DNA of 64,000 nucleotides from an uncultured Bacillota bacterium (GTDB lineage: Bacteria; Bacillota_I; Bacilli_A; RF39; UBA660). Below, in pieces: positions 1 through 64,000 of the stretch. Below the pieces are notes generated by a model. That model was not told where the DNA came from. It saw nothing but the letters and a program-made list of their open reading frames with translations, and searched no databases. The stretch spans positions 3,219 through 67,218 of the forward strand of contig CANSAJ010000002.1 in the NCBI GenBank assembly GCA_947644695.1, written 5' to 3'. Within the stretch, counting starts at the first letter, position 1. The number at the start of each line of letters is the position of its first letter. The position numbers and the translations under genes were made by a program.

Positions 1-1336
1 TTTAGTATTTCTTGAGAGTTAAGACCTGTATTTTTTGTTATTTGTTCAAATGGAGTTTTTAATACTTCTTTCCAAATTTTACTTGCATTTGTGTTTGTGT
101 TCAGAGAATTAGAGATTTGTAAAAGGCTTATTCCACTGCCTGGTAATATTCCATTATTAGATGCAGAAAGAGCACATAAAGCATCTTCTAGTCTCATTCT
201 TTTTTCTTGGCATTCTGTTTTTGTAGGTGCTCCTAAATTTATTTCAGCTGTTCCTTTAGAAAACATTGCTATTCTTTTTTCTAAGAATTCTTTGTCTAAA
301 TCATCAGTTGTTTCTTTTGCTTCTTTTTTTAATGCTCGTAGATATTTATTTGTTTTTTCACTATTATTAAAATCAATTTTTATTTTTTCATTAGTTATTT
401 CTATGTTATTAACTATGCCTAAGTTTTTACTTGTTATAGAGTTTTCTTGTTCAATTATTTGAGCATTTGTTATTAGTTCTATGTCTTTTAGTATTTTATA
501 TATATGTGTTCCATAATCTTCTATTTTTAGTAAGCATATAGAGATTTTTTCAGTTAGGGTAAGTGAGACTAATTCTTCTGTTAAAACTTCATCAAAGTTA
601 TTAGCTATTATTATTAAATTGTGCTTGTTTTTTAATATATCATTTAGAATAAAGCTTATGTATTCTATATTTGTAAGAGAAGTATTCATAAGTAATATAT
701 ATGAGTCTTTATAATTTAATGTATTGTTATTTTTTAAAAAGTAAGGTGAGGCAAGTGTTGTATTACAAGTGTATCCTTTAAAATAATTGACAAAAGTTTT
801 GTCTTCATTTGATTCTTTAATGTTTATAGCTTCTTTTCTTTTTACTTTTTTAATTACGTTGTAGGCAAGATTACCTAAGTTTTCATCACCAGAAGAGATA
901 TAAGCTATGTTTTTTAGATTAAATTGTGTTGCTTTTCTTTTTAGTTTTTGTAATTCTTTTAATATTATTTCTAGTGTTTTATCTAGTTCTTTTTTTAATA
1001 AAATTCTTTTTTCTCCTTTATTTATGTATTTTAAGCTTTGTTTATAAATACTTTCTAGTAGTACAAGTGTAGTGGTTGTACCATCTCCAACTATATCATT
1101 TGTTTTTATTGAGGATTCTTTTATGATTTCTAAAATTGCACTTATGGTTTCGTCTTCACTTTCAATGTTTTTAGCAATAGTGACACCATCGTTAGTTATG
1201 AATGGAGAAAAATTAGAGTGATTAATTAAAACATTATTTCCTTTAGGTCCTAGAGTTTCTTTTACAGTGCCACATAAAATTTCTATACTTTCTAATATTT
1301 TTTCTTGTAGTTCTGTTCCACTAATTATTTTTTTCA
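1..1336 (-). CDS. Divergent GroEL/Cpn60-family chaperonin paralog. N-terminus starts at ATG (revcomp of 1334-1336). C-terminus runs off the left edge (>445 aa in window).
   Basis: Reverse translation from 1336 gives MKKIISGTELQEKILESIEILCGTVKETLGPKGNNVLINHSNFSPFITNDGVTIAKNIE...VGDGTTTT...KRMRLEDALCA. These match the Cpn60 equatorial-domain signatures TLGPKGRNV, ITKDGVTVAKEIE, AGDGTTTATVL and the ED/ALHAT region. The gene is missing from the ORF track only because it is truncated at the window edge. Confidence 0.6.
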
Positions 1337-2080
1337 TAGTTCCTTCTTTACTTCAGTTATATATTTCCAATATTTTTTTGGCATAAAATTCATTCTACAT
1401 CTATCATTTTTTCTTTCTTTAATTCCGATAGTTTTGTAAAAAGTTTTCCATAGGTTTTCTATGTTTTTTTCATTTATGCTTTCTTTTTGTGTAGATATTT
1501 CAAAGTCTTTTTCTTTAACAATTATAAATTGTTTTTTATCATGTATACTTATTATTTTTCTTCTATTATCTTTTATTATCCATAATTCATTTTTTAGTCG
1601 TGAGTTAAAGTGACAAGATATTAAATATAGAATATCGTTAGTGGGTTCCATTTCTGCATATAAAATGTTTTTTTCTAATTCTTTAAATCTTAAAAATCCT
1701 TTCATTTTATGAGATTCATGTATTACATATTCTGAGATTCTTAGGACTTCGCTTACGCATTTTAAATTTCTATGGTACATTATTTTTTGTCTATATTTTA
1801 ATGCATTAAGTAAAAAATAGTATATTATTAATTCTTTATTTTCTTCTTCTGATAAGAAAACATAATATATAGATTTCATTGAATATTTTCCGATATTTTT
1901 TATTATCCATTCGATATTTTTTTCATTTTTGGTTATGGTTAAAGTAATATTATTTTCAAATAGGGAAGGAGTATAAAATTCATTTTTTATATTTTCTGGT
2001 TTTAGTTTGTTTTTTAATAAATAGAATATAAGATTTAATAGAGAAATAAAATCATTTTCATAAATATATACATTTTTCAT
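1334..2080 (-). CDS. Putative TIGR03915-family 'DNA metabolism' protein (UDG-like partner of the radical-SAM DNA repair protein)
   Basis: 248-aa ORF immediately downstream of and stop/start-abutting the radical SAM gene (2081..3277). Size and conserved pairing fit the family. No diagnostic motif confirmed by eye. Confidence 0.4.
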   Translation of the reverse strand: MKNVYIYENDFISLLNLIFYLLKNKLKPENIKNEFYTPSLFENNITLTITKNEKNIEWIIKNIGKYSMKSIYYVFLSEEENKELIIYYFLLNALKYRQKIMYHRNLKCVSEVLRISEYVIHESHKMKGFLRFKELEKNILYAEMEPTNDILYLISCHFNSRLKNELWIIKDNRRKIISIHDKKQFIIVKEKDFEISTQKESINEKNIENLWKTFYKTIGIKERKNDRCRMNFMPKKYWKYITEVKKEL

Positions 2081-3277
2081 TTAAAATAACCTCAGTTGTT
2101 CTATGTGTGAGAAATCTCCCAAGACAATATTTTTTTCTATATATTCTTTTTTAAAGTTATCTTTATTAGTCACGTATTTTCCATTACATAATATAAAGTA
2201 TTTTGCACGTTTTAATACAACTCCCATTCGTTTTAGATCTTCTATGTGAATTGTGAAAGTTTTACGGGATGTTATTATTCTTTTTGCACTTTTGACTCCT
2301 ATTCCAGGTATTTTTAATAAGTCGTAGTAAGAGCAAGTGTTAATTTCTTTTGGAAATTCATTTAGGTGTCGTAGTGCCCAGTCGGTTTTAGGATCGAGTA
2401 ATATATTAAAGTTGGGATTTTTAGAATCTAAAAGATCAGTTACTTTAAAGTTATAGAATCTGAGTAACCAGTCAGCTTGATAGAGTCTATTTTCTCTTAC
2501 TAGTGGAGGCTGTTCTAAGGAAGGTAATAAGTTATCTTTATTAATTGGAACATATGCAGAGTAAAATACTCTTTTTAATTTATATTTATCATATAAACTA
2601 GAACTTTGATTCATTATTTCAAAGTCAGTTTCTTTAGTAGCGCCTATAATCATTTGTGTACTTTGTCCTGCTGGAACGTATTTTTTGTTTTGATTGTTTT
2701 TAACATATTCCATTATTTGTGATATGTTTTTACTTTCTTTACTTGGGGCTAGTAGTTTAAGTCCGTTTTCAGTAGGTAGTTCAATATTGGCACTTAAACG
2801 ATCTACTAAAGAGCCTAGTTGTTTTAGTAATTTTGGATTACATCCAGGTATTGCTTTGGCATGTATGTAACCATTAAATTTATATTTATTTCGTAGTAAA
2901 GAAATAGTTTTAATTAGAAGTTCCATTGTATAGTCAGGGCTTTTAATAATTCCAGAGCTTAAGAATAATCCTTCTATATAGTTTCTTCTATAGAAATTTA
3001 ATGTAATAGTACAGATTTCTTCTGGTGTAAAGATTGCTCTTTTTATGTTGTTACTTTTTCTATTTAAACAGTATTTACAATCATATATACAACAATTAGT
3101 TAAAAGTATTTTTAATAGAGAAATACATCTTCCATCAGAGGCAAATGAATGACATATTCCAGAAGAAGCAGCATTTCCTATTCCATCTTTATTTTTTCTA
3201 TTGCTTCCGCTTGATGAACAGGATGCATCATATTTAGCGCTGTCAGCTAGTATTTTTAATTTTTCTTGTAATTCCAT
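2081..3277 (-). CDS. Putative DNA modification/repair radical SAM protein (TIGR03916-like) with C-terminal helix-hairpin-helix
   Basis: CxxxCxxC cluster (CIYDCKYC) typical of the radical SAM 4Fe-4S site. C-terminal HhH motif LLKIPGIGVKSAKRII. About 400 aa. Adjacent 250-aa partner gene. Confidence 0.55.
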   Translation of the reverse strand: MELQEKLKILADSAKYDASCSSSGSNRKNKDGIGNAASSGICHSFASDGRCISLLKILLTNCCIYDCKYCLNRKSNNIKRAIFTPEEICTITLNFYRRNYIEGLFLSSGIIKSPDYTMELLIKTISLLRNKYKFNGYIHAKAIPGCNPKLLKQLGSLVDRLSANIELPTENGLKLLAPSKESKNISQIMEYVKNNQNKKYVPAGQSTQMIIGATKETDFEIMNQSSSLYDKYKLKRVFYSAYVPINKDNLLPSLEQPPLVRENRLYQADWLLRFYNFKVTDLLDSKNPNFNILLDPKTDWALRHLNEFPKEINTCSYYDLLKIPGIGVKSAKRIITSRKTFTIHIEDLKRMGVVLKRAKYFILCNGKYVTNKDNFKKEYIEKNIVLGDFSHIEQLRLF

Positions 3278-3411
3278 AATAAAATCACCAGAACTATTGT
3301 ACTATAAAAATATAATAATTTCAAATATTTGTTCGTATTATTTTGTGGTAATTTTTAGTGTTTGAATACATAAAAAGGGTTTATAATTTCATACTATAAT
3401 TAGGTGATTGT

Positions 3412-4155
3412 ATGCCGAATATACATAGTAGTATTAATTTTGCGCTTGTAAATATTCCAGTAATTCTTAATCCAATAATTAGAAATAATGATACTTCTTT
3501 TAATCAATTACATGAGAAGTGTGGAAGTAGAATTAATTATATTAAGTTTTGTCCAAAGTGTAATTTAAAGGTTAAAGAACAGGATATTATAAAAGGATAC
3601 CAATATGTGAAGGATAAATATTTAGTTTTTGATAAAGATGAATTAAATAAGTTAAAGCCTGAGAATGAGAAAGAAATAGAGATAATATCTTTTATTCCTT
3701 TTAAAGAGATAGATCCTATTTATTTTGAGAAGAGTTATGATTTAGATGCTGAGGGTAAAGGGAAAGCGTATTATTTGTTTTGTGAAGCACTTAAGAGAAC
3801 TAAATTAGTTGCACTTGCTAAAACTGTTATAGGAAGTAAGTTTTATTATGTTATTTTAAGATTTAATGAACAGAATATAGTTATGACAACACTTTATTTT
3901 GAAGAGGAAATTAATGTAAGAAGAGATGATGGAAATTATAAAGTAAATGATAAGGAGTTGGATTTAGCAATTAAGCTTATTAATTCTTTAAAGGGGAAGT
4001 TTGAACCTTTGAAGTACAGAGATGAGTATCAAGAGAATATCAGAAAAGCTATTGCGGATAAGCTAGATGGTAAGAAAGTAAAGGGAAGTAGGAAAAAGAA
4101 TAAGAAGCAGATTACTGATTTAATGGAAGCTTTAGAAAAGAGTTTAAAGAAATGA
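3412..4155 (+). CDS. ku: Ku-type NHEJ DNA end-binding protein
   Basis: N-terminal SSINFALVNIPVIL (compare Ku WKGSISFGLVxIPV). About 250 aa with a basic C-terminal tail. Immediately followed by ligase and LigD-domain genes. Confidence 0.7.
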   Translation: MPNIHSSINFALVNIPVILNPIIRNNDTSFNQLHEKCGSRINYIKFCPKCNLKVKEQDIIKGYQYVKDKYLVFDKDELNKLKPENEKEIEIISFIPFKEIDPIYFEKSYDLDAEGKGKAYYLFCEALKRTKLVALAKTVIGSKFYYVILRFNEQNIVMTTLYFEEEINVRRDDGNYKVNDKELDLAIKLINSLKGKFEPLKYRDEYQENIRKAIADKLDGKKVKGSRKKNKKQITDLMEALEKSLKK

Positions 4156-5036
4156 AAAATATTTGGGAAGATAGAAATTTTAGTCCTATGTTGCTTTTTG
4201 AATGTGAAAAACCTTTTAATTCTTCTGATTATTTATTTGAGGTTAAGTTTGATGGAGTTCGCGCTTTGATTTTTGTTAATAGAAATAATATTTATATTCA
4301 GAGTAGGAATAAGAAAAATTTAACTTCTTTGTTTCCAGAATTATGTAGTATTAAGAATTTAGTTAAGAATAATGTTATTTTTGATGGGGAAATAGTAAGT
4401 TTTAAGGATGGAAAACCTAGCTTTAGTGAATTAGCGAAACGTATTCGAGTTAAAAATAAATTTAGAATAATTAGTTTAAGTGAAGAAGAACCAGTAGTTT
4501 TTGTAGTATTTGATATTTTGTATGAAGACAAGGATTTGACTAAATTACCACTTGTGGATAGAAAGAGAATTTTAGATAAATATAGAGAGAATGAAAATTT
4601 TATTAAGTCTAAGGTTATAGATTATGAAGGTGTTAAGCTTTTTAATAGTGTGAAAAAGTTAGGCCTTGAAGGAATAGTAGCTAAATATAAGAATGGAATT
4701 TATCATATTAATAAAAGAACTGATGATTTTATTAAGATTAAGAATATTAAATGTGAAGAGTTTCTTATAGGCGGATATGAATTAAAGAAGAATGATATTT
4801 TATCTTTATCTATTGGAGAATATGTTGATGAGAAATTTCATTTTGTAGGAAAAGTTAGTATAGGTAAAAAAGTGAGTATTTATGAAAAAGTATTGAAGAG
4901 TAGAGATAGTAAAAATTATTTTTGTGATTTTAGTGAAGATATTTTTTATGTTAAACCTACTCTTAAGTGTACTGTAGAGTATTTGGAGAGAACTAAGAAT
5001 GGTTATTTAAGGCATCCTGTTTTTAGAAATGGTTAA
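4152..5036 (+). CDS. ATP-dependent DNA ligase (LigD ligase domain, stand-alone)
   Basis: Ligase motif I KxDG (EVKFDGVRALIF). Adenylation plus OB-fold length about 294 aa. ATGA overlap with ku. Confidence 0.65.
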   Translation: MKNIWEDRNFSPMLLFECEKPFNSSDYLFEVKFDGVRALIFVNRNNIYIQSRNKKNLTSLFPELCSIKNLVKNNVIFDGEIVSFKDGKPSFSELAKRIRVKNKFRIISLSEEEPVVFVVFDILYEDKDLTKLPLVDRKRILDKYRENENFIKSKVIDYEGVKLFNSVKKLGLEGIVAKYKNGIYHINKRTDDFIKIKNIKCEEFLIGGYELKKNDILSLSIGEYVDEKFHFVGKVSIGKKVSIYEKVLKSRDSKNYFCDFSEDIFYVKPTLKCTVEYLERTKNGYLRHPVFRNG

Positions 5037-5039
5037 GAG

Positions 5040-6422
5040 GTGAGTATGGTTAGTTTAAGTAAATATAATCTTAAGAGAAATTTTAATAAAACTAAGGAAC
5101 CTTTAGGTAAGGTAAAGAAGAGTGGTAAAAAGTTAAAGTTTGTTATTCAGCATCATATTGCAAGAAAAGAGCATTATGACTTAAGGTTAGAATATGATGG
5201 TGTTTATGTTAGTTTTGCAGTTCCTAAAGGACCTTCCTTTGATACTAAGGATAAAAGACTTGCAGTTAAGGTGGAAGATCATCCGATTAGTTATGGTAAT
5301 TTTGAAGGAATTATACCTGTTGGTGAGTATGGTGCTGGAACAGTAATGCTTTTTGATAAAGGTTATTGGGAGCCTATTAATGGTGTTTTGCCTGATTTTG
5401 AAAAGGGTCCTGTTAAGTTTTATTTAAATGGTGAAAGATTTAAAGGTGGTTGGACTTTAGTTAAGTTTAAGGAGAATAATTGGTTATTAATTAAAGAAAA
5501 GGATGATTATGTTAGTAAGACTAAAATTAGTAAGTTTAAAACTAGTATTAAAAGTGGAAGAACTATGAAGGAAATAAAGAATTGTAAAAATAGTTCTTAT
5601 GTAGATGTTAATATAACTAGTCCAGATAAGGTTATTTTTAATGATTTAAATATTACAAAGATGGATATTGTGAATTATTATAAGTTAGTTGCTAAGAGGA
5701 TGATACCGTTTTTAGATAATAGATTAATAAGTACTATTAGGTGTCCTAATGGTATTAATGGCGAAAAGTTTTTTATGAAGCATTTAAATACTGATTCTAA
5801 TGATGTTTTAAGAAAAAAGGTTAGGAATAAATTAGGTAAAAGTTCTTTTTATTATTATATAAGAAATGTAAATGGTCTTATTTCAGAGGTGCAGATGAAT
5901 AGTTATGAATTTCATATTTGGGGTAGTAAGCAAAATAGTATTAATAGACCAGATATTTTAGTTTTTGATTTAGATCCAGATTATGGTTTATCTTTAAAAA
6001 AAGTTAGAGATGGTGTTAGAGATTTAAAAGAGATTTTAGATAGTTTAAAGCTTAAGAGTTATCTTAAGACTAGCGGTGGAAAAGGATATCATGTTTATGT
6101 TCCATTAGAAGTTGATTCTTGGAAAAAGTGTGAAAAGATTGCTAATGATATAGCTAGTTTAATGGAAATGAAGTGGCCTTTAAAGTATACAACTAATATA
6201 AGAATAGAGAAAAGGAAGGGTAAGATTTTTATAGATTATTTTAGGAATAAAAAAGGTGCGACTAGTGTTTGTCCTTATTCTTTGAGATTAAAAAAGAATG
6301 CTAGTGTATCATGTCCATTATTTTGGAGTGAGCTAGATAGTATTGGGCCTGATGATATAACTATAAAAAATATAGGCGAGCGTTTTAAGAAGAAAGATCC
6401 ATGGCTTGATTTTTTTAATTAG
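5040..6422 (+). CDS. LigD 3'-phosphoesterase domain plus LigD primase-polymerase domain protein
   Basis: N-terminal FVIQHHIARKEHYDLRLEYDGV matches the LigD PE-domain signature (HHxAxRxHYDLRLE). The C-terminal 300 aa have the LigD-Pol architecture (ILVFDLDPD...). Confidence 0.65.
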   Translation: MSMVSLSKYNLKRNFNKTKEPLGKVKKSGKKLKFVIQHHIARKEHYDLRLEYDGVYVSFAVPKGPSFDTKDKRLAVKVEDHPISYGNFEGIIPVGEYGAGTVMLFDKGYWEPINGVLPDFEKGPVKFYLNGERFKGGWTLVKFKENNWLLIKEKDDYVSKTKISKFKTSIKSGRTMKEIKNCKNSSYVDVNITSPDKVIFNDLNITKMDIVNYYKLVAKRMIPFLDNRLISTIRCPNGINGEKFFMKHLNTDSNDVLRKKVRNKLGKSSFYYYIRNVNGLISEVQMNSYEFHIWGSKQNSINRPDILVFDLDPDYGLSLKKVRDGVRDLKEILDSLKLKSYLKTSGGKGYHVYVPLEVDSWKKCEKIANDIASLMEMKWPLKYTTNIRIEKRKGKIFIDYFRNKKGATSVCPYSLRLKKNASVSCPLFWSELDSIGPDDITIKNIGERFKKKDPWLDFFN

Positions 6423-6502
6423 TTTTTGTGTTAAATTGCTGTCAAATACTTTAGCTTGCTGTTGACTAGGCTTGATTGCTATAATATATTTTATAATAGA
6501 AG

Positions 6503-7261
6503 GTGAATAATATGAATGATGATTTATTGGATAGTGAGTTGCAATCAATTTTTGATAATCAGGAATTAAAGACTTCTACACAGATTATTATATTGGATTC
6601 TGCAAGGAAGAAGAGTGTAGGTGTAAAACCAGTTGAAAGGATAGTAGATAAAAAAGAGTTTTCTATGGCTGCTATTAGAGTTTCTCTTGTTGGTGTAATG
6701 GTAGCGGCTACTCTTTTAGCAGGATCAGTTAATTTAACAGATATTTCAATTAATCTTAATAGTAAGCTTAATATGCATAGTCTTTCTAAAGAGATTGGCA
6801 GTATAGTATATAATGAAAGTGATAATGAACGTACTTCTAAGATTTCTATTGTTAGTCAGAATACTCATGGTAATCAAGGGATGTATTATTATAAGCAAGA
6901 TGATATAGCGAAAGATTTAATAACACTTGATAGTAGTTTGTTTGATTATGCTTTTTGTGCAGTGTGTAATGATATGGGAAATAATATATATAATCAAGTA
7001 GGTATTGGTGGAAGATCAAATATAGATGCAGTTATTTATTATTTAAAATATTATTCAGGAATAGATGGAACTTTTTATAATGAGTATGTTAGTGAAGCTT
7101 TTAGAGATGTTTCTTCTTTAGAGGAATATTTAATTAAAAATAATTATGTGGATAAAGCTGGTAATCCTTCTTTTGAAGTATTTAAGCAATCTTGTAATTT
7201 GAAAGCAGAAGATATTTATTCTATATTACAAAATTCTAATAATAAGGGGGTAAATATGTGA
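6503..7261 (+). CDS. Hypothetical protein with one predicted TM helix (MAAIRVSLVGVMVAATLLAGSV)
   Basis: ORF with RBS-like aggtga upstream. An extended -10 (tgcTATAAT, 6477-6485) lies in the upstream intergenic region. No family recognised. Confidence 0.3.
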   Translation: MNNMNDDLLDSELQSIFDNQELKTSTQIIILDSARKKSVGVKPVERIVDKKEFSMAAIRVSLVGVMVAATLLAGSVNLTDISINLNSKLNMHSLSKEIGSIVYNESDNERTSKISIVSQNTHGNQGMYYYKQDDIAKDLITLDSSLFDYAFCAVCNDMGNNIYNQVGIGGRSNIDAVIYYLKYYSGIDGTFYNEYVSEAFRDVSSLEEYLIKNNYVDKAGNPSFEVFKQSCNLKAEDIYSILQNSNNKGVNM

Positions 7262-7509
7262 TGAATATTGATACTGTGAATATTGATGGAACTACTTATA
7301 TGGAAGTGGATAAAATAAATGTTAGTGAAGCTACTTTTGCATATTTAGTAAATGAAAAAGATAAGGATGACTTTTGTATAAGAAGGATAGTTGCTAAAGA
7401 TGGTAAAGTATTTTATGAAGGACTTATAGATGATAAACAATTTGATTTAGCTTTAATGTATTTTGCTAAAAAACATCAGAATATTATAAGTGATAACAAA
7501 AAGGACTAG
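7258..7509 (+). CDS. Small hypothetical protein (83 aa)
   Basis: ATGA-coupled to the upstream ORF. No family recognised. Confidence 0.2.
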   Translation: MMNIDTVNIDGTTYMEVDKINVSEATFAYLVNEKDKDDFCIRRIVAKDGKVFYEGLIDDKQFDLALMYFAKKHQNIISDNKKD

Positions 7510-7525
7510 TAAGTAATTATTAGTC

Positions 7526-8932
7526 CTATTTTCTATCATTTAAAGTAATTCCAATGTTTTTGAGATTGTCTCTTATTTTGTCAGCTTCTTCATAATTCTT
7601 TTGTTCTCTAAATTTATTTCTTATATTATTTATTATTTCAATTAGTTCATTTTCTTTGCTGTTTTTATTATTTTCGAAGTTCAATCCTAATATTTGTTCT
7701 GCACATTCAGATATGAAATTATTTAAGCTATATAATATATCTTTGTTTTTATTACCTGATAGTTCTTTGTTTATTAAATTTCTTGCTTCATAGATATAAC
7801 TTATAGCAAGTCCAGTATTAAAATCGTCTGACATTGCATTTAGAAATTGGTTTTTAAGATTAGCTATTTCTTCTGGTTCTTCTGTGTTTTCTTTTTTGTC
7901 ATCTTTTATTTCATTTCTTAGTTTAGTAATAGTCTCTGTTAATTTGGTATAAATTTTATTAGTTTCTTCTAAGCTTTCTTTGTTAAAGTCTGTAGGTTTT
8001 CTGTAGTGGTTTAGTAATATATAAAATCTTATAACTATAGGATTATATTCTTTAAATAAGTCTGGAAGTGTAATAAAGTTACCTAGGGATTTGCCCATTT
8101 TTTGGCCATTTACTGTTACTAAATTATTATGAATAAAATAGTTAACAAATGAAGTATTATTAGCAGCTTCTGATTGCGCGACTTCGCATTCGTGATGAGG
8201 GAAGATGTTATCCATTCCTCCTCCATGTATATCAAATGTATCTCCTAAATATTTTTTACTCATTACAGAACATTCTATGTGCCATCCAGGGTATCCAATA
8301 CTCCATGGTGAATTCCATTTCATTAAGTGTCCATTTTCTGCCTTTTTCCAAAGTGCAAAATCTTCAGGATTTTTTTTGTCATCTTTTATTTCTATTCTTT
8401 CTCCACTAAGAGTTTCATCAAGTGTTCTGTTTGATAAGAAACCGTATTTTTTGAATTTATGAACATTATAATAAACATTTCCTTCTTCTGTTACATAAGC
8501 ATATTCTTTTTCTATTAGTGTTTTTATCATGTCTATTATTTCTATTATATGTCCTGTGGCACGGCAGCTTATTGTTGGTTTTAATACGTTAAGTTTTTCC
8601 ATAGAGTCAAAATATATACTTTCATATTTGTATGCTATTTCTACTGGATCAATTTCTTCTAGTTTTGCTTGGCGTTCAATTTTATCTTCTCCACTTTCGG
8701 CATCTCCGACTAAATGACCTACATCTGTAATATTTTGTACATATTTTACTTTGTATCCTAAATATGTTAGATATCTATAGATTATATCAAAACTTACATA
8801 GCTTTTTGCATGTCCTAGATGAGGAAATCCATATACAGTAGGACCACATACATACATTCCTACTTTTCCTTCATAAATACTTTTAAATTCTTCTTTTTTT
8901 CTTGTTATAGTGTTATATACTAATAAGCTCAT
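7526..8932 (-). CDS. cysS: Cysteine--tRNA ligase
   Basis: HIGH-class motif CGPTVYGFPHLGHAKS. KMSKS-class motif KMGKSLGN. Zinc-site Cys/His context and a length (468 aa) typical of CysRS. No T-box leader is possible (100 bp upstream). Confidence 0.9.
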   Translation of the reverse strand: MSLLVYNTITRKKEEFKSIYEGKVGMYVCGPTVYGFPHLGHAKSYVSFDIIYRYLTYLGYKVKYVQNITDVGHLVGDAESGEDKIERQAKLEEIDPVEIAYKYESIYFDSMEKLNVLKPTISCRATGHIIEIIDMIKTLIEKEYAYVTEEGNVYYNVHKFKKYGFLSNRTLDETLSGERIEIKDDKKNPEDFALWKKAENGHLMKWNSPWSIGYPGWHIECSVMSKKYLGDTFDIHGGGMDNIFPHHECEVAQSEAANNTSFVNYFIHNNLVTVNGQKMGKSLGNFITLPDLFKEYNPIVIRFYILLNHYRKPTDFNKESLEETNKIYTKLTETITKLRNEIKDDKKENTEEPEEIANLKNQFLNAMSDDFNTGLAISYIYEARNLINKELSGNKNKDILYSLNNFISECAEQILGLNFENNKNSKENELIEIINNIRNKFREQKNYEEADKIRDNLKNIGITLNDRK

Positions 8933-9031
8933 GAATTCCTCCTTTGTTTTCTATATTATATCATGGGCGTTTTTATTTTAGTACTTTTTAGTGTGTTTTT
9001 TTGTTATAATTTATTTTGTGTGGTGGTGTTA

Positions 9032-9874
9032 ATGAAAATTAAAAGTAATGGAATAAATCTATATGATACTTTATTTAGTGGACAATGTTTTAGAATGGAA
9101 GAAGAAAGTGATGGTTCTTTTACTTTGATATTAAGTGATCGTGTTATTAATATTAAAGAAGAAGGAGATTATTTGGTATTAGACAGTAATGTTTTAAATG
9201 ATTTAGATTTAGTAGTTACCAAATATTTAGATTTGGAAAGAGATTATCAATTTATTAATTCAAGGATAGGGGATAAATGTGGTATTCTTAGGGATAATAT
9301 TCATTTGTGTGAGGGATATAGGATATTAAATCAAGATAAGTTTGAGATGTTTATAACTTATATTATTAGTCAAAATAATAATGTTAAGAGAATTATAGGT
9401 AGTGTTAATAAACTTTCAAAGTTATATGGAAAGAGAGTTTATTTTCGTGATAAGGAGTATTATTTGTTTCCTACATTTGATGAAATGAAAGATATTACTT
9501 TAGAAGAGCTTAAGAGTATTGGTGTAGGTTTTAGAGATTCATATATTAGAAGTGCTTTAAATAAGTTAGCAGAGGATAGTTTATTTTTAGATAAAATTGA
9601 TATGATGAGTACAGATAAGGCTATAAAAGAACTTGTAAGTATAAAAGGTATAGGTATAAAGGTTGCTAGTTGTATTTTACTTTTTGCTTATGGTAGACTT
9701 GATACTTTTCCTATAGATACATGGGTCAGACATTTTGTTAGTGATTATTTTAGTATGAAAGATGAAATAAATGTTATAAGTAAATTTATGAAGGAAACTT
9801 TTGGTGAGTATTCTGGAATAGCTATTCAATATTTTTATCATATTCAGAGAAATAAAAAAAGACAGGAAGTTTAG
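9032..9874 (+). CDS. 8-oxoguanine DNA glycosylase-like (Ogg-type) HhH-GPD base-excision enzyme
   Basis: N-terminal Ogg-type GQxFR motif (TLFSGQCFRM). HhH-GPD motif ELVSIKGIGIKVASCILLFAYGRLDTFPIDTWV with the conserved Asp. Start moved from the track start (8963) to ATG 9032, because the first 23 codons are hydrophobic junk and the family starts near MKIK. Confidence 0.6.
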   Translation: MKIKSNGINLYDTLFSGQCFRMEEESDGSFTLILSDRVINIKEEGDYLVLDSNVLNDLDLVVTKYLDLERDYQFINSRIGDKCGILRDNIHLCEGYRILNQDKFEMFITYIISQNNNVKRIIGSVNKLSKLYGKRVYFRDKEYYLFPTFDEMKDITLEELKSIGVGFRDSYIRSALNKLAEDSLFLDKIDMMSTDKAIKELVSIKGIGIKVASCILLFAYGRLDTFPIDTWVRHFVSDYFSMKDEINVISKFMKETFGEYSGIAIQYFYHIQRNKKRQEV

Positions 9875-20446: not shown

Positions 20447-20795
20447 TGATATTTTATTTAAGTTGTCAAATTCTAAGTTTAGATGTAGGTTTCATTTAAA
20501 AGATAGAGACTTGTTGTATGTTAAAGATAAAGGTCTTGATGTTATAGAAGAACATGCTTATAATTTTATTACTAAGAGATTAGCGCCTATGTCTATTTTA
20601 AATGATGGAAAACAGACTCCATATAAAGGTCATCCTGTTTTTATTGCGCAGCATGCTACAGGGACTTGTTGTAGAGAGTGTTTGTATAAATGGCATCATT
20701 TAGATAAGAATAAAGAGTTAAATGATGAAGAAATTAAGTATATTGTTAGTGTGATTATGGCTTATATTATTCGTGAGTTAGAAAGTAGGGAGTAG
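20394..20795 (+). CDS. Hypothetical Cys/His-rich protein (…HATGTCCRECLYKWHHL…)
   Basis: ORF overlapping the previous one. Alternative GTG start at 20430. Possible metal-binding CCxxC...H motif. Family not assigned. Confidence 0.3.
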   Translation: MLICLVFIDYLKVQKDINDILFKLSNSKFRCRFHLKDRDLLYVKDKGLDVIEEHAYNFITKRLAPMSILNDGKQTPYKGHPVFIAQHATGTCCRECLYKWHHLDKNKELNDEEIKYIVSVIMAYIIRELESRE

Positions 20796-20799
20796 TTTT

Positions 20800-21045
20800 A
20801 TGGATTGGGGAGTAGTTTTGGATAGGCTTTGTGAAGAGTCTATAAGTTTGCAAGAGTGGAATATATATTATAAGATGTATAGATTATTTGGAAAAGATTT
20901 GGAAAGTGAATTTAGAAGAAGAGTTGTTTCTAGATTGATAGATATTAATATAGATTGTTCACGTATGTCTTATGACGAAGAATTTGTTCATATGTTAAAG
21001 TGGGAGCTTAGAAGTGAGTTAAGAAGTTATCAACTTAAAAGCTAG
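20800..21045 (+). CDS. Small hypothetical protein (81 aa)
   Basis: ORF only. Confidence 0.2.
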   Translation: MDWGVVLDRLCEESISLQEWNIYYKMYRLFGKDLESEFRRRVVSRLIDINIDCSRMSYDEEFVHMLKWELRSELRSYQLKS

Positions 21046-21856
21046 ATATTATTTTATTAATTATATTACATAATAGAAGTATGATAAGTAGTATAAATAT
21101 ATTTAGAAAATTATTTGATGATATGATATTTAAGTTTATAAAGTAAGATATTGTAAGATTTATACTAAGTTCTAAAGGTATTAAAAGAAGAATAGCAAGA
21201 TTAATTGTTAGGCTTCTTTTTTTTCTATATACATGTTTAAATAGTAAGTAAATAATCCATATATATGTGAGTGAAAGTATTGAAGTAATGCTTCCTATTT
21301 TTAGAATTAATGTATTTTCTATTATTTGTGATAATGACCATAAAAATGGAATTAGAAATATTGTGAGTTTTAGTAAAACTGTTTTTATATAATTCTTATT
21401 ATTAGTAAATGGAATTATTATAATCCAAGAGAATACTATTGATGTGAGTACAATTAAAGACCATGAAAATGTATTGTTTATTAAATAGTCACATAGAAGA
21501 CATATAAATATTGCTATTGTAAAAATGGTTGTGATTATTGTTTTAATTAGTTTTATTGTTTTGTTTAGTTTATCTTTATTTTCTTTTGTATGAAATGTAA
21601 GTAGTTCATTTATTGTGTTTTTTAAATTTAGTAGTTCTTGTTTGTTCATTCTTCTTCCATTTAGAAGTTCTGTAACAGTTATTCCTAATTCTTTAGATAT
21701 TGTTTGAAGTAGAGATAAGTCAGGCATTGTTACTCCGTTTTCCCATCTTGATATTGTTTTGTTATTAACAGATAATATGCATGCTAATTCTTCTTGTGTT
21801 AATCCTTTTTCTTTTCTTAGCTGTGCGATAAAAATTCCTATATTTTTTTGATTCAT
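21035..21856 (-). CDS. XRE-family HTH transcriptional regulator fused to a polytopic membrane domain
   Basis: N-terminal Cro/C1-type HTH (IAQLRKEKGLTQEELACILSVNNKTISRWENG), followed by at least 5 hydrophobic helices. Start moved to MNQKNIG. Confidence 0.55.
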   Translation of the reverse strand: MNQKNIGIFIAQLRKEKGLTQEELACILSVNNKTISRWENGVTMPDLSLLQTISKELGITVTELLNGRRMNKQELLNLKNTINELLTFHTKENKDKLNKTIKLIKTIITTIFTIAIFICLLCDYLINNTFSWSLIVLTSIVFSWIIIIPFTNNKNYIKTVLLKLTIFLIPFLWSLSQIIENTLILKIGSITSILSLTYIWIIYLLFKHVYRKKRSLTINLAILLLIPLELSINLTISYFINLNIISSNNFLNIFILLIILLLCNIINKIISSF

Positions 21857-22284
21857 AGTGATTCCTTTCTTTTTGATCATTATACTTTAATTTTAGATTT
21901 TTAAACAGGACAGAAAGTAAGAATTTTAAATTTTTAAATAATTTTAATGAAATAGTTTTTTTGTTTTTTCTAATGTCAAAAAAAGAAGAAAAAAGTGTAA
22001 GAATATAAATGTTTTTAAAGTTAGATTTCCAGGGCATTTGTACTATTTTTTGCATTGATAAAAAAGTGAAAAAATGTAAAATTTTGAAAATATTGTTTTT
22101 CTTAAAAATTAAAAAAATCGAAAAAATTTGAAAAATTCTTTTTCTTTTGGATTCTTATTTTTTGCCTAAAATATGCCAAAAAATTGATGGTAGATAATTA
22201 AATACATATTTGTGAAAAATGTAAAAAAATTAAAAATGTAAAAAAATGGTTTTGTAAAAAAATGAAAAAAGTTAAAAAATATAT

Positions 22285-22313
22285 TGACTATGAAATGTTA
22301 AAATATTAAAATG
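22285..22313 (+). promoter_or_regulatory. Candidate sigma-A promoter for nrdD (TTGACT-17-TAAAAT)
   Basis: ttgactatgaaatgttaaaatattaaaat about 40 nt upstream of the nrdD RBS. Lies in a 467-bp AT-rich leader with tandem (a)aaatgtaaaaaaat repeats. Confidence 0.35.
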
Positions 22314-22347
22314 AAAACATAGATAAAAAATATGGAGGATGTAGTAA

Positions 22348-24666
22348 ATGGTAGATGCATTAGAAAAGGTTTCTTCTTTAACTGTTGTTAAGAGGAATGG
22401 AAAAAAAGTAGAATTCGATGGTAGTAAAATAGCTATTGCCATTAAAAAAGGTTTTGATGGTATTAAGTTACAAGATGGTGATGAAGAGAAAAGAGTTTAT
22501 ACAGAAAAAGATATTCAGGTTGTATATAAAGAAGTAATTTCTAGAATAGGTAAAGATTATAAGGATAACGATAAAATTAAAATTGAACAAATACAAGATT
22601 TAATAGAAGAGTCTTTATTAAAAAAAGGATATGAAGATGTATGTAAACATTTCTCAGAATATAGAGAACGTAGAGCTCAATCTAGAATGTTATTTTCTGA
22701 AGAGAAGAAGTTACATAAGTTTTTAAAGACAATTGAAGGTTTAGGTCTTAAGTCTGCTAATGAGGATAATAATAAAAGAGAGAATGCTAATGTAGATGGA
22801 GATACTGCAATGGGAACTATGTTACAGTATGGTTCAACAGTTTCAAAGGAATTTGCTAAGGCTTATTTGATGAAAAGTAGGTTTAGTGAAGCTCATGATA
22901 ATGGGGGAATACATATTCATGATATGGATTTTCTTCCAATGGGAACAACTACATGTATGCAGATAGAATTAGATAAGTTATTTAAAGATGGTTTTTCTAC
23001 TGGACATGGACATTTAAGAGAGCCTCAGGATATTATCAGTTATTCTGCTTTGGCAGCTATAGCTGTTCAATCAAATCAAAATGATCAACATGGTGGTCAA
23101 AGTATTCCTGCATTTGATTACTATATGGCACCTGGAGTGTTAAAGACATTTAAAAAACAATTTAAGCAACAGATTTATGATTTATTAGATTATAATGATA
23201 TGCTTGGTTTTATAAATATGGATAAGCTTAGTAAAGATATAGATAAGTTAAATTCTATAGAGTTTGATATTGCTATGTTTGATTCATATTGTAAAGAGAG
23301 TGAATTATTAAAGCAAGGATTTTCAAAGTCTTATGAGAAAGCACTTCTTAAAACTGATCGTTCTACTTTTCAGGCAATGGAAGCATTTGTTCATAATTTG
23401 AATACCATGCATTCTAGAGCAGGAGCTCAGGTTCCATTTTCATCTGTTAATTTTGGAACAGATGTAAGCCCTGAAGGAAGGATGGTTTCTAAAAACTTTT
23501 TACTAGCTTTAGATGAAGGGTTAGGAAAGGGAGAGACTCCCATATTCCCAGTTTCAATTTTTAAGGTAAAGGAAGGAGTTAACTATAATAAGGAAGATAT
23601 AAATTATGATTTGTTTAAATTATCTTGTAAAGTTTCTGCTAAAAGATTATTTCCGAATTTTTCATTTATAGATGCACCTTTTAATTTACAGTATTATAAA
23701 CCTGGAGATGTTAGAACTGAAGTTGGATATATGGGATGTAGAACTCGTGTTATGGCTGATGTTACTGATAGAGATAATGAAACTACTGGGGGACGTGGAA
23801 ATTTATCATTTACTTCAATTAATTTACCTAGAATAGCTATTAAACATGGTATTTGTTTAAAAGAGAGAGATAAAGCTGATATGAAAGGTTTTTATGAAGA
23901 ACTTGCTGAGATGATGGATTTAGTAAGAGATCAGTTATTAGAAAGATTTGAATATCAATGTAGTAAGCATTCATATAATTTTCCATTTTTGATTCAACAA
24001 GGTCTTTGGACTAATGGAGAGAAGTTAGGTCCTAATGATAGACTTAGAAAGCTTTTAAAGCATGGAACATTAACTACTGGGTTTATTGGACTTGCTGAAA
24101 GTTTAAAAGCATTAATTGGTAAGCATCATGGAGAAAGTGAAGAAGCACAAAAACTAGGACTTGAGATAATTAAGTTTATGAAGGATAGGTGTGATGAGTA
24201 TTGTAAAGAATATAATCTTAACTTTACTTTAATAGCAACGCCAGCCGAAGGATTAAGTGGAAGATTTGTTAATATAGATAAAGCTATTTATGGAGATATA
24301 AAAGGTATTACAGATAGAGAATTTTATACTAATTCATTCCATATTCCAGTTTATTATAATATAAGTATTAAAAATAAATTAGCTTTAGAGGCTCCATATC
24401 ATGCTTTGACAAATGGTGGTCATATTTCATATATTGAATTAGATGGAGATACTGTTAATAATGTTGAGGCTTTTGAAAGTGTTATTCGTATGATGAAGGA
24501 GTTTGGTATAGGGTATGGTGCAGTTAACCATCCTGTAGATAGAGATCCTGTATGCGGGTATATAGGAGTTATAAATGATGTTTGTCCTGGATGTGGAAGA
24601 CGAGAGTTTGAAGGTGTGCCTATTGAGCACTTAAATAATATTTGTTCATGTTGTAATGAAGAATAG
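22348..24666 (+). CDS. nrdD: Anaerobic ribonucleoside-triphosphate reductase large protein (class III RNR). It ends right after the Zn-ribbon cysteines and lacks the glycyl-radical motif.
   Basis: N-terminal ATP-cone (VVKRNGKKVEFDGSKIAIAIKKGF). Class III RNR body. C-terminal CGYIGVINDVCPGCG...CSCC Zn-binding cluster, then stop after NEE. Confidence 0.8.
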   Translation: MVDALEKVSSLTVVKRNGKKVEFDGSKIAIAIKKGFDGIKLQDGDEEKRVYTEKDIQVVYKEVISRIGKDYKDNDKIKIEQIQDLIEESLLKKGYEDVCKHFSEYRERRAQSRMLFSEEKKLHKFLKTIEGLGLKSANEDNNKRENANVDGDTAMGTMLQYGSTVSKEFAKAYLMKSRFSEAHDNGGIHIHDMDFLPMGTTTCMQIELDKLFKDGFSTGHGHLREPQDIISYSALAAIAVQSNQNDQHGGQSIPAFDYYMAPGVLKTFKKQFKQQIYDLLDYNDMLGFINMDKLSKDIDKLNSIEFDIAMFDSYCKESELLKQGFSKSYEKALLKTDRSTFQAMEAFVHNLNTMHSRAGAQVPFSSVNFGTDVSPEGRMVSKNFLLALDEGLGKGETPIFPVSIFKVKEGVNYNKEDINYDLFKLSCKVSAKRLFPNFSFIDAPFNLQYYKPGDVRTEVGYMGCRTRVMADVTDRDNETTGGRGNLSFTSINLPRIAIKHGICLKERDKADMKGFYEELAEMMDLVRDQLLERFEYQCSKHSYNFPFLIQQGLWTNGEKLGPNDRLRKLLKHGTLTTGFIGLAESLKALIGKHHGESEEAQKLGLEIIKFMKDRCDEYCKEYNLNFTLIATPAEGLSGRFVNIDKAIYGDIKGITDREFYTNSFHIPVYYNISIKNKLALEAPYHALTNGGHISYIELDGDTVNNVEAFESVIRMMKEFGIGYGAVNHPVDRDPVCGYIGVINDVCPGCGRREFEGVPIEHLNNICSCCNEE

Positions 24667-24692
24667 ATTAAAGAAAGAAGGAGATGTATATT

Positions 24693-24863
24693 ATGAAAAA
24701 AACAGTTGGTGAAGGGGAAAAATTTGAAAGGATTAGAAGAGTAACAGGTTATTTAGCTGGTAATGTGTGTCACTTTAATAATGCAAAACGTAAAGAAGAA
24801 GCAGCACGTGTAAAACATAGTGGTATTAAAGAAGTAATAGCTGAAGAGAAGTGTGCTGCATAA
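24693..24863 (+). CDS. Stand-alone 56-aa glycyl-radical module matching the class III RNR C-terminal motif
   Basis: Own RBS (aaggagatg). The encoded ...FERIRRVTGYLAGNVCHFNNAKRKEEAARVKH matches the NrdD C-terminal consensus RVCGYLG....FN.GK..E...RV.H. It is in a different frame from nrdD and separated by a TAG plus 26 nt. Confidence 0.5.
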   Translation: MKKTVGEGEKFERIRRVTGYLAGNVCHFNNAKRKEEAARVKHSGIKEVIAEEKCAA

Positions 24864-25423
24864 TGAAGATTAGGCTGGCAGCTTATTTACAACCAGATAG
24901 TATTGTTGATGGAGAAGGTATTAGGACTGTTATTTGGACTCAGGGATGTCCTCATAATTGTCCTCTTTGCCAAAATCCAGACACTCATGATTATAATGGT
25001 GGAGAGTTAGTTGATTTAGAAGATGTCTATATTGCTATTGATGAGCTTGAAGGTCAGGATGGTATCACTTTTTCAGGAGGAGATCCTTTTGTTCAGTCTA
25101 AAGAGTGTGCGGAGATTGCAAAGTATGTAAGAAGAAAAGGATATAATATATGGGCATATACTGGATTTACTTATGAACAAATAATTAATCTTTCTAAAAA
25201 ATTTCCAGAATATATGGATTTTTTGAAAGAGATTGATGTTTTAGTTGATGGTAAGTTTGAAATGAGTAAGAGAAGCTTTGATTGTGTTTTTAGAGGATCA
25301 TATAATCAGAGAATTATAGATGTTCAGATGAGTCTTAAATCAGGACATGTAGTTACTGTAAATAAATATGATGTTAAAGAAAACGTTAATTATAGAAGTC
25401 ATGCAGTAGGTATATATATTTAA
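24863..25423 (+). CDS. nrdG: Anaerobic RNR activating protein (radical SAM activase)
   Basis: CPHNCPLC CxxxCxxC motif near the N-terminus. Glycine-rich SAM motif FSGGDP. About 186 aa. Start overlaps the stop of the small ORF (TAATG). Confidence 0.75.
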   Translation: MKIRLAAYLQPDSIVDGEGIRTVIWTQGCPHNCPLCQNPDTHDYNGGELVDLEDVYIAIDELEGQDGITFSGGDPFVQSKECAEIAKYVRRKGYNIWAYTGFTYEQIINLSKKFPEYMDFLKEIDVLVDGKFEMSKRSFDCVFRGSYNQRIIDVQMSLKSGHVVTVNKYDVKENVNYRSHAVGIYI

Positions 25424-25449
25424 ATAAAAAAAATAAGTAATTTTAAGTT

Positions 25450-28323
25450 TTACTTATTTTTTTGTGTTATTTGAGATTTTCCCATTATGTGATTTTTTAT
25501 TTGAACATAGTCTGTAGCATATATTTTTCCATCATTATTAATGTCTGCGGCTTTTAAGTAGGCTCCTGTTAGAGTAGATTTTCCCATTATATGATTTTTA
25601 ACTTTAACATAATCTGTCGCATATATAAGACCGTCTCCATTAACGTCTCCTTTAATTATAACAGTGTAAGTGTATTCTACTTTATCTAATTCTATTGTGA
25701 ATTTCATTCCAGTTCCAATTAAAGCATCATTTATTTCATTATTTTGAGAATCCTTGAAGCTTTTAAATGTGACTCCATTAATACTTGATATTGTGTTTTT
25801 AATATTTTTTATGTTATCTCCTAAAGTAAATCCTACTAAATAGTTTCCTTTTTTTGTTAGTCCTAAATAGTTTATTAATTCATTTTCTGTCATAGTACCA
25901 TTTAGTTCTTTTACTGTAACTTCAGTAATAAATTCCATAGGTTTATTACCTATAATTATATTTATGTATACTTTAGATGTTCCTTTTTGCAGTCCTACTA
26001 ATTTATCATTCTCATATTTTACAATATTATCTTTTTCTACTGTAACGTTATAAGTAAGATTAGTTGTTGGGCTAGTTGTTATTTCAATGTTATTTTTTGA
26101 ATTAACAAATATTTCCATAGTTTTAGGTACAGATATACTTGTTATGCCTTTTGATAAAGAGTTAGCATCTAAAGCTGTTAGATTATGGAAGAAAGAATAA
26201 CCACCAGATCCATTAAGGCTTGGATTATTATTTTTGTCATAATATACGTTTTCTGGTATTTTGTAAGTATTGTCACTTATTGATTGAAGGCCTATAAATC
26301 CGCCTAGGTTAGTATTACCGTTAACTATATTAGATGCAAAAGAATTTTTAATAGTTGCATTTTGGTTTATTCCTATAAATCCACCCACATTTTTTTCTGC
26401 GGTTACATTTAATGTAGTGGAAGAATTTGTGATAGTTACATCACTAGAAACATTTCCTATAAATCCTCCAGTAGACGCTGAATCATGTTTCATTTGTCCA
26501 TCATTTGTAACTGAACCATTTCTTAAATGAACATTATTAATAATCATGTTTTCTGCGACTGAGGCTAGAGCTCCTAGATAATCTCCCTTATTAGAATAAA
26601 CTGTAATATTTTCTATGTTTAAGTTTTCTATTTTAGTTTGTTTTTCATAGTTACCAATAAAATTAAATAATCCTGAACCATTTGTAGTTACATTTCTTAT
26701 TGTTTTGTTGTTACCATCTAAACTTCCTTCAAAGTTGATAATTGGATATGTTATATTTGTGAAATCTAAATCGCTTGTTAATTTATAGTATTTATTTTTA
26801 GTATTAGTACTCATATGATATAAGAATGATGTAGTATCTTTTATTAGATATGGATTATTTGCGGAACCATCTCCATCAAATTCTGGAAATCTAACATTAA
26901 ATGTTATAGAATTGTTAGTTTCACCAGTTACTTCTATAGTTATACCAGAGTTAGTACCATCAGAAAAATATATTGATTTACTATCGAAGTTTGTGTTATT
27001 TAAATCTAATTCAACTCCATATGTTTTTCTGTTCATATTTAATGTAGCTTCTGCGAGTTTTCCAGCTGAATCTCCTAATCCAGTTTCTCCTGGTCTAAAT
27101 ATATAAATATGTTCATTTTTTCCTTGATTACTTCCGTCTCCGTTACCATTATATTTGTTATTTTCATTTACTCTATAGATAATTATACCGCTTGAGTCAG
27201 CACGGTGACTATCATATGTGTTTAATCTGTCATAGTATTCTATCATGAAAAATTCTTTATTGTTTCCACCTAAATCTACTTTGATTGCTCTTTGTTCATT
27301 TGGGTCTTTAAATTCAGGTTTGTAAAGAGTTATGTTTTCAGTGGACTTAGTTATTACTGGAACTTTATTATGCCAATTCATGTTAGGACTAAATTCACTT
27401 ATAAAATAAGTTAAAAAACTTTGTGGATTAGAACCTATTACATTACCCATTACATCAAAGAAACCGACTGAAGAAGCAGAACTACCGTATCTATATAAAT
27501 CTCTATATCCAAGAACATGACCATATTCATGAATCATAGTACCATAGTCTCCACGATTAAGTGAGAATGTTCCTGCGACGTCATTATAATCTCTAGCATA
27601 AATAATTGTGTAAGCGTTTATATTTTTACCTGATATATTTTTTGAAATTCCTGTATTTGATGATTCATGTGACCAAAGTAAGTCTCCCCAAGCGGGCCCT
27701 AATGTAGTATGACTAGCTTCTACTATAAATGTTATAGAATCTATATCTCCGTTTCCATCTACATCTAGTTCACTTCCTGTATATCCACTCTCAACTTGAC
27801 TCTTTATGTAGTCAATAGCACCTTCTAATAATTCTTTTTCTCTTTTATTACTTTCAGTTTTATCTTTATAACCTATAAGATTTTGGTCACTATATTTTAA
27901 ATAATATCCTATAGGATTAGGTGCTACATAAGAGACAACTTCTCCATTTGTTTTTGGAAATATTTCAGTTGTTATTAATAATTTCCCGTAACTTTCTCTT
28001 TCATAGTATTTTTTAAATGATGGAACTTTTATTATTCCATTTACACTATTCATATCAAATAAGTCATCACTATTAAATATTATATTAGCGTTTTCTACAC
28101 TTTGTTTATCATCTAGATGAACAGTTCCTGTTGTTTCACTATCTGCGAATTCTATAAATACTGCGATATTTTTTATATTTTTAGTGGAAGATGCTTTATT
28201 TAAAGCAAGTATATTTTTATTTACATTTGTTTCTATTGTTTTTACATCATAAACTACAGTACTCGATAAAATTAGTAATGTACATATAAAAAGAGAAACT
28301 AGTAATTTAGTTAGTTTTTTCAT
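25450..28323 (-). CDS. Secreted M6 (InhA-like) zinc metalloprotease with beta-helix/GLUG-like repeats, Big_2-like region and a C-terminal type-I dockerin
   Basis: Signal peptide MKKLTKLLVSLFICTLLILSS. HExxH (MIHEYGHVLGY). Repeated NVGGFIG/NLGGFIG motifs. C-terminal duplicated Ca-binding segments DVNGDGLIYATD...DINNDGKIYATD, a classic dockerin. Confidence 0.6.
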   Translation of the reverse strand: MKKLTKLLVSLFICTLLILSSTVVYDVKTIETNVNKNILALNKASSTKNIKNIAVFIEFADSETTGTVHLDDKQSVENANIIFNSDDLFDMNSVNGIIKVPSFKKYYERESYGKLLITTEIFPKTNGEVVSYVAPNPIGYYLKYSDQNLIGYKDKTESNKREKELLEGAIDYIKSQVESGYTGSELDVDGNGDIDSITFIVEASHTTLGPAWGDLLWSHESSNTGISKNISGKNINAYTIIYARDYNDVAGTFSLNRGDYGTMIHEYGHVLGYRDLYRYGSSASSVGFFDVMGNVIGSNPQSFLTYFISEFSPNMNWHNKVPVITKSTENITLYKPEFKDPNEQRAIKVDLGGNNKEFFMIEYYDRLNTYDSHRADSSGIIIYRVNENNKYNGNGDGSNQGKNEHIYIFRPGETGLGDSAGKLAEATLNMNRKTYGVELDLNNTNFDSKSIYFSDGTNSGITIEVTGETNNSITFNVRFPEFDGDGSANNPYLIKDTTSFLYHMSTNTKNKYYKLTSDLDFTNITYPIINFEGSLDGNNKTIRNVTTNGSGLFNFIGNYEKQTKIENLNIENITVYSNKGDYLGALASVAENMIINNVHLRNGSVTNDGQMKHDSASTGGFIGNVSSDVTITNSSTTLNVTAEKNVGGFIGINQNATIKNSFASNIVNGNTNLGGFIGLQSISDNTYKIPENVYYDKNNNPSLNGSGGYSFFHNLTALDANSLSKGITSISVPKTMEIFVNSKNNIEITTSPTTNLTYNVTVEKDNIVKYENDKLVGLQKGTSKVYINIIIGNKPMEFITEVTVKELNGTMTENELINYLGLTKKGNYLVGFTLGDNIKNIKNTISSINGVTFKSFKDSQNNEINDALIGTGMKFTIELDKVEYTYTVIIKGDVNGDGLIYATDYVKVKNHIMGKSTLTGAYLKAADINNDGKIYATDYVQIKNHIMGKSQITQKNK

Positions 28324-29683
28324 TCTTTTTACCTCTCTTTTTAATTTTTTTATCTTCTATATTATTTGATTCTTCTTGTATTTCTGTATTACTTAAAACT
28401 TCATTTGTTTCTATTATTTCATTCTTTTCTTTTTTATCTTTTTTTAGTTTTATAATTAAATATATAATTATAGTTAAAGGTATTAACATTAATCCTATAC
28501 ATATATAAATTATCATATTAATATTTAATTTATTTTTCTTTTCTTTTAATAAAAAGTCTGGGAAAAGTTGTATAGTATTTTCACTTGTTTCATATAAGTA
28601 TTCTCTGTTTTTTCCTTCATTATTTATAGCGTTTAATACACAATAATTATTATTTTCTTTAAATTCATAACACTTAACTTCTGTTTCATTTATTTTAATT
28701 GTTTTTAAGATTACACCATTTCTTTCTGACTCTTTATCTATAATATAGATTATGTGATTATTTATGTTTAGTGGTGTGAATTTGTTTAGTATTTCATTCT
28801 TTTCTTTATTAAATAAGTAAAAACTTTTTTCCTTCTTTTCATTTAATCCATATATTAGTGTTAAGTGTTCGCTTGTAAAAATAGATATAGTTTTATCATT
28901 TAGAGTATAATCTTCTTTTGTAAAGTTTTCTGGGATATTAACTCCTTCGTAGTTTCTTACTATTCCTATTTTTTCTTTATTATAATCAAGATATACTTCT
29001 GGTGTTTCATCTACATATGCATTTATTTTATATATTTTTTCATTGCCGTTTTCTGCGATTACTTTAATTTCAATAAAGTTATTTCCAGGTTTTAAGTCTT
29101 TTTCTCCAGTACCTTCAACTATAGCTTTTGAATCTTCTGTTTCAGCGTTTATGTTAATTTTAGTAATGTCAGCATTTAAATTAATTTTGTATTCTAAAGT
29201 ATCTTTATTAAATGATGGGTTCAATTCTCCGTTGTTAATTGTTATATTTTTTAAATTGTTATTTTCTGATTTTTTTATACTTGGTATAGTAGGTCTATTT
29301 CCATTATTATTAGAACTTCCTGATGAGGAATTAGAAGATATATTAACTGATACAGTTCTAGATCCAGGATTATATAGATTAGCGTCAGCATCAGAGAACC
29401 CTGTTACAGGTGTTGCAGTTATAGTAACAACTCCGCTAGATCCAGCAGTTACATTTACTGTTATGTATTGTTGTTCTACCCATACACTACTAGTAGATAA
29501 AGTTCCATTTGAAATAGTTAGGTCAACTCTTCCAATGCAATCCCCACCTAAATTTATTGTGAAACTGCCATTTGGTGAAACATTATATGTAGAAGAGGAT
29601 AGATTAAATGATGCTGCATTTAATTTTAAAAATGATATGCAAAATATAAATATGCTAAATAATATTAGTTTACTTTTTTTCAT
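28307..29683 (-). CDS. Secreted cadherin-like-domain protein with C-terminal TM anchor and Lys-rich cytoplasmic tail
   Basis: Signal peptide. NNLKNITINNGELNPSFNKDTLEYKIN matches the cadherin-like beta-sandwich (PF12733-type) consensus. TM MIIYICIGLMLIPLTIIIYLII. Overlaps the downstream metalloprotease gene by 17 nt, so an operon. Confidence 0.45.
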   Translation of the reverse strand: MKKSKLILFSIFIFCISFLKLNAASFNLSSSTYNVSPNGSFTINLGGDCIGRVDLTISNGTLSTSSVWVEQQYITVNVTAGSSGVVTITATPVTGFSDADANLYNPGSRTVSVNISSNSSSGSSNNNGNRPTIPSIKKSENNNLKNITINNGELNPSFNKDTLEYKINLNADITKININAETEDSKAIVEGTGEKDLKPGNNFIEIKVIAENGNEKIYKINAYVDETPEVYLDYNKEKIGIVRNYEGVNIPENFTKEDYTLNDKTISIFTSEHLTLIYGLNEKKEKSFYLFNKEKNEILNKFTPLNINNHIIYIIDKESERNGVILKTIKINETEVKCYEFKENNNYCVLNAINNEGKNREYLYETSENTIQLFPDFLLKEKKNKLNINMIIYICIGLMLIPLTIIIYLIIKLKKDKKEKNEIIETNEVLSNTEIQEESNNIEDKKIKKRGKKNEKTN

Positions 29684-30057
29684 AAAAAAAATTCACTCCT
29701 TAAATTTTTTTTATTATATCATATTGTATGAAAAATTTATATAAAAAGATGATGGAAACATTTGTTATATTGTTCAATTTGTGTTGATAGTTTTATTCCT
29801 TTATTTATCATTACAGTTAGCGCTTGTAAATAAGACCTAAATTTATTTTGTTAAATAAAATATGTATCAAAATCAAAATTATATTACTAACTTAGCAATA
29901 GCATAATTTGTTCGAAAAATCGTGTCTAAAAACTTGACATAAATCCATTTAACTTTGATGTATATATCGCTTTGTGCTCCAATTGAGAACTTCTATTTTA
30001 CTAAATGATGTAGAGTATTAAATATAAACGGATTACTCAAAATTAGAGTAGTTCATA

Positions 30058-30777
30058 ATTTTATTAAATACCATCAATACTTGTTTTATAAAGCCAATTT
30101 TTTAGGTCAGTATTATCTCCAGTTTCATAATAATTTATTAGGTTTGTAAAATAAGTACCTATTTCTTCAACAGGAATAGCAATTATTCCTTGACCAAGTC
30201 TAATCATTTCTTTATTTGCTACTAAATTAGCAACTCTTTTATTTCCATCTAAGAACATTTGGCTCCTTTGAATCCAACAAAATATGTCAATACATCTTTC
30301 TAATTCATTATTGTTATTTAAAATACTTTCTAATTCTAAATCATAGTTGCATTCACTAGGTAATTTTGGGTGCCAAGTTGTACCAGTTATTCCAACACCT
30401 TTATCTCTATATTCTCCTAATGGAGAAATATTTTGTCCTTTACATATTTGGAAATGTATTTTTTTTATATAGTCAGTAGTTAATTCTTCGTTAATGGTAT
30501 TTAAAACAAGTTCTCAAGCATCTTTTAATCCTTTTAATTTTAACATATCATCAATAGAAATTTTTCCAGTATTAACATTATTTATAAATTCTAATGTTTC
30601 AGCAAATGTGACTGCTATACCTTCAAGATTAGCACTTTTATATATGTTATCAACAAGTTTTCTTTTTGCAAAGAATATGATATCTTCTTCTGTCATATTA
30701 TATTTGTTTTTCATAGTGGCCTCCATAAAATTATATAAAAAAACCACATTAACGTGGTTATAATTTTTTTTGGAGCA
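30058..30777. repeat. Direct repeat copy 1 (about 720 bp) comprising the Doc-like gene plus 17 nt identical to the 3' end of tRNA-Gly
   Basis: 30230-30777 is identical to 34022-34579. 30058-30230 is about 85-90 % identical to 33850-34022. Identity with copy 2 stops exactly inside the tRNA at ...tggagcaggtgatggga. Confidence 0.8.
30064..30714 (-). pseudogene. Doc/Fic-family (death-on-curing-like) gene, copy 1, interrupted by a single in-frame TGA (30514-30516). Motif QMFLDGNKRVAN has Q in place of the catalytic His.
   Basis: A continuous reading frame across three track ORFs (N-terminal 66 aa, middle about 85 aa, C-terminal 64 aa) broken only by TGA. Doc-type HxFx(D/N)GNKR core present as QMFLDGNKR. 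RBS ggagg 5 nt before ATG. Confidence 0.5.
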
Positions 30778-31026
30778 GGTGATGGGAGTCTAAGTTTATG
30801 ATTTTATTTAATTTGATAAGTTATGAATGTGCTTGTTTTTAGGTGTTTTTGTTTAAATTTGTTTAAGAAAAATTAACCTTCTTTAGTAAATTTTTGAAAT
30901 TTTAAGACCTAAAATAAGACCTAAATATTTATTATAATGAGTTTAAAATTTTAATATTTTTTGAAAAACTATTCACTTTTTGAATAATAAATGTTAAAAT
31001 TTTAGTTAGAAAGGGAATTATTAGTT

Positions 31027-31620
31027 ATGAATTATTGTGATAAAATTTTAAAAATTATTGAAAAAAATAACGGATATGTTACAACACGAGAAGTTGTGGA
31101 AAATGGAATTGAAAGAAAATTTTTAACAAATATGGTTAATAAGGGAATTATTGTTAGAATTTCAAGAGGTTATTATGGATTACCTAATTATATAGAAGAT
31201 GGATATTATAAAATTTCTTCTAAAAGTAAAAATGTTAGATTTTCTTTAGCAACTGCGCTTTATCTTCATAACTTATCTGATCGTACTCCTTTAGTATATA
31301 ATATTACTTTACCTTATGGATATGGTGGTTGTTTACAAAAAGAGAAAAATGTTATACTTAATTTTGTAAAAAGAGAATTACTTGATTTGGGTGTTATTGA
31401 GATGACTTCTCCTTTTGGTATGAAAATTAAAGTTTATGATATAGAAAGAACAATTTGTGATATTATTAAAAATAAAAGTAAAATGAATGCTGAAATTTTT
31501 TCTAATGCTTTAAAAGAGTATGCAAAAATTAAAAATAAAAACTTGAATAAACTTGCAATGTATGCAAAGAAAATGAATATTGAAAAAAAAGTTAGTGAAT
31601 ATATGGAGGTGTTATTATAG
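31027..31620 (+). CDS. AbiEi-family (type IV TA) antitoxin / transcriptional regulator
   Basis: N-terminal NNGYVTTREVVENGIERKFLTNMVNKGIIVRISRGYYGL matches the AbiEi_4 N-terminal domain consensus (..G.vt..dL...G......L..lv..G.L.Rv.RGvY). Confidence 0.55.
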   Translation: MNYCDKILKIIEKNNGYVTTREVVENGIERKFLTNMVNKGIIVRISRGYYGLPNYIEDGYYKISSKSKNVRFSLATALYLHNLSDRTPLVYNITLPYGYGGCLQKEKNVILNFVKRELLDLGVIEMTSPFGMKIKVYDIERTICDIIKNKSKMNAEIFSNALKEYAKIKNKNLNKLAMYAKKMNIEKKVSEYMEVLL

Positions 31621-32471
31621 TGAATAGAGATAAATTAAAAAGTATTATATTCAAAAAGACAAATGGTGATAATAATTTATCTGCACAGTTATATCAAATG
31701 TATTTTTTTGAACATATTTTAGATAGAATTTCAAAAAGTAAGTATAAGCATAACATTATTTTAAAAGGTGGGCTTTTACTTTCATCAGTAATAGGTGATG
31801 ATGAGAGGACAACAAAAGATATGGATGCTGCTTTAAAAAGTATTCCACTTGAAAAGGAAAATGTTGAAATTGTTATGAAAGAAATACTAAGTATAGATAC
31901 AAATGATGGAATTTTTTATGAGATAATAAGTATTAAGGATATACGATTAGAAAGTGAATATGGTGGATTTAAAATCAATATTCTTGCTAAGATGGAAACT
32001 TTAAAAGTATATATTGCTATTGAACTTACAACTGGTGATAAAATAACTCCTAGAGAAATGGAATATACTTATAATTGTATTTTTGAGGATAAAAAGATTC
32101 CTATACTTGCATATAATCTTGAAACTGTCATAGCAGAGAAATATCAGACAATCATTTGGAGAGGTATTTACAATACTAGAATGAAAGATTTTTATGATAT
32201 TTATATACTTATGATAGATAAAAAGGAACAAATAAAATTAGATAATTTAATTAAAGCTATAAAAAATACATTTAATCATAGAGAAACAAAACTAGATATA
32301 GAAGAAATTGAATTGGAGTTAGAAATGCTTAAAACTAATGATAAATTGATAAAACTATGGAAAAATTATCAAGTAACTGATCCATACTCTAAAGATATAG
32401 ATTATGAAACGTTATTTGAATCGTTAAACTATATTACAAAGATTTTAAGTGAAGAAGAAGGGAGAATTTAG
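31620..32471 (+). CDS. AbiEii/AbiGii-family nucleotidyltransferase toxin (DUF1814)
   Basis: ILKGGLLLS...DMDAAL pattern (KGG...DxD) of the AbiEii nucleotidyltransferase family. ATG overlaps the AbiEi stop. Size 283 aa. Confidence 0.6.
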   Translation: MNRDKLKSIIFKKTNGDNNLSAQLYQMYFFEHILDRISKSKYKHNIILKGGLLLSSVIGDDERTTKDMDAALKSIPLEKENVEIVMKEILSIDTNDGIFYEIISIKDIRLESEYGGFKINILAKMETLKVYIAIELTTGDKITPREMEYTYNCIFEDKKIPILAYNLETVIAEKYQTIIWRGIYNTRMKDFYDIYILMIDKKEQIKLDNLIKAIKNTFNHRETKLDIEEIELELEMLKTNDKLIKLWKNYQVTDPYSKDIDYETLFESLNYITKILSEEEGRI

Positions 32472-32475
32472 GAAA

Positions 32476-33800
32476 ATGGAAGTTTATAGTAAGAATAAGA
32501 AAAATTTTGAATCGCAGTATTATGTATCAATGATTATGGGTATAGTCCTTTTTATAGTACCATTAGTCTATATATTATCTACATTTAATGGACTTAATAG
32601 TTTAAAAAATGGTGGTTATTTATTATATGCAGGAATGGTTTCATTATTTATTTTCAGTTTATTTATCTTTTATTCTATACTTTATTCTATATTGAAAAAG
32701 CCTAACAAATATAAAGCAATACTTATTTCTAAAAAAGATGAAATGTATAATAATATGCCAATTACAACAATGCAATTTTCAATTGGTGAACTTGAAAATG
32801 GTACGAGATTTGATGGTAAAATTATTGAATGTTATTCAACTGGTGATAATAACTTGATTGTCGATAATTTTTATCTAATAGAAGTTAAAGAATCTAATTG
32901 GAAGATAACAAGAGTAGAAAAGTACGAGGGAATTGTAAAAAAAATATTCCAGTTGTTACACCTAATTGGAATCCTATTTTTGTTGGAGGATTATTTATTT
33001 TTGGAATATCTTTTATTTGTTCTATAGTATTTATACTATTAGAACTTAAAGAAGGAGAGTCAATTATTATTGATACAATATTTATGATAATTAGTATTGG
33101 AGGATTTTTAGGTGTTTATGAGCAGCATAAGTTTAATAAGAGTGATGAAGATGTAGCTAATAATAAATTTGATGTTAAATTAGCTAAAGAACTAGAAAAA
33201 ATGCCGATTTTACAAACTACTGATAAAGATAACATAGATTTAACTAATGATGAATTAGTTAAAAAATACAATATATCAACCTCACAAAATATAGATATAA
33301 AAGGAATAAAAAAATTTAGTATAGTAAGAGCAACTAAAAGTAAAATTTTAGATAAATATTTTATAATAGATGAATCTAATAATTTACTGGTATATGCTCA
33401 AAAAGATGAAGTATATAGATTTAATTTATATAATAAAAATGGGGATTTAATTGGAAAGATTGAAAGAAATGATGCACTTATTGTTTGGTATATTGTTAGA
33501 AATGTTAATGAAAAACCATTTAGTATTAGAAAAAAAGTACAATTAAATAATAATTATGATGTAATTGGTACTAATTATTACGTAGCTGGATCTTTTGCTC
33601 CAATCGATAATGTCATATTTGATAGGGAAGATAATAAAATAGCTGTTATATGCGCTAAAGAAACAAATAGTGGTTCTTATGAGTTAGGAAATACTACTAC
33701 TGAAATCGTAGATGAAAATACAATTAATAGTCTAACTTTAATGTGTATATCACTTTGTGTTACAATTGAAAACTTCTATTCTACTAATAGGGGATTGTAG
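32476..33800 (+). pseudogene. Membrane protein gene split by a +1 frameshift inside an A8 homopolymer (about 32935-32942). Fused product about 440 aa.
   Basis: Track ORFs 32449..33027 and 32898..33800 overlap. An A9 run would yield ...EGIVKKNIPVVTPNWNPIFVGG... as a continuous reading frame. Both halves have TM helices. Confidence 0.4.
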
Positions 33801-33849
33801 AGTAATAAATGGACTACTCTAATGTGAATAGTCCTTTTAAGTATTTTTT

Positions 33850-34579
33850 ATCTTATTAAATACCATCAATACTTGTTTCATAAAGCCAGTTCTTTAATTC
33901 TGTGTTATCTCCAGTTTCGTAGTAATTTATTAATTTTGTAAAATATTCACCGATTTTTTCAACAGGAACTGCGATTATTCCTTGACCTAATTTTATCATT
34001 TCTTTATTTGCTACTAGGTTAGCAACTCTTTTATTTCCATCTAAGAACATTTGGCTCCTTTGAATCCAACAAAATATGTCAATACATCTTTCTAATTCAT
34101 TATTGTTATTTAAAATACTTTCTAATTCTAAATCATAGTTGCATTCACTAGGTAATTTTGGGTGCCAAGTTGTACCAGTTATTCCAACACCTTTATCTCT
34201 ATATTCTCCTAATGGAGAAATATTTTGTCCTTTACATATTTGGAAATGTATTTTTTTTATATAGTCAGTAGTTAATTCTTCGTTAATGGTATTTAAAACA
34301 AGTTCTCAAGCATCTTTTAATCCTTTTAATTTTAACATATCATCAATAGAAATTTTTCCAGTATTAACATTATTTATAAATTCTAATGTTTCAGCAAATG
34401 TGACTGCTATACCTTCAAGATTAGCACTTTTATATATGTTATCAACAAGTTTTCTTTTTGCAAAGAATATGATATCTTCTTCTGTCATATTATATTTGTT
34501 TTTCATAGTGGCCTCCATAAAATTATATAAAAAAACCACATTAACGTGGTTATAATTTTTTTTGGAGCAGGTGATGGGA
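33850..34579. repeat. Direct repeat copy 2 (Doc-like gene plus junction with the intact tRNA-Gly)
   Basis: See copy 1. Confidence 0.8.
33856..34506 (-). pseudogene. Doc/Fic-family gene, copy 2, with the same in-frame TGA (34306-34308)
   Basis: N-terminal 77 codons and middle segment identical to copy 1. The C-terminal 64 aa differ at 7 positions (all missense). Confidence 0.5.
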
Positions 34580-34636
34580 ATCGAACCCACGTTAGCAGCT
34601 TGGAAGGCTGAAGTTCTACCATTAAACTACACCTGC
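34563..34636 (-). tRNA. tRNA-Gly (anticodon UCC), CCA encoded
   Basis: Revcomp GCAGGTGTAGTTTAATGGTAGAACTTCAGCCTTCCAAGCTGCTAACGTGGGTTCGATTCCCATCACCTGCTCCA. 7-bp acceptor stem (GCAGGTG/CACCTGC). Anticodon loop CTTCCAA. T-arm GTGGG-TTCGATT-CCCAT. Confidence 0.85.
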
Positions 34637-34834
34637 ATTTCGTTTTTAATTTTACTAAAAATATTTTTGAATGTCAATAGTTTATGTTTCGATTATTTTA
34701 AAATTGTTGAGTTAGTATACCATGTTTATTTACAATATAATATATGTTTATAGTATTTTTTTTGTGATTCTCTTATATTTAAGTTTGTTGAAAAAGAAGT
34801 TTCTTTATGTTAGAATGATATTGGGTGATAGAGT

Positions 34835-35347
34835 ATGAGTAAAACCAAAAATATACCTGCTAAAAATTATGTATTGCTTATCATATTGATTATAGTGACT
34901 GTAGTTGCTACTCTTTATATTAATGCATGGATTAAGACTTATAAAGCAAATAAACTTAGTTTAAGTCCTTTTAGTGGAGTAGTTGAGGAAATTAATATAA
35001 ATGAGATTAATTTAGCTTTTTCTGAAACTAATGAAGTAATTTTATATGTAGGGTATACTAATAATCAAAAGGTTTATGAAATGGAAGAAAAAATTCTTAA
35101 ATATATTAAAGAACATGAAATTGTTGATAAGTTCATGTATATTAATGTAACTGAACATTTAGATAATGATAAATATTTGGATATTTTAAAAAAAGAATTT
35201 AGTGAAGTAAAAGATGATATAAAAGAAGCGCCTATGTTATTATATGTTAAAAATGGAAAGGCTGAAGAAGTAGTATCTCCTAAGGATAGAGTTTTAAAAA
35301 TATATGATATTGCAAATATAAATGAGAAATATGAACTGGAAAATTAA
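34835..35347 (+). CDS. Hypothetical N-terminally membrane-anchored protein
   Basis: TM VLLIILIIVTVVATLYINAWI after a short basic N-terminus. No family recognised. Confidence 0.3.
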   Translation: MSKTKNIPAKNYVLLIILIIVTVVATLYINAWIKTYKANKLSLSPFSGVVEEININEINLAFSETNEVILYVGYTNNQKVYEMEEKILKYIKEHEIVDKFMYINVTEHLDNDKYLDILKKEFSEVKDDIKEAPMLLYVKNGKAEEVVSPKDRVLKIYDIANINEKYELEN

Positions 35348-35366
35348 TTTCTGGTTTTTTATTGAT

Positions 35367-35535
35367 AAAAATATTGCATTTTTGTGAGTATCTTTTTATA
35401 AGTTCTTAAATAACGTTATAAGCTGTATTTATAAGCGTTTACGGCATTTTTGTTCTTGAAGGATATTCTTATAAATTGTTATAACTCATTATATTTTCAC
35501 TTTCAAAAGTAGTAAATTAGTAGTAAAAATTTATT
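35367..35535. repeat. Left arm of a roughly 165-bp imperfect inverted repeat (about 88 % identity to the revcomp of 36424-36592)
   Basis: aaaaatattgcatttttgtgagtatctttttataag...tatttataagcgtttacggcatttttgttcttgaaggatattcttataaattgttataa...agtagtaaattagtagtaaaa is mirrored on the right side. A third partial copy sits at about 12507-12575. Confidence 0.75.
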
Positions 35536-35705
35536 TTTTTAAGATATTAATTTTAAATATTAAAAAATACTATGTAATGTTATAGTATTAAAATATATTC
35601 TTATGAGCGAGACTAGTGGCATAGCCACTAAAGTCTTCGCCATAATAAGGTTAGTATTACCCTTATTATGTAGCACATAGCATGTAGCGTATATAATTAG
35701 CCAAT

Positions 35706-36191
35706 TTAAAAATTTTTATTTAACAAAGAAGATACTATATTAAAATGATGAATAATTTCACTATCCGATAAAGAGGAACAATTAATTGATATTCCAAATT
35801 TATTATCAAGACTATTACTAACTTTGTTTAAAATATCATATTTATTATCTCCAATTATATATATATCATTGGTACAATCTTTATATTCATATATATTCAA
35901 TTCTTTTTTATATTCGCTTATCAAATGTTCTAAATCAATATGAATTATTTGCTCTTTTGTAACATAAAATTCAAATTCAATTGAGTCAATATTAAAACAT
36001 ATATCCCCTATATTTTCAACTGTTATTACTGGCATATAATATTTTTGGTTATAGTATTTTCCATTTATATTTATAAAGTGGTTATTATATGATTGAAACG
36101 TTGTTTTATAATGCAAACTAAATCTTTTATTAAGTTCTTCAGCTTTATTATAAATATTATTAAAAATATTGTGCATTTGTAAAATATTCAT
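35706..36191 (-). CDS. Hypothetical protein (161 aa) enclosed by the inverted repeats
   Basis: ORF with ggagat RBS. Hairpin plus T-run downstream (35590-35700 on the minus strand). No family recognised, and not transposase-like. Confidence 0.3.
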   Translation of the reverse strand: MNILQMHNIFNNIYNKAEELNKRFSLHYKTTFQSYNNHFININGKYYNQKYYMPVITVENIGDICFNIDSIEFEFYVTKEQIIHIDLEHLISEYKKELNIYEYKDCTNDIYIIGDNKYDILNKVSNSLDNKFGISINCSSLSDSEIIHHFNIVSSLLNKNF

Positions 36192-36423
36192 ATCTTATCT
36201 CCTATAAATTTTATATATATTATTTTATCATACATGCAACTAACGTTAAAGTATATTAACTCTAATTTCTGTTAGAAAGTAGTAAATTAGTAGTAAAATA
36301 ATTCTATAATTTGGCAGATATCCTTTAAAATAAGGAAATTTTAAGAAAAAGTGAATTTTTTATTATAAAAAGTTTAGTTTTTAATTAAAATGCTTTATTT
36401 TAGGATGTACATGTAAAATTTTT

Positions 36424-36592
36424 AATTTATTTTACTACTAATTTACTATTTTTGAAAGTGAAAACATAAGAAATTATAACAATTTATAAGAATATCCTTC
36501 AATGACAAAAATGCCGTAAGCGCTTATAAATACAGGTTATAATGCTATTTGAAAACTTATAAAAGATGCTCACAAAAATGCAATATTTTTTT
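36424..36592. repeat. Right arm of the inverted repeat
   Basis: See left arm. An additional internal direct copy of the agtagtaaattagtagtaaaa core lies at 36270-36300. Confidence 0.75.
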
Positions 36593-36597
36593 TGTGT

Positions 36598-36625
36598 AAA
36601 AAAAAGAGCTTTATTAAGCTCTAGA
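36598..36625 (-). terminator. Rho-independent terminator for the NPETG surface protein gene (agagcttaataaagctct + T8 on the minus strand)
   Basis: Perfect short hairpin followed by ttttttttt when read on the minus strand, directly after the stop at 36621. Confidence 0.55.
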
Positions 36626-37835
36626 TTTTACTAAATTGGTTTTTTCTGTTAAGTATCAAAAGTGTTGTTGAACCAACTGCCACTAAACAAATACCAAATA
36701 CTAAGTATTCTGCTACACCTGTTTCAGGGTTATCAACTGGTTGTTTTGGATTGTCAATAGCTTCTCTTAATATTTTTATAGTTGGGCTACAAATTTGATC
36801 TTCTATTTTTGAATCTTCAGGATAAGTTCCAATGGTTGTTCCTTGTTGTGTAACTACAATTTGTCTGTTTGTTCTTAAAGTTAGTTTTTCAATTACACTT
36901 TGGTCTACTACTTGTTTTAAAGATAAGTAGTATGTTAGTTTAACTATTTGATTTGATTCAATAGTTCCAGCTTGCCAAGTAATAGTATTAGTTGCTGTGT
37001 CAAAAGATGCTATTCCGTTATTAGTTTTAACATCTATAATATCAAAATTATTTAAGATATAGTTATCAAATGATATTTTAGTTTCTATAGCTTGTTTAGG
37101 TTTTGGCATGTGAGTTGTAACACTACCTACATAATTAATTTGATTAAAGTTACTAGGTGAAATTTCATATCTAGTAGCTGCATCAAATGCAGTTCTAAAA
37201 TTAGTAGTATTTAAGTTAATTCCATAAGCTATAACCCTTATTCCATTTTTTGAACATTCATTAATTTTGTTTGTTAAGCTTGTTAAATCTGTTGGAAGTG
37301 AAGCAAGAGCAACTATTATGAATTTTTCACTTGCACTAGAGCTAAAACTTTCAGCAGCTTTGCTTATTGAATCTAGAATATCACCATTAGTAGTTCCTGA
37401 AGTCATGTTTTTAACTGAATCTAGTTGTGATTCAATATTAGCATTGTCTACAGGAATAGTAGTAATATTACCATCAGTAGTAGTAACTATTCCTTGTTTA
37501 ATATTATTTGTAGATTCAAGTGTTTTAGCATTTGTCTTTAATGAATCTATTAAAGCAGCTTTATTAGCAGACATTGTATTACCATTATCAATTGCATACA
37601 TTATTTCAGTTTCTTTAGAGTTATTGATTATGATTTCAATAGCTACATTTCCATTTACTAAATCAGTGTTATCTTTATTTATAACATTTGTTATATGCAT
37701 TCCATCTTGACTTAGTTGTTTAGATGCATAGTTAGGTGATACGATTTCAACTCGATTACCTGCGGCATTTAAAGAAAAGATTCCAAAAAGACTAGCCCAT
37801 ACTATTACAGCACTTATTAAAATTCTCTTTTTCAT
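36621..37835 (-). CDS. Cell-wall-anchored surface protein with class-B-sortase-type sorting signal NPETG
   Basis: Signal peptide MKKRILISAVIVWASLFGIFSLNAAG. Thr/Ser/Asn-rich ectodomain. C-terminal NPETG plus hydrophobic helix VAEYLVFGICLVAVGSTTLLIL plus RKNQFSKI. Divergently adjacent to the sortase gene. Confidence 0.6.
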   Translation of the reverse strand: MKKRILISAVIVWASLFGIFSLNAAGNRVEIVSPNYASKQLSQDGMHITNVINKDNTDLVNGNVAIEIIINNSKETEIMYAIDNGNTMSANKAALIDSLKTNAKTLESTNNIKQGIVTTTDGNITTIPVDNANIESQLDSVKNMTSGTTNGDILDSISKAAESFSSSASEKFIIVALASLPTDLTSLTNKINECSKNGIRVIAYGINLNTTNFRTAFDAATRYEISPSNFNQINYVGSVTTHMPKPKQAIETKISFDNYILNNFDIIDVKTNNGIASFDTATNTITWQAGTIESNQIVKLTYYLSLKQVVDQSVIEKLTLRTNRQIVVTQQGTTIGTYPEDSKIEDQICSPTIKILREAIDNPKQPVDNPETGVAEYLVFGICLVAVGSTTLLILNRKNQFSKI

Positions 37836-37951
37836 TTTATCCTCCTTATTATGTTTTAATTATAACATGTATTTATTCAAAATCAAATAAAAAGAAAACT
37901 TTATTAAGAGAAAAGAATGTGTTAATATATATAATATAGGGAGACTAGATT

Positions 37952-39550
37952 ATGAAAGTAATAAGTATTAATGTTAAAACTGATTCATTTGTAATTGATT
38001 CTTTAGATATTAACTATAAAGAAAAAAGTAATATAAATACTAATAATCTAGTAGAAGATACTTTTTATTATAGCGAAAGATTTATTAAGAGAAATAAAAA
38101 TATTATAAGAGATAAATTAAATTCTAAAAATATTAATACCGCTATTTATAAAGATTTTAATTCTTTTATTATTTTATCTGGTTTACTTGAAACTATGAAT
38201 ATAAAAATAGATGTTAATAGAACTCTTACTCCTAGTGTAATGGATGTTTTACTAGATAATTCTTATTTAAAGACACTTGAATGTTATTTTATGCCTAGTG
38301 ATTATGTTCATGATCTTGCTCAGAGGGGTATTTCTATTAAGTTTTTTAATAAAGTTGTTTTTACACCTAATTTTGTTAGTTCTAATAATCTTAGAGATTT
38401 GAGAGGAATTTATTATAGAAGAGTTATTGATTTTTATAATGAAGAAGATTTATATAAAAATTTTGAGAATTTTTTAAGTGTTAATAATTCTTTAAGGTTT
38501 ATTAATTTGCATTTTTATTCTAATGATGGTCTTACATATATTGTTGATACTTTGAATGAAAGAGTAAAGATGAATGTTGATATTTTTATTTATCAAAATG
38601 ATGATAATTTTTCTGATATTAGTTCAAATGTTAAGTTTTTAAGGAAACTTAATAAAGAGTATAGTAATAGATTTGCAAGAGAAATTAGGATAGTTTATTC
38701 AAATAAGTTTTTTAGAGAAAATATTTTTAGAGAGTTAACTATAAATGGTTTAAAGGTTTGTATGGTTGCTGTTCTTTATCTAGGTATTGTGTTTATGCTT
38801 TCGAATAAATATCATGAGTATGTTGCTTTACTTAATTTAAGACTTTTAGAGTCATCTTTAGCTGAGCCTTCTGAGGATTTGAATATAGATGATATGGATG
38901 ATGAAGAGGTTAATCCTCCGGTTGAAGTTCCACCTGAGGAGAATACTCCAGAGCCAGAACCACCTAAAGAATATGTAAATTATTATGCCAATATTCCGAC
39001 AACTTTCGACAAACTTTTGTCAATTAATGAGGATGTGGTTGGATGGATTAAACTCAATAATACGAAAGTAAATTATCCTGTTACAAAATATTCAGATAAT
39101 CAATATTATTTAGATCATGATATTTATAAACGTGAAATAATAACTGGTTGGGTTTTTATGGATTATAGAAATGATTCAGTAAATTTAAATAAGAATACCA
39201 TTATTTATGGTCATAATTTAATTAGTGGATATATGTTTGGTGATTTAAAAAATGTTGTTAAGTGGGATTGGTATACTAATCCAGATAATCAAGTAATAGC
39301 ATTTAATACTTTAGGAAAAGAGATGAGATGGAGAATTTTTTCTATATATAGGACTGATTATACTACTGATTATTTAAAGACAGCTTTTTATGATGATGAG
39401 TCATTTATGAATTTTGTGTCAATGGTTAAAGATAGAAGTATTTACAATTTTAATGTCAAGGTTGACCCAGATGACAAAATATTGACGTTATCTACCTGTA
39501 CAGGAAGTAATGATAGAAGGCTTGCAGTACATGCAGTTTTAATAGATTAA
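37952..39550 (+). CDS. Class-B-like sortase fused to a roughly 260-aa N-terminal cytoplasmic domain (TM about aa 262-283, Pro/Glu-rich linker, catalytic domain aa about 340-532)
   Basis: Catalytic His IIYGHN. TLxTC motif LTLSTCTG. Conserved Arg RRLAVHAVL. Linker EEVNPPVEVPPEENTPEPEPPKE after the TM LKVCMVAVLYLGIVFMLS. Confidence 0.65.
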   Translation: MKVISINVKTDSFVIDSLDINYKEKSNINTNNLVEDTFYYSERFIKRNKNIIRDKLNSKNINTAIYKDFNSFIILSGLLETMNIKIDVNRTLTPSVMDVLLDNSYLKTLECYFMPSDYVHDLAQRGISIKFFNKVVFTPNFVSSNNLRDLRGIYYRRVIDFYNEEDLYKNFENFLSVNNSLRFINLHFYSNDGLTYIVDTLNERVKMNVDIFIYQNDDNFSDISSNVKFLRKLNKEYSNRFAREIRIVYSNKFFRENIFRELTINGLKVCMVAVLYLGIVFMLSNKYHEYVALLNLRLLESSLAEPSEDLNIDDMDDEEVNPPVEVPPEENTPEPEPPKEYVNYYANIPTTFDKLLSINEDVVGWIKLNNTKVNYPVTKYSDNQYYLDHDIYKREIITGWVFMDYRNDSVNLNKNTIIYGHNLISGYMFGDLKNVVKWDWYTNPDNQVIAFNTLGKEMRWRIFSIYRTDYTTDYLKTAFYDDESFMNFVSMVKDRSIYNFNVKVDPDDKILTLSTCTGSNDRRLAVHAVLID

Positions 39551-39643
39551 TAGGTGTAAAGTAGTGTTTATTTTTGATAAATAAATTATATATTATGTTA
39601 TTCTTATGTAGTGATAAATACTTATAAAAGAAAGGTGAGTAAA

Positions 39644-41650
39644 ATGTTTGGTAGAATTCTTTATATTAGTGATAATGTTGCTTTTATAGAAAATAAAGGT
39701 AATGATGAAACGAAAGGTGATTTGTTAAATTTACATTTAATTTTTGAGCACGATGATCAACATATTTTGGGTGAGATTCAAGAAATTAGAGACGATAAGA
39801 TAGAGGTTAGGTTTTTAGGAGAATTTGTTAATAAGAAATATTATAATGGTATTTTAAGAAAGGCTAGTTTAAATAGTAGTATTAGAACTATAAATCGTGA
39901 TGAGCTTTTGGAACTTGTTGGAGTGGAATCAAAAGAAAATTTTGTTTTAGGTAAAAGTGCTATTTATAAGGATTATGATGTTTGTCCTAATATTAATGAT
40001 CTATTTGCTAACCATTTATGTATTTTCGGAAACAGTGGAAGTGGTAAATCTTGTGGCGTTTCTAGAGTTGTTCAAAATATTTTAAGTAATAAGAATGCTT
40101 TGGCGTATAATGCAAATCTTATATTTTTTGATTCTTTTGGTGAATATAAGAATGCATTTAAGAGTATTAGTAATATAAATCCTAATTATAATTATAAATT
40201 TATTACTTCTAGATTAAGAGATGGAGATGATACTATGATTGGAATTCCTCTTAATTTGTTAAAAGTGGATGATTTTGGTATTTTACTTCAAGCAGATAAG
40301 CATTCTCAGTTGACTATTATAGATCGTGCGATTAAATATGCTAGAATATTTGCTATGGATACTCCAGAAGCTAATAATTATAAAAATAATATAATTGCTA
40401 AAGCTTTACTTACAATACTTTATAGTCAAAGTACTTCTAGTCAAAAGAAAGATGATATTTTTACAATAATAGATACTTGTCATACCAATGAATTTGATTT
40501 TGATTCGGTTATTCCAGGTATAGGTTATACTAGGAGTTTTAGTGAATGTTTTGCTATTGATTCTAAGGGACGTTTTGGTGAAGAAGTTTTAATTACTGAA
40601 TATATTTTAAAACATATAGATGAAAATATAGAAGAAGTTCAACCGCCAGAGAATGCTGTTTTTTCACTTGCGCAGCTTGCTAAGTCTTTAGAGTTTACTC
40701 TTATAAGTGAAGGATTTAATCAAAATAAGAATATGCATGATGATGCACAACTTTTAAAAGTTAGATTAAATTCTATATTGAAGAGTGATATGTGTAAATT
40801 TTTTACTTCTACAGAGTATGTTTCTTCAAGTAAGTTTGTAACAGATTTAGTTAGTAAAAATAATAGAAAGGCTCAGATTATTAATATTAATTTGGAAGGG
40901 TTAGATGATGGATATGCTAAGTCTTTAGTTAAAATATTTAGTAGGATTATTTTTGATTTTGCAAAGTCTAATGCTAATCGTGCGACTGTTCCTTTTCATT
41001 TATTTTTAGAGGAAGCTCATAGATATGTACAACAGGATAGTGATGTTTATTTACTAGGTTATAATATTTTTGATCGTATAGCTAAAGAGGGAAGAAAATA
41101 TGGTGTTATTTTGGATATTATAAGTCAAAGACCTGTTGAAATCTCTGATACTGTTGTTTCTCAGTGTTCTAATTTTTTGATTTTTAAGATGACACACCCT
41201 AAGGATATTAAATATATAGAGGAGATGTTACCTAATATTAGTTCTGATGTTATTGAAAAAATGAAGATCTTGCAACCAGGTACTTGTGTGGCATTTGGAA
41301 CTGCTTTTAAAATTCCTATGATTTGTAAATTAGATATGCCTAATCCTAGACCTTTTTCTGCGAGTTGTAATGTTTCTTCTTATTGGGATTCTAAAATAGA
41401 TATTAAAGGAGATTTAGGTACTTTAACTATGCAAAGATCTCAGGGGATGAATCAAGCTAATGTACAATCTTCTACGGGAGTTAATTATGCGAATGTAAAT
41501 ACTATGGGACAGCAAATGTATAGTAATGTTCAGAGTGTAAATGTGAATAGTTCAGTAAATCTTGGTGTAGGAAGAGAAAATGTTTCATCAATGTATAGTT
41601 CTAGTGCTGTTAATCAAAATGTTCCAAGTAATCAAGTAGATGTAAACTAG
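39644..41650 (+). CDS. HerA/FtsK-superfamily DUF87-type ATPase with C-terminal N/S/Q/V-rich low-complexity tail. Candidate substrate/coupling ATPase.
   Basis: Walker A IFGNSGSGKSCG. Walker B/DEAH-like HLFLEEAHRY. C-terminal ISQRP...SQCSNFLIFKM typical of the DUF87/HerA arginine-finger region. No TM. Start moved to MFGRILY after the aaaggtga RBS. Confidence 0.55.
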   Translation: MFGRILYISDNVAFIENKGNDETKGDLLNLHLIFEHDDQHILGEIQEIRDDKIEVRFLGEFVNKKYYNGILRKASLNSSIRTINRDELLELVGVESKENFVLGKSAIYKDYDVCPNINDLFANHLCIFGNSGSGKSCGVSRVVQNILSNKNALAYNANLIFFDSFGEYKNAFKSISNINPNYNYKFITSRLRDGDDTMIGIPLNLLKVDDFGILLQADKHSQLTIIDRAIKYARIFAMDTPEANNYKNNIIAKALLTILYSQSTSSQKKDDIFTIIDTCHTNEFDFDSVIPGIGYTRSFSECFAIDSKGRFGEEVLITEYILKHIDENIEEVQPPENAVFSLAQLAKSLEFTLISEGFNQNKNMHDDAQLLKVRLNSILKSDMCKFFTSTEYVSSSKFVTDLVSKNNRKAQIININLEGLDDGYAKSLVKIFSRIIFDFAKSNANRATVPFHLFLEEAHRYVQQDSDVYLLGYNIFDRIAKEGRKYGVILDIISQRPVEISDTVVSQCSNFLIFKMTHPKDIKYIEEMLPNISSDVIEKMKILQPGTCVAFGTAFKIPMICKLDMPNPRPFSASCNVSSYWDSKIDIKGDLGTLTMQRSQGMNQANVQSSTGVNYANVNTMGQQMYSNVQSVNVNSSVNLGVGRENVSSMYSSSAVNQNVPSNQVDVN

Positions 41651-41675
41651 GTGTTAGAAGCCTAGTTTTCTTTAT
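41646..41675 (+). terminator. Terminator-like hairpin (aactaggtgttagaagcctagtt + T-run)
   Basis: 7-bp stem plus ttttctttatg immediately after the ATPase stop. Confidence 0.45.
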
Positions 41676-41759
41676 GTTAAACTTTCTTTTATAAATATTT
41701 TCTTTACTTTTCGTTTGTTTCATATATATAATGTAAATATAGTAGAAAGGATAGACAAT

Positions 41760-43187
41760 ATGAAAGATATTTCAAAGTTAGAAGGAATAAAAAGGGGAAT
41801 AATAAATGGAGTAGTACCAACAGTACTTGCAGGGAGTTTAGTTTTTTCTAATGGAGGGATTATTCATGCAGATGCATTTGCATTTGAAGAGCCTAAAGTT
41901 ACTTATGAAGAATTTATTAAAGATAGTAATATTAAAGTTTTTATTAATGGAAGGCTAGTAGAGTTTAGTGATGATATGGGTTATCCATATGCAGAGAATG
42001 GGAGAACATATATTCCTCTTAGAGCAGTTGCTGAAGCTTTTAGAGCTTATGTAGGTTGGATGAATACAGCTCAAAGAGTTTATGTTAATAAACATGATAG
42101 AATAGCTGAACTAGTAATTGGTGAAGATAAGATTAAAATTGTTAATGGAACACCAATTTCTGATGATGTTAATTATGTGCCAATAGATACTAAAGCTGTA
42201 GTTAAAAATGGAAGAACATATATTCCTCTTAGAGCAATGTTTGAATGTTTTGGATTATCTGTGAGATGGGATGGTAATACAAATAGTGCTCATATAGAGA
42301 CATTAGGTGATAATATTTTTCCAAATATTGATTTTAAATCAGAAACTATTAGTATTAAAGATTTAGATGTTATAAAATTAGATGAAGTTATATATGATGG
42401 AGTGAGTATAGATAAGAGTTATGTTCAGGTTCTTAAGAATAGCGATCAATATAAAGTTTTAGTGGATAATAATAAAGCTTATATATTTTCTTATGGATAT
42501 TTAGCTGAGTTAGATTATTTATATGGTAAAGAAGATTATTATAGAGATAATATGTTTGGAGATAAGTTTGTTATTTTTAGAAGTATAAGTGAAGAGGAGT
42601 TTCAATTTTTTAGACAGTTTCATAGAACGGCATCATTTGAAGTGGACTATAGTTATAGAATGAATTTAAATGATTATTATGGTCCATCATACTATATAAC
42701 TCCTAGTTATGATAAAGATGAATATAATGAGCTTATGAAAATAGTTAAAGAAATAGTTTCTATAATTAAGAGTAAGACAAATGATCCTAGGGAACAAGTT
42801 ATTCTTGCTAATAAGCTTATTTTAGAAAGGGTAAAATTTGATGATGATGGAGTAATAGCAGAGGATGCTTATGATGCTTTTACATCACATAAAGGTACTT
42901 GTGGAGGTTTTCAAAGTGCATTTCAAATAGTTATGAATGAATTAGAAATTCCTTGTGTTAGTCAATCAGGTAGAATGACTGCTAATATGGGTGGTTATGC
43001 GCATGGTTGGAATCAGGTATATATAGATGGAGAATGGTATATAGTGGATGTATATCAAAATTCTAAATATGGAGAAGATTCTTTCTTATTTGTTTCACTT
43101 GATGATACACGTGCTAGTTATATGGTATTAGAGGAACAAGTTAAAAATGATTTAGATTTAATTAAATTAACTTATAGATTTGATTAA
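41760..43187 (+). CDS. Secreted protein with two copper-amine-oxidase-N-terminal-like repeats and a C-terminal transglutaminase-like cysteine-protease core
   Basis: Repeats GRTYIPLRAVAEAF / GRTYIPLRAMFECFG...WDG. Transglutaminase-like triad context HKGTCGGFQSAF...YAHGWNQVYIDGEWYIVDV. N-terminal signal-like hydrophobic segment. Confidence 0.5.
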   Translation: MKDISKLEGIKRGIINGVVPTVLAGSLVFSNGGIIHADAFAFEEPKVTYEEFIKDSNIKVFINGRLVEFSDDMGYPYAENGRTYIPLRAVAEAFRAYVGWMNTAQRVYVNKHDRIAELVIGEDKIKIVNGTPISDDVNYVPIDTKAVVKNGRTYIPLRAMFECFGLSVRWDGNTNSAHIETLGDNIFPNIDFKSETISIKDLDVIKLDEVIYDGVSIDKSYVQVLKNSDQYKVLVDNNKAYIFSYGYLAELDYLYGKEDYYRDNMFGDKFVIFRSISEEEFQFFRQFHRTASFEVDYSYRMNLNDYYGPSYYITPSYDKDEYNELMKIVKEIVSIIKSKTNDPREQVILANKLILERVKFDDDGVIAEDAYDAFTSHKGTCGGFQSAFQIVMNELEIPCVSQSGRMTANMGGYAHGWNQVYIDGEWYIVDVYQNSKYGEDSFLFVSLDDTRASYMVLEEQVKNDLDLIKLTYRFD

Positions 43188-43264
43188 ACTATTAAAGTAT
43201 GATATTGATAATTGTTTTATTAATTGTTATAATTCTAAGTATAAGAATACGGGGTGAAGCATTA

Positions 43265-43909
43265 ATGAAAAAATTATCTTTTTTTCTTGTTATGTTTTTT
43301 TTAAATATTGTTATTATGAATGCAGAGTGTACTTATAAGGAGATTAAAGAGATTAATACTATGGCAAGTTATATTACTACTAATTATCAATATAATGATA
43401 AGACTAGTAAATTTGATCTTAGAATTGTTAATTTATCTAATTTGATAGCTATTGAGTATGAAGGAAAACTTTTATTTCCTGAAAATGGAGAGGTTGTTAT
43501 TAAAGATTTAGAACTTGGTAGTCAGATTAAAGCTACTGCTACGTCAATTACTCAGACAGAATGTTATGGGCAAATTCTTAGGACAATAACAGTTAATCTT
43601 CCTTATTTAAATCCATTTTATAATGATAAAAGTTGTGCAGGGCATGAGAATTTAAATGTGTGTAATTCTAGGTTTTTAGATTATAAAATTACTAGGAGTA
43701 CATTTAGAACTTTGATAGAAAAAAATAAAGAGAATATTTTTAAAGATAGTGAGGAAGAACCAAATAAGGTAGTAAAACCAGTGTTTTGGGAATCAGTATG
43801 GAGTGGAGTTAAGAAGTATTCTATTCCTGTTATTTTAGTTATAGTATCAACTCTTATTAGTTCTTTAATTATGAGTGTTATATATAGAAGAATTAAACAT
43901 GGTTTTTAG
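43265..43909 (+). CDS. Secreted protein with C-terminal TM anchor and basic tail
   Basis: Signal MKKLSFFLVMFFLNIVIMNA. C-terminal IPVILVIVSTLISSLIMSVIY plus RRIKHGF. Confidence 0.35.
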   Translation: MKKLSFFLVMFFLNIVIMNAECTYKEIKEINTMASYITTNYQYNDKTSKFDLRIVNLSNLIAIEYEGKLLFPENGEVVIKDLELGSQIKATATSITQTECYGQILRTITVNLPYLNPFYNDKSCAGHENLNVCNSRFLDYKITRSTFRTLIEKNKENIFKDSEEEPNKVVKPVFWESVWSGVKKYSIPVILVIVSTLISSLIMSVIYRRIKHGF

Positions 43910-43927
43910 TTATAAAGGGTTAAAGTT

Positions 43928-45058
43928 ATGAATGAGTATTTTATTTATCCTGGTATTGGTAAAATAGTATTAGTAAGTAAAAATGTTTTTTATAAAGAAC
44001 TTCAAGATAAGTTAGTTAAACTTGAAAGTGAAGAATTAAAATTAATAGATAGACTTTTTAATAATTATAGTGAATTTTTGTTAAGTAAATTTTTGATGGA
44101 TTTATTAGATTCTAATTCTAAATTAGCTAAGTTTAATAATGATACTTTTCGTTATATGTTAGAGTTTATAGAAGATTTAATTCCAGAAAAATATAGAGAT
44201 ACTTTTTATGAAAATTTAAAAACTTTAGAAATTGAATCTGGAATAGAATATGTACCATTAAATGAAGAAGAATCAAAAAATAAACTTAATATGGGTGGAT
44301 ATTGTATTAATTATAATCGTTTAGTAATTTATAAACATACTATAGATGGATTAACTGAATATGCTAAGAGTTGTGAAAATCCTGATGAAGTGTTTGGTAG
44401 AGAAATAAATCGTCTATTTTTTCATGAATTACTGCATATGGCTAGTAGTTCTTTTGATAAAGAGACAGGTGTAATTACTAGTGGATTTGGAGATTCAGTT
44501 AGCTTGATGAATCGTGGTTTAACTGAAGGATTCACAGAATTATTATCGATGATTAGTATACCAGGTACTTTAGAAATAAATTCTTTTTATTATCCATTTA
44601 TTTTACTTTCTAAGCAACTTGTTTATTTAGTTGGTATGGATGTAATGATGAAATCTTATTTTGGGACACATGATACACGTTTAATAGAGAAAGAGCTTAA
44701 TAAAATAGAAAATAATGAAGGATTTTCATTTGGTTTACTTTCTAATATTGAATCAAGTTTTATGATAAAAGAAAACTTAGGTGATGTTAAACAGACATTT
44801 ATGGGATCTGCTCAGAATTTGATGGTATATTATTTTGAGCAAAAAATGATAAAAGCAATAGAAGAGAGATCAATTAGTAAAAAAGAAGTAGAAGAATTAA
44901 TAACGGATTTTGAAAATTCTTTGATAGCACCTGAAATTTTATCTCTTAATAAGCTAAATAGTGAGAATTATGTTGGTATTGATAAAAGTTTAAATGCATT
45001 TAGGAGTTCTAAAGAGTATATTTTATCTCTTTTAAATGAAGCTCAGTTGAAAGGCTAA
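43928..45058 (+). CDS. HExxH-motif (putative zinc metallopeptidase-like) cytoplasmic protein
   Basis: FHELLHMASS motif. No signal peptide. 376 aa. Family not assigned. Confidence 0.35.
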   Translation: MNEYFIYPGIGKIVLVSKNVFYKELQDKLVKLESEELKLIDRLFNNYSEFLLSKFLMDLLDSNSKLAKFNNDTFRYMLEFIEDLIPEKYRDTFYENLKTLEIESGIEYVPLNEEESKNKLNMGGYCINYNRLVIYKHTIDGLTEYAKSCENPDEVFGREINRLFFHELLHMASSSFDKETGVITSGFGDSVSLMNRGLTEGFTELLSMISIPGTLEINSFYYPFILLSKQLVYLVGMDVMMKSYFGTHDTRLIEKELNKIENNEGFSFGLLSNIESSFMIKENLGDVKQTFMGSAQNLMVYYFEQKMIKAIEERSISKKEVEELITDFENSLIAPEILSLNKLNSENYVGIDKSLNAFRSSKEYILSLLNEAQLKG

Positions 45059-45065
45059 AAAAAGT

Positions 45066-45095
45066 GTGGTTTGTAGTGTACAAACCTTTTTTTCT
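45066..45095 (+). terminator. Rho-independent terminator (ggtttgtagtgtacaaacc + T7)
   Basis: 8-bp perfect stem plus tttttttc right after the 45058 stop. Confidence 0.6.
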
Positions 45096-45141
45096 TTGTT
45101 ATAATATGGTTATAGTTAAAATAGTGAGGTGAAAGATATAG

Positions 45142-45810
45142 ATGAGGAATATAAAAAATATGTTAGTGTTTTCACTTTTGTTATTCTTTTTAATTAATGT
45201 TCCTTTATTAAAAGCAGATACATGTTCTGATAGTGTTAAAGAGGCTGAAGATATAGAGGTTACTACTAAAGTTGAGACCGTTAAATGGGAAGATAATGGT
45301 GGAATAACAAGTTATAATATATATGTTATTATAAAAAATATTACTGCTAATACTTATGTTGTTGTTATGAATGACCTTAATGATAAAGTAGAATATTTAG
45401 GGTATGAAGATTCAGATAATGGTGTAATAAAATTAAAAACATATAATCCATATAAAAAAATAAATTATGTAGTTAGGGCTTATACTAAGGATGTTTCTTG
45501 TAAGGAAGAGGCTGTAAGTACTAAAAAAGTTAGTCCTGCAGTGTTTAATAGTTATCATGAAATGGAAATATGCGGTGGGCGTGATGATATAGAAATGTGT
45601 GAACAATTTTATGATTCAAGTAAGATGAATATAGATGAGTTTAGAGAAGAAGTTCAAAAAATTATAGATGAGAAGAATAAAAATATTTTATGGTATATTG
45701 CAGATTTTCTTAAAAAGTATTATTTATTTATATTGATTCCTATAGTTATTGTTGTTTCTATTTTTGGAGTAAGAATAGCAATATTGAAAAGAGGTAAAGA
45801 TGATGAGTAG
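45142..45810 (+). CDS. Secreted Cys-containing protein with C-terminal TM anchor
   Basis: Signal MLVFSLLLFFLINVPLLKA. C-terminal LFILIPIVIVVSIFGVRIAIL plus KRGKDDE. Same architecture as 43265..43909. Confidence 0.35.
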   Translation: MRNIKNMLVFSLLLFFLINVPLLKADTCSDSVKEAEDIEVTTKVETVKWEDNGGITSYNIYVIIKNITANTYVVVMNDLNDKVEYLGYEDSDNGVIKLKTYNPYKKINYVVRAYTKDVSCKEEAVSTKKVSPAVFNSYHEMEICGGRDDIEMCEQFYDSSKMNIDEFREEVQKIIDEKNKNILWYIADFLKKYYLFILIPIVIVVSIFGVRIAILKRGKDDE

Positions 45811-48800
45811 TAAATTTAAAAGATATGTACATTTAACTTTATTTGTTTTTTGTTTATTGATTTTGCCTAATACATTGTTTGCTTTAGATGAAACAATTAC
45901 AGTTTATAATGGTGACAGAATTGAGGGTGGTTATGGGCATATAAATGGTGAAGAGGTAAGGGTTTACTCGACGACTTATCATACATCTGGAGGTACTGCT
46001 TATTGTTTGAATCCTGGTAAGCCTTTTCCGAATGAAGATAAAAATCAGAGTCAAACATATCACTTGAAAGATGTTTATGATTTATCTTCTTGTAAAAAGA
46101 GTAATGATAATATTTATTGTGGCTTTGCTTATGTTATTCAAGCTGCTGAATATAGATTTGGAGGAGATTATGTAACAGTAGATACTGGCCTTCGTTTATT
46201 TGCAGCATATAATGGTTTTAATCCTTCTGATGAGGATTATTGGTCTGATGCTGATGGAAAAAAATATGATAGAGCTTTTATTTACAAAACAACAGCTAAT
46301 TTGATAAAAGATGGACAATATAAAGATGGTGCATGGTTAAAAGAAGGGGTTTTATATGGTGATACTCCTGGTATAGCTCAGGGAATGGATTTGTTTGCTG
46401 AAACAACTTCACCATGGGGAGCTGATTTGTGGTATCCAGCTTCTGAACTTTTAGATGTTAAGTCTGTTACTGATGGTAAAAGCTATTTAGAGAAAGGTAA
46501 AAATGGTGTAAAACCTATTCCTAAAAATGCAGGTCCATTTACAATAACTGTACAGACAACATTTAACGAACATACGAAGGAAAAGACTGTAAGTGTTGAT
46601 AATGGTGCAATTATTCAGAGTGAAAGTTGGGGTAATTGTCCTGAGAATAATAAAGTTTTATGTTTGACATTAACTGTTGACACTTCTCAAGTTACATCAG
46701 ATGAATTTAATATTTTAGTTGATTATGTACAAACAGGAGATTTATCTGGAAGTATGGGGTATTATGAACCTGATGCGGGTACTGGTTTTCAAAATATGAT
46801 TATATACGAGCCAAGTCATGATCCAGTTAGATTTGAGATACCTATTAAGTTAAAAACTGATACATGTAGAGTTGAGACTAATCCTGAAACTAATGAAATG
46901 ATTTGTTATGATATTAATGGTAAACCTGATTGTCAAAGTTATTTAGAAACATGTGAAGCTGGTATATGTCAACCACCTACATATAGTCCAATAGTAGATG
47001 ATTATATTTGTTATGATGCATATGGAAATATGGATTGTGATAGTTATTATGAAACTTGTGAAACTGATTTGTGTGAAGAACCTTATACAAGTATTACATA
47101 TGATTTACCTAGTGAGTGTGAAGAAGGCGGACACACTAATGAAATAAATGATCCTGAGGTATGTACACTTTTACATACTAATAAGACAGTAGAAGAGAAT
47201 TATTCTACTAGTTATGGTAATGCTTATTGTAAAATTCTATGTAGAGAAACATTAAAGTTTTCATTTATGAGTAAAGAGGAAGCTCAGGCAGGACGGTATT
47301 TTCAACATAATGTAGAAGCAAAATATTCACAGATATCTAATTTAAGTACTGTTATTATGTCTACTAGACAATGTGCAAACGAAATAGATTATGATGAGTG
47401 GAAAGGCGACTATAATGAAACAAATGCTGCAGTATTAAGTTCTTGGAATGCTTTAAAATTTTGGGAAACTTTATATAATCATATAGGTGAATATCATGAA
47501 GAGAAGTATTATCAAAGTTGTAAGCATAGTACAGGATGTTGTGATAGAAGTTGTACTGAAACTGATAGTGAAGGTAATGATTATAATGTTTGTTGCGATG
47601 ACGGATGTTCTATAGGAGACTGTGGTCAAGATTATTACGTTTGGTATTGGGGATATATGGGATCAGGGCCGTTCCCATATAATATTAGTGATGAATATGG
47701 TGGGACAAGTAGAGATGAAGCTACTCATACTAGTGGTAGTGCAACTTGTAATGCAAATTGTTGTAGTGGTACTTGTCAAGTGACAATTAAACCGCCAACA
47801 GATGCAGAAATAAGATCTAATTATAGAGCGGCTCTTGGTGCTTATAAAAGTAATCTTTCTAGAAGAGATCAATTACTTTATCAGTTACAAGATTGTAACT
47901 ATGTAACTGATGTTAAGGTTGATGGAACTTATTATAAACCAGATGGTGGATATTATACTGTATCACAAGAAGGTAATTATCATACAAATGCAGCGCTTAA
48001 AACTTATCAACAGGTTAAAAAGTATGAACCAGGTAACATTGTAGATGTAGATTATGAGGAAAATTATACATATAATGAAGGCTTTAATATATCAAGACCA
48101 CTTGATAGAGATGTTACAGAATTACAGTTGATAGAAAGAAATTATAATAACGATGAAGATTGGCATAGTTACTGTGGTAGTGAATGTACTAAAGATTTGT
48201 CAACGCTTTCTAAGAATTTTTCTACTGAAAGACTTACTTATTTTGATTGTTCTGGTAGTGAAGAAGGTGCTCAATGTACTAGACAAGAAGTTACAGTTCC
48301 AATAAGTAAAGTTGCTAATATAATTTTAGAAAGAGAAACTGCTCATTATCAAGGTACAGACTTTTATACTCAGGTATTTACTGGTGATATATCAACATCT
48401 GGTGGAAGTTTAGGATATTGGATTCCAATGGAACCTCATCCATGGCCTGTAGGTATTAAGAGAATAACTGGTGATTATGAGATGGAAATCACTTTAGAGA
48501 AGTTAGGAGATCCTAAGAGAGTAGTTAAAATAGAAGATCAAGACTTGATGTGTTCTTATCATGTTACTAATGATTTAACAATTTATGATTGTGATGATGG
48601 ATATCATGTATGTTATCCATGTGATCCAGATGATGAGTATTGTTATCAAGATCCTACTCCTGGAGAAGAGTCAAGACCTGATTATGATTTAGGTGTATAC
48701 TTTAGAAGCATAGACTTAGAAGATATATTCCCTAATTCACAATTTAGTCCTAAGGATGGAGTTAATACTCCTGTTACAAGACGTATAGGTCAGAACTGGG

Positions 48801-49093
48801 CATCTCAGGGAAATATTATAAAAGAGATACAAGATTTAGGTGATAAAATTTGGACTAATACACCACAGTATTCAATAGTGTTATCACCAAGTACAATTAA
48901 GAAAATTAAATCTTATAATAAACAAAGGCATGATTATTTAGATTATTCTATATCATGTGATGCTAATTTAAGATGTACTAGTGATTTCTTAAATAGTAGT
49001 TTAAAAACTATTTTAGAAGATAAATATTATGATTTATATAAAAAAGATACTACGATATCAAATGATAGGCTTTATTATTACAAAGGACAGTGA
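45800..49093 (+). CDS. Large (1097 aa) secreted, extremely cysteine-rich protein. Candidate pilus-tip or mating adhesin.
   Basis: Signal peptide VHLTLFVFCLLILPNTLFA. More than 60 Cys, including clusters such as CDRSCTETDSEGNDYNVCCDDGCSIGDCGQD and CYPCDPDDEYC. Overlaps the upstream gene by 11 nt. Confidence 0.4.
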   Translation: MMSSKFKRYVHLTLFVFCLLILPNTLFALDETITVYNGDRIEGGYGHINGEEVRVYSTTYHTSGGTAYCLNPGKPFPNEDKNQSQTYHLKDVYDLSSCKKSNDNIYCGFAYVIQAAEYRFGGDYVTVDTGLRLFAAYNGFNPSDEDYWSDADGKKYDRAFIYKTTANLIKDGQYKDGAWLKEGVLYGDTPGIAQGMDLFAETTSPWGADLWYPASELLDVKSVTDGKSYLEKGKNGVKPIPKNAGPFTITVQTTFNEHTKEKTVSVDNGAIIQSESWGNCPENNKVLCLTLTVDTSQVTSDEFNILVDYVQTGDLSGSMGYYEPDAGTGFQNMIIYEPSHDPVRFEIPIKLKTDTCRVETNPETNEMICYDINGKPDCQSYLETCEAGICQPPTYSPIVDDYICYDAYGNMDCDSYYETCETDLCEEPYTSITYDLPSECEEGGHTNEINDPEVCTLLHTNKTVEENYSTSYGNAYCKILCRETLKFSFMSKEEAQAGRYFQHNVEAKYSQISNLSTVIMSTRQCANEIDYDEWKGDYNETNAAVLSSWNALKFWETLYNHIGEYHEEKYYQSCKHSTGCCDRSCTETDSEGNDYNVCCDDGCSIGDCGQDYYVWYWGYMGSGPFPYNISDEYGGTSRDEATHTSGSATCNANCCSGTCQVTIKPPTDAEIRSNYRAALGAYKSNLSRRDQLLYQLQDCNYVTDVKVDGTYYKPDGGYYTVSQEGNYHTNAALKTYQQVKKYEPGNIVDVDYEENYTYNEGFNISRPLDRDVTELQLIERNYNNDEDWHSYCGSECTKDLSTLSKNFSTERLTYFDCSGSEEGAQCTRQEVTVPISKVANIILERETAHYQGTDFYTQVFTGDISTSGGSLGYWIPMEPHPWPVGIKRITGDYEMEITLEKLGDPKRVVKIEDQDLMCSYHVTNDLTIYDCDDGYHVCYPCDPDDEYCYQDPTPGEESRPDYDLGVYFRSIDLEDIFPNSQFSPKDGVNTPVTRRIGQNWASQGNIIKEIQDLGDKIWTNTPQYSIVLSPSTIKKIKSYNKQRHDYLDYSISCDANLRCTSDFLNSSLKTILEDKYYDLYKKDTTISNDRLYYYKGQ

Positions 49094-49105
49094 GGTGGTT
49101 AGTTA

Positions 49106-49513
49106 GTGAAAGAGACGTTTTGGACATATTTATTAATTATAATAGGTATATTTGTAATAGTTGTTATGATTTTAGTTCAAGATTTGACAGGTACTACTGA
49201 AGAAGATTATTACCTTACTAAAGAAATAATGCAAGCAGCAATGATTGATTCTATAGATTATGGTGTTTATAGACATTATGGAGATATTAGAATTATAGAA
49301 GAAAAGTTTGTTGAGAATTTTACTAGAAGATTTAGTGAAAGTGTTAATTCTACTAAGACATATCAAATAGAATTTTATGAGATATATGAGTCTCCACCTA
49401 AAGCTACAGTTAGAGTTAAGACTGCTACTAGTGAATATCAGGTTACAAGTGATTCTTCAGTTGACTTTGATATAGTTACTATATTAAGTGGTATATTAGA
49501 GACTAAATATTAA
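49106..49513 (+). CDS. Small bitopic protein (N-terminal TM plus about 100-aa extracytoplasmic domain). Possible VirB8-like or minor-pilin-like component.
   Basis: GTG start after a gaggtgg RBS. TM TYLLIIIGIFVIVVMILV. Confidence 0.3.
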   Translation: MKETFWTYLLIIIGIFVIVVMILVQDLTGTTEEDYYLTKEIMQAAMIDSIDYGVYRHYGDIRIIEEKFVENFTRRFSESVNSTKTYQIEFYEIYESPPKATVRVKTATSEYQVTSDSSVDFDIVTILSGILETKY

Positions 49514-49527
49514 TAATTATAATAAAG

Positions 49528-49558
49528 AGAAGGAAATGTTTCCTTTTCTTTTGTTTTG
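49528..49558 (+). terminator. Terminator-like hairpin (aaggaaatgtttcctt + T-rich)
   Basis: 7-bp stem plus ttcttttgtttt. Confidence 0.45.
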
Positions 49559-49618
49559 TGTTGAATTTCTTTTTGTAATGCTTTATAATAGGATATATAG
49601 TAAGAATAGGAGGAGTTT

Positions 49619-50419
49619 ATGAAGAATATAATGATTTCTTTAAAAAGGTTCTTTGGAAATAAGAATACTATAACAATATTGTGTGTTTTGGCGGCAGTTT
49701 TGATATTATATTTTGCATATTCATATAGAATTAAGCAACAAACAAAGCCAGTTACAGTACCATATGCAAAGGTTGAGATTCAACCAAGAGAAAAGGTTAC
49801 TGAGGATAAAATTGGTTATGTAGAATATCCAAGTGTTATGCTTAAAACTAATGTTATTAGAAATGCAGCTGATGTTATTGATTATTATGCAAATTATAAT
49901 ACAGTAATTCCAGCAGGAAGTTTGTTTTATAAATCAACATTAGTTACATGGGCTCAGATGCCAGATTCAGCGTGGGCAGATATTCCAGATGGTTATACTG
50001 TTGTTAGTTTGAATGTTAATACTGAAACAACTTATGGTAATTCTATATTCCCAGGGAATTATATTGACTTATATTATGCAACATATGATGAGACTGGTAA
50101 ATTATTACTAGGTAAGTTAATTGAAAGTATTGAGGTTTTAGCTGTTAAAGATAGTTCTGGTAATCATGTGTTTGAAAATAGTTCAGAATTAAAAGCACCA
50201 TCATCACTTATATTTGCAGTTCCAGAAGATATGCATTTACTTCTTAGAAAAGCAGGATATTTAGATGGAGAACTTATACCAGTTCCAAGAAATGCAAGCT
50301 ATAGTCAAAATCCAAGTGCTACTATTGTAAGTAGTGAATATATTCAAGATTTCATTTTAAGTAAGACAGTTATATTGCCTGAACAAGGTCCATCTGGTGG
50401 AATTGGAACAATTGATTAG
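49619..50419 (+). CDS. CpaB/RcpC-like Flp-pilus assembly protein (N-terminal TM plus SAF-like domain)
   Basis: N-terminal TM ITILCVLAAVLILYFAY. Central VVSLNVNTETTYGNSIFPGNYIDLYY resembles the CpaB/SAF consensus. Location immediately upstream of tadA. Confidence 0.45.
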   Translation: MKNIMISLKRFFGNKNTITILCVLAAVLILYFAYSYRIKQQTKPVTVPYAKVEIQPREKVTEDKIGYVEYPSVMLKTNVIRNAADVIDYYANYNTVIPAGSLFYKSTLVTWAQMPDSAWADIPDGYTVVSLNVNTETTYGNSIFPGNYIDLYYATYDETGKLLLGKLIESIEVLAVKDSSGNHVFENSSELKAPSSLIFAVPEDMHLLLRKAGYLDGELIPVPRNASYSQNPSATIVSSEYIQDFILSKTVILPEQGPSGGIGTID

Positions 50420-50453
50420 AAAAAAGAAAGAATAATGAAGGAGTGGGTTTCCC

Positions 50454-51569
50454 TTGAATAATGCAATATTTGATCAAATTGATTTTGGTCCTTTAAAGAA
50501 ATATTTAGATAATGATGATATTACAGATATTTCTTATTCTAATGGGGGACAGATACATCTTAAGACGTTGAGTCAAGGTGTTGTTAAAGTTAATAATCCT
50601 GATATAAATAATTTACTTATGGAGAAAATAGCATTTCAGTGTTCTAATGTTATGGGTAAGACATTTAATATGGCTCATCCAATGTTAGACGCTGAAAGTG
50701 CTGAATTACGTCTTAACTTTGTACATGAAACTATTGCAACTAATGGCATTGCATGTGTTATTCGTAAAACTCCTGCTAAGATTAGACTTAATAAAGAAAA
50801 GTTAATTCAAGAAAATTATGTTTCTGTGCCTTTACATGATTTTTTGTTTAAATGTGTTGAAGGTCACTGTAATATAATTGTTAGTGGAGAAACTGGTAGT
50901 GGTAAAACAGAGTTAGTTAAATATTTAGCTAGTCATATAGCTGAGAATGAAAAAATAATAATGATAGAGGATACTTTAGAGTTACACTTAGATAGAATAT
51001 TTCCTCATAGAGATATAGTAGCTATGAAAACTAATAATATTGCAAGTTATAGTGATATACTTGTAGCTTGTATGAGACAGAATCCAAAATGGATATTGTT
51101 ATCAGAGGTTCGTAGTGCAGAAGCTGTTACGGCTGTTAGAAACTCTATAAGTAGTGGACATAATATTTTGTCAACTATACACTCTGATAAGGCTAGTGGT
51201 ATTCCTATGCGTCTTTATAGTTTGCTTGAAACTAATCTAGATGTTGAGCAGTTTTTGAAAACTATGCATAGATATATACATATAGGTGTACATGTAAAAG
51301 GTTACATGTCTAAACAGTATGGAAGATTTCAAAGAGAAATAGTGGAAGTGGCAGAGTTCTATGTGGATAAAAATAATGAAGCTAAGACTAATGTGCTTTA
51401 TTCTAAAGGTATGGATGGAGTAGAAGTTTATCACAATCCTTCTTCTAATTTATTAGATTATTTAGGTGCTCAAGGTATATATTTACCTACTGAGACGTTT
51501 GTAAAAGAAGGTACAACATTAAAGGAGACTATAAAAGAATCTGTTGTTCCTGATATAGAGATTTTTTAA
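50454..51569 (+). CDS. TadA/CpaF-family (VirB11/GspE-like) secretion ATPase
   Basis: Walker A IIVSGETGSGKTELV. Asp box/Walker B IIMIEDTLEL. His box context ...ILLSEVRSAEAVTAVRNSISSGHNILSTIHSD matches the CpaF consensus (RIIVGEVRG.EA...LQAMNTGH.GS.TTIHAN). Confidence 0.8.
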   Translation: MNNAIFDQIDFGPLKKYLDNDDITDISYSNGGQIHLKTLSQGVVKVNNPDINNLLMEKIAFQCSNVMGKTFNMAHPMLDAESAELRLNFVHETIATNGIACVIRKTPAKIRLNKEKLIQENYVSVPLHDFLFKCVEGHCNIIVSGETGSGKTELVKYLASHIAENEKIIMIEDTLELHLDRIFPHRDIVAMKTNNIASYSDILVACMRQNPKWILLSEVRSAEAVTAVRNSISSGHNILSTIHSDKASGIPMRLYSLLETNLDVEQFLKTMHRYIHIGVHVKGYMSKQYGRFQREIVEVAEFYVDKNNEAKTNVLYSKGMDGVEVYHNPSSNLLDYLGAQGIYLPTETFVKEGTTLKETIKESVVPDIEIF

Positions 51570-51587
51570 AAAAAGTGAGGTGAACTT

Positions 51588-52487
51588 ATGTATGTAGAAA
51601 TTTTTGTCATTTTGGCATTATTAATATTTGTAGTACTTTACAGAAAGAATACTGGTGATAAGTTTTATAAATATATTTCTGATGGCGTAAGTGAGATCTA
51701 TAATAAATATGCTCCTTATTCATTTAAAATGGTAAGAGAGAAGACTAAAGAATTAGGGCAAGAATATACTCCTAGACAGTACATTATACAAGTAGTTATA
51801 TTTGCAGGTGGAGCTGGAATAATATCATATTTATATTTTTATAGTATTATTGTTTCTATCATATATGCATTTTTAGCTGTTATGTTTATTCCATATCTTG
51901 CATATTTAAGATGTAATAAAGTGTATAGTGAGTTTATATTTGAACAAATACAAGTGTATTCTACTAACGTAATTATGGAGTTTAATACTACTCAGTCTTT
52001 TGTTAAATCACTTGAAGGTGTTAGAGATAGTGGTGTTTTAGAAGAACCATTGCTTGGAGATATTAATGAAATGATTTCAATAGCGTATAGTAGTTCTACT
52101 ATAGATGAAGCTATTGATTATATGAATAGTAAGTATGATTTTTATGTAATAAGAAATATGCATCAATTGTTTTTACAGATAACTAAAGAAGGTTCTAAGG
52201 ATTCTGGAGAAGCACTTGAAGGAATGCTTATGGATATAGATGCTTTAGTTGAAAGTGTATATAGAGATAGAATAGATAGACAGACATTCCATAAACAGTT
52301 TATAACATTTGGTGTAGCTTTATATTTTTTAGTGGCATTGATACAATATTTACTAGGTAATGAGAGTTATTTAGCACTTATAGAATTATGGTATGTACAG
52401 ATAATGTTACATGGTGTAATTATTATAAATACTTATTTCTTAGTTAATGGAGAAAAATATTATAATGAGGATGTGGGTGCCGAATGA
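51588..52487 (+). CDS. TadB-like inner-membrane platform protein
   Basis: About 300 aa with a N-terminal TM, a cytoplasmic region, then a cluster of 2-3 TM helices. ATGA-type coupling to tadA and to the next ORF. Confidence 0.45.
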   Translation: MYVEIFVILALLIFVVLYRKNTGDKFYKYISDGVSEIYNKYAPYSFKMVREKTKELGQEYTPRQYIIQVVIFAGGAGIISYLYFYSIIVSIIYAFLAVMFIPYLAYLRCNKVYSEFIFEQIQVYSTNVIMEFNTTQSFVKSLEGVRDSGVLEEPLLGDINEMISIAYSSSTIDEAIDYMNSKYDFYVIRNMHQLFLQITKEGSKDSGEALEGMLMDIDALVESVYRDRIDRQTFHKQFITFGVALYFLVALIQYLLGNESYLALIELWYVQIMLHGVIIINTYFLVNGEKYYNEDVGAE

Positions 52488-53275
52488 TGATTGAGATTGG
52501 AGTAGTTGGTGTTTTATTTGTTATTGTATTACTAGCTCAAGGGAAAATTGATGGTAATAAATTTATAAAAGATAATGAAAGAGCATTTAAACTATTAAAA
52601 GAAGATGATTATGATTTTTTAGTATCTGCTAGATATGGGGAAGGTGTGGATCCTAATTTACTTTTTGAGAAAAGAGTTAAGAATGGATTAATAACACTTG
52701 TACTTTTAGTAGTAATATTTATTTCGAATTTGAATTTTGTTAATTTGATAGTGTGTTTTATAGTTTCTTATTTAATTTTTAAGTCTGGTTATAGTAATTT
52801 AAAGACTTATTATAAAAAACATTTACATGAAATAGATTTATTACTTCCATATTATTTAAAAAGTTTAGAGATATTAATTCAACATTATACTGTGCCAGTA
52901 GCGCTTAGTAAAAGTATAGATCAAGCACCTAGTATATTTAAAGATGGTTTAAAGGAGTTAATAGGTAGTATTAATGCTGGTGATTCAACTATAGATCCTT
53001 ATATGGCATTTGCTATTAAATATCCTGTTAGAGATTCTATGAGGATGATGAGGCTTTTATATAGATTAGGTTTAGGTAATCAGGAAAGAAAGCAAGATCA
53101 GTTGATAGTATTTTCTAGAACTATTTCTAATTTACAGGCTAAAAGTCGTGATACTAAATATAAAGAGCGTTTGGAAAAGATGGAAAAGAAGACAATGGTT
53201 ATGTTATCGACAACTGGTGTTGGTGTTATGATTATTTTATTACTTGCTATTTTACAGATGTTCACTTCAATATAG
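52484..53275 (+). CDS. TadC-like inner-membrane platform protein
   Basis: Same topology class as the preceding ORF. Overlapping start. Confidence 0.45.
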   Translation: MMIEIGVVGVLFVIVLLAQGKIDGNKFIKDNERAFKLLKEDDYDFLVSARYGEGVDPNLLFEKRVKNGLITLVLLVVIFISNLNFVNLIVCFIVSYLIFKSGYSNLKTYYKKHLHEIDLLLPYYLKSLEILIQHYTVPVALSKSIDQAPSIFKDGLKELIGSINAGDSTIDPYMAFAIKYPVRDSMRMMRLLYRLGLGNQERKQDQLIVFSRTISNLQAKSRDTKYKERLEKMEKKTMVMLSTTGVGVMIILLLAILQMFTSI

Positions 53276-53350
53276 ACATATAAGAAATTATATGTTTTTT
53301 TGTGTTTTGTATTTAGAATTGTTAAAAAGTGTTAAATATTTTATCTTTGC

Positions 53351-53379
53351 TTGATTAATAAATATGTTTAAAGTATAAT
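53351..53379 (+). promoter_or_regulatory. Consensus-like sigma-A promoter (TTGATT-17 nt-TATAAT) in front of the prepilin gene
   Basis: ttgatt aataaatatgtttaaag tataat, followed 25 nt later by an aagggagg RBS and the GTG start. Confidence 0.6.
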
Positions 53380-53415
53380 AATAATTGTAATAATAATAAG
53401 GGAGGTAGATTTCAA

Positions 53416-53700
53416 GTGAAAGAAGCTACAGGTGAATTAAATATGACTGTTATTACAGTTATTGCAATAGCAGCGGTTGCAGCATTATTCTATGCCTTTG
53501 TTTGGCCTATGATTCAAAGAACAATAGTTCAACAAACATGTAATGCGTATGGACCAGGATATACGGCAGAAAAATCAACTGATCAGAATACTTGTCAGTC
53601 AGCAAGTGATAAAACTAGTTGTTGGGTTTGTAAATGTGATAAAGCTAAAGGATGTACTGGTAAAGATTTAGTGATTGATGGGCCTGGAACAGGTAATTAA
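53416..53700 (+). CDS. Candidate major prepilin (Flp/Tad-class short leader ending in Gly, hydrophobic N-terminal helix, Cys-rich C-terminal knob)
   Basis: GTG start 10 nt after GGAGG. Leader VKEATG followed by ELNMTVITVIAIAAVAALFYAFVWPMI. Six Cys in the C-terminal 45 aa (CNAYGPGY...CWVCKCDKAKGC). Confidence 0.5.
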   Translation: MKEATGELNMTVITVIAIAAVAALFYAFVWPMIQRTIVQQTCNAYGPGYTAEKSTDQNTCQSASDKTSCWVCKCDKAKGCTGKDLVIDGPGTGN

Positions 53701-53716
53701 TAAGGAGTAATTTGAT

Positions 53717-54187
53717 ATGAGAGAAGCGATTGGTGGAACGTGGTTATTAGGATTTGTCGTATTGTTTATAGTACTCTTTTCAGCTTATTTAGCCGTTTCA
53801 ATCAATTATACTAAAGCTTTTAGAGTTAAGAATCAAATTATTAATATTATTGAGGAGAACGAAGGGTTTACAAAAAGCAGAGGAGATGTTGCTGGTAAAC
53901 CTCTTGATCAGCTCCAAAATAGTAATAAGACAGAAGATAAAATTTATCATTATCTTAAACAAATAGGTTATGCTACAACAAATATTGAAGATGATAGGTG
54001 TGAGAATGGTTCAATGCAAACTGGAGGTTATTGTGTTGAACGTGTCTGTACTAGACAAGGATCGTATTATAAAGTCACTTCATTTATTAAGATTGAATTA
54101 CCACTTATATGGCAATCATTTGTGATTCCTGTTAAGGGAGAGACTAAGGTTTTATATTGGACAGTTGATGATATAACTTGTTCATAA
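53717..54187 (+). CDS. TadE-like minor (pseudo)pilin
   Basis: MREAIGG plus TWLLGFVVLFIVLFSAYLAVS hydrophobic segment. About 150 aa. Position after flp. Confidence 0.4.
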   Translation: MREAIGGTWLLGFVVLFIVLFSAYLAVSINYTKAFRVKNQIINIIEENEGFTKSRGDVAGKPLDQLQNSNKTEDKIYHYLKQIGYATTNIEDDRCENGSMQTGGYCVERVCTRQGSYYKVTSFIKIELPLIWQSFVIPVKGETKVLYWTVDDITCS

Positions 54188-54209
54188 TTTTGAAAGAGAG
54201 AGGAATAGA

Positions 54210-55199
54210 ATGAATGTAATAATTGCTAATAAATATAAGGATATGTTAAATAGCTTAGATATAGAGGTTATAAAGTCCTTAGAGGGTGTTTATGATGTAT
54301 CTGAGATAATAGATAATTTTTCTAATTTCTATTTTGATAGAATGATACTTGATATAACAGCTTTAGATAATTATGAGAATTTAGATACTTTACAGAAGTT
54401 AAGTATTAATTTAGATATGGCTAAGGTAATTCTACTTTTAGATGATAATGATGAGAGTTCGAGTAGTCAATATTTATCAAAACTTATTTCTATGGGGATT
54501 TATAATTTTACAAGAAATTTAGAAGGGGTAAGATATTTACTTCAAAATCCTAATAGTTATAGAGATGTTGCGCATATACATAATGTAAATGCGGGAGAAA
54601 GTTATTATGATGATAGCTTATCATCTACAACTAGAGTTATAGGTGTTAAGAATTTATCAGAGGGAGCAGGCGCTACTACACTTGTTTATATGATGCTTAA
54701 GCATTTAGAGAGTAATTATAGTGTTTGTGCTTTAGAAGTTGATAAAAGAGATTTCATTTATTTTGACGATAAAGAAATGATGTCTACAACTTCTGCAGAT
54801 TTACCTAAAGAATTAATGAAAAGAAGATCATATAATGTAGTTTTAATTGATTTAAATACTTATAGTGATCCTGATATATGTAATGATGTAATTTATTTAG
54901 TTGAGCCATCAATATTAAAACTAAATAAATTAATGAAGAGAGATAGAAGAGTATTTGAAAAATACAATCATAAGAAGATAGTATTAAATAAAAGTAATGT
55001 TTCTAATAGTGAGTTAAATGTTTTTGAATATGAAGCTAAAACTAAGATATTCTATAATTTGCCTCCTTTAGATGAAAGAAGAGAAAGTAATAGAGAAATT
55101 AATGGATTATTATCTAAATTAGGTTTTGCTAAACAAAGTAGTGGAGTAGAAGATGATAGTGATTCAAAAAATAAGTTATTAGGTATGTTTAAATTTTAG
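54210..55199 (+). CDS. TadZ/CpaE-like protein (receiver-like N-domain plus degenerate ParA/MinD-type ATPase domain)
   Basis: Central RVIGVKNLSEGAGATTLVYMM occupies the position of the deviant Walker A of MinD/ParA but is degenerate. Size and position in a tad cluster. Confidence 0.4.
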   Translation: MNVIIANKYKDMLNSLDIEVIKSLEGVYDVSEIIDNFSNFYFDRMILDITALDNYENLDTLQKLSINLDMAKVILLLDDNDESSSSQYLSKLISMGIYNFTRNLEGVRYLLQNPNSYRDVAHIHNVNAGESYYDDSLSSTTRVIGVKNLSEGAGATTLVYMMLKHLESNYSVCALEVDKRDFIYFDDKEMMSTTSADLPKELMKRRSYNVVLIDLNTYSDPDICNDVIYLVEPSILKLNKLMKRDRRVFEKYNHKKIVLNKSNVSNSELNVFEYEAKTKIFYNLPPLDERRESNREINGLLSKLGFAKQSSGVEDDSDSKNKLLGMFKF

Positions 55200-55275
55200 T
55201 GTAAAGTTGGCATATTTATTTGACATTAAATTTTATTTATATTAAAATTGTTATAGTGAAGAAGGAGAAGAGATT

Positions 55276-55659
55276 ATGAATATGAATATGTTTTATTTAT
55301 TAGCAGAAGAATCAAAAAATACAATTAGTGTGTGTAATGATTTAGCACCTGTTTGGACTATTTTAGGTTATATAATATTAGCAATACAAGTTATTGTGCC
55401 AATTTTATTAATTATTTCAGGAATGATAACAATGGCTCAGGCTGTTATGGAGAAAAAAGAAGATAAGATTAAAGAAGCGCAGAATTTATTAATTAAGAAG
55501 ATAATAGCGGCAGTTTTATGTTTCTTAGTTATAGCAATTACTAAGATGGTTGTTAATTTGGTAGTTACTGGTGATTGGGAAACTTGTGTAAAGTGTGCGT
55601 TACATCCTACAACAGCAGAAGGTTGCGGATTTGATAAAGCTGAGGTAAATCCTAAATAA
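55276..55659 (+). CDS. Small two-TM membrane protein
   Basis: TM1 VWTILGYIILAIQVIVPILLIISGMI, TM2 IIAAVLCFLVIAITKMVVNLVV. C-terminal Cys pair. Confidence 0.3.
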   Translation: MNMNMFYLLAEESKNTISVCNDLAPVWTILGYIILAIQVIVPILLIISGMITMAQAVMEKKEDKIKEAQNLLIKKIIAAVLCFLVIAITKMVVNLVVTGDWETCVKCALHPTTAEGCGFDKAEVNPK

Positions 55660-55827
55660 TAATATAATTTAAGTAAAGAAAATTAGTACTATTTATTTAG
55701 TACTTTTTATTTGGGTGAAATTAGTTGACATAGGTTGATAAAAATATTAAAATTATGTTATGTATATGCGAGTATGTATAATGATGAAATGCACTTTTTA
55801 TGTACTTAGAATATTGAGAGGTTAAAT

Positions 55828-56634
55828 ATGAAAAAGATTTTTATATATAGTTTAACATTTATTTTATTGACTTTTAGTTTTGTTGGTAATTTGAAAGCAT
55901 ATCTGAGAGTAACTAAGGAGTGTCCTGTTAATGCTACTTTTGAAAACCCAAAAACTGGTACAATTGAGAGTTTAGAAATCGTTTATTTTATGAATTCACG
56001 TGGTGAGAAGAGAATTAAGATTAATTATAATGGTGGTAATGCAGAAAGTCTTTATTCTACTAAATCTACTACTGAAGTTAATGTTGGTGGTACAATTTTC
56101 TACTTTTATCCAGATGATGCTGATAATATTTTTAAGCAAACTAAAAGACAAAAAGATTTAAATACTTTTACGTGTCCTTCTAAGACTTTGCATATAAGAC
56201 CTAGTAAGGGAAGTTCAAGTGAAGGTAATAAATATGTTTCTTCATATAGTTCTAAAGTTTTAAATGAATATGCAGAAGAGGACACTAGTTCTGAAGAAGA
56301 GCCAGATGGATCTAATTCATCAGTTCTTCCTCCTAGAGAAAATGAATCTTGCGTGGATTATTTAGGACATGCAAAAGATGATCCAGGAAGTGTAGCTGCT
56401 ATTTTGGATGATGTTTATACTGTAATTAAAATAGGTTCTATTATAGTACTTATAGTTTTGAGTTTGTTAGATTTTGCAGGTGCGATTACTAAAAATAAAG
56501 ATGAATTAATGCCTACTGTTAAAAAGTTTGGTACAAGATTGATTATTTTAGTATTAATTTTATTAATACCAAGTTTTATAGATTTATTAGGTAGAATGTT
56601 TGGAATTCCTGATATTTTATGTGGTATTAAGTAG
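55828..56634 (+). CDS. Secreted/bitopic protein with C-terminal double TM
   Basis: Signal IFIYSLTFILLTFSFVGNLKA. Acidic low-complexity region. C-terminal IGSIIVLIVLSLL...LIILVLILLIPSFI. Confidence 0.3.
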   Translation: MKKIFIYSLTFILLTFSFVGNLKAYLRVTKECPVNATFENPKTGTIESLEIVYFMNSRGEKRIKINYNGGNAESLYSTKSTTEVNVGGTIFYFYPDDADNIFKQTKRQKDLNTFTCPSKTLHIRPSKGSSSEGNKYVSSYSSKVLNEYAEEDTSSEEEPDGSNSSVLPPRENESCVDYLGHAKDDPGSVAAILDDVYTVIKIGSIIVLIVLSLLDFAGAITKNKDELMPTVKKFGTRLIILVLILLIPSFIDLLGRMFGIPDILCGIK

Positions 56635-56658
56635 TTTTTTATAGAAAGGAGTAAAAGT

Positions 56659-58602
56659 ATGGGTATTTTTAAGTTAGGATTTAGTTTTTCTGGTTTTTCT
56701 GTTCCTATTGTATGGCAGATATGTTTAGCTATAGATGCCATTATTTATGAGGTTGCAGATCAAGCACTTAGAACTTTTTTTAGATTAGCAGCTTTATCTG
56801 CTGATGTTCAAGCTTATAGTAATGAAATAGGTTATATTTTAAGTCGTGTGATGGTTTTAGCTGGAATTTATGCACTTTTTAGAATAGCTATTATGCTTAT
56901 TAATTATTTAATAGATCCTGGTAAGATAGAAGAAGCAACAAAAACTGGTACTCAAATTGTAAAGAATGTTGTTATATCTGTGGTGTTACTTGTAAGTTTA
57001 CCTCTTATTTTTAAAGTATTAGGTAGAATTCAGCAACAGATAATAAGTCAAGATGTAATACCTAAACTTGTATATGGTTTAGATGCTTTTGATGATGAGA
57101 AAAATGGAATTGAACAAAGGTCAACTAAATTTGTAAATGATGTTTTCTTAATATTTTTTACACCTGATAAAGCTAATTGTAGTGGATCAAGTGGGCCATC
57201 ATATTGTAAGGATTATAATGCTGTTAAAAATGCTGAAAATGGTACTGGTATTACTGGGTTAATGCCTTATGTTTATTCACCTTATTTTACATATACTCCT
57301 TTTATTTCTGGTTTAATGGGGATGGTCTTAATTTATTATTTTGTAATATTTTCGATTGATTTAGGTGCTAGAATAATTAAGTTAATGGTTTTGCAAGTTA
57401 TTTCACCAATACCTGTCATTATGTATATAGATCCTTCTCAAAAGAATAAACTTACTAATTTCTTTAAAGCTTATTCTGTATTATATTTACAGGTATTTCT
57501 TAGGATAATAACTTTATATATGGCTTTTGTGGTTTTGGATTTAGTTGTTAACTCAGATGCTTTTAATACCGCGATTAATGGTGGTATGTTACTTGCTGGT
57601 AATTTCTTTGTTAAAATAATTCTTTATATAGGTGTATTTCAAGCTACTAAAGAACTTCCTAAATTAATAGAAGATGCATTAGGTGTTAAAATGGGAAGTG
57701 CTCCAGGTGGAAACTCATTTGGAAAAGTATTAGCGGGAGTAGCTGGAGGAGCATTTGGATTTACGGCTGGCGCTATTGCTGGAGGTGTTGCTGGTAAATC
57801 TTCTGGCGTTGCAGGAGTTACTGGAGGAGCGCTTATGGGTGCTGCTACTGGTATGTTATCTGGTGGTGCAGGTTTCATAGGTTCTAAAAATGTTGCTGAA
57901 GGTGTTAAATCAGCTGTTAAAAGTGTAAAAGATGCTTCAAGCACAGGTAAACGTGTTGCTGCTACAGGGAATTTGTTTAATTATGCTCGTGGAAATTTTG
58001 ATAATTTAATCGGATATCCTGGAAGAGTCGATACTAAAGTAAAGAATACTAAAGATAAGTTGGAGAAAATGGATGCATTTGAAAAGGCAGTATTTGATGA
58101 TTATTCAAAGACGGTAGATCCTACTACAGGATTTAAATACGGTACTTTGGACGAAGACTTTGGTGTTATAGCTGCAAGAGGTGCTCGTGATCAATTCATT
58201 TCAGATTATAATGAGGGTAAAGCTATAGATCCTACTACAGGTGCCGTTTATACTCCTGCAGCTGCAGCAGCTCGTTTAAATACTTTAAGAGCTTCAGTTA
58301 AAACTCAAGAAGATGCTTACAAGCAAAAAGCCTTTGATTGGTTTCAAGCTAAATCATTGGATCCTACTACTGGTAAAGTTAAGTATGATCCTAAAAAGTA
58401 TGCCACTTTATCTGAAAGTGAAAAAGCTCATCATGAATTGACAAGAACAACGAAGAAAACATTAATTCCTTCTTCTAGAAGTGATTTAAGAACTGATTTT
58501 TCTGCTATGCGTAAAACTATTAAAGCTGATAGCAAGAAATATCAAGCACAATCTCAAACAGATAGAGCTAGAAATGCAAGAGCAGTTAGTGATAAAAAAT
58601 AG
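56659..58602 (+). CDS. VirB6-like polytopic channel protein (TcpH/ConG/Tn916-Orf15 analogue) with Gly-rich segment and hydrophilic C-terminal domain
   Basis: At least 6 predicted TM helices in the first 330 aa. Gly/Ala-rich amphipathic segment GGAFGFTAGAIAGGVAGKSSGVAGVTGGALMGAATG. A 250-aa soluble tail. Position directly upstream of the VirB3/VirB4 genes. Confidence 0.5.
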   Translation: MGIFKLGFSFSGFSVPIVWQICLAIDAIIYEVADQALRTFFRLAALSADVQAYSNEIGYILSRVMVLAGIYALFRIAIMLINYLIDPGKIEEATKTGTQIVKNVVISVVLLVSLPLIFKVLGRIQQQIISQDVIPKLVYGLDAFDDEKNGIEQRSTKFVNDVFLIFFTPDKANCSGSSGPSYCKDYNAVKNAENGTGITGLMPYVYSPYFTYTPFISGLMGMVLIYYFVIFSIDLGARIIKLMVLQVISPIPVIMYIDPSQKNKLTNFFKAYSVLYLQVFLRIITLYMAFVVLDLVVNSDAFNTAINGGMLLAGNFFVKIILYIGVFQATKELPKLIEDALGVKMGSAPGGNSFGKVLAGVAGGAFGFTAGAIAGGVAGKSSGVAGVTGGALMGAATGMLSGGAGFIGSKNVAEGVKSAVKSVKDASSTGKRVAATGNLFNYARGNFDNLIGYPGRVDTKVKNTKDKLEKMDAFEKAVFDDYSKTVDPTTGFKYGTLDEDFGVIAARGARDQFISDYNEGKAIDPTTGAVYTPAAAAARLNTLRASVKTQEDAYKQKAFDWFQAKSLDPTTGKVKYDPKKYATLSESEKAHHELTRTTKKTLIPSSRSDLRTDFSAMRKTIKADSKKYQAQSQTDRARNARAVSDKK

Positions 58603-58617
58603 AAGGGAAAAGAGAAT

Positions 58618-58935
58618 ATGAATGATATGTATTTGATACCTGCAAATAGTAAGAATGGTAAATTGATATTTAATATGTTTAGACCTGTTGATTTAGTTGT
58701 GTTTTTAACTGGTCTTGCTATTACAATTATTTTCTTTCTTGCTATTGGTAGCAGTTCTTTATGGGCTACAATAATTAAATTAACGCCAATAAGTGTAGGA
58801 GCTCTTCTAGTTGTTCCTGTACCTTATTATCATAATGTTATGGAGTTTATTAAAGATGTGTATTTGTTTTTGATAGGTAGGCGTGTGTATTTATGGAAAG
58901 GTTGGTGTGTTAGAAGTGAGTACGAAGAAAAGTAA
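58618..58935 (+). CDS. VirB3-like small membrane protein (TcpE/ConD analogue)
   Basis: 105 aa. Two TM helices (VVFLTGLAITIIFFLAIG, ISVGALLVVPVPYY). Immediately precedes VirB4. Confidence 0.4.
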   Translation: MNDMYLIPANSKNGKLIFNMFRPVDLVVFLTGLAITIIFFLAIGSSSLWATIIKLTPISVGALLVVPVPYYHNVMEFIKDVYLFLIGRRVYLWKGWCVRSEYEEK

Positions 58936-59488
58936 GGTAAATGTTAAGAGTCAAAAATATGCAGAGAATTGGTTACCAATTAAATCTATTTTGAATGGAG
59001 CTATTCAATTAGAGGATGGTATGCAAGTTTCTGGTGTTAAGATTCAACCAAAGAATATATTTATTATGGATTTTGATAGTCAAAAGAATGTAATATATAA
59101 TTTAAGAAATTTCTATAATACACTTGATTATGAGTTTTGGGTGATATGTGCTGATAGACCTGTTGATATTAATGTATATTTAAGTCAATTACAGCTTTTA
59201 TATAATAATGTTCAGACTCCAGTTATGAAGAAATTAGTTATGCAAGATATTAATAAAGCTAATTTGTTTATGAGTAAAGAGATAGGTGTAGCTGATACAG
59301 AGTATTTTATATTATTTAGAGAGAAAAGACCTGAAATTATACAGAAGAGAATTCAAAATCTTGTTAGTGGTTTGGCTTCTTGTGGTCTTCAAGCATCTCA
59401 GACAAGTAATGATGATTTAAGAGTTTTACTTGATGGTTTCTTTAATGATGGAAGTAGAACTGAGTTTGGGACGGTGATTAGTGCATGA
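58883..59488 (+). CDS. VirB4-family conjugative ATPase, N-terminal segment (about 190-200 aa). Start codon uncertain (GTG 58883/58907/58916).
   Basis: ...ENWLPIKSILNGAIQLEDGMQVSGVKIQPKNIFIMD... resembles the conserved N-terminus of Gram-positive VirB4 proteins (TcpF/ConE/Tn916 Orf16/PrgJ). Ends in a TGA that overlaps the ATG of the next ORF (GCATGA). Confidence 0.5.
   Translation: MCIYGKVGVLEVSTKKSKVNVKSQKYAENWLPIKSILNGAIQLEDGMQVSGVKIQPKNIFIMDFDSQKNVIYNLRNFYNTLDYEFWVICADRPVDINVYLSQLQLLYNNVQTPVMKKLVMQDINKANLFMSKEIGVADTEYFILFREKRPEIIQKRIQNLVSGLASCGLQASQTSNDDLRVLLDGFFNDGSRTEFGTVISA

Positions 59489-64000: not shown

Follow-up and report, generated by a model that had tools for sequence, protein, structure and literature searches.

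A putative, strongly diverged Tad-type filament module within a pLS20-kind type IV secretion gene set of an uncultured member of the Bacilli

Genes resembling those of a Tad/Flp pilus are found within the 64-kb window, i.e., the whole stretch of 64,000 nucleotides analysed here, and the question they raise is whether they constitute a complete pilus operon, as the first-pass annotation proposed, or a part of something larger. The locus is not a stand-alone Flp pilus operon and belongs to a conjugation-type (type IV secretion) gene set. The reading adopted here is that of a filament module derived from Tad and coupled to a type IV secretion system (T4SS) of the Gram-positive kind, and, at a probability of roughly 0.55, the segment at 49.1-55.7 kb of the window would be a strongly diverged Tad-type (type IVc-like) filament-assembly module standing as part of a gene set of the pLS20/pCP13 kind. 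The surrounding T4SS, in which the module is embedded and collinear with the pLS20/pCP13 type, had been missed by the first-pass annotation, as had the spread of the gene set across the chromosomes of uncultured gut Bacilli. The seven ORFs then proposed are all present, at the following positions:

49619-50419, + strand: CpaB/RcpC-like membrane-anchored protein, 266 aa (Pfam RcpC), with one predicted TM at 11-30
50454-51569, + strand: CpaF/TadA-like secretion ATPase, 371 aa, T2SSE family, counterpart of the pLS20 "VirB11-like" gene 37
51588-52487, + strand: polytopic membrane protein, 299 aa, remote T2SSF (TadB-like) platform candidate, homologue of pLS20 gene 38
52484-53275, + strand: second polytopic membrane protein, 263 aa, TadC-like, apparently a paralogue of the TadB-like protein; its start overlaps the preceding stop
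53416-53700, + strand: putative filament subunit, 94 aa, GTG start, with a MKEATGELNMTV leader, a hydrophobic helix and a variable Cys-rich C-terminal part
53717-54187, + strand: bitopic protein, 156 aa (p156), putative minor subunit, with a leader (MREAIGG) related to that of the 94-aa protein
54210-55199, + strand: cytoplasmic two-domain protein, 329 aa (p329), with a (beta-alpha)5 receiver-like domain and a ParA/MinD-like domain

Considering the energising component, the tadA assignment stands. The ATPase belongs to the T2SSE family (Pfam, 94.7 bits for a cut-off of 24.9, E 6e-27) and is closest to CpaF/TadA, its best solved relative in the PDB being CpaF (E 2e-20, residues 4-257), whereas VirB11 is matched at E 1.6e-13 over the P-loop region only. 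The cpaB-like assignment is also retained, the Pfam RcpC score of 29.8 bits lying marginally above the cut-off of 28.8; the match to TIGR03177 (38 bits, E 9e-10) is below cut-off, and the protein is collinear, at 22% identity, with its CpaB-like counterpart in the Tad locus of Alkaliphilus. It may be asked whether such an ATPase serves a filament at all, or is instead the third ATPase of the T4SS, of VirB11 type, in which case the membrane proteins, together with the small bitopic ones, would be parts of a monoderm-specific inner-membrane or wall-spanning channel. The NCBIfam subfamily models would allow it, as those for the TadA family (TIGR03819), VirB11 and TrbB all score far below their cut-offs, with VirB11 and TrbB marginally above the TadA family; furthermore, homologues on pLS20-family plasmids are annotated as "VirB11-like" (PMC8557374), that of pBatNRS213 sharing 34% identity (blastp, E 1e-46), and 14 loci, like the window, have the module directly adjoining VirB6/VirB4. 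Such a channel is nonetheless an unlikely reading, since, over the N-terminal domain, CpaF and FlaI are better matches than VirB11 in the PDB comparison, since type IV filament machines, and not VirB systems, are typified by a T2SSF-like pair together with a CpaB homologue, and since the small subunit described below, hypervariable, paralogous and strongly promoted, behaves at the sequence level like a surface-exposed polymer subunit.

As for the platform of the proposed filament module, the two membrane proteins are, with moderate probability and on the basis of profile comparison, remote and mutually paralogous T2SSF relatives. The TadB-like protein exhibits five hydrophobic segments around a helical domain (residues 110-233). 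Neither window protein, nor any of 10 distant family members, gave a Pfam or NCBIfam match to T2SSF (PF00482), a PDB sequence search with the platform candidates returned no match, and Foldseek with an AlphaFold platform model of low confidence (pLDDT 65) returned no fold match. Using hhalign, a diversified profile of the TadB-like family (A7) aligned with an annotated T2SSF protein of the Firmicute Alkaliphilus at 70% (E 4e-5), with a second annotated T2SSF protein at 43%, with the TadC-like family profile (A3) at 74.5% (E 2.7e-5, 210 columns) and with the gene-38 homologue of pBatNRS213 at 96.5% (E 9.5e-10); the syntenic protein of C. perfringens shows a weak Pfam T2SSF match (E 0.01). As such, the labels tadB-like and tadC-like hold weakly, as a remote hhalign likeness (70% and 74.5%) and not as a Pfam T2SSF match. 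The tadZ-like label holds for the fold and not for the sequence, as the 329-aa protein has no Pfam match and no sequence similarity to a Firmicute TadZ-like ATPase. In its AlphaFold2 model (pLDDT 75), a receiver-like domain is followed by a C-terminal domain with a SIMIBI P-loop fold of the ParA/MinD/HypB kind, for which Foldseek retrieved ParA, FlhG and HypB at E 5e-4 to 2e-3, and also ParF. Its Walker A (GAGATT) is degenerate, the P-loop lysine being lost; the two-domain assignment also draws on conserved residues in A6.

At the putative filament subunit, the first-pass annotation departs from the present results. Its six cysteines are indeed present, at positions 42, 60, 69, 72, 74 and 80, and their number is even in 102 of 103 family members. 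The family comprises 1640 proteins with no Pfam domain, encoded by one to three tandem paralogues per locus, and identity reaches 82% in the N-terminal 46 residues vs 35% in the C-terminus. Flp pilins are about 50-70 aa in length and carry a G/XXXXEY processing site (PF04964). The 94-aa protein gave no match to the Flp Pfam domain, and the residues after its conserved Gly, which two family members lack, are ELNMTV, without the G/XXXXEY motif. The PilFind rule (PMC3244431) calls for [GAS], four uncharged residues and [DE], then 14 uncharged residues near the N-terminus, with a single TM and at most 350 aa. Both families agree with it in size and single N-terminal TM, but its core motif is fitted by 0 of 103 subunit-family and 0 of 105 p156-family sequences; the Flp and TadE of Alkaliphilus, taken as controls, both match. 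The short-leader prepilin proposed at 53416-53700 is thus not recovered: with the missing Flp match and the PilFind failure in 103/103, the 94-aa protein is not an Flp pilin and finds no support as a class III prepilin. Likewise, the 156-aa protein, labelled tadE-like, shows no TadE homology, none of 22 family members matching TadE (PF07811) or DUF4320 and hhalign giving 0.5% and 5.7%, respectively, and is not supported as a TadE/TadF pseudopilin. The Tad reading thus stands for the ATPase, marginally for CpaB, weakly for tadB/tadC and as a fold only for tadZ, and fails for the Flp pilin and TadE.

The statement that the cluster contains no prepilin peptidase agrees with the 64-kb window, which holds no ORF with an A24-peptidase-like motif. 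No hydrophobic ORF with G.[GA]D.K was found either in the window or in 87 related loci, about 10 kb being covered on each side, by a search that is a motif heuristic and not an HMM, and no A24 Pfam match occurs among the scanned window ORFs. Type IV filament systems are known to share prepilin peptidases encoded elsewhere (PMC6668835).

On either side, the module is bordered by genes that place it in the T4SS context:

45800-49093, + strand: Cys-rich secreted surface protein, 1097 aa, putative adhesin, placed where pLS20-type operons have the Tie adhesin
49106-49513, + strand: DUF5411 protein, an N-terminal membrane helix and about 100 aa, homologue of pLS20 gene 36
55276-55659, + strand: VirB2-like T4SS pilin (p127), with one to four paralogues in related loci
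55828-56634, + strand: secreted or membrane protein, 268 aa (p268), ORF with its own promoter-like site, first gene of the T4SS block
56659-58602, + strand: polytopic VirB6-like channel protein, 647 aa, seven hydrophobic segments, preceding p105/VirB4 as in pLS20-type operons
58618-58935, + strand: two-TM protein, 105 aa (p105), in VirB3/PrgI position, the same place as the 103-aa gene of pBatNRS213
58883-61269, + strand: split VirB4 ATPase, with a 201-aa TraC-like N-terminal part (58883-59488) and a 594-aa ATPase part (59485-61269)
61286-64000, + strand: cell-wall hydrolase, VirB1 analogue, with SpoIID and C39-like peptidase domains, continuing past the window end (918 aa on the same contig)

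Several of these assignments come with family matches, namely DUF5411 (PF17424, E 3.6e-52; blastp E 3e-5 with a 126-aa protein of pBatNRS213), VirB4 (P-loop_TraG, AAA_10 and DUF87, with PF26593 TraC-like on the 201-aa product), whose split is kept in all loci, and the VirB2-like family, with Pfam T4SS_pilin in 19 of 26 members (best E 4.6e-7; window copy E 0.043). The 1097-aa and 105-aa proteins have no Pfam match, and the VirB6-like protein no significant family match of its own. A VirD4-domain gene lies 4 kb past the window end, on a contig with identical proteins, and no relaxase or integrase family match occurs among the scanned window ORFs or the precomputed Pfam matches of genes within 10 kb downstream. 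Homologues of the 1097-aa protein stand before DUF5411 in most related loci, the order adhesin, DUF5411-like, ATPase being also found in L001, L002 and L089. The CpaB/RcpC-like protein, the ATPase, both membrane proteins, the receiver/ParA-like protein and the small bitopic proteins, whose N-terminal helix is invariant and whose Cys-rich ectodomains are hypervariable, are syntenic in at least 80 species-level genomes, the order in related loci being CpaB-ATPase-TadB-TadC-pilin-p156-p329-p127, and the gene set is chromosomal in hundreds of uncultured gut Bacilli, i.e., lineage-wide.

This distribution also bears on the question raised at the outset, namely whether the module could be an adhesion pilus operon of its own, functionally unrelated to its T4SS neighbours, with a pilin cut by a TadV/PilD peptidase encoded elsewhere, as the sharing of peptidases mentioned above would permit. 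The module lacks VirB6/VirB4 within 7 kb in 30 of 51 informative loci, where housekeeping genes follow it, and subunit genes stand beside the T4SS without the ATPase in seven loci; a functional link with the T4SS in cis is therefore no strict requirement. The gene order moreover agrees with that of Firmicute Tad loci (ATPase-T2SSF-T2SSF-Flp-(peptidase)-TadE). Yet the VirB2-like pilin gene stays attached even in such "Tad-only" loci, homologues of the platform protein, DUF5411 and the ATPase recur, with their order unchanged, in pLS20-family operons proven to serve conjugation, and the subunit without Flp motif or PilFind fit (103/103), like the lack of TadE homology, argues against an independent Tad/Flp pilus, which is accordingly held to be improbable.

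Transcription signals were located as follows:

49524-49551, + strand: terminator-like hairpin (12-pair stem) and T-run after the DUF5411 gene
49561-49589, + strand: promoter-like site TTGAAT-17-TATAAT, ahead of the CpaB-like gene; scores of 10/12 or higher in 61% of 56 related loci
53276-53302, + strand: AT-rich inverted repeat and T-run, weak terminator-like, right after the TadC-like stop codon
53351-53379, + strand: predicted sigma-70/sigma-A type promoter TTGATT-17-TATAAT (TTGATT 53351-53356; TATAAT 53374-53379), read in the sequence and conserved
53400-53405, + strand: ribosome-binding site GGGAGG, 10 nt before the GTG start at 53416
55220-55248, + strand: promoter-like site TTGACA-17-TAAAAT, ahead of the VirB2-like gene; scores of 10/12 or higher in 87% of 61 loci, and TTGACA in 47
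55725-55753, + strand: promoter-like site before the 268-aa gene, from a scan of the window

The promoter reported directly before the 94-aa gene is thus present as described. Within the AT-rich window alone, the match is no better than chance and not significant, 99 sites of such quality being found between 45 and 60 kb vs 96.4 expected from shuffles, and it could be supposed that the site is fortuitous and that a single promoter further upstream serves all seven genes by read-through. Comparison of 81 distinct upstream regions of related loci makes this very improbable: a perfect TATAAT occurs in 76, a 17-nt spacer in 74 and a -35 of TTGAT(A/T) in 53, the -10 ending 26-45 nt upstream of the start codon in 77. 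Hexamers, spacer and distance to the start are kept across loci and the flanking sequence diverges. Scores of at least 10/12 are reached before the 94-aa gene in 94% of loci vs 15% of shuffles, and in 0-5% of loci upstream of the ATPase, TadB-like, TadC-like, p156, p329, VirB6, p105 and VirB4 genes. Against read-through, the hairpin and T-run at 53276-53302 (minimum free energy -8.7 kcal/mol, z -2.4) sits after the upstream TadC-like gene. The site at 53351-53379 is taken as real because it is conserved across related loci, the window statistics lending no support; judged by that conservation, it is a sigma-A-type promoter, and the claim that the putative filament subunit has a promoter of its own is upheld. 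Conserved sites of this predicted type precede the 94-aa and VirB2-like genes and not the enzyme genes. As at least four transcription units can be distinguished, with conserved promoters ahead of CpaB, the putative pilin, VirB2-like p127 and p268, the "complete operon" fails. By eye, the related loci displayed show an AGGAGG-type site ahead of the start codon, and similar hairpin-plus-T-run elements are seen in several related loci.

If the locus is a Tad-derived module coupled to the T4SS, the ATPase and platform would pull the 94-aa protein out of the membrane and polymerise it, the 156-aa protein acting as a minor subunit of the filament and the separate promoter of the 94-aa gene giving the subunit in excess. 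Any processing of the subunit would be non-canonical, with Glu directly after the conserved Gly and no A24 peptidase nearby. The resulting structure would be a surface filament stabilised by disulfides, or a short pseudopilus spanning the thick wall, and, by analogy with the type IV pili of R64 and PAPI-1, might help the neighbouring VirB4/VirB6/VirD4 apparatus through contact between cells or penetration of the envelope.

Respective to canonical Tad/Flp systems, represented by the plasmid locus of Alkaliphilus sp. B6464 and, e.g., Caulobacter Cpa, the window shares, in the same order, a CpaB-like protein, a CpaF/TadA-type ATPase, two single-domain proteins that are platform candidates in the window, a small putative subunit and a larger bitopic protein. 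It differs in that (i) no A24 peptidase was found near the module and no TadE/TadF homology was detected, (ii) the subunit is larger, lacks G/XXXXEY and is rich in disulfide-forming cysteines, (iii) the platform proteins lie below Pfam T2SSF detection, and (iv) the putative TadZ counterpart lacks the P-loop lysine and sequence similarity. In Patescibacteria, chromosomal T4SSs have a monoderm-type VirB4, usually no relaxase, and arrays of divergent VirB2-like pilins (PMC12102498); they belong to another phylum and no Tad-like ATPase/platform module is reported as part of them (PMC12102498), but, like the present system, they are a fixed chromosomal feature of uncultured bacteria with small genomes. 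An uncharacterised operon of CpaF, GspF, DUF5411 and an internalin-like protein was predicted by Miller et al. (2022) in Roseburia, Ruminococcus and Eubacterium of the gut (PMC9523054). The likeness, by named genes only, lies in DUF5411 being combined, again in gut Firmicutes, with an ATPase of CpaF type, a membrane protein resembling GspF and a large adhesin-like protein, the remaining genes being unannotated, whereas that operon belongs to Clostridia, counts eight or nine genes, among them a recognisable GspF, and carries no reported T4SS link.

In Gram-negative bacteria, the IncI R64 thin pilus and the PAPI-1/ICE type IV pilus are encoded beside VirB4/VirD4 and thought to give cell-cell contact for DNA transfer (PMC12857230). 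The likeness is that genes of a type IV filament machine, putative in the window, adjoin VirB4/VirD4 genes; but the Gram-negative pili are of the IVb type, have canonical prepilins and peptidases and belong to diderm hosts, whereas the window holds a Tad-like module in a monoderm host, with a VirB2-like pilin too. The pLS20 family was compared through genes 34-54 of the Bacillus conjugation operon together with pCP13-like (C. perfringens) and Paraclostridium plasmids; in its published annotation, genes 36 and 38-41 are listed as unknown (PMC8557374). The window differs from it in adding a CpaB homologue and the 329-aa ParA-like protein, in having the 94-aa Cys-rich subunit where the plasmids have two 47-aa proteins, in VirD4 standing at the far end, in that no relaxase was found, and in being chromosomal and not plasmid-borne. 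Like the window, the pLS20 family has an adhesin, gene 36 (small N-terminal-TM protein, the DUF5411 counterpart), the secretion ATPase of gene 37 and then genes 38 and 39, two membrane proteins of about 265 and 245 aa placed as in the window, followed in the same order by a 120-aa N-terminal-TM protein, tiny hydrophobic proteins and a VirB2-like protein and, further along, by VirB6, a 103-aa two-TM protein, a 192-aa protein and VirB4. Three proteins are demonstrably homologous with members of this family, namely the ATPase (E 1e-46), the DUF5411 protein (E 3e-5) and, by hhalign at 96.5%, the first membrane protein, and the pLS20-type collinear core present in the window and, for VirD4, just past its end comprises gene-36-like, ATPase, gene-38-like, VirB2-like, VirB6, VirB4, hydrolase and VirD4 genes.

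All seven reading frames of what the first-pass annotation had described as a complete Tad/Flp pilus operon are present exactly where it had placed them, together with the genes of a type IV secretion system (T4SS).

Features of the Tad-like module and its surroundings (window positions; ORF reading unless otherwise indicated)
Upstream: sortase, DUF87 ATPase and transglutaminase-like protein
45800-49093: 1097-aa Cys-rich surface protein, upstream of the module
Upstream: DUF5411 protein (Pfam E 3.6e-52)
49619-50419: CpaB-like protein, 266 aa
50454-51569: ATPase, 371 aa
51588-52487: membrane protein 1 (TadB-like), 299 aa
52484-53275: membrane protein 2 (TadC-like), 263 aa; its start overlaps the stop of membrane protein 1
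53351-53356: TTGATT, -35 element, 17-nt spacer to the -10 (direct reading)
53374-53379: TATAAT, -10 element (direct reading)
53400-53405: GGGAGG, 10 nt before the GTG (direct reading)
53416-53700: 94-aa ORF, GTG start, after a 140-bp gap 3' of membrane protein 2; candidate pilin
53717-54187: 156-aa ORF (p156)
54210-55199: 329-aa ORF (p329)
55220-55659: near-consensus TTGACA-17-TAAAAT promoter and the VirB2-like T4SS pilin gene (p127), directly downstream
Downstream block: 268-aa protein (p268)
56659-58602: VirB6-like protein, 647 aa, seven TM
Downstream block: two-TM protein, 105 aa (p105)
58883-61269: split VirB4, i.e., a TraC-like 201-aa part and a 594-aa ATPase part, the ORFs overlapping
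From 61286: wall hydrolase, SpoIID and C39-like

With a G+C content of 24-32%, the window carries housekeeping genes on one flank, namely cysS, Ku/LigD and NrdD/NrdG (read from translations), and rhodanese, DedA and RmuC genes lie directly past its end; since such genes flank both sides, the sequence is chromosomal. No match was returned by megablast of the 49-56 kb region against a plasmid collection or by tblastn of the 94-aa protein against plasmids. A phage origin or a plain ICE was set aside in view of these flanks, of the lack of any relaxase or integrase among the ORFs scanned in the window and of synteny across many species. Elsewhere in the window, large secreted proteins are encoded at 25450-29683 (-), one with C-terminal dockerin-like repeats as read from translation, and cohesin- and dockerin-domain genes also stand beside the module in two comparison loci (L006 and L007). 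A 376-aa protein adjoining the adhesin genes (43928-45058) bears an HExxH motif (FFHELLHM), gave no match in Pfam or in the related loci, and is possibly a metalloprotease. A protein of 351 aa encoded at 13283-14335 (-) contains an ADP-ribosyltransferase exoenzyme domain (Pfam E 4e-16) and adjoins a 199-aa membrane-anchored protein. Direct repeats of about 0.3-0.7 kb (30058-30770 and 33850-34560, 91-100% identical, spacing 3792 nt) flank a 3.8-kb segment, which ends beside a tRNA-Gly (34563-34636, -), apparently holds an AbiEi/AbiEii-like toxin-antitoxin pair at 31027-32471 (from translations) and resembles either a duplication or an integrated islet of small size.

Judged on the window sequence only, the promoter match before the 94-aa gene is not above chance, as a consensus scan counted 99 such sites in 45-60 kb vs 96.4 expected from shuffles; related loci were therefore gathered for a conservation test, where the best -35/-10 pair was sought in 81 distinct upstream regions of relatives of the 94-aa gene. 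A perfect TATAAT is found in 76 of these regions, a 17-nt spacer in 74 and a -35 of the form TTGAT(A/T) in 53, the -10 ending 26-45 nt from the start codon in 77 loci. A score of at least 10/12 is reached in 94% of the 81 loci vs 15% of shuffles, and the same test gave 0-5% in the controls, i.e., upstream of the ATPase, both membrane-protein genes, p156, p329, VirB6, p105 and VirB4. That the TTGATT-17-TATAAT motif is a chance match, as the scan of the window by itself would allow, is thus very improbable: the promoter is confirmed and strengthened by its conservation, the start site itself being predicted. An extended -10 element was checked in the related loci and is absent in register. Upstream of the VirB2-like gene, 87% of 61 loci score at least 10/12, with TTGACA in 47/61, the figures for the CpaB-like gene and for p268 being 61% and 62%, respectively. 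Besides, a weak AT-rich hairpin with a T-run lies 3' of the TadC-like stop codon, where clearer hairpins were seen by eye in several related loci. Given the conserved promoters and this hairpin, the supposed operon is a series of transcription units, which the promoters mark out, and the 94-aa gene is predicted to head its own, namely pilin-p156-p329. The proposed complete operon is thus not borne out as one unit.

Respective to the assembly proteins, the ATPase matches Pfam T2SSE with 94.7 bits and falls far under the cut-offs of all NCBIfam subfamily models compared (VirB11, TrbB, TadA-family and FlaI). Its closest solved structure is Caulobacter CpaF (E 2e-20, residues 4-257), followed by FlaI (8e-17) and by VirB11 (1.6e-13, in the P-loop region only), so that the tadA claim is upheld as a T2SSE family ATPase with CpaF as best solved relative. 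The CpaB-like protein passes the Pfam RcpC cut-off narrowly (29.8 bits for 28.8), in agreement with its proposed name, and aligns collinearly (22% identity) with its counterpart, likewise CpaB-like, in a canonical Firmicute Tad locus. Neither membrane protein had a match in Pfam, NCBIfam or PDB sequences, nothing useful came from comparing the TadB-like, TadC-like and p329 profiles with PDB sequences, and none of ten distant family members scanned matched Pfam T2SSF. The platform protein family counts at least 8000 clusters at 90% identity, the members listed being closely similar; an AlphaFold2 model is all-helical (pLDDT 65), with no meaningful Foldseek match, and hydropathy outlines one TM at the N-terminus, then a pair of TMs, a soluble helical domain some 120 residues long and, towards the C-terminus, more TMs. 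With low-diversity profiles (Neff 1.6-1.9), hhalign gave 13-17% probability only. Once distant full-length members from an exhaustive profile search were added to the TadB-like profile, the signal rose to 70% with an annotated T2SSF protein of Alkaliphilus pB6464 (E 4e-5, 157 columns), 43% with a paralogue of the latter (E 2.5e-4), 74.5% with the family of the second membrane protein (E 2.7e-5, 210 columns) and 96.5% with the gene following the “VirB11-like” ATPase in pBatNRS213, a plasmid of the pLS20 family (E 9.5e-10). A syntenic C. perfringens plasmid protein matches Pfam T2SSF weakly (E 0.01). The tadB/tadC-like claim thus leans on profile alignment to T2SSF proteins, not on any Pfam T2SSF match of the window proteins themselves, and the two would be very diverged TadB/TadC-type platform proteins, for which the evidence is moderate and not proof. 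One alternative, namely that these genes form a VirB11-type accessory of the T4SS with no filament made, would suit the “VirB11-like” annotation of the homologues in pLS20-family plasmids; set against the better CpaF alignment and the platform alignments, it is considered unlikely.

The 94-aa product contains six cysteines, as first reported, and belongs to a family of 1640 proteins without Pfam domain, in which MKEATGELNMTV and the next hydrophobic helix are almost invariant. Pairwise identity drops from 82% over residues 1-46 to 35% in the C-terminal part, one to three tandem paralogues occur per locus, and the Cys count is even in 102/103 members, which implies extracellular disulfides, here in an anaerobic gut Gram-positive. 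Such a variable C-terminus, tandem paralogues and even Cys count correspond to the behaviour of surface-exposed polymer subunits. A Flp pilin was nonetheless ruled out: Pfam gave no Flp match, a Glu directly follows the conserved Gly, whereas Flp has Glu at +5 and Tyr at +6, and the PilFind rule (PMC3244431) is satisfied by 0/103 family members, the Alkaliphilus Flp and TadE controls passing. The class III prepilin leader proposed at Gly6 is accordingly not supported, the Gly itself being missing in two members. The 156-aa protein shares a leader of the same type (M-R/K-E-A/S-x-G) and has no homology to TadE or DUF4320, so that its tadE-like label is likewise not supported. As first reported for the prepilin peptidase, a motif search found no A24-like ORF in the window, nor in the neighbourhood of 87 related loci. 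The 1097-aa surface protein (45800-49093), the 94-aa subunit and p156 (53416-54187) are all unusually Cys-rich; also encoded in the window are a CxxC protein resembling thioredoxin (15780-16487, from its translation) and, at 34835-35347, a DUF6568 membrane protein. The model of p329 (pLDDT 75) comprises a (beta-alpha)5 domain (residues 1-115) and a P-loop NTPase domain (140-305), the latter structurally matching HypB, ParA, FlhG/MinD-like proteins and ParF (Foldseek, E 5e-4 to 7.5e-3). Its Walker A region reads xKNLxxGAGATT, with alanine replacing the catalytic lysine of ParA/MinD across the family. The tadZ-like claim survives in the modelled domain architecture, at fold level only, but not in sequence, no similarity to the Alkaliphilus (Firmicute) TadZ-like ATPase being detected.

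The VirB2-like assignment rests on PF18895, matched by 19/26 family members (best E 4.6e-7). On a contig with identical proteins, a 266-aa protein comes after the hydrolase, then a VirD4 coupling protein of 916 aa, beyond which lie housekeeping genes. The VirB4 split is kept in all related loci, and at this place pBatNRS213 has a similar pair of genes (192 aa and 631 aa), so that a sequencing error is ruled out. Relatives of the 94-aa protein occur in at least 411 genomes (one genome per species), the carriers being MAGs of uncultured gut “Bacilli bacterium,” Tenericutes/Mollicutes-labelled or “Clostridium sp. CAG,” including one 1.53-Mb chromosome (CP091739.1), where every module gene is apparently in two to four fragments, i.e., either assembly frameshifts or a decaying copy. 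The core is syntenic across loci (ATPase identity 70-90%), in the order p222, big adhesin, DUF5411, CpaB (1-2), ATPase, TadB-like and TadC-like, then the subunit set of pilin (1-3), p156 (1-2), p329 and p127 (1-4). Among 51 loci with enough flanking sequence, the T4SS block is contiguous with the module, as in the window, in 14; in 30, the 7 kb downstream are free of VirB6/VirB4; and in 7, pilin-p156-p329-p127 is joined to the T4SS block, the preceding 4 kb holding no ATPase/platform genes. Module and T4SS block are therefore separable in cis, and the subunit set, including the VirB2-like gene, lies at their junction and travels with either. A stand-alone adhesion pilus would agree with the 30 loci; the VirB2-like gene, in one to four divergent tandem copies, still stays attached to the module with no VirB4/VirB6 nearby, and this alternative too appears improbable.

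The finding is real and conserved. Set beside what is observed, namely the inventory of parts and how it is conserved, the promoters and the ties to both Tad and pLS20-type systems, a Tad-derived filament or pseudopilus serving the adjoining T4SS is favoured at slightly better than even odds (about 0.55), the functions of the parts being those we infer. The CpaF-like ATPase and two platform proteins would assemble copies of the 94-aa protein into a filament, or a short pseudopilus, stabilised by disulfides and crossing the wall, with p156 possibly as primer, p329 as pseudo-ATPase assembly or localisation factor, and the CpaB-like protein as envelope collar, after RcpC, which forms a collar in Tad machines (PMC12307814). 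As the type IV pili of R64 and PAPI-1 suggest by analogy (PMC12857230), the VirB4/VirB6/VirD4 apparatus would use the filament for contact or for penetration. More speculatively, and rather doubtful as a whole, the module could be a new monoderm type IV filament branch with a possibly uncleaved MKEATGELNMTV subunit, no A24 peptidase and a platform past Pfam reach; jointly with a VirB2-like pilin and a chromosomal T4SS devoid of relaxase, it would then act across the lineage as an organelle of cell-cell interaction or DNA exchange in small-genome gut Bacilli; by extension, pLS20/pCP13 genes 36-41 might be a cryptic Tad-derived filament module. If so, the pLS20/pCP13 conjugation systems, now thought pilus-less, would carry a filament module, and at least six large protein families without Pfam model would receive a name. 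That kit, with a VirB2-like pilin added, is a fixed chromosomal feature of several hundred uncultured species of the gut. The idea is directly testable in the genetically tractable Bacillus subtilis with pLS20.

Compared with Tad/Flp systems, the locus fails membership on Flp, TadE and TadV and is therefore not to be filed as a Tad/Flp operon, even if it would operate in the manner of a Tad machine. Tad-like loci without recognisable prepilins have been reported in Clostridia (PMC3244431) and a CpaF-GspF-DUF5411 operon has been predicted in gut Clostridia (PMC9523054). Chromosomal T4SSs without relaxase and with VirB2 arrays are described in Patescibacteria (PMC12102498), and Gram-positive T4SSs are reviewed as lacking pili and relying on adhesins instead (PMC12102498; PMC10221548). 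A non-exhaustive literature search found no paper linking pLS20 genes to Tad-type assembly. The conjugation operon of the pLS20 family, pCP13-like and Paraclostridium plasmids parallels the gene order of the window, i.e., adhesin, DUF5411, ATPase, two membrane proteins, small bitopic proteins and VirB2-like onward, then VirB6, small two-TM protein, split VirB4 and hydrolase. By homology, pLS20-family counterparts are established for the ATPase (E 1e-46), for DUF5411 (E 3e-5) and for membrane protein 1. Where the 94-aa subunit stands, pBatNRS213 encodes two identical tandem 47-aa hydrophobic proteins, MLDQNADRMYWVIGAVLVVGALIGL... (locus L089, 14147-14459), which may be subunits, of Flp size, in a module of this kind. 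Unlike the pLS20-type conjugation set, the window system has no relaxase among the ORFs scanned and is chromosomal; on gene order and homology, it ranks as a relative of that set. The published pLS20 annotation gives gene 37 as putative VirB11 and assigns no function to genes 36 and 38-41 (PMC8557374), and it is the latter, around the “VirB11-like” ATPase, that the present locus ties to Tad-type filament assembly.
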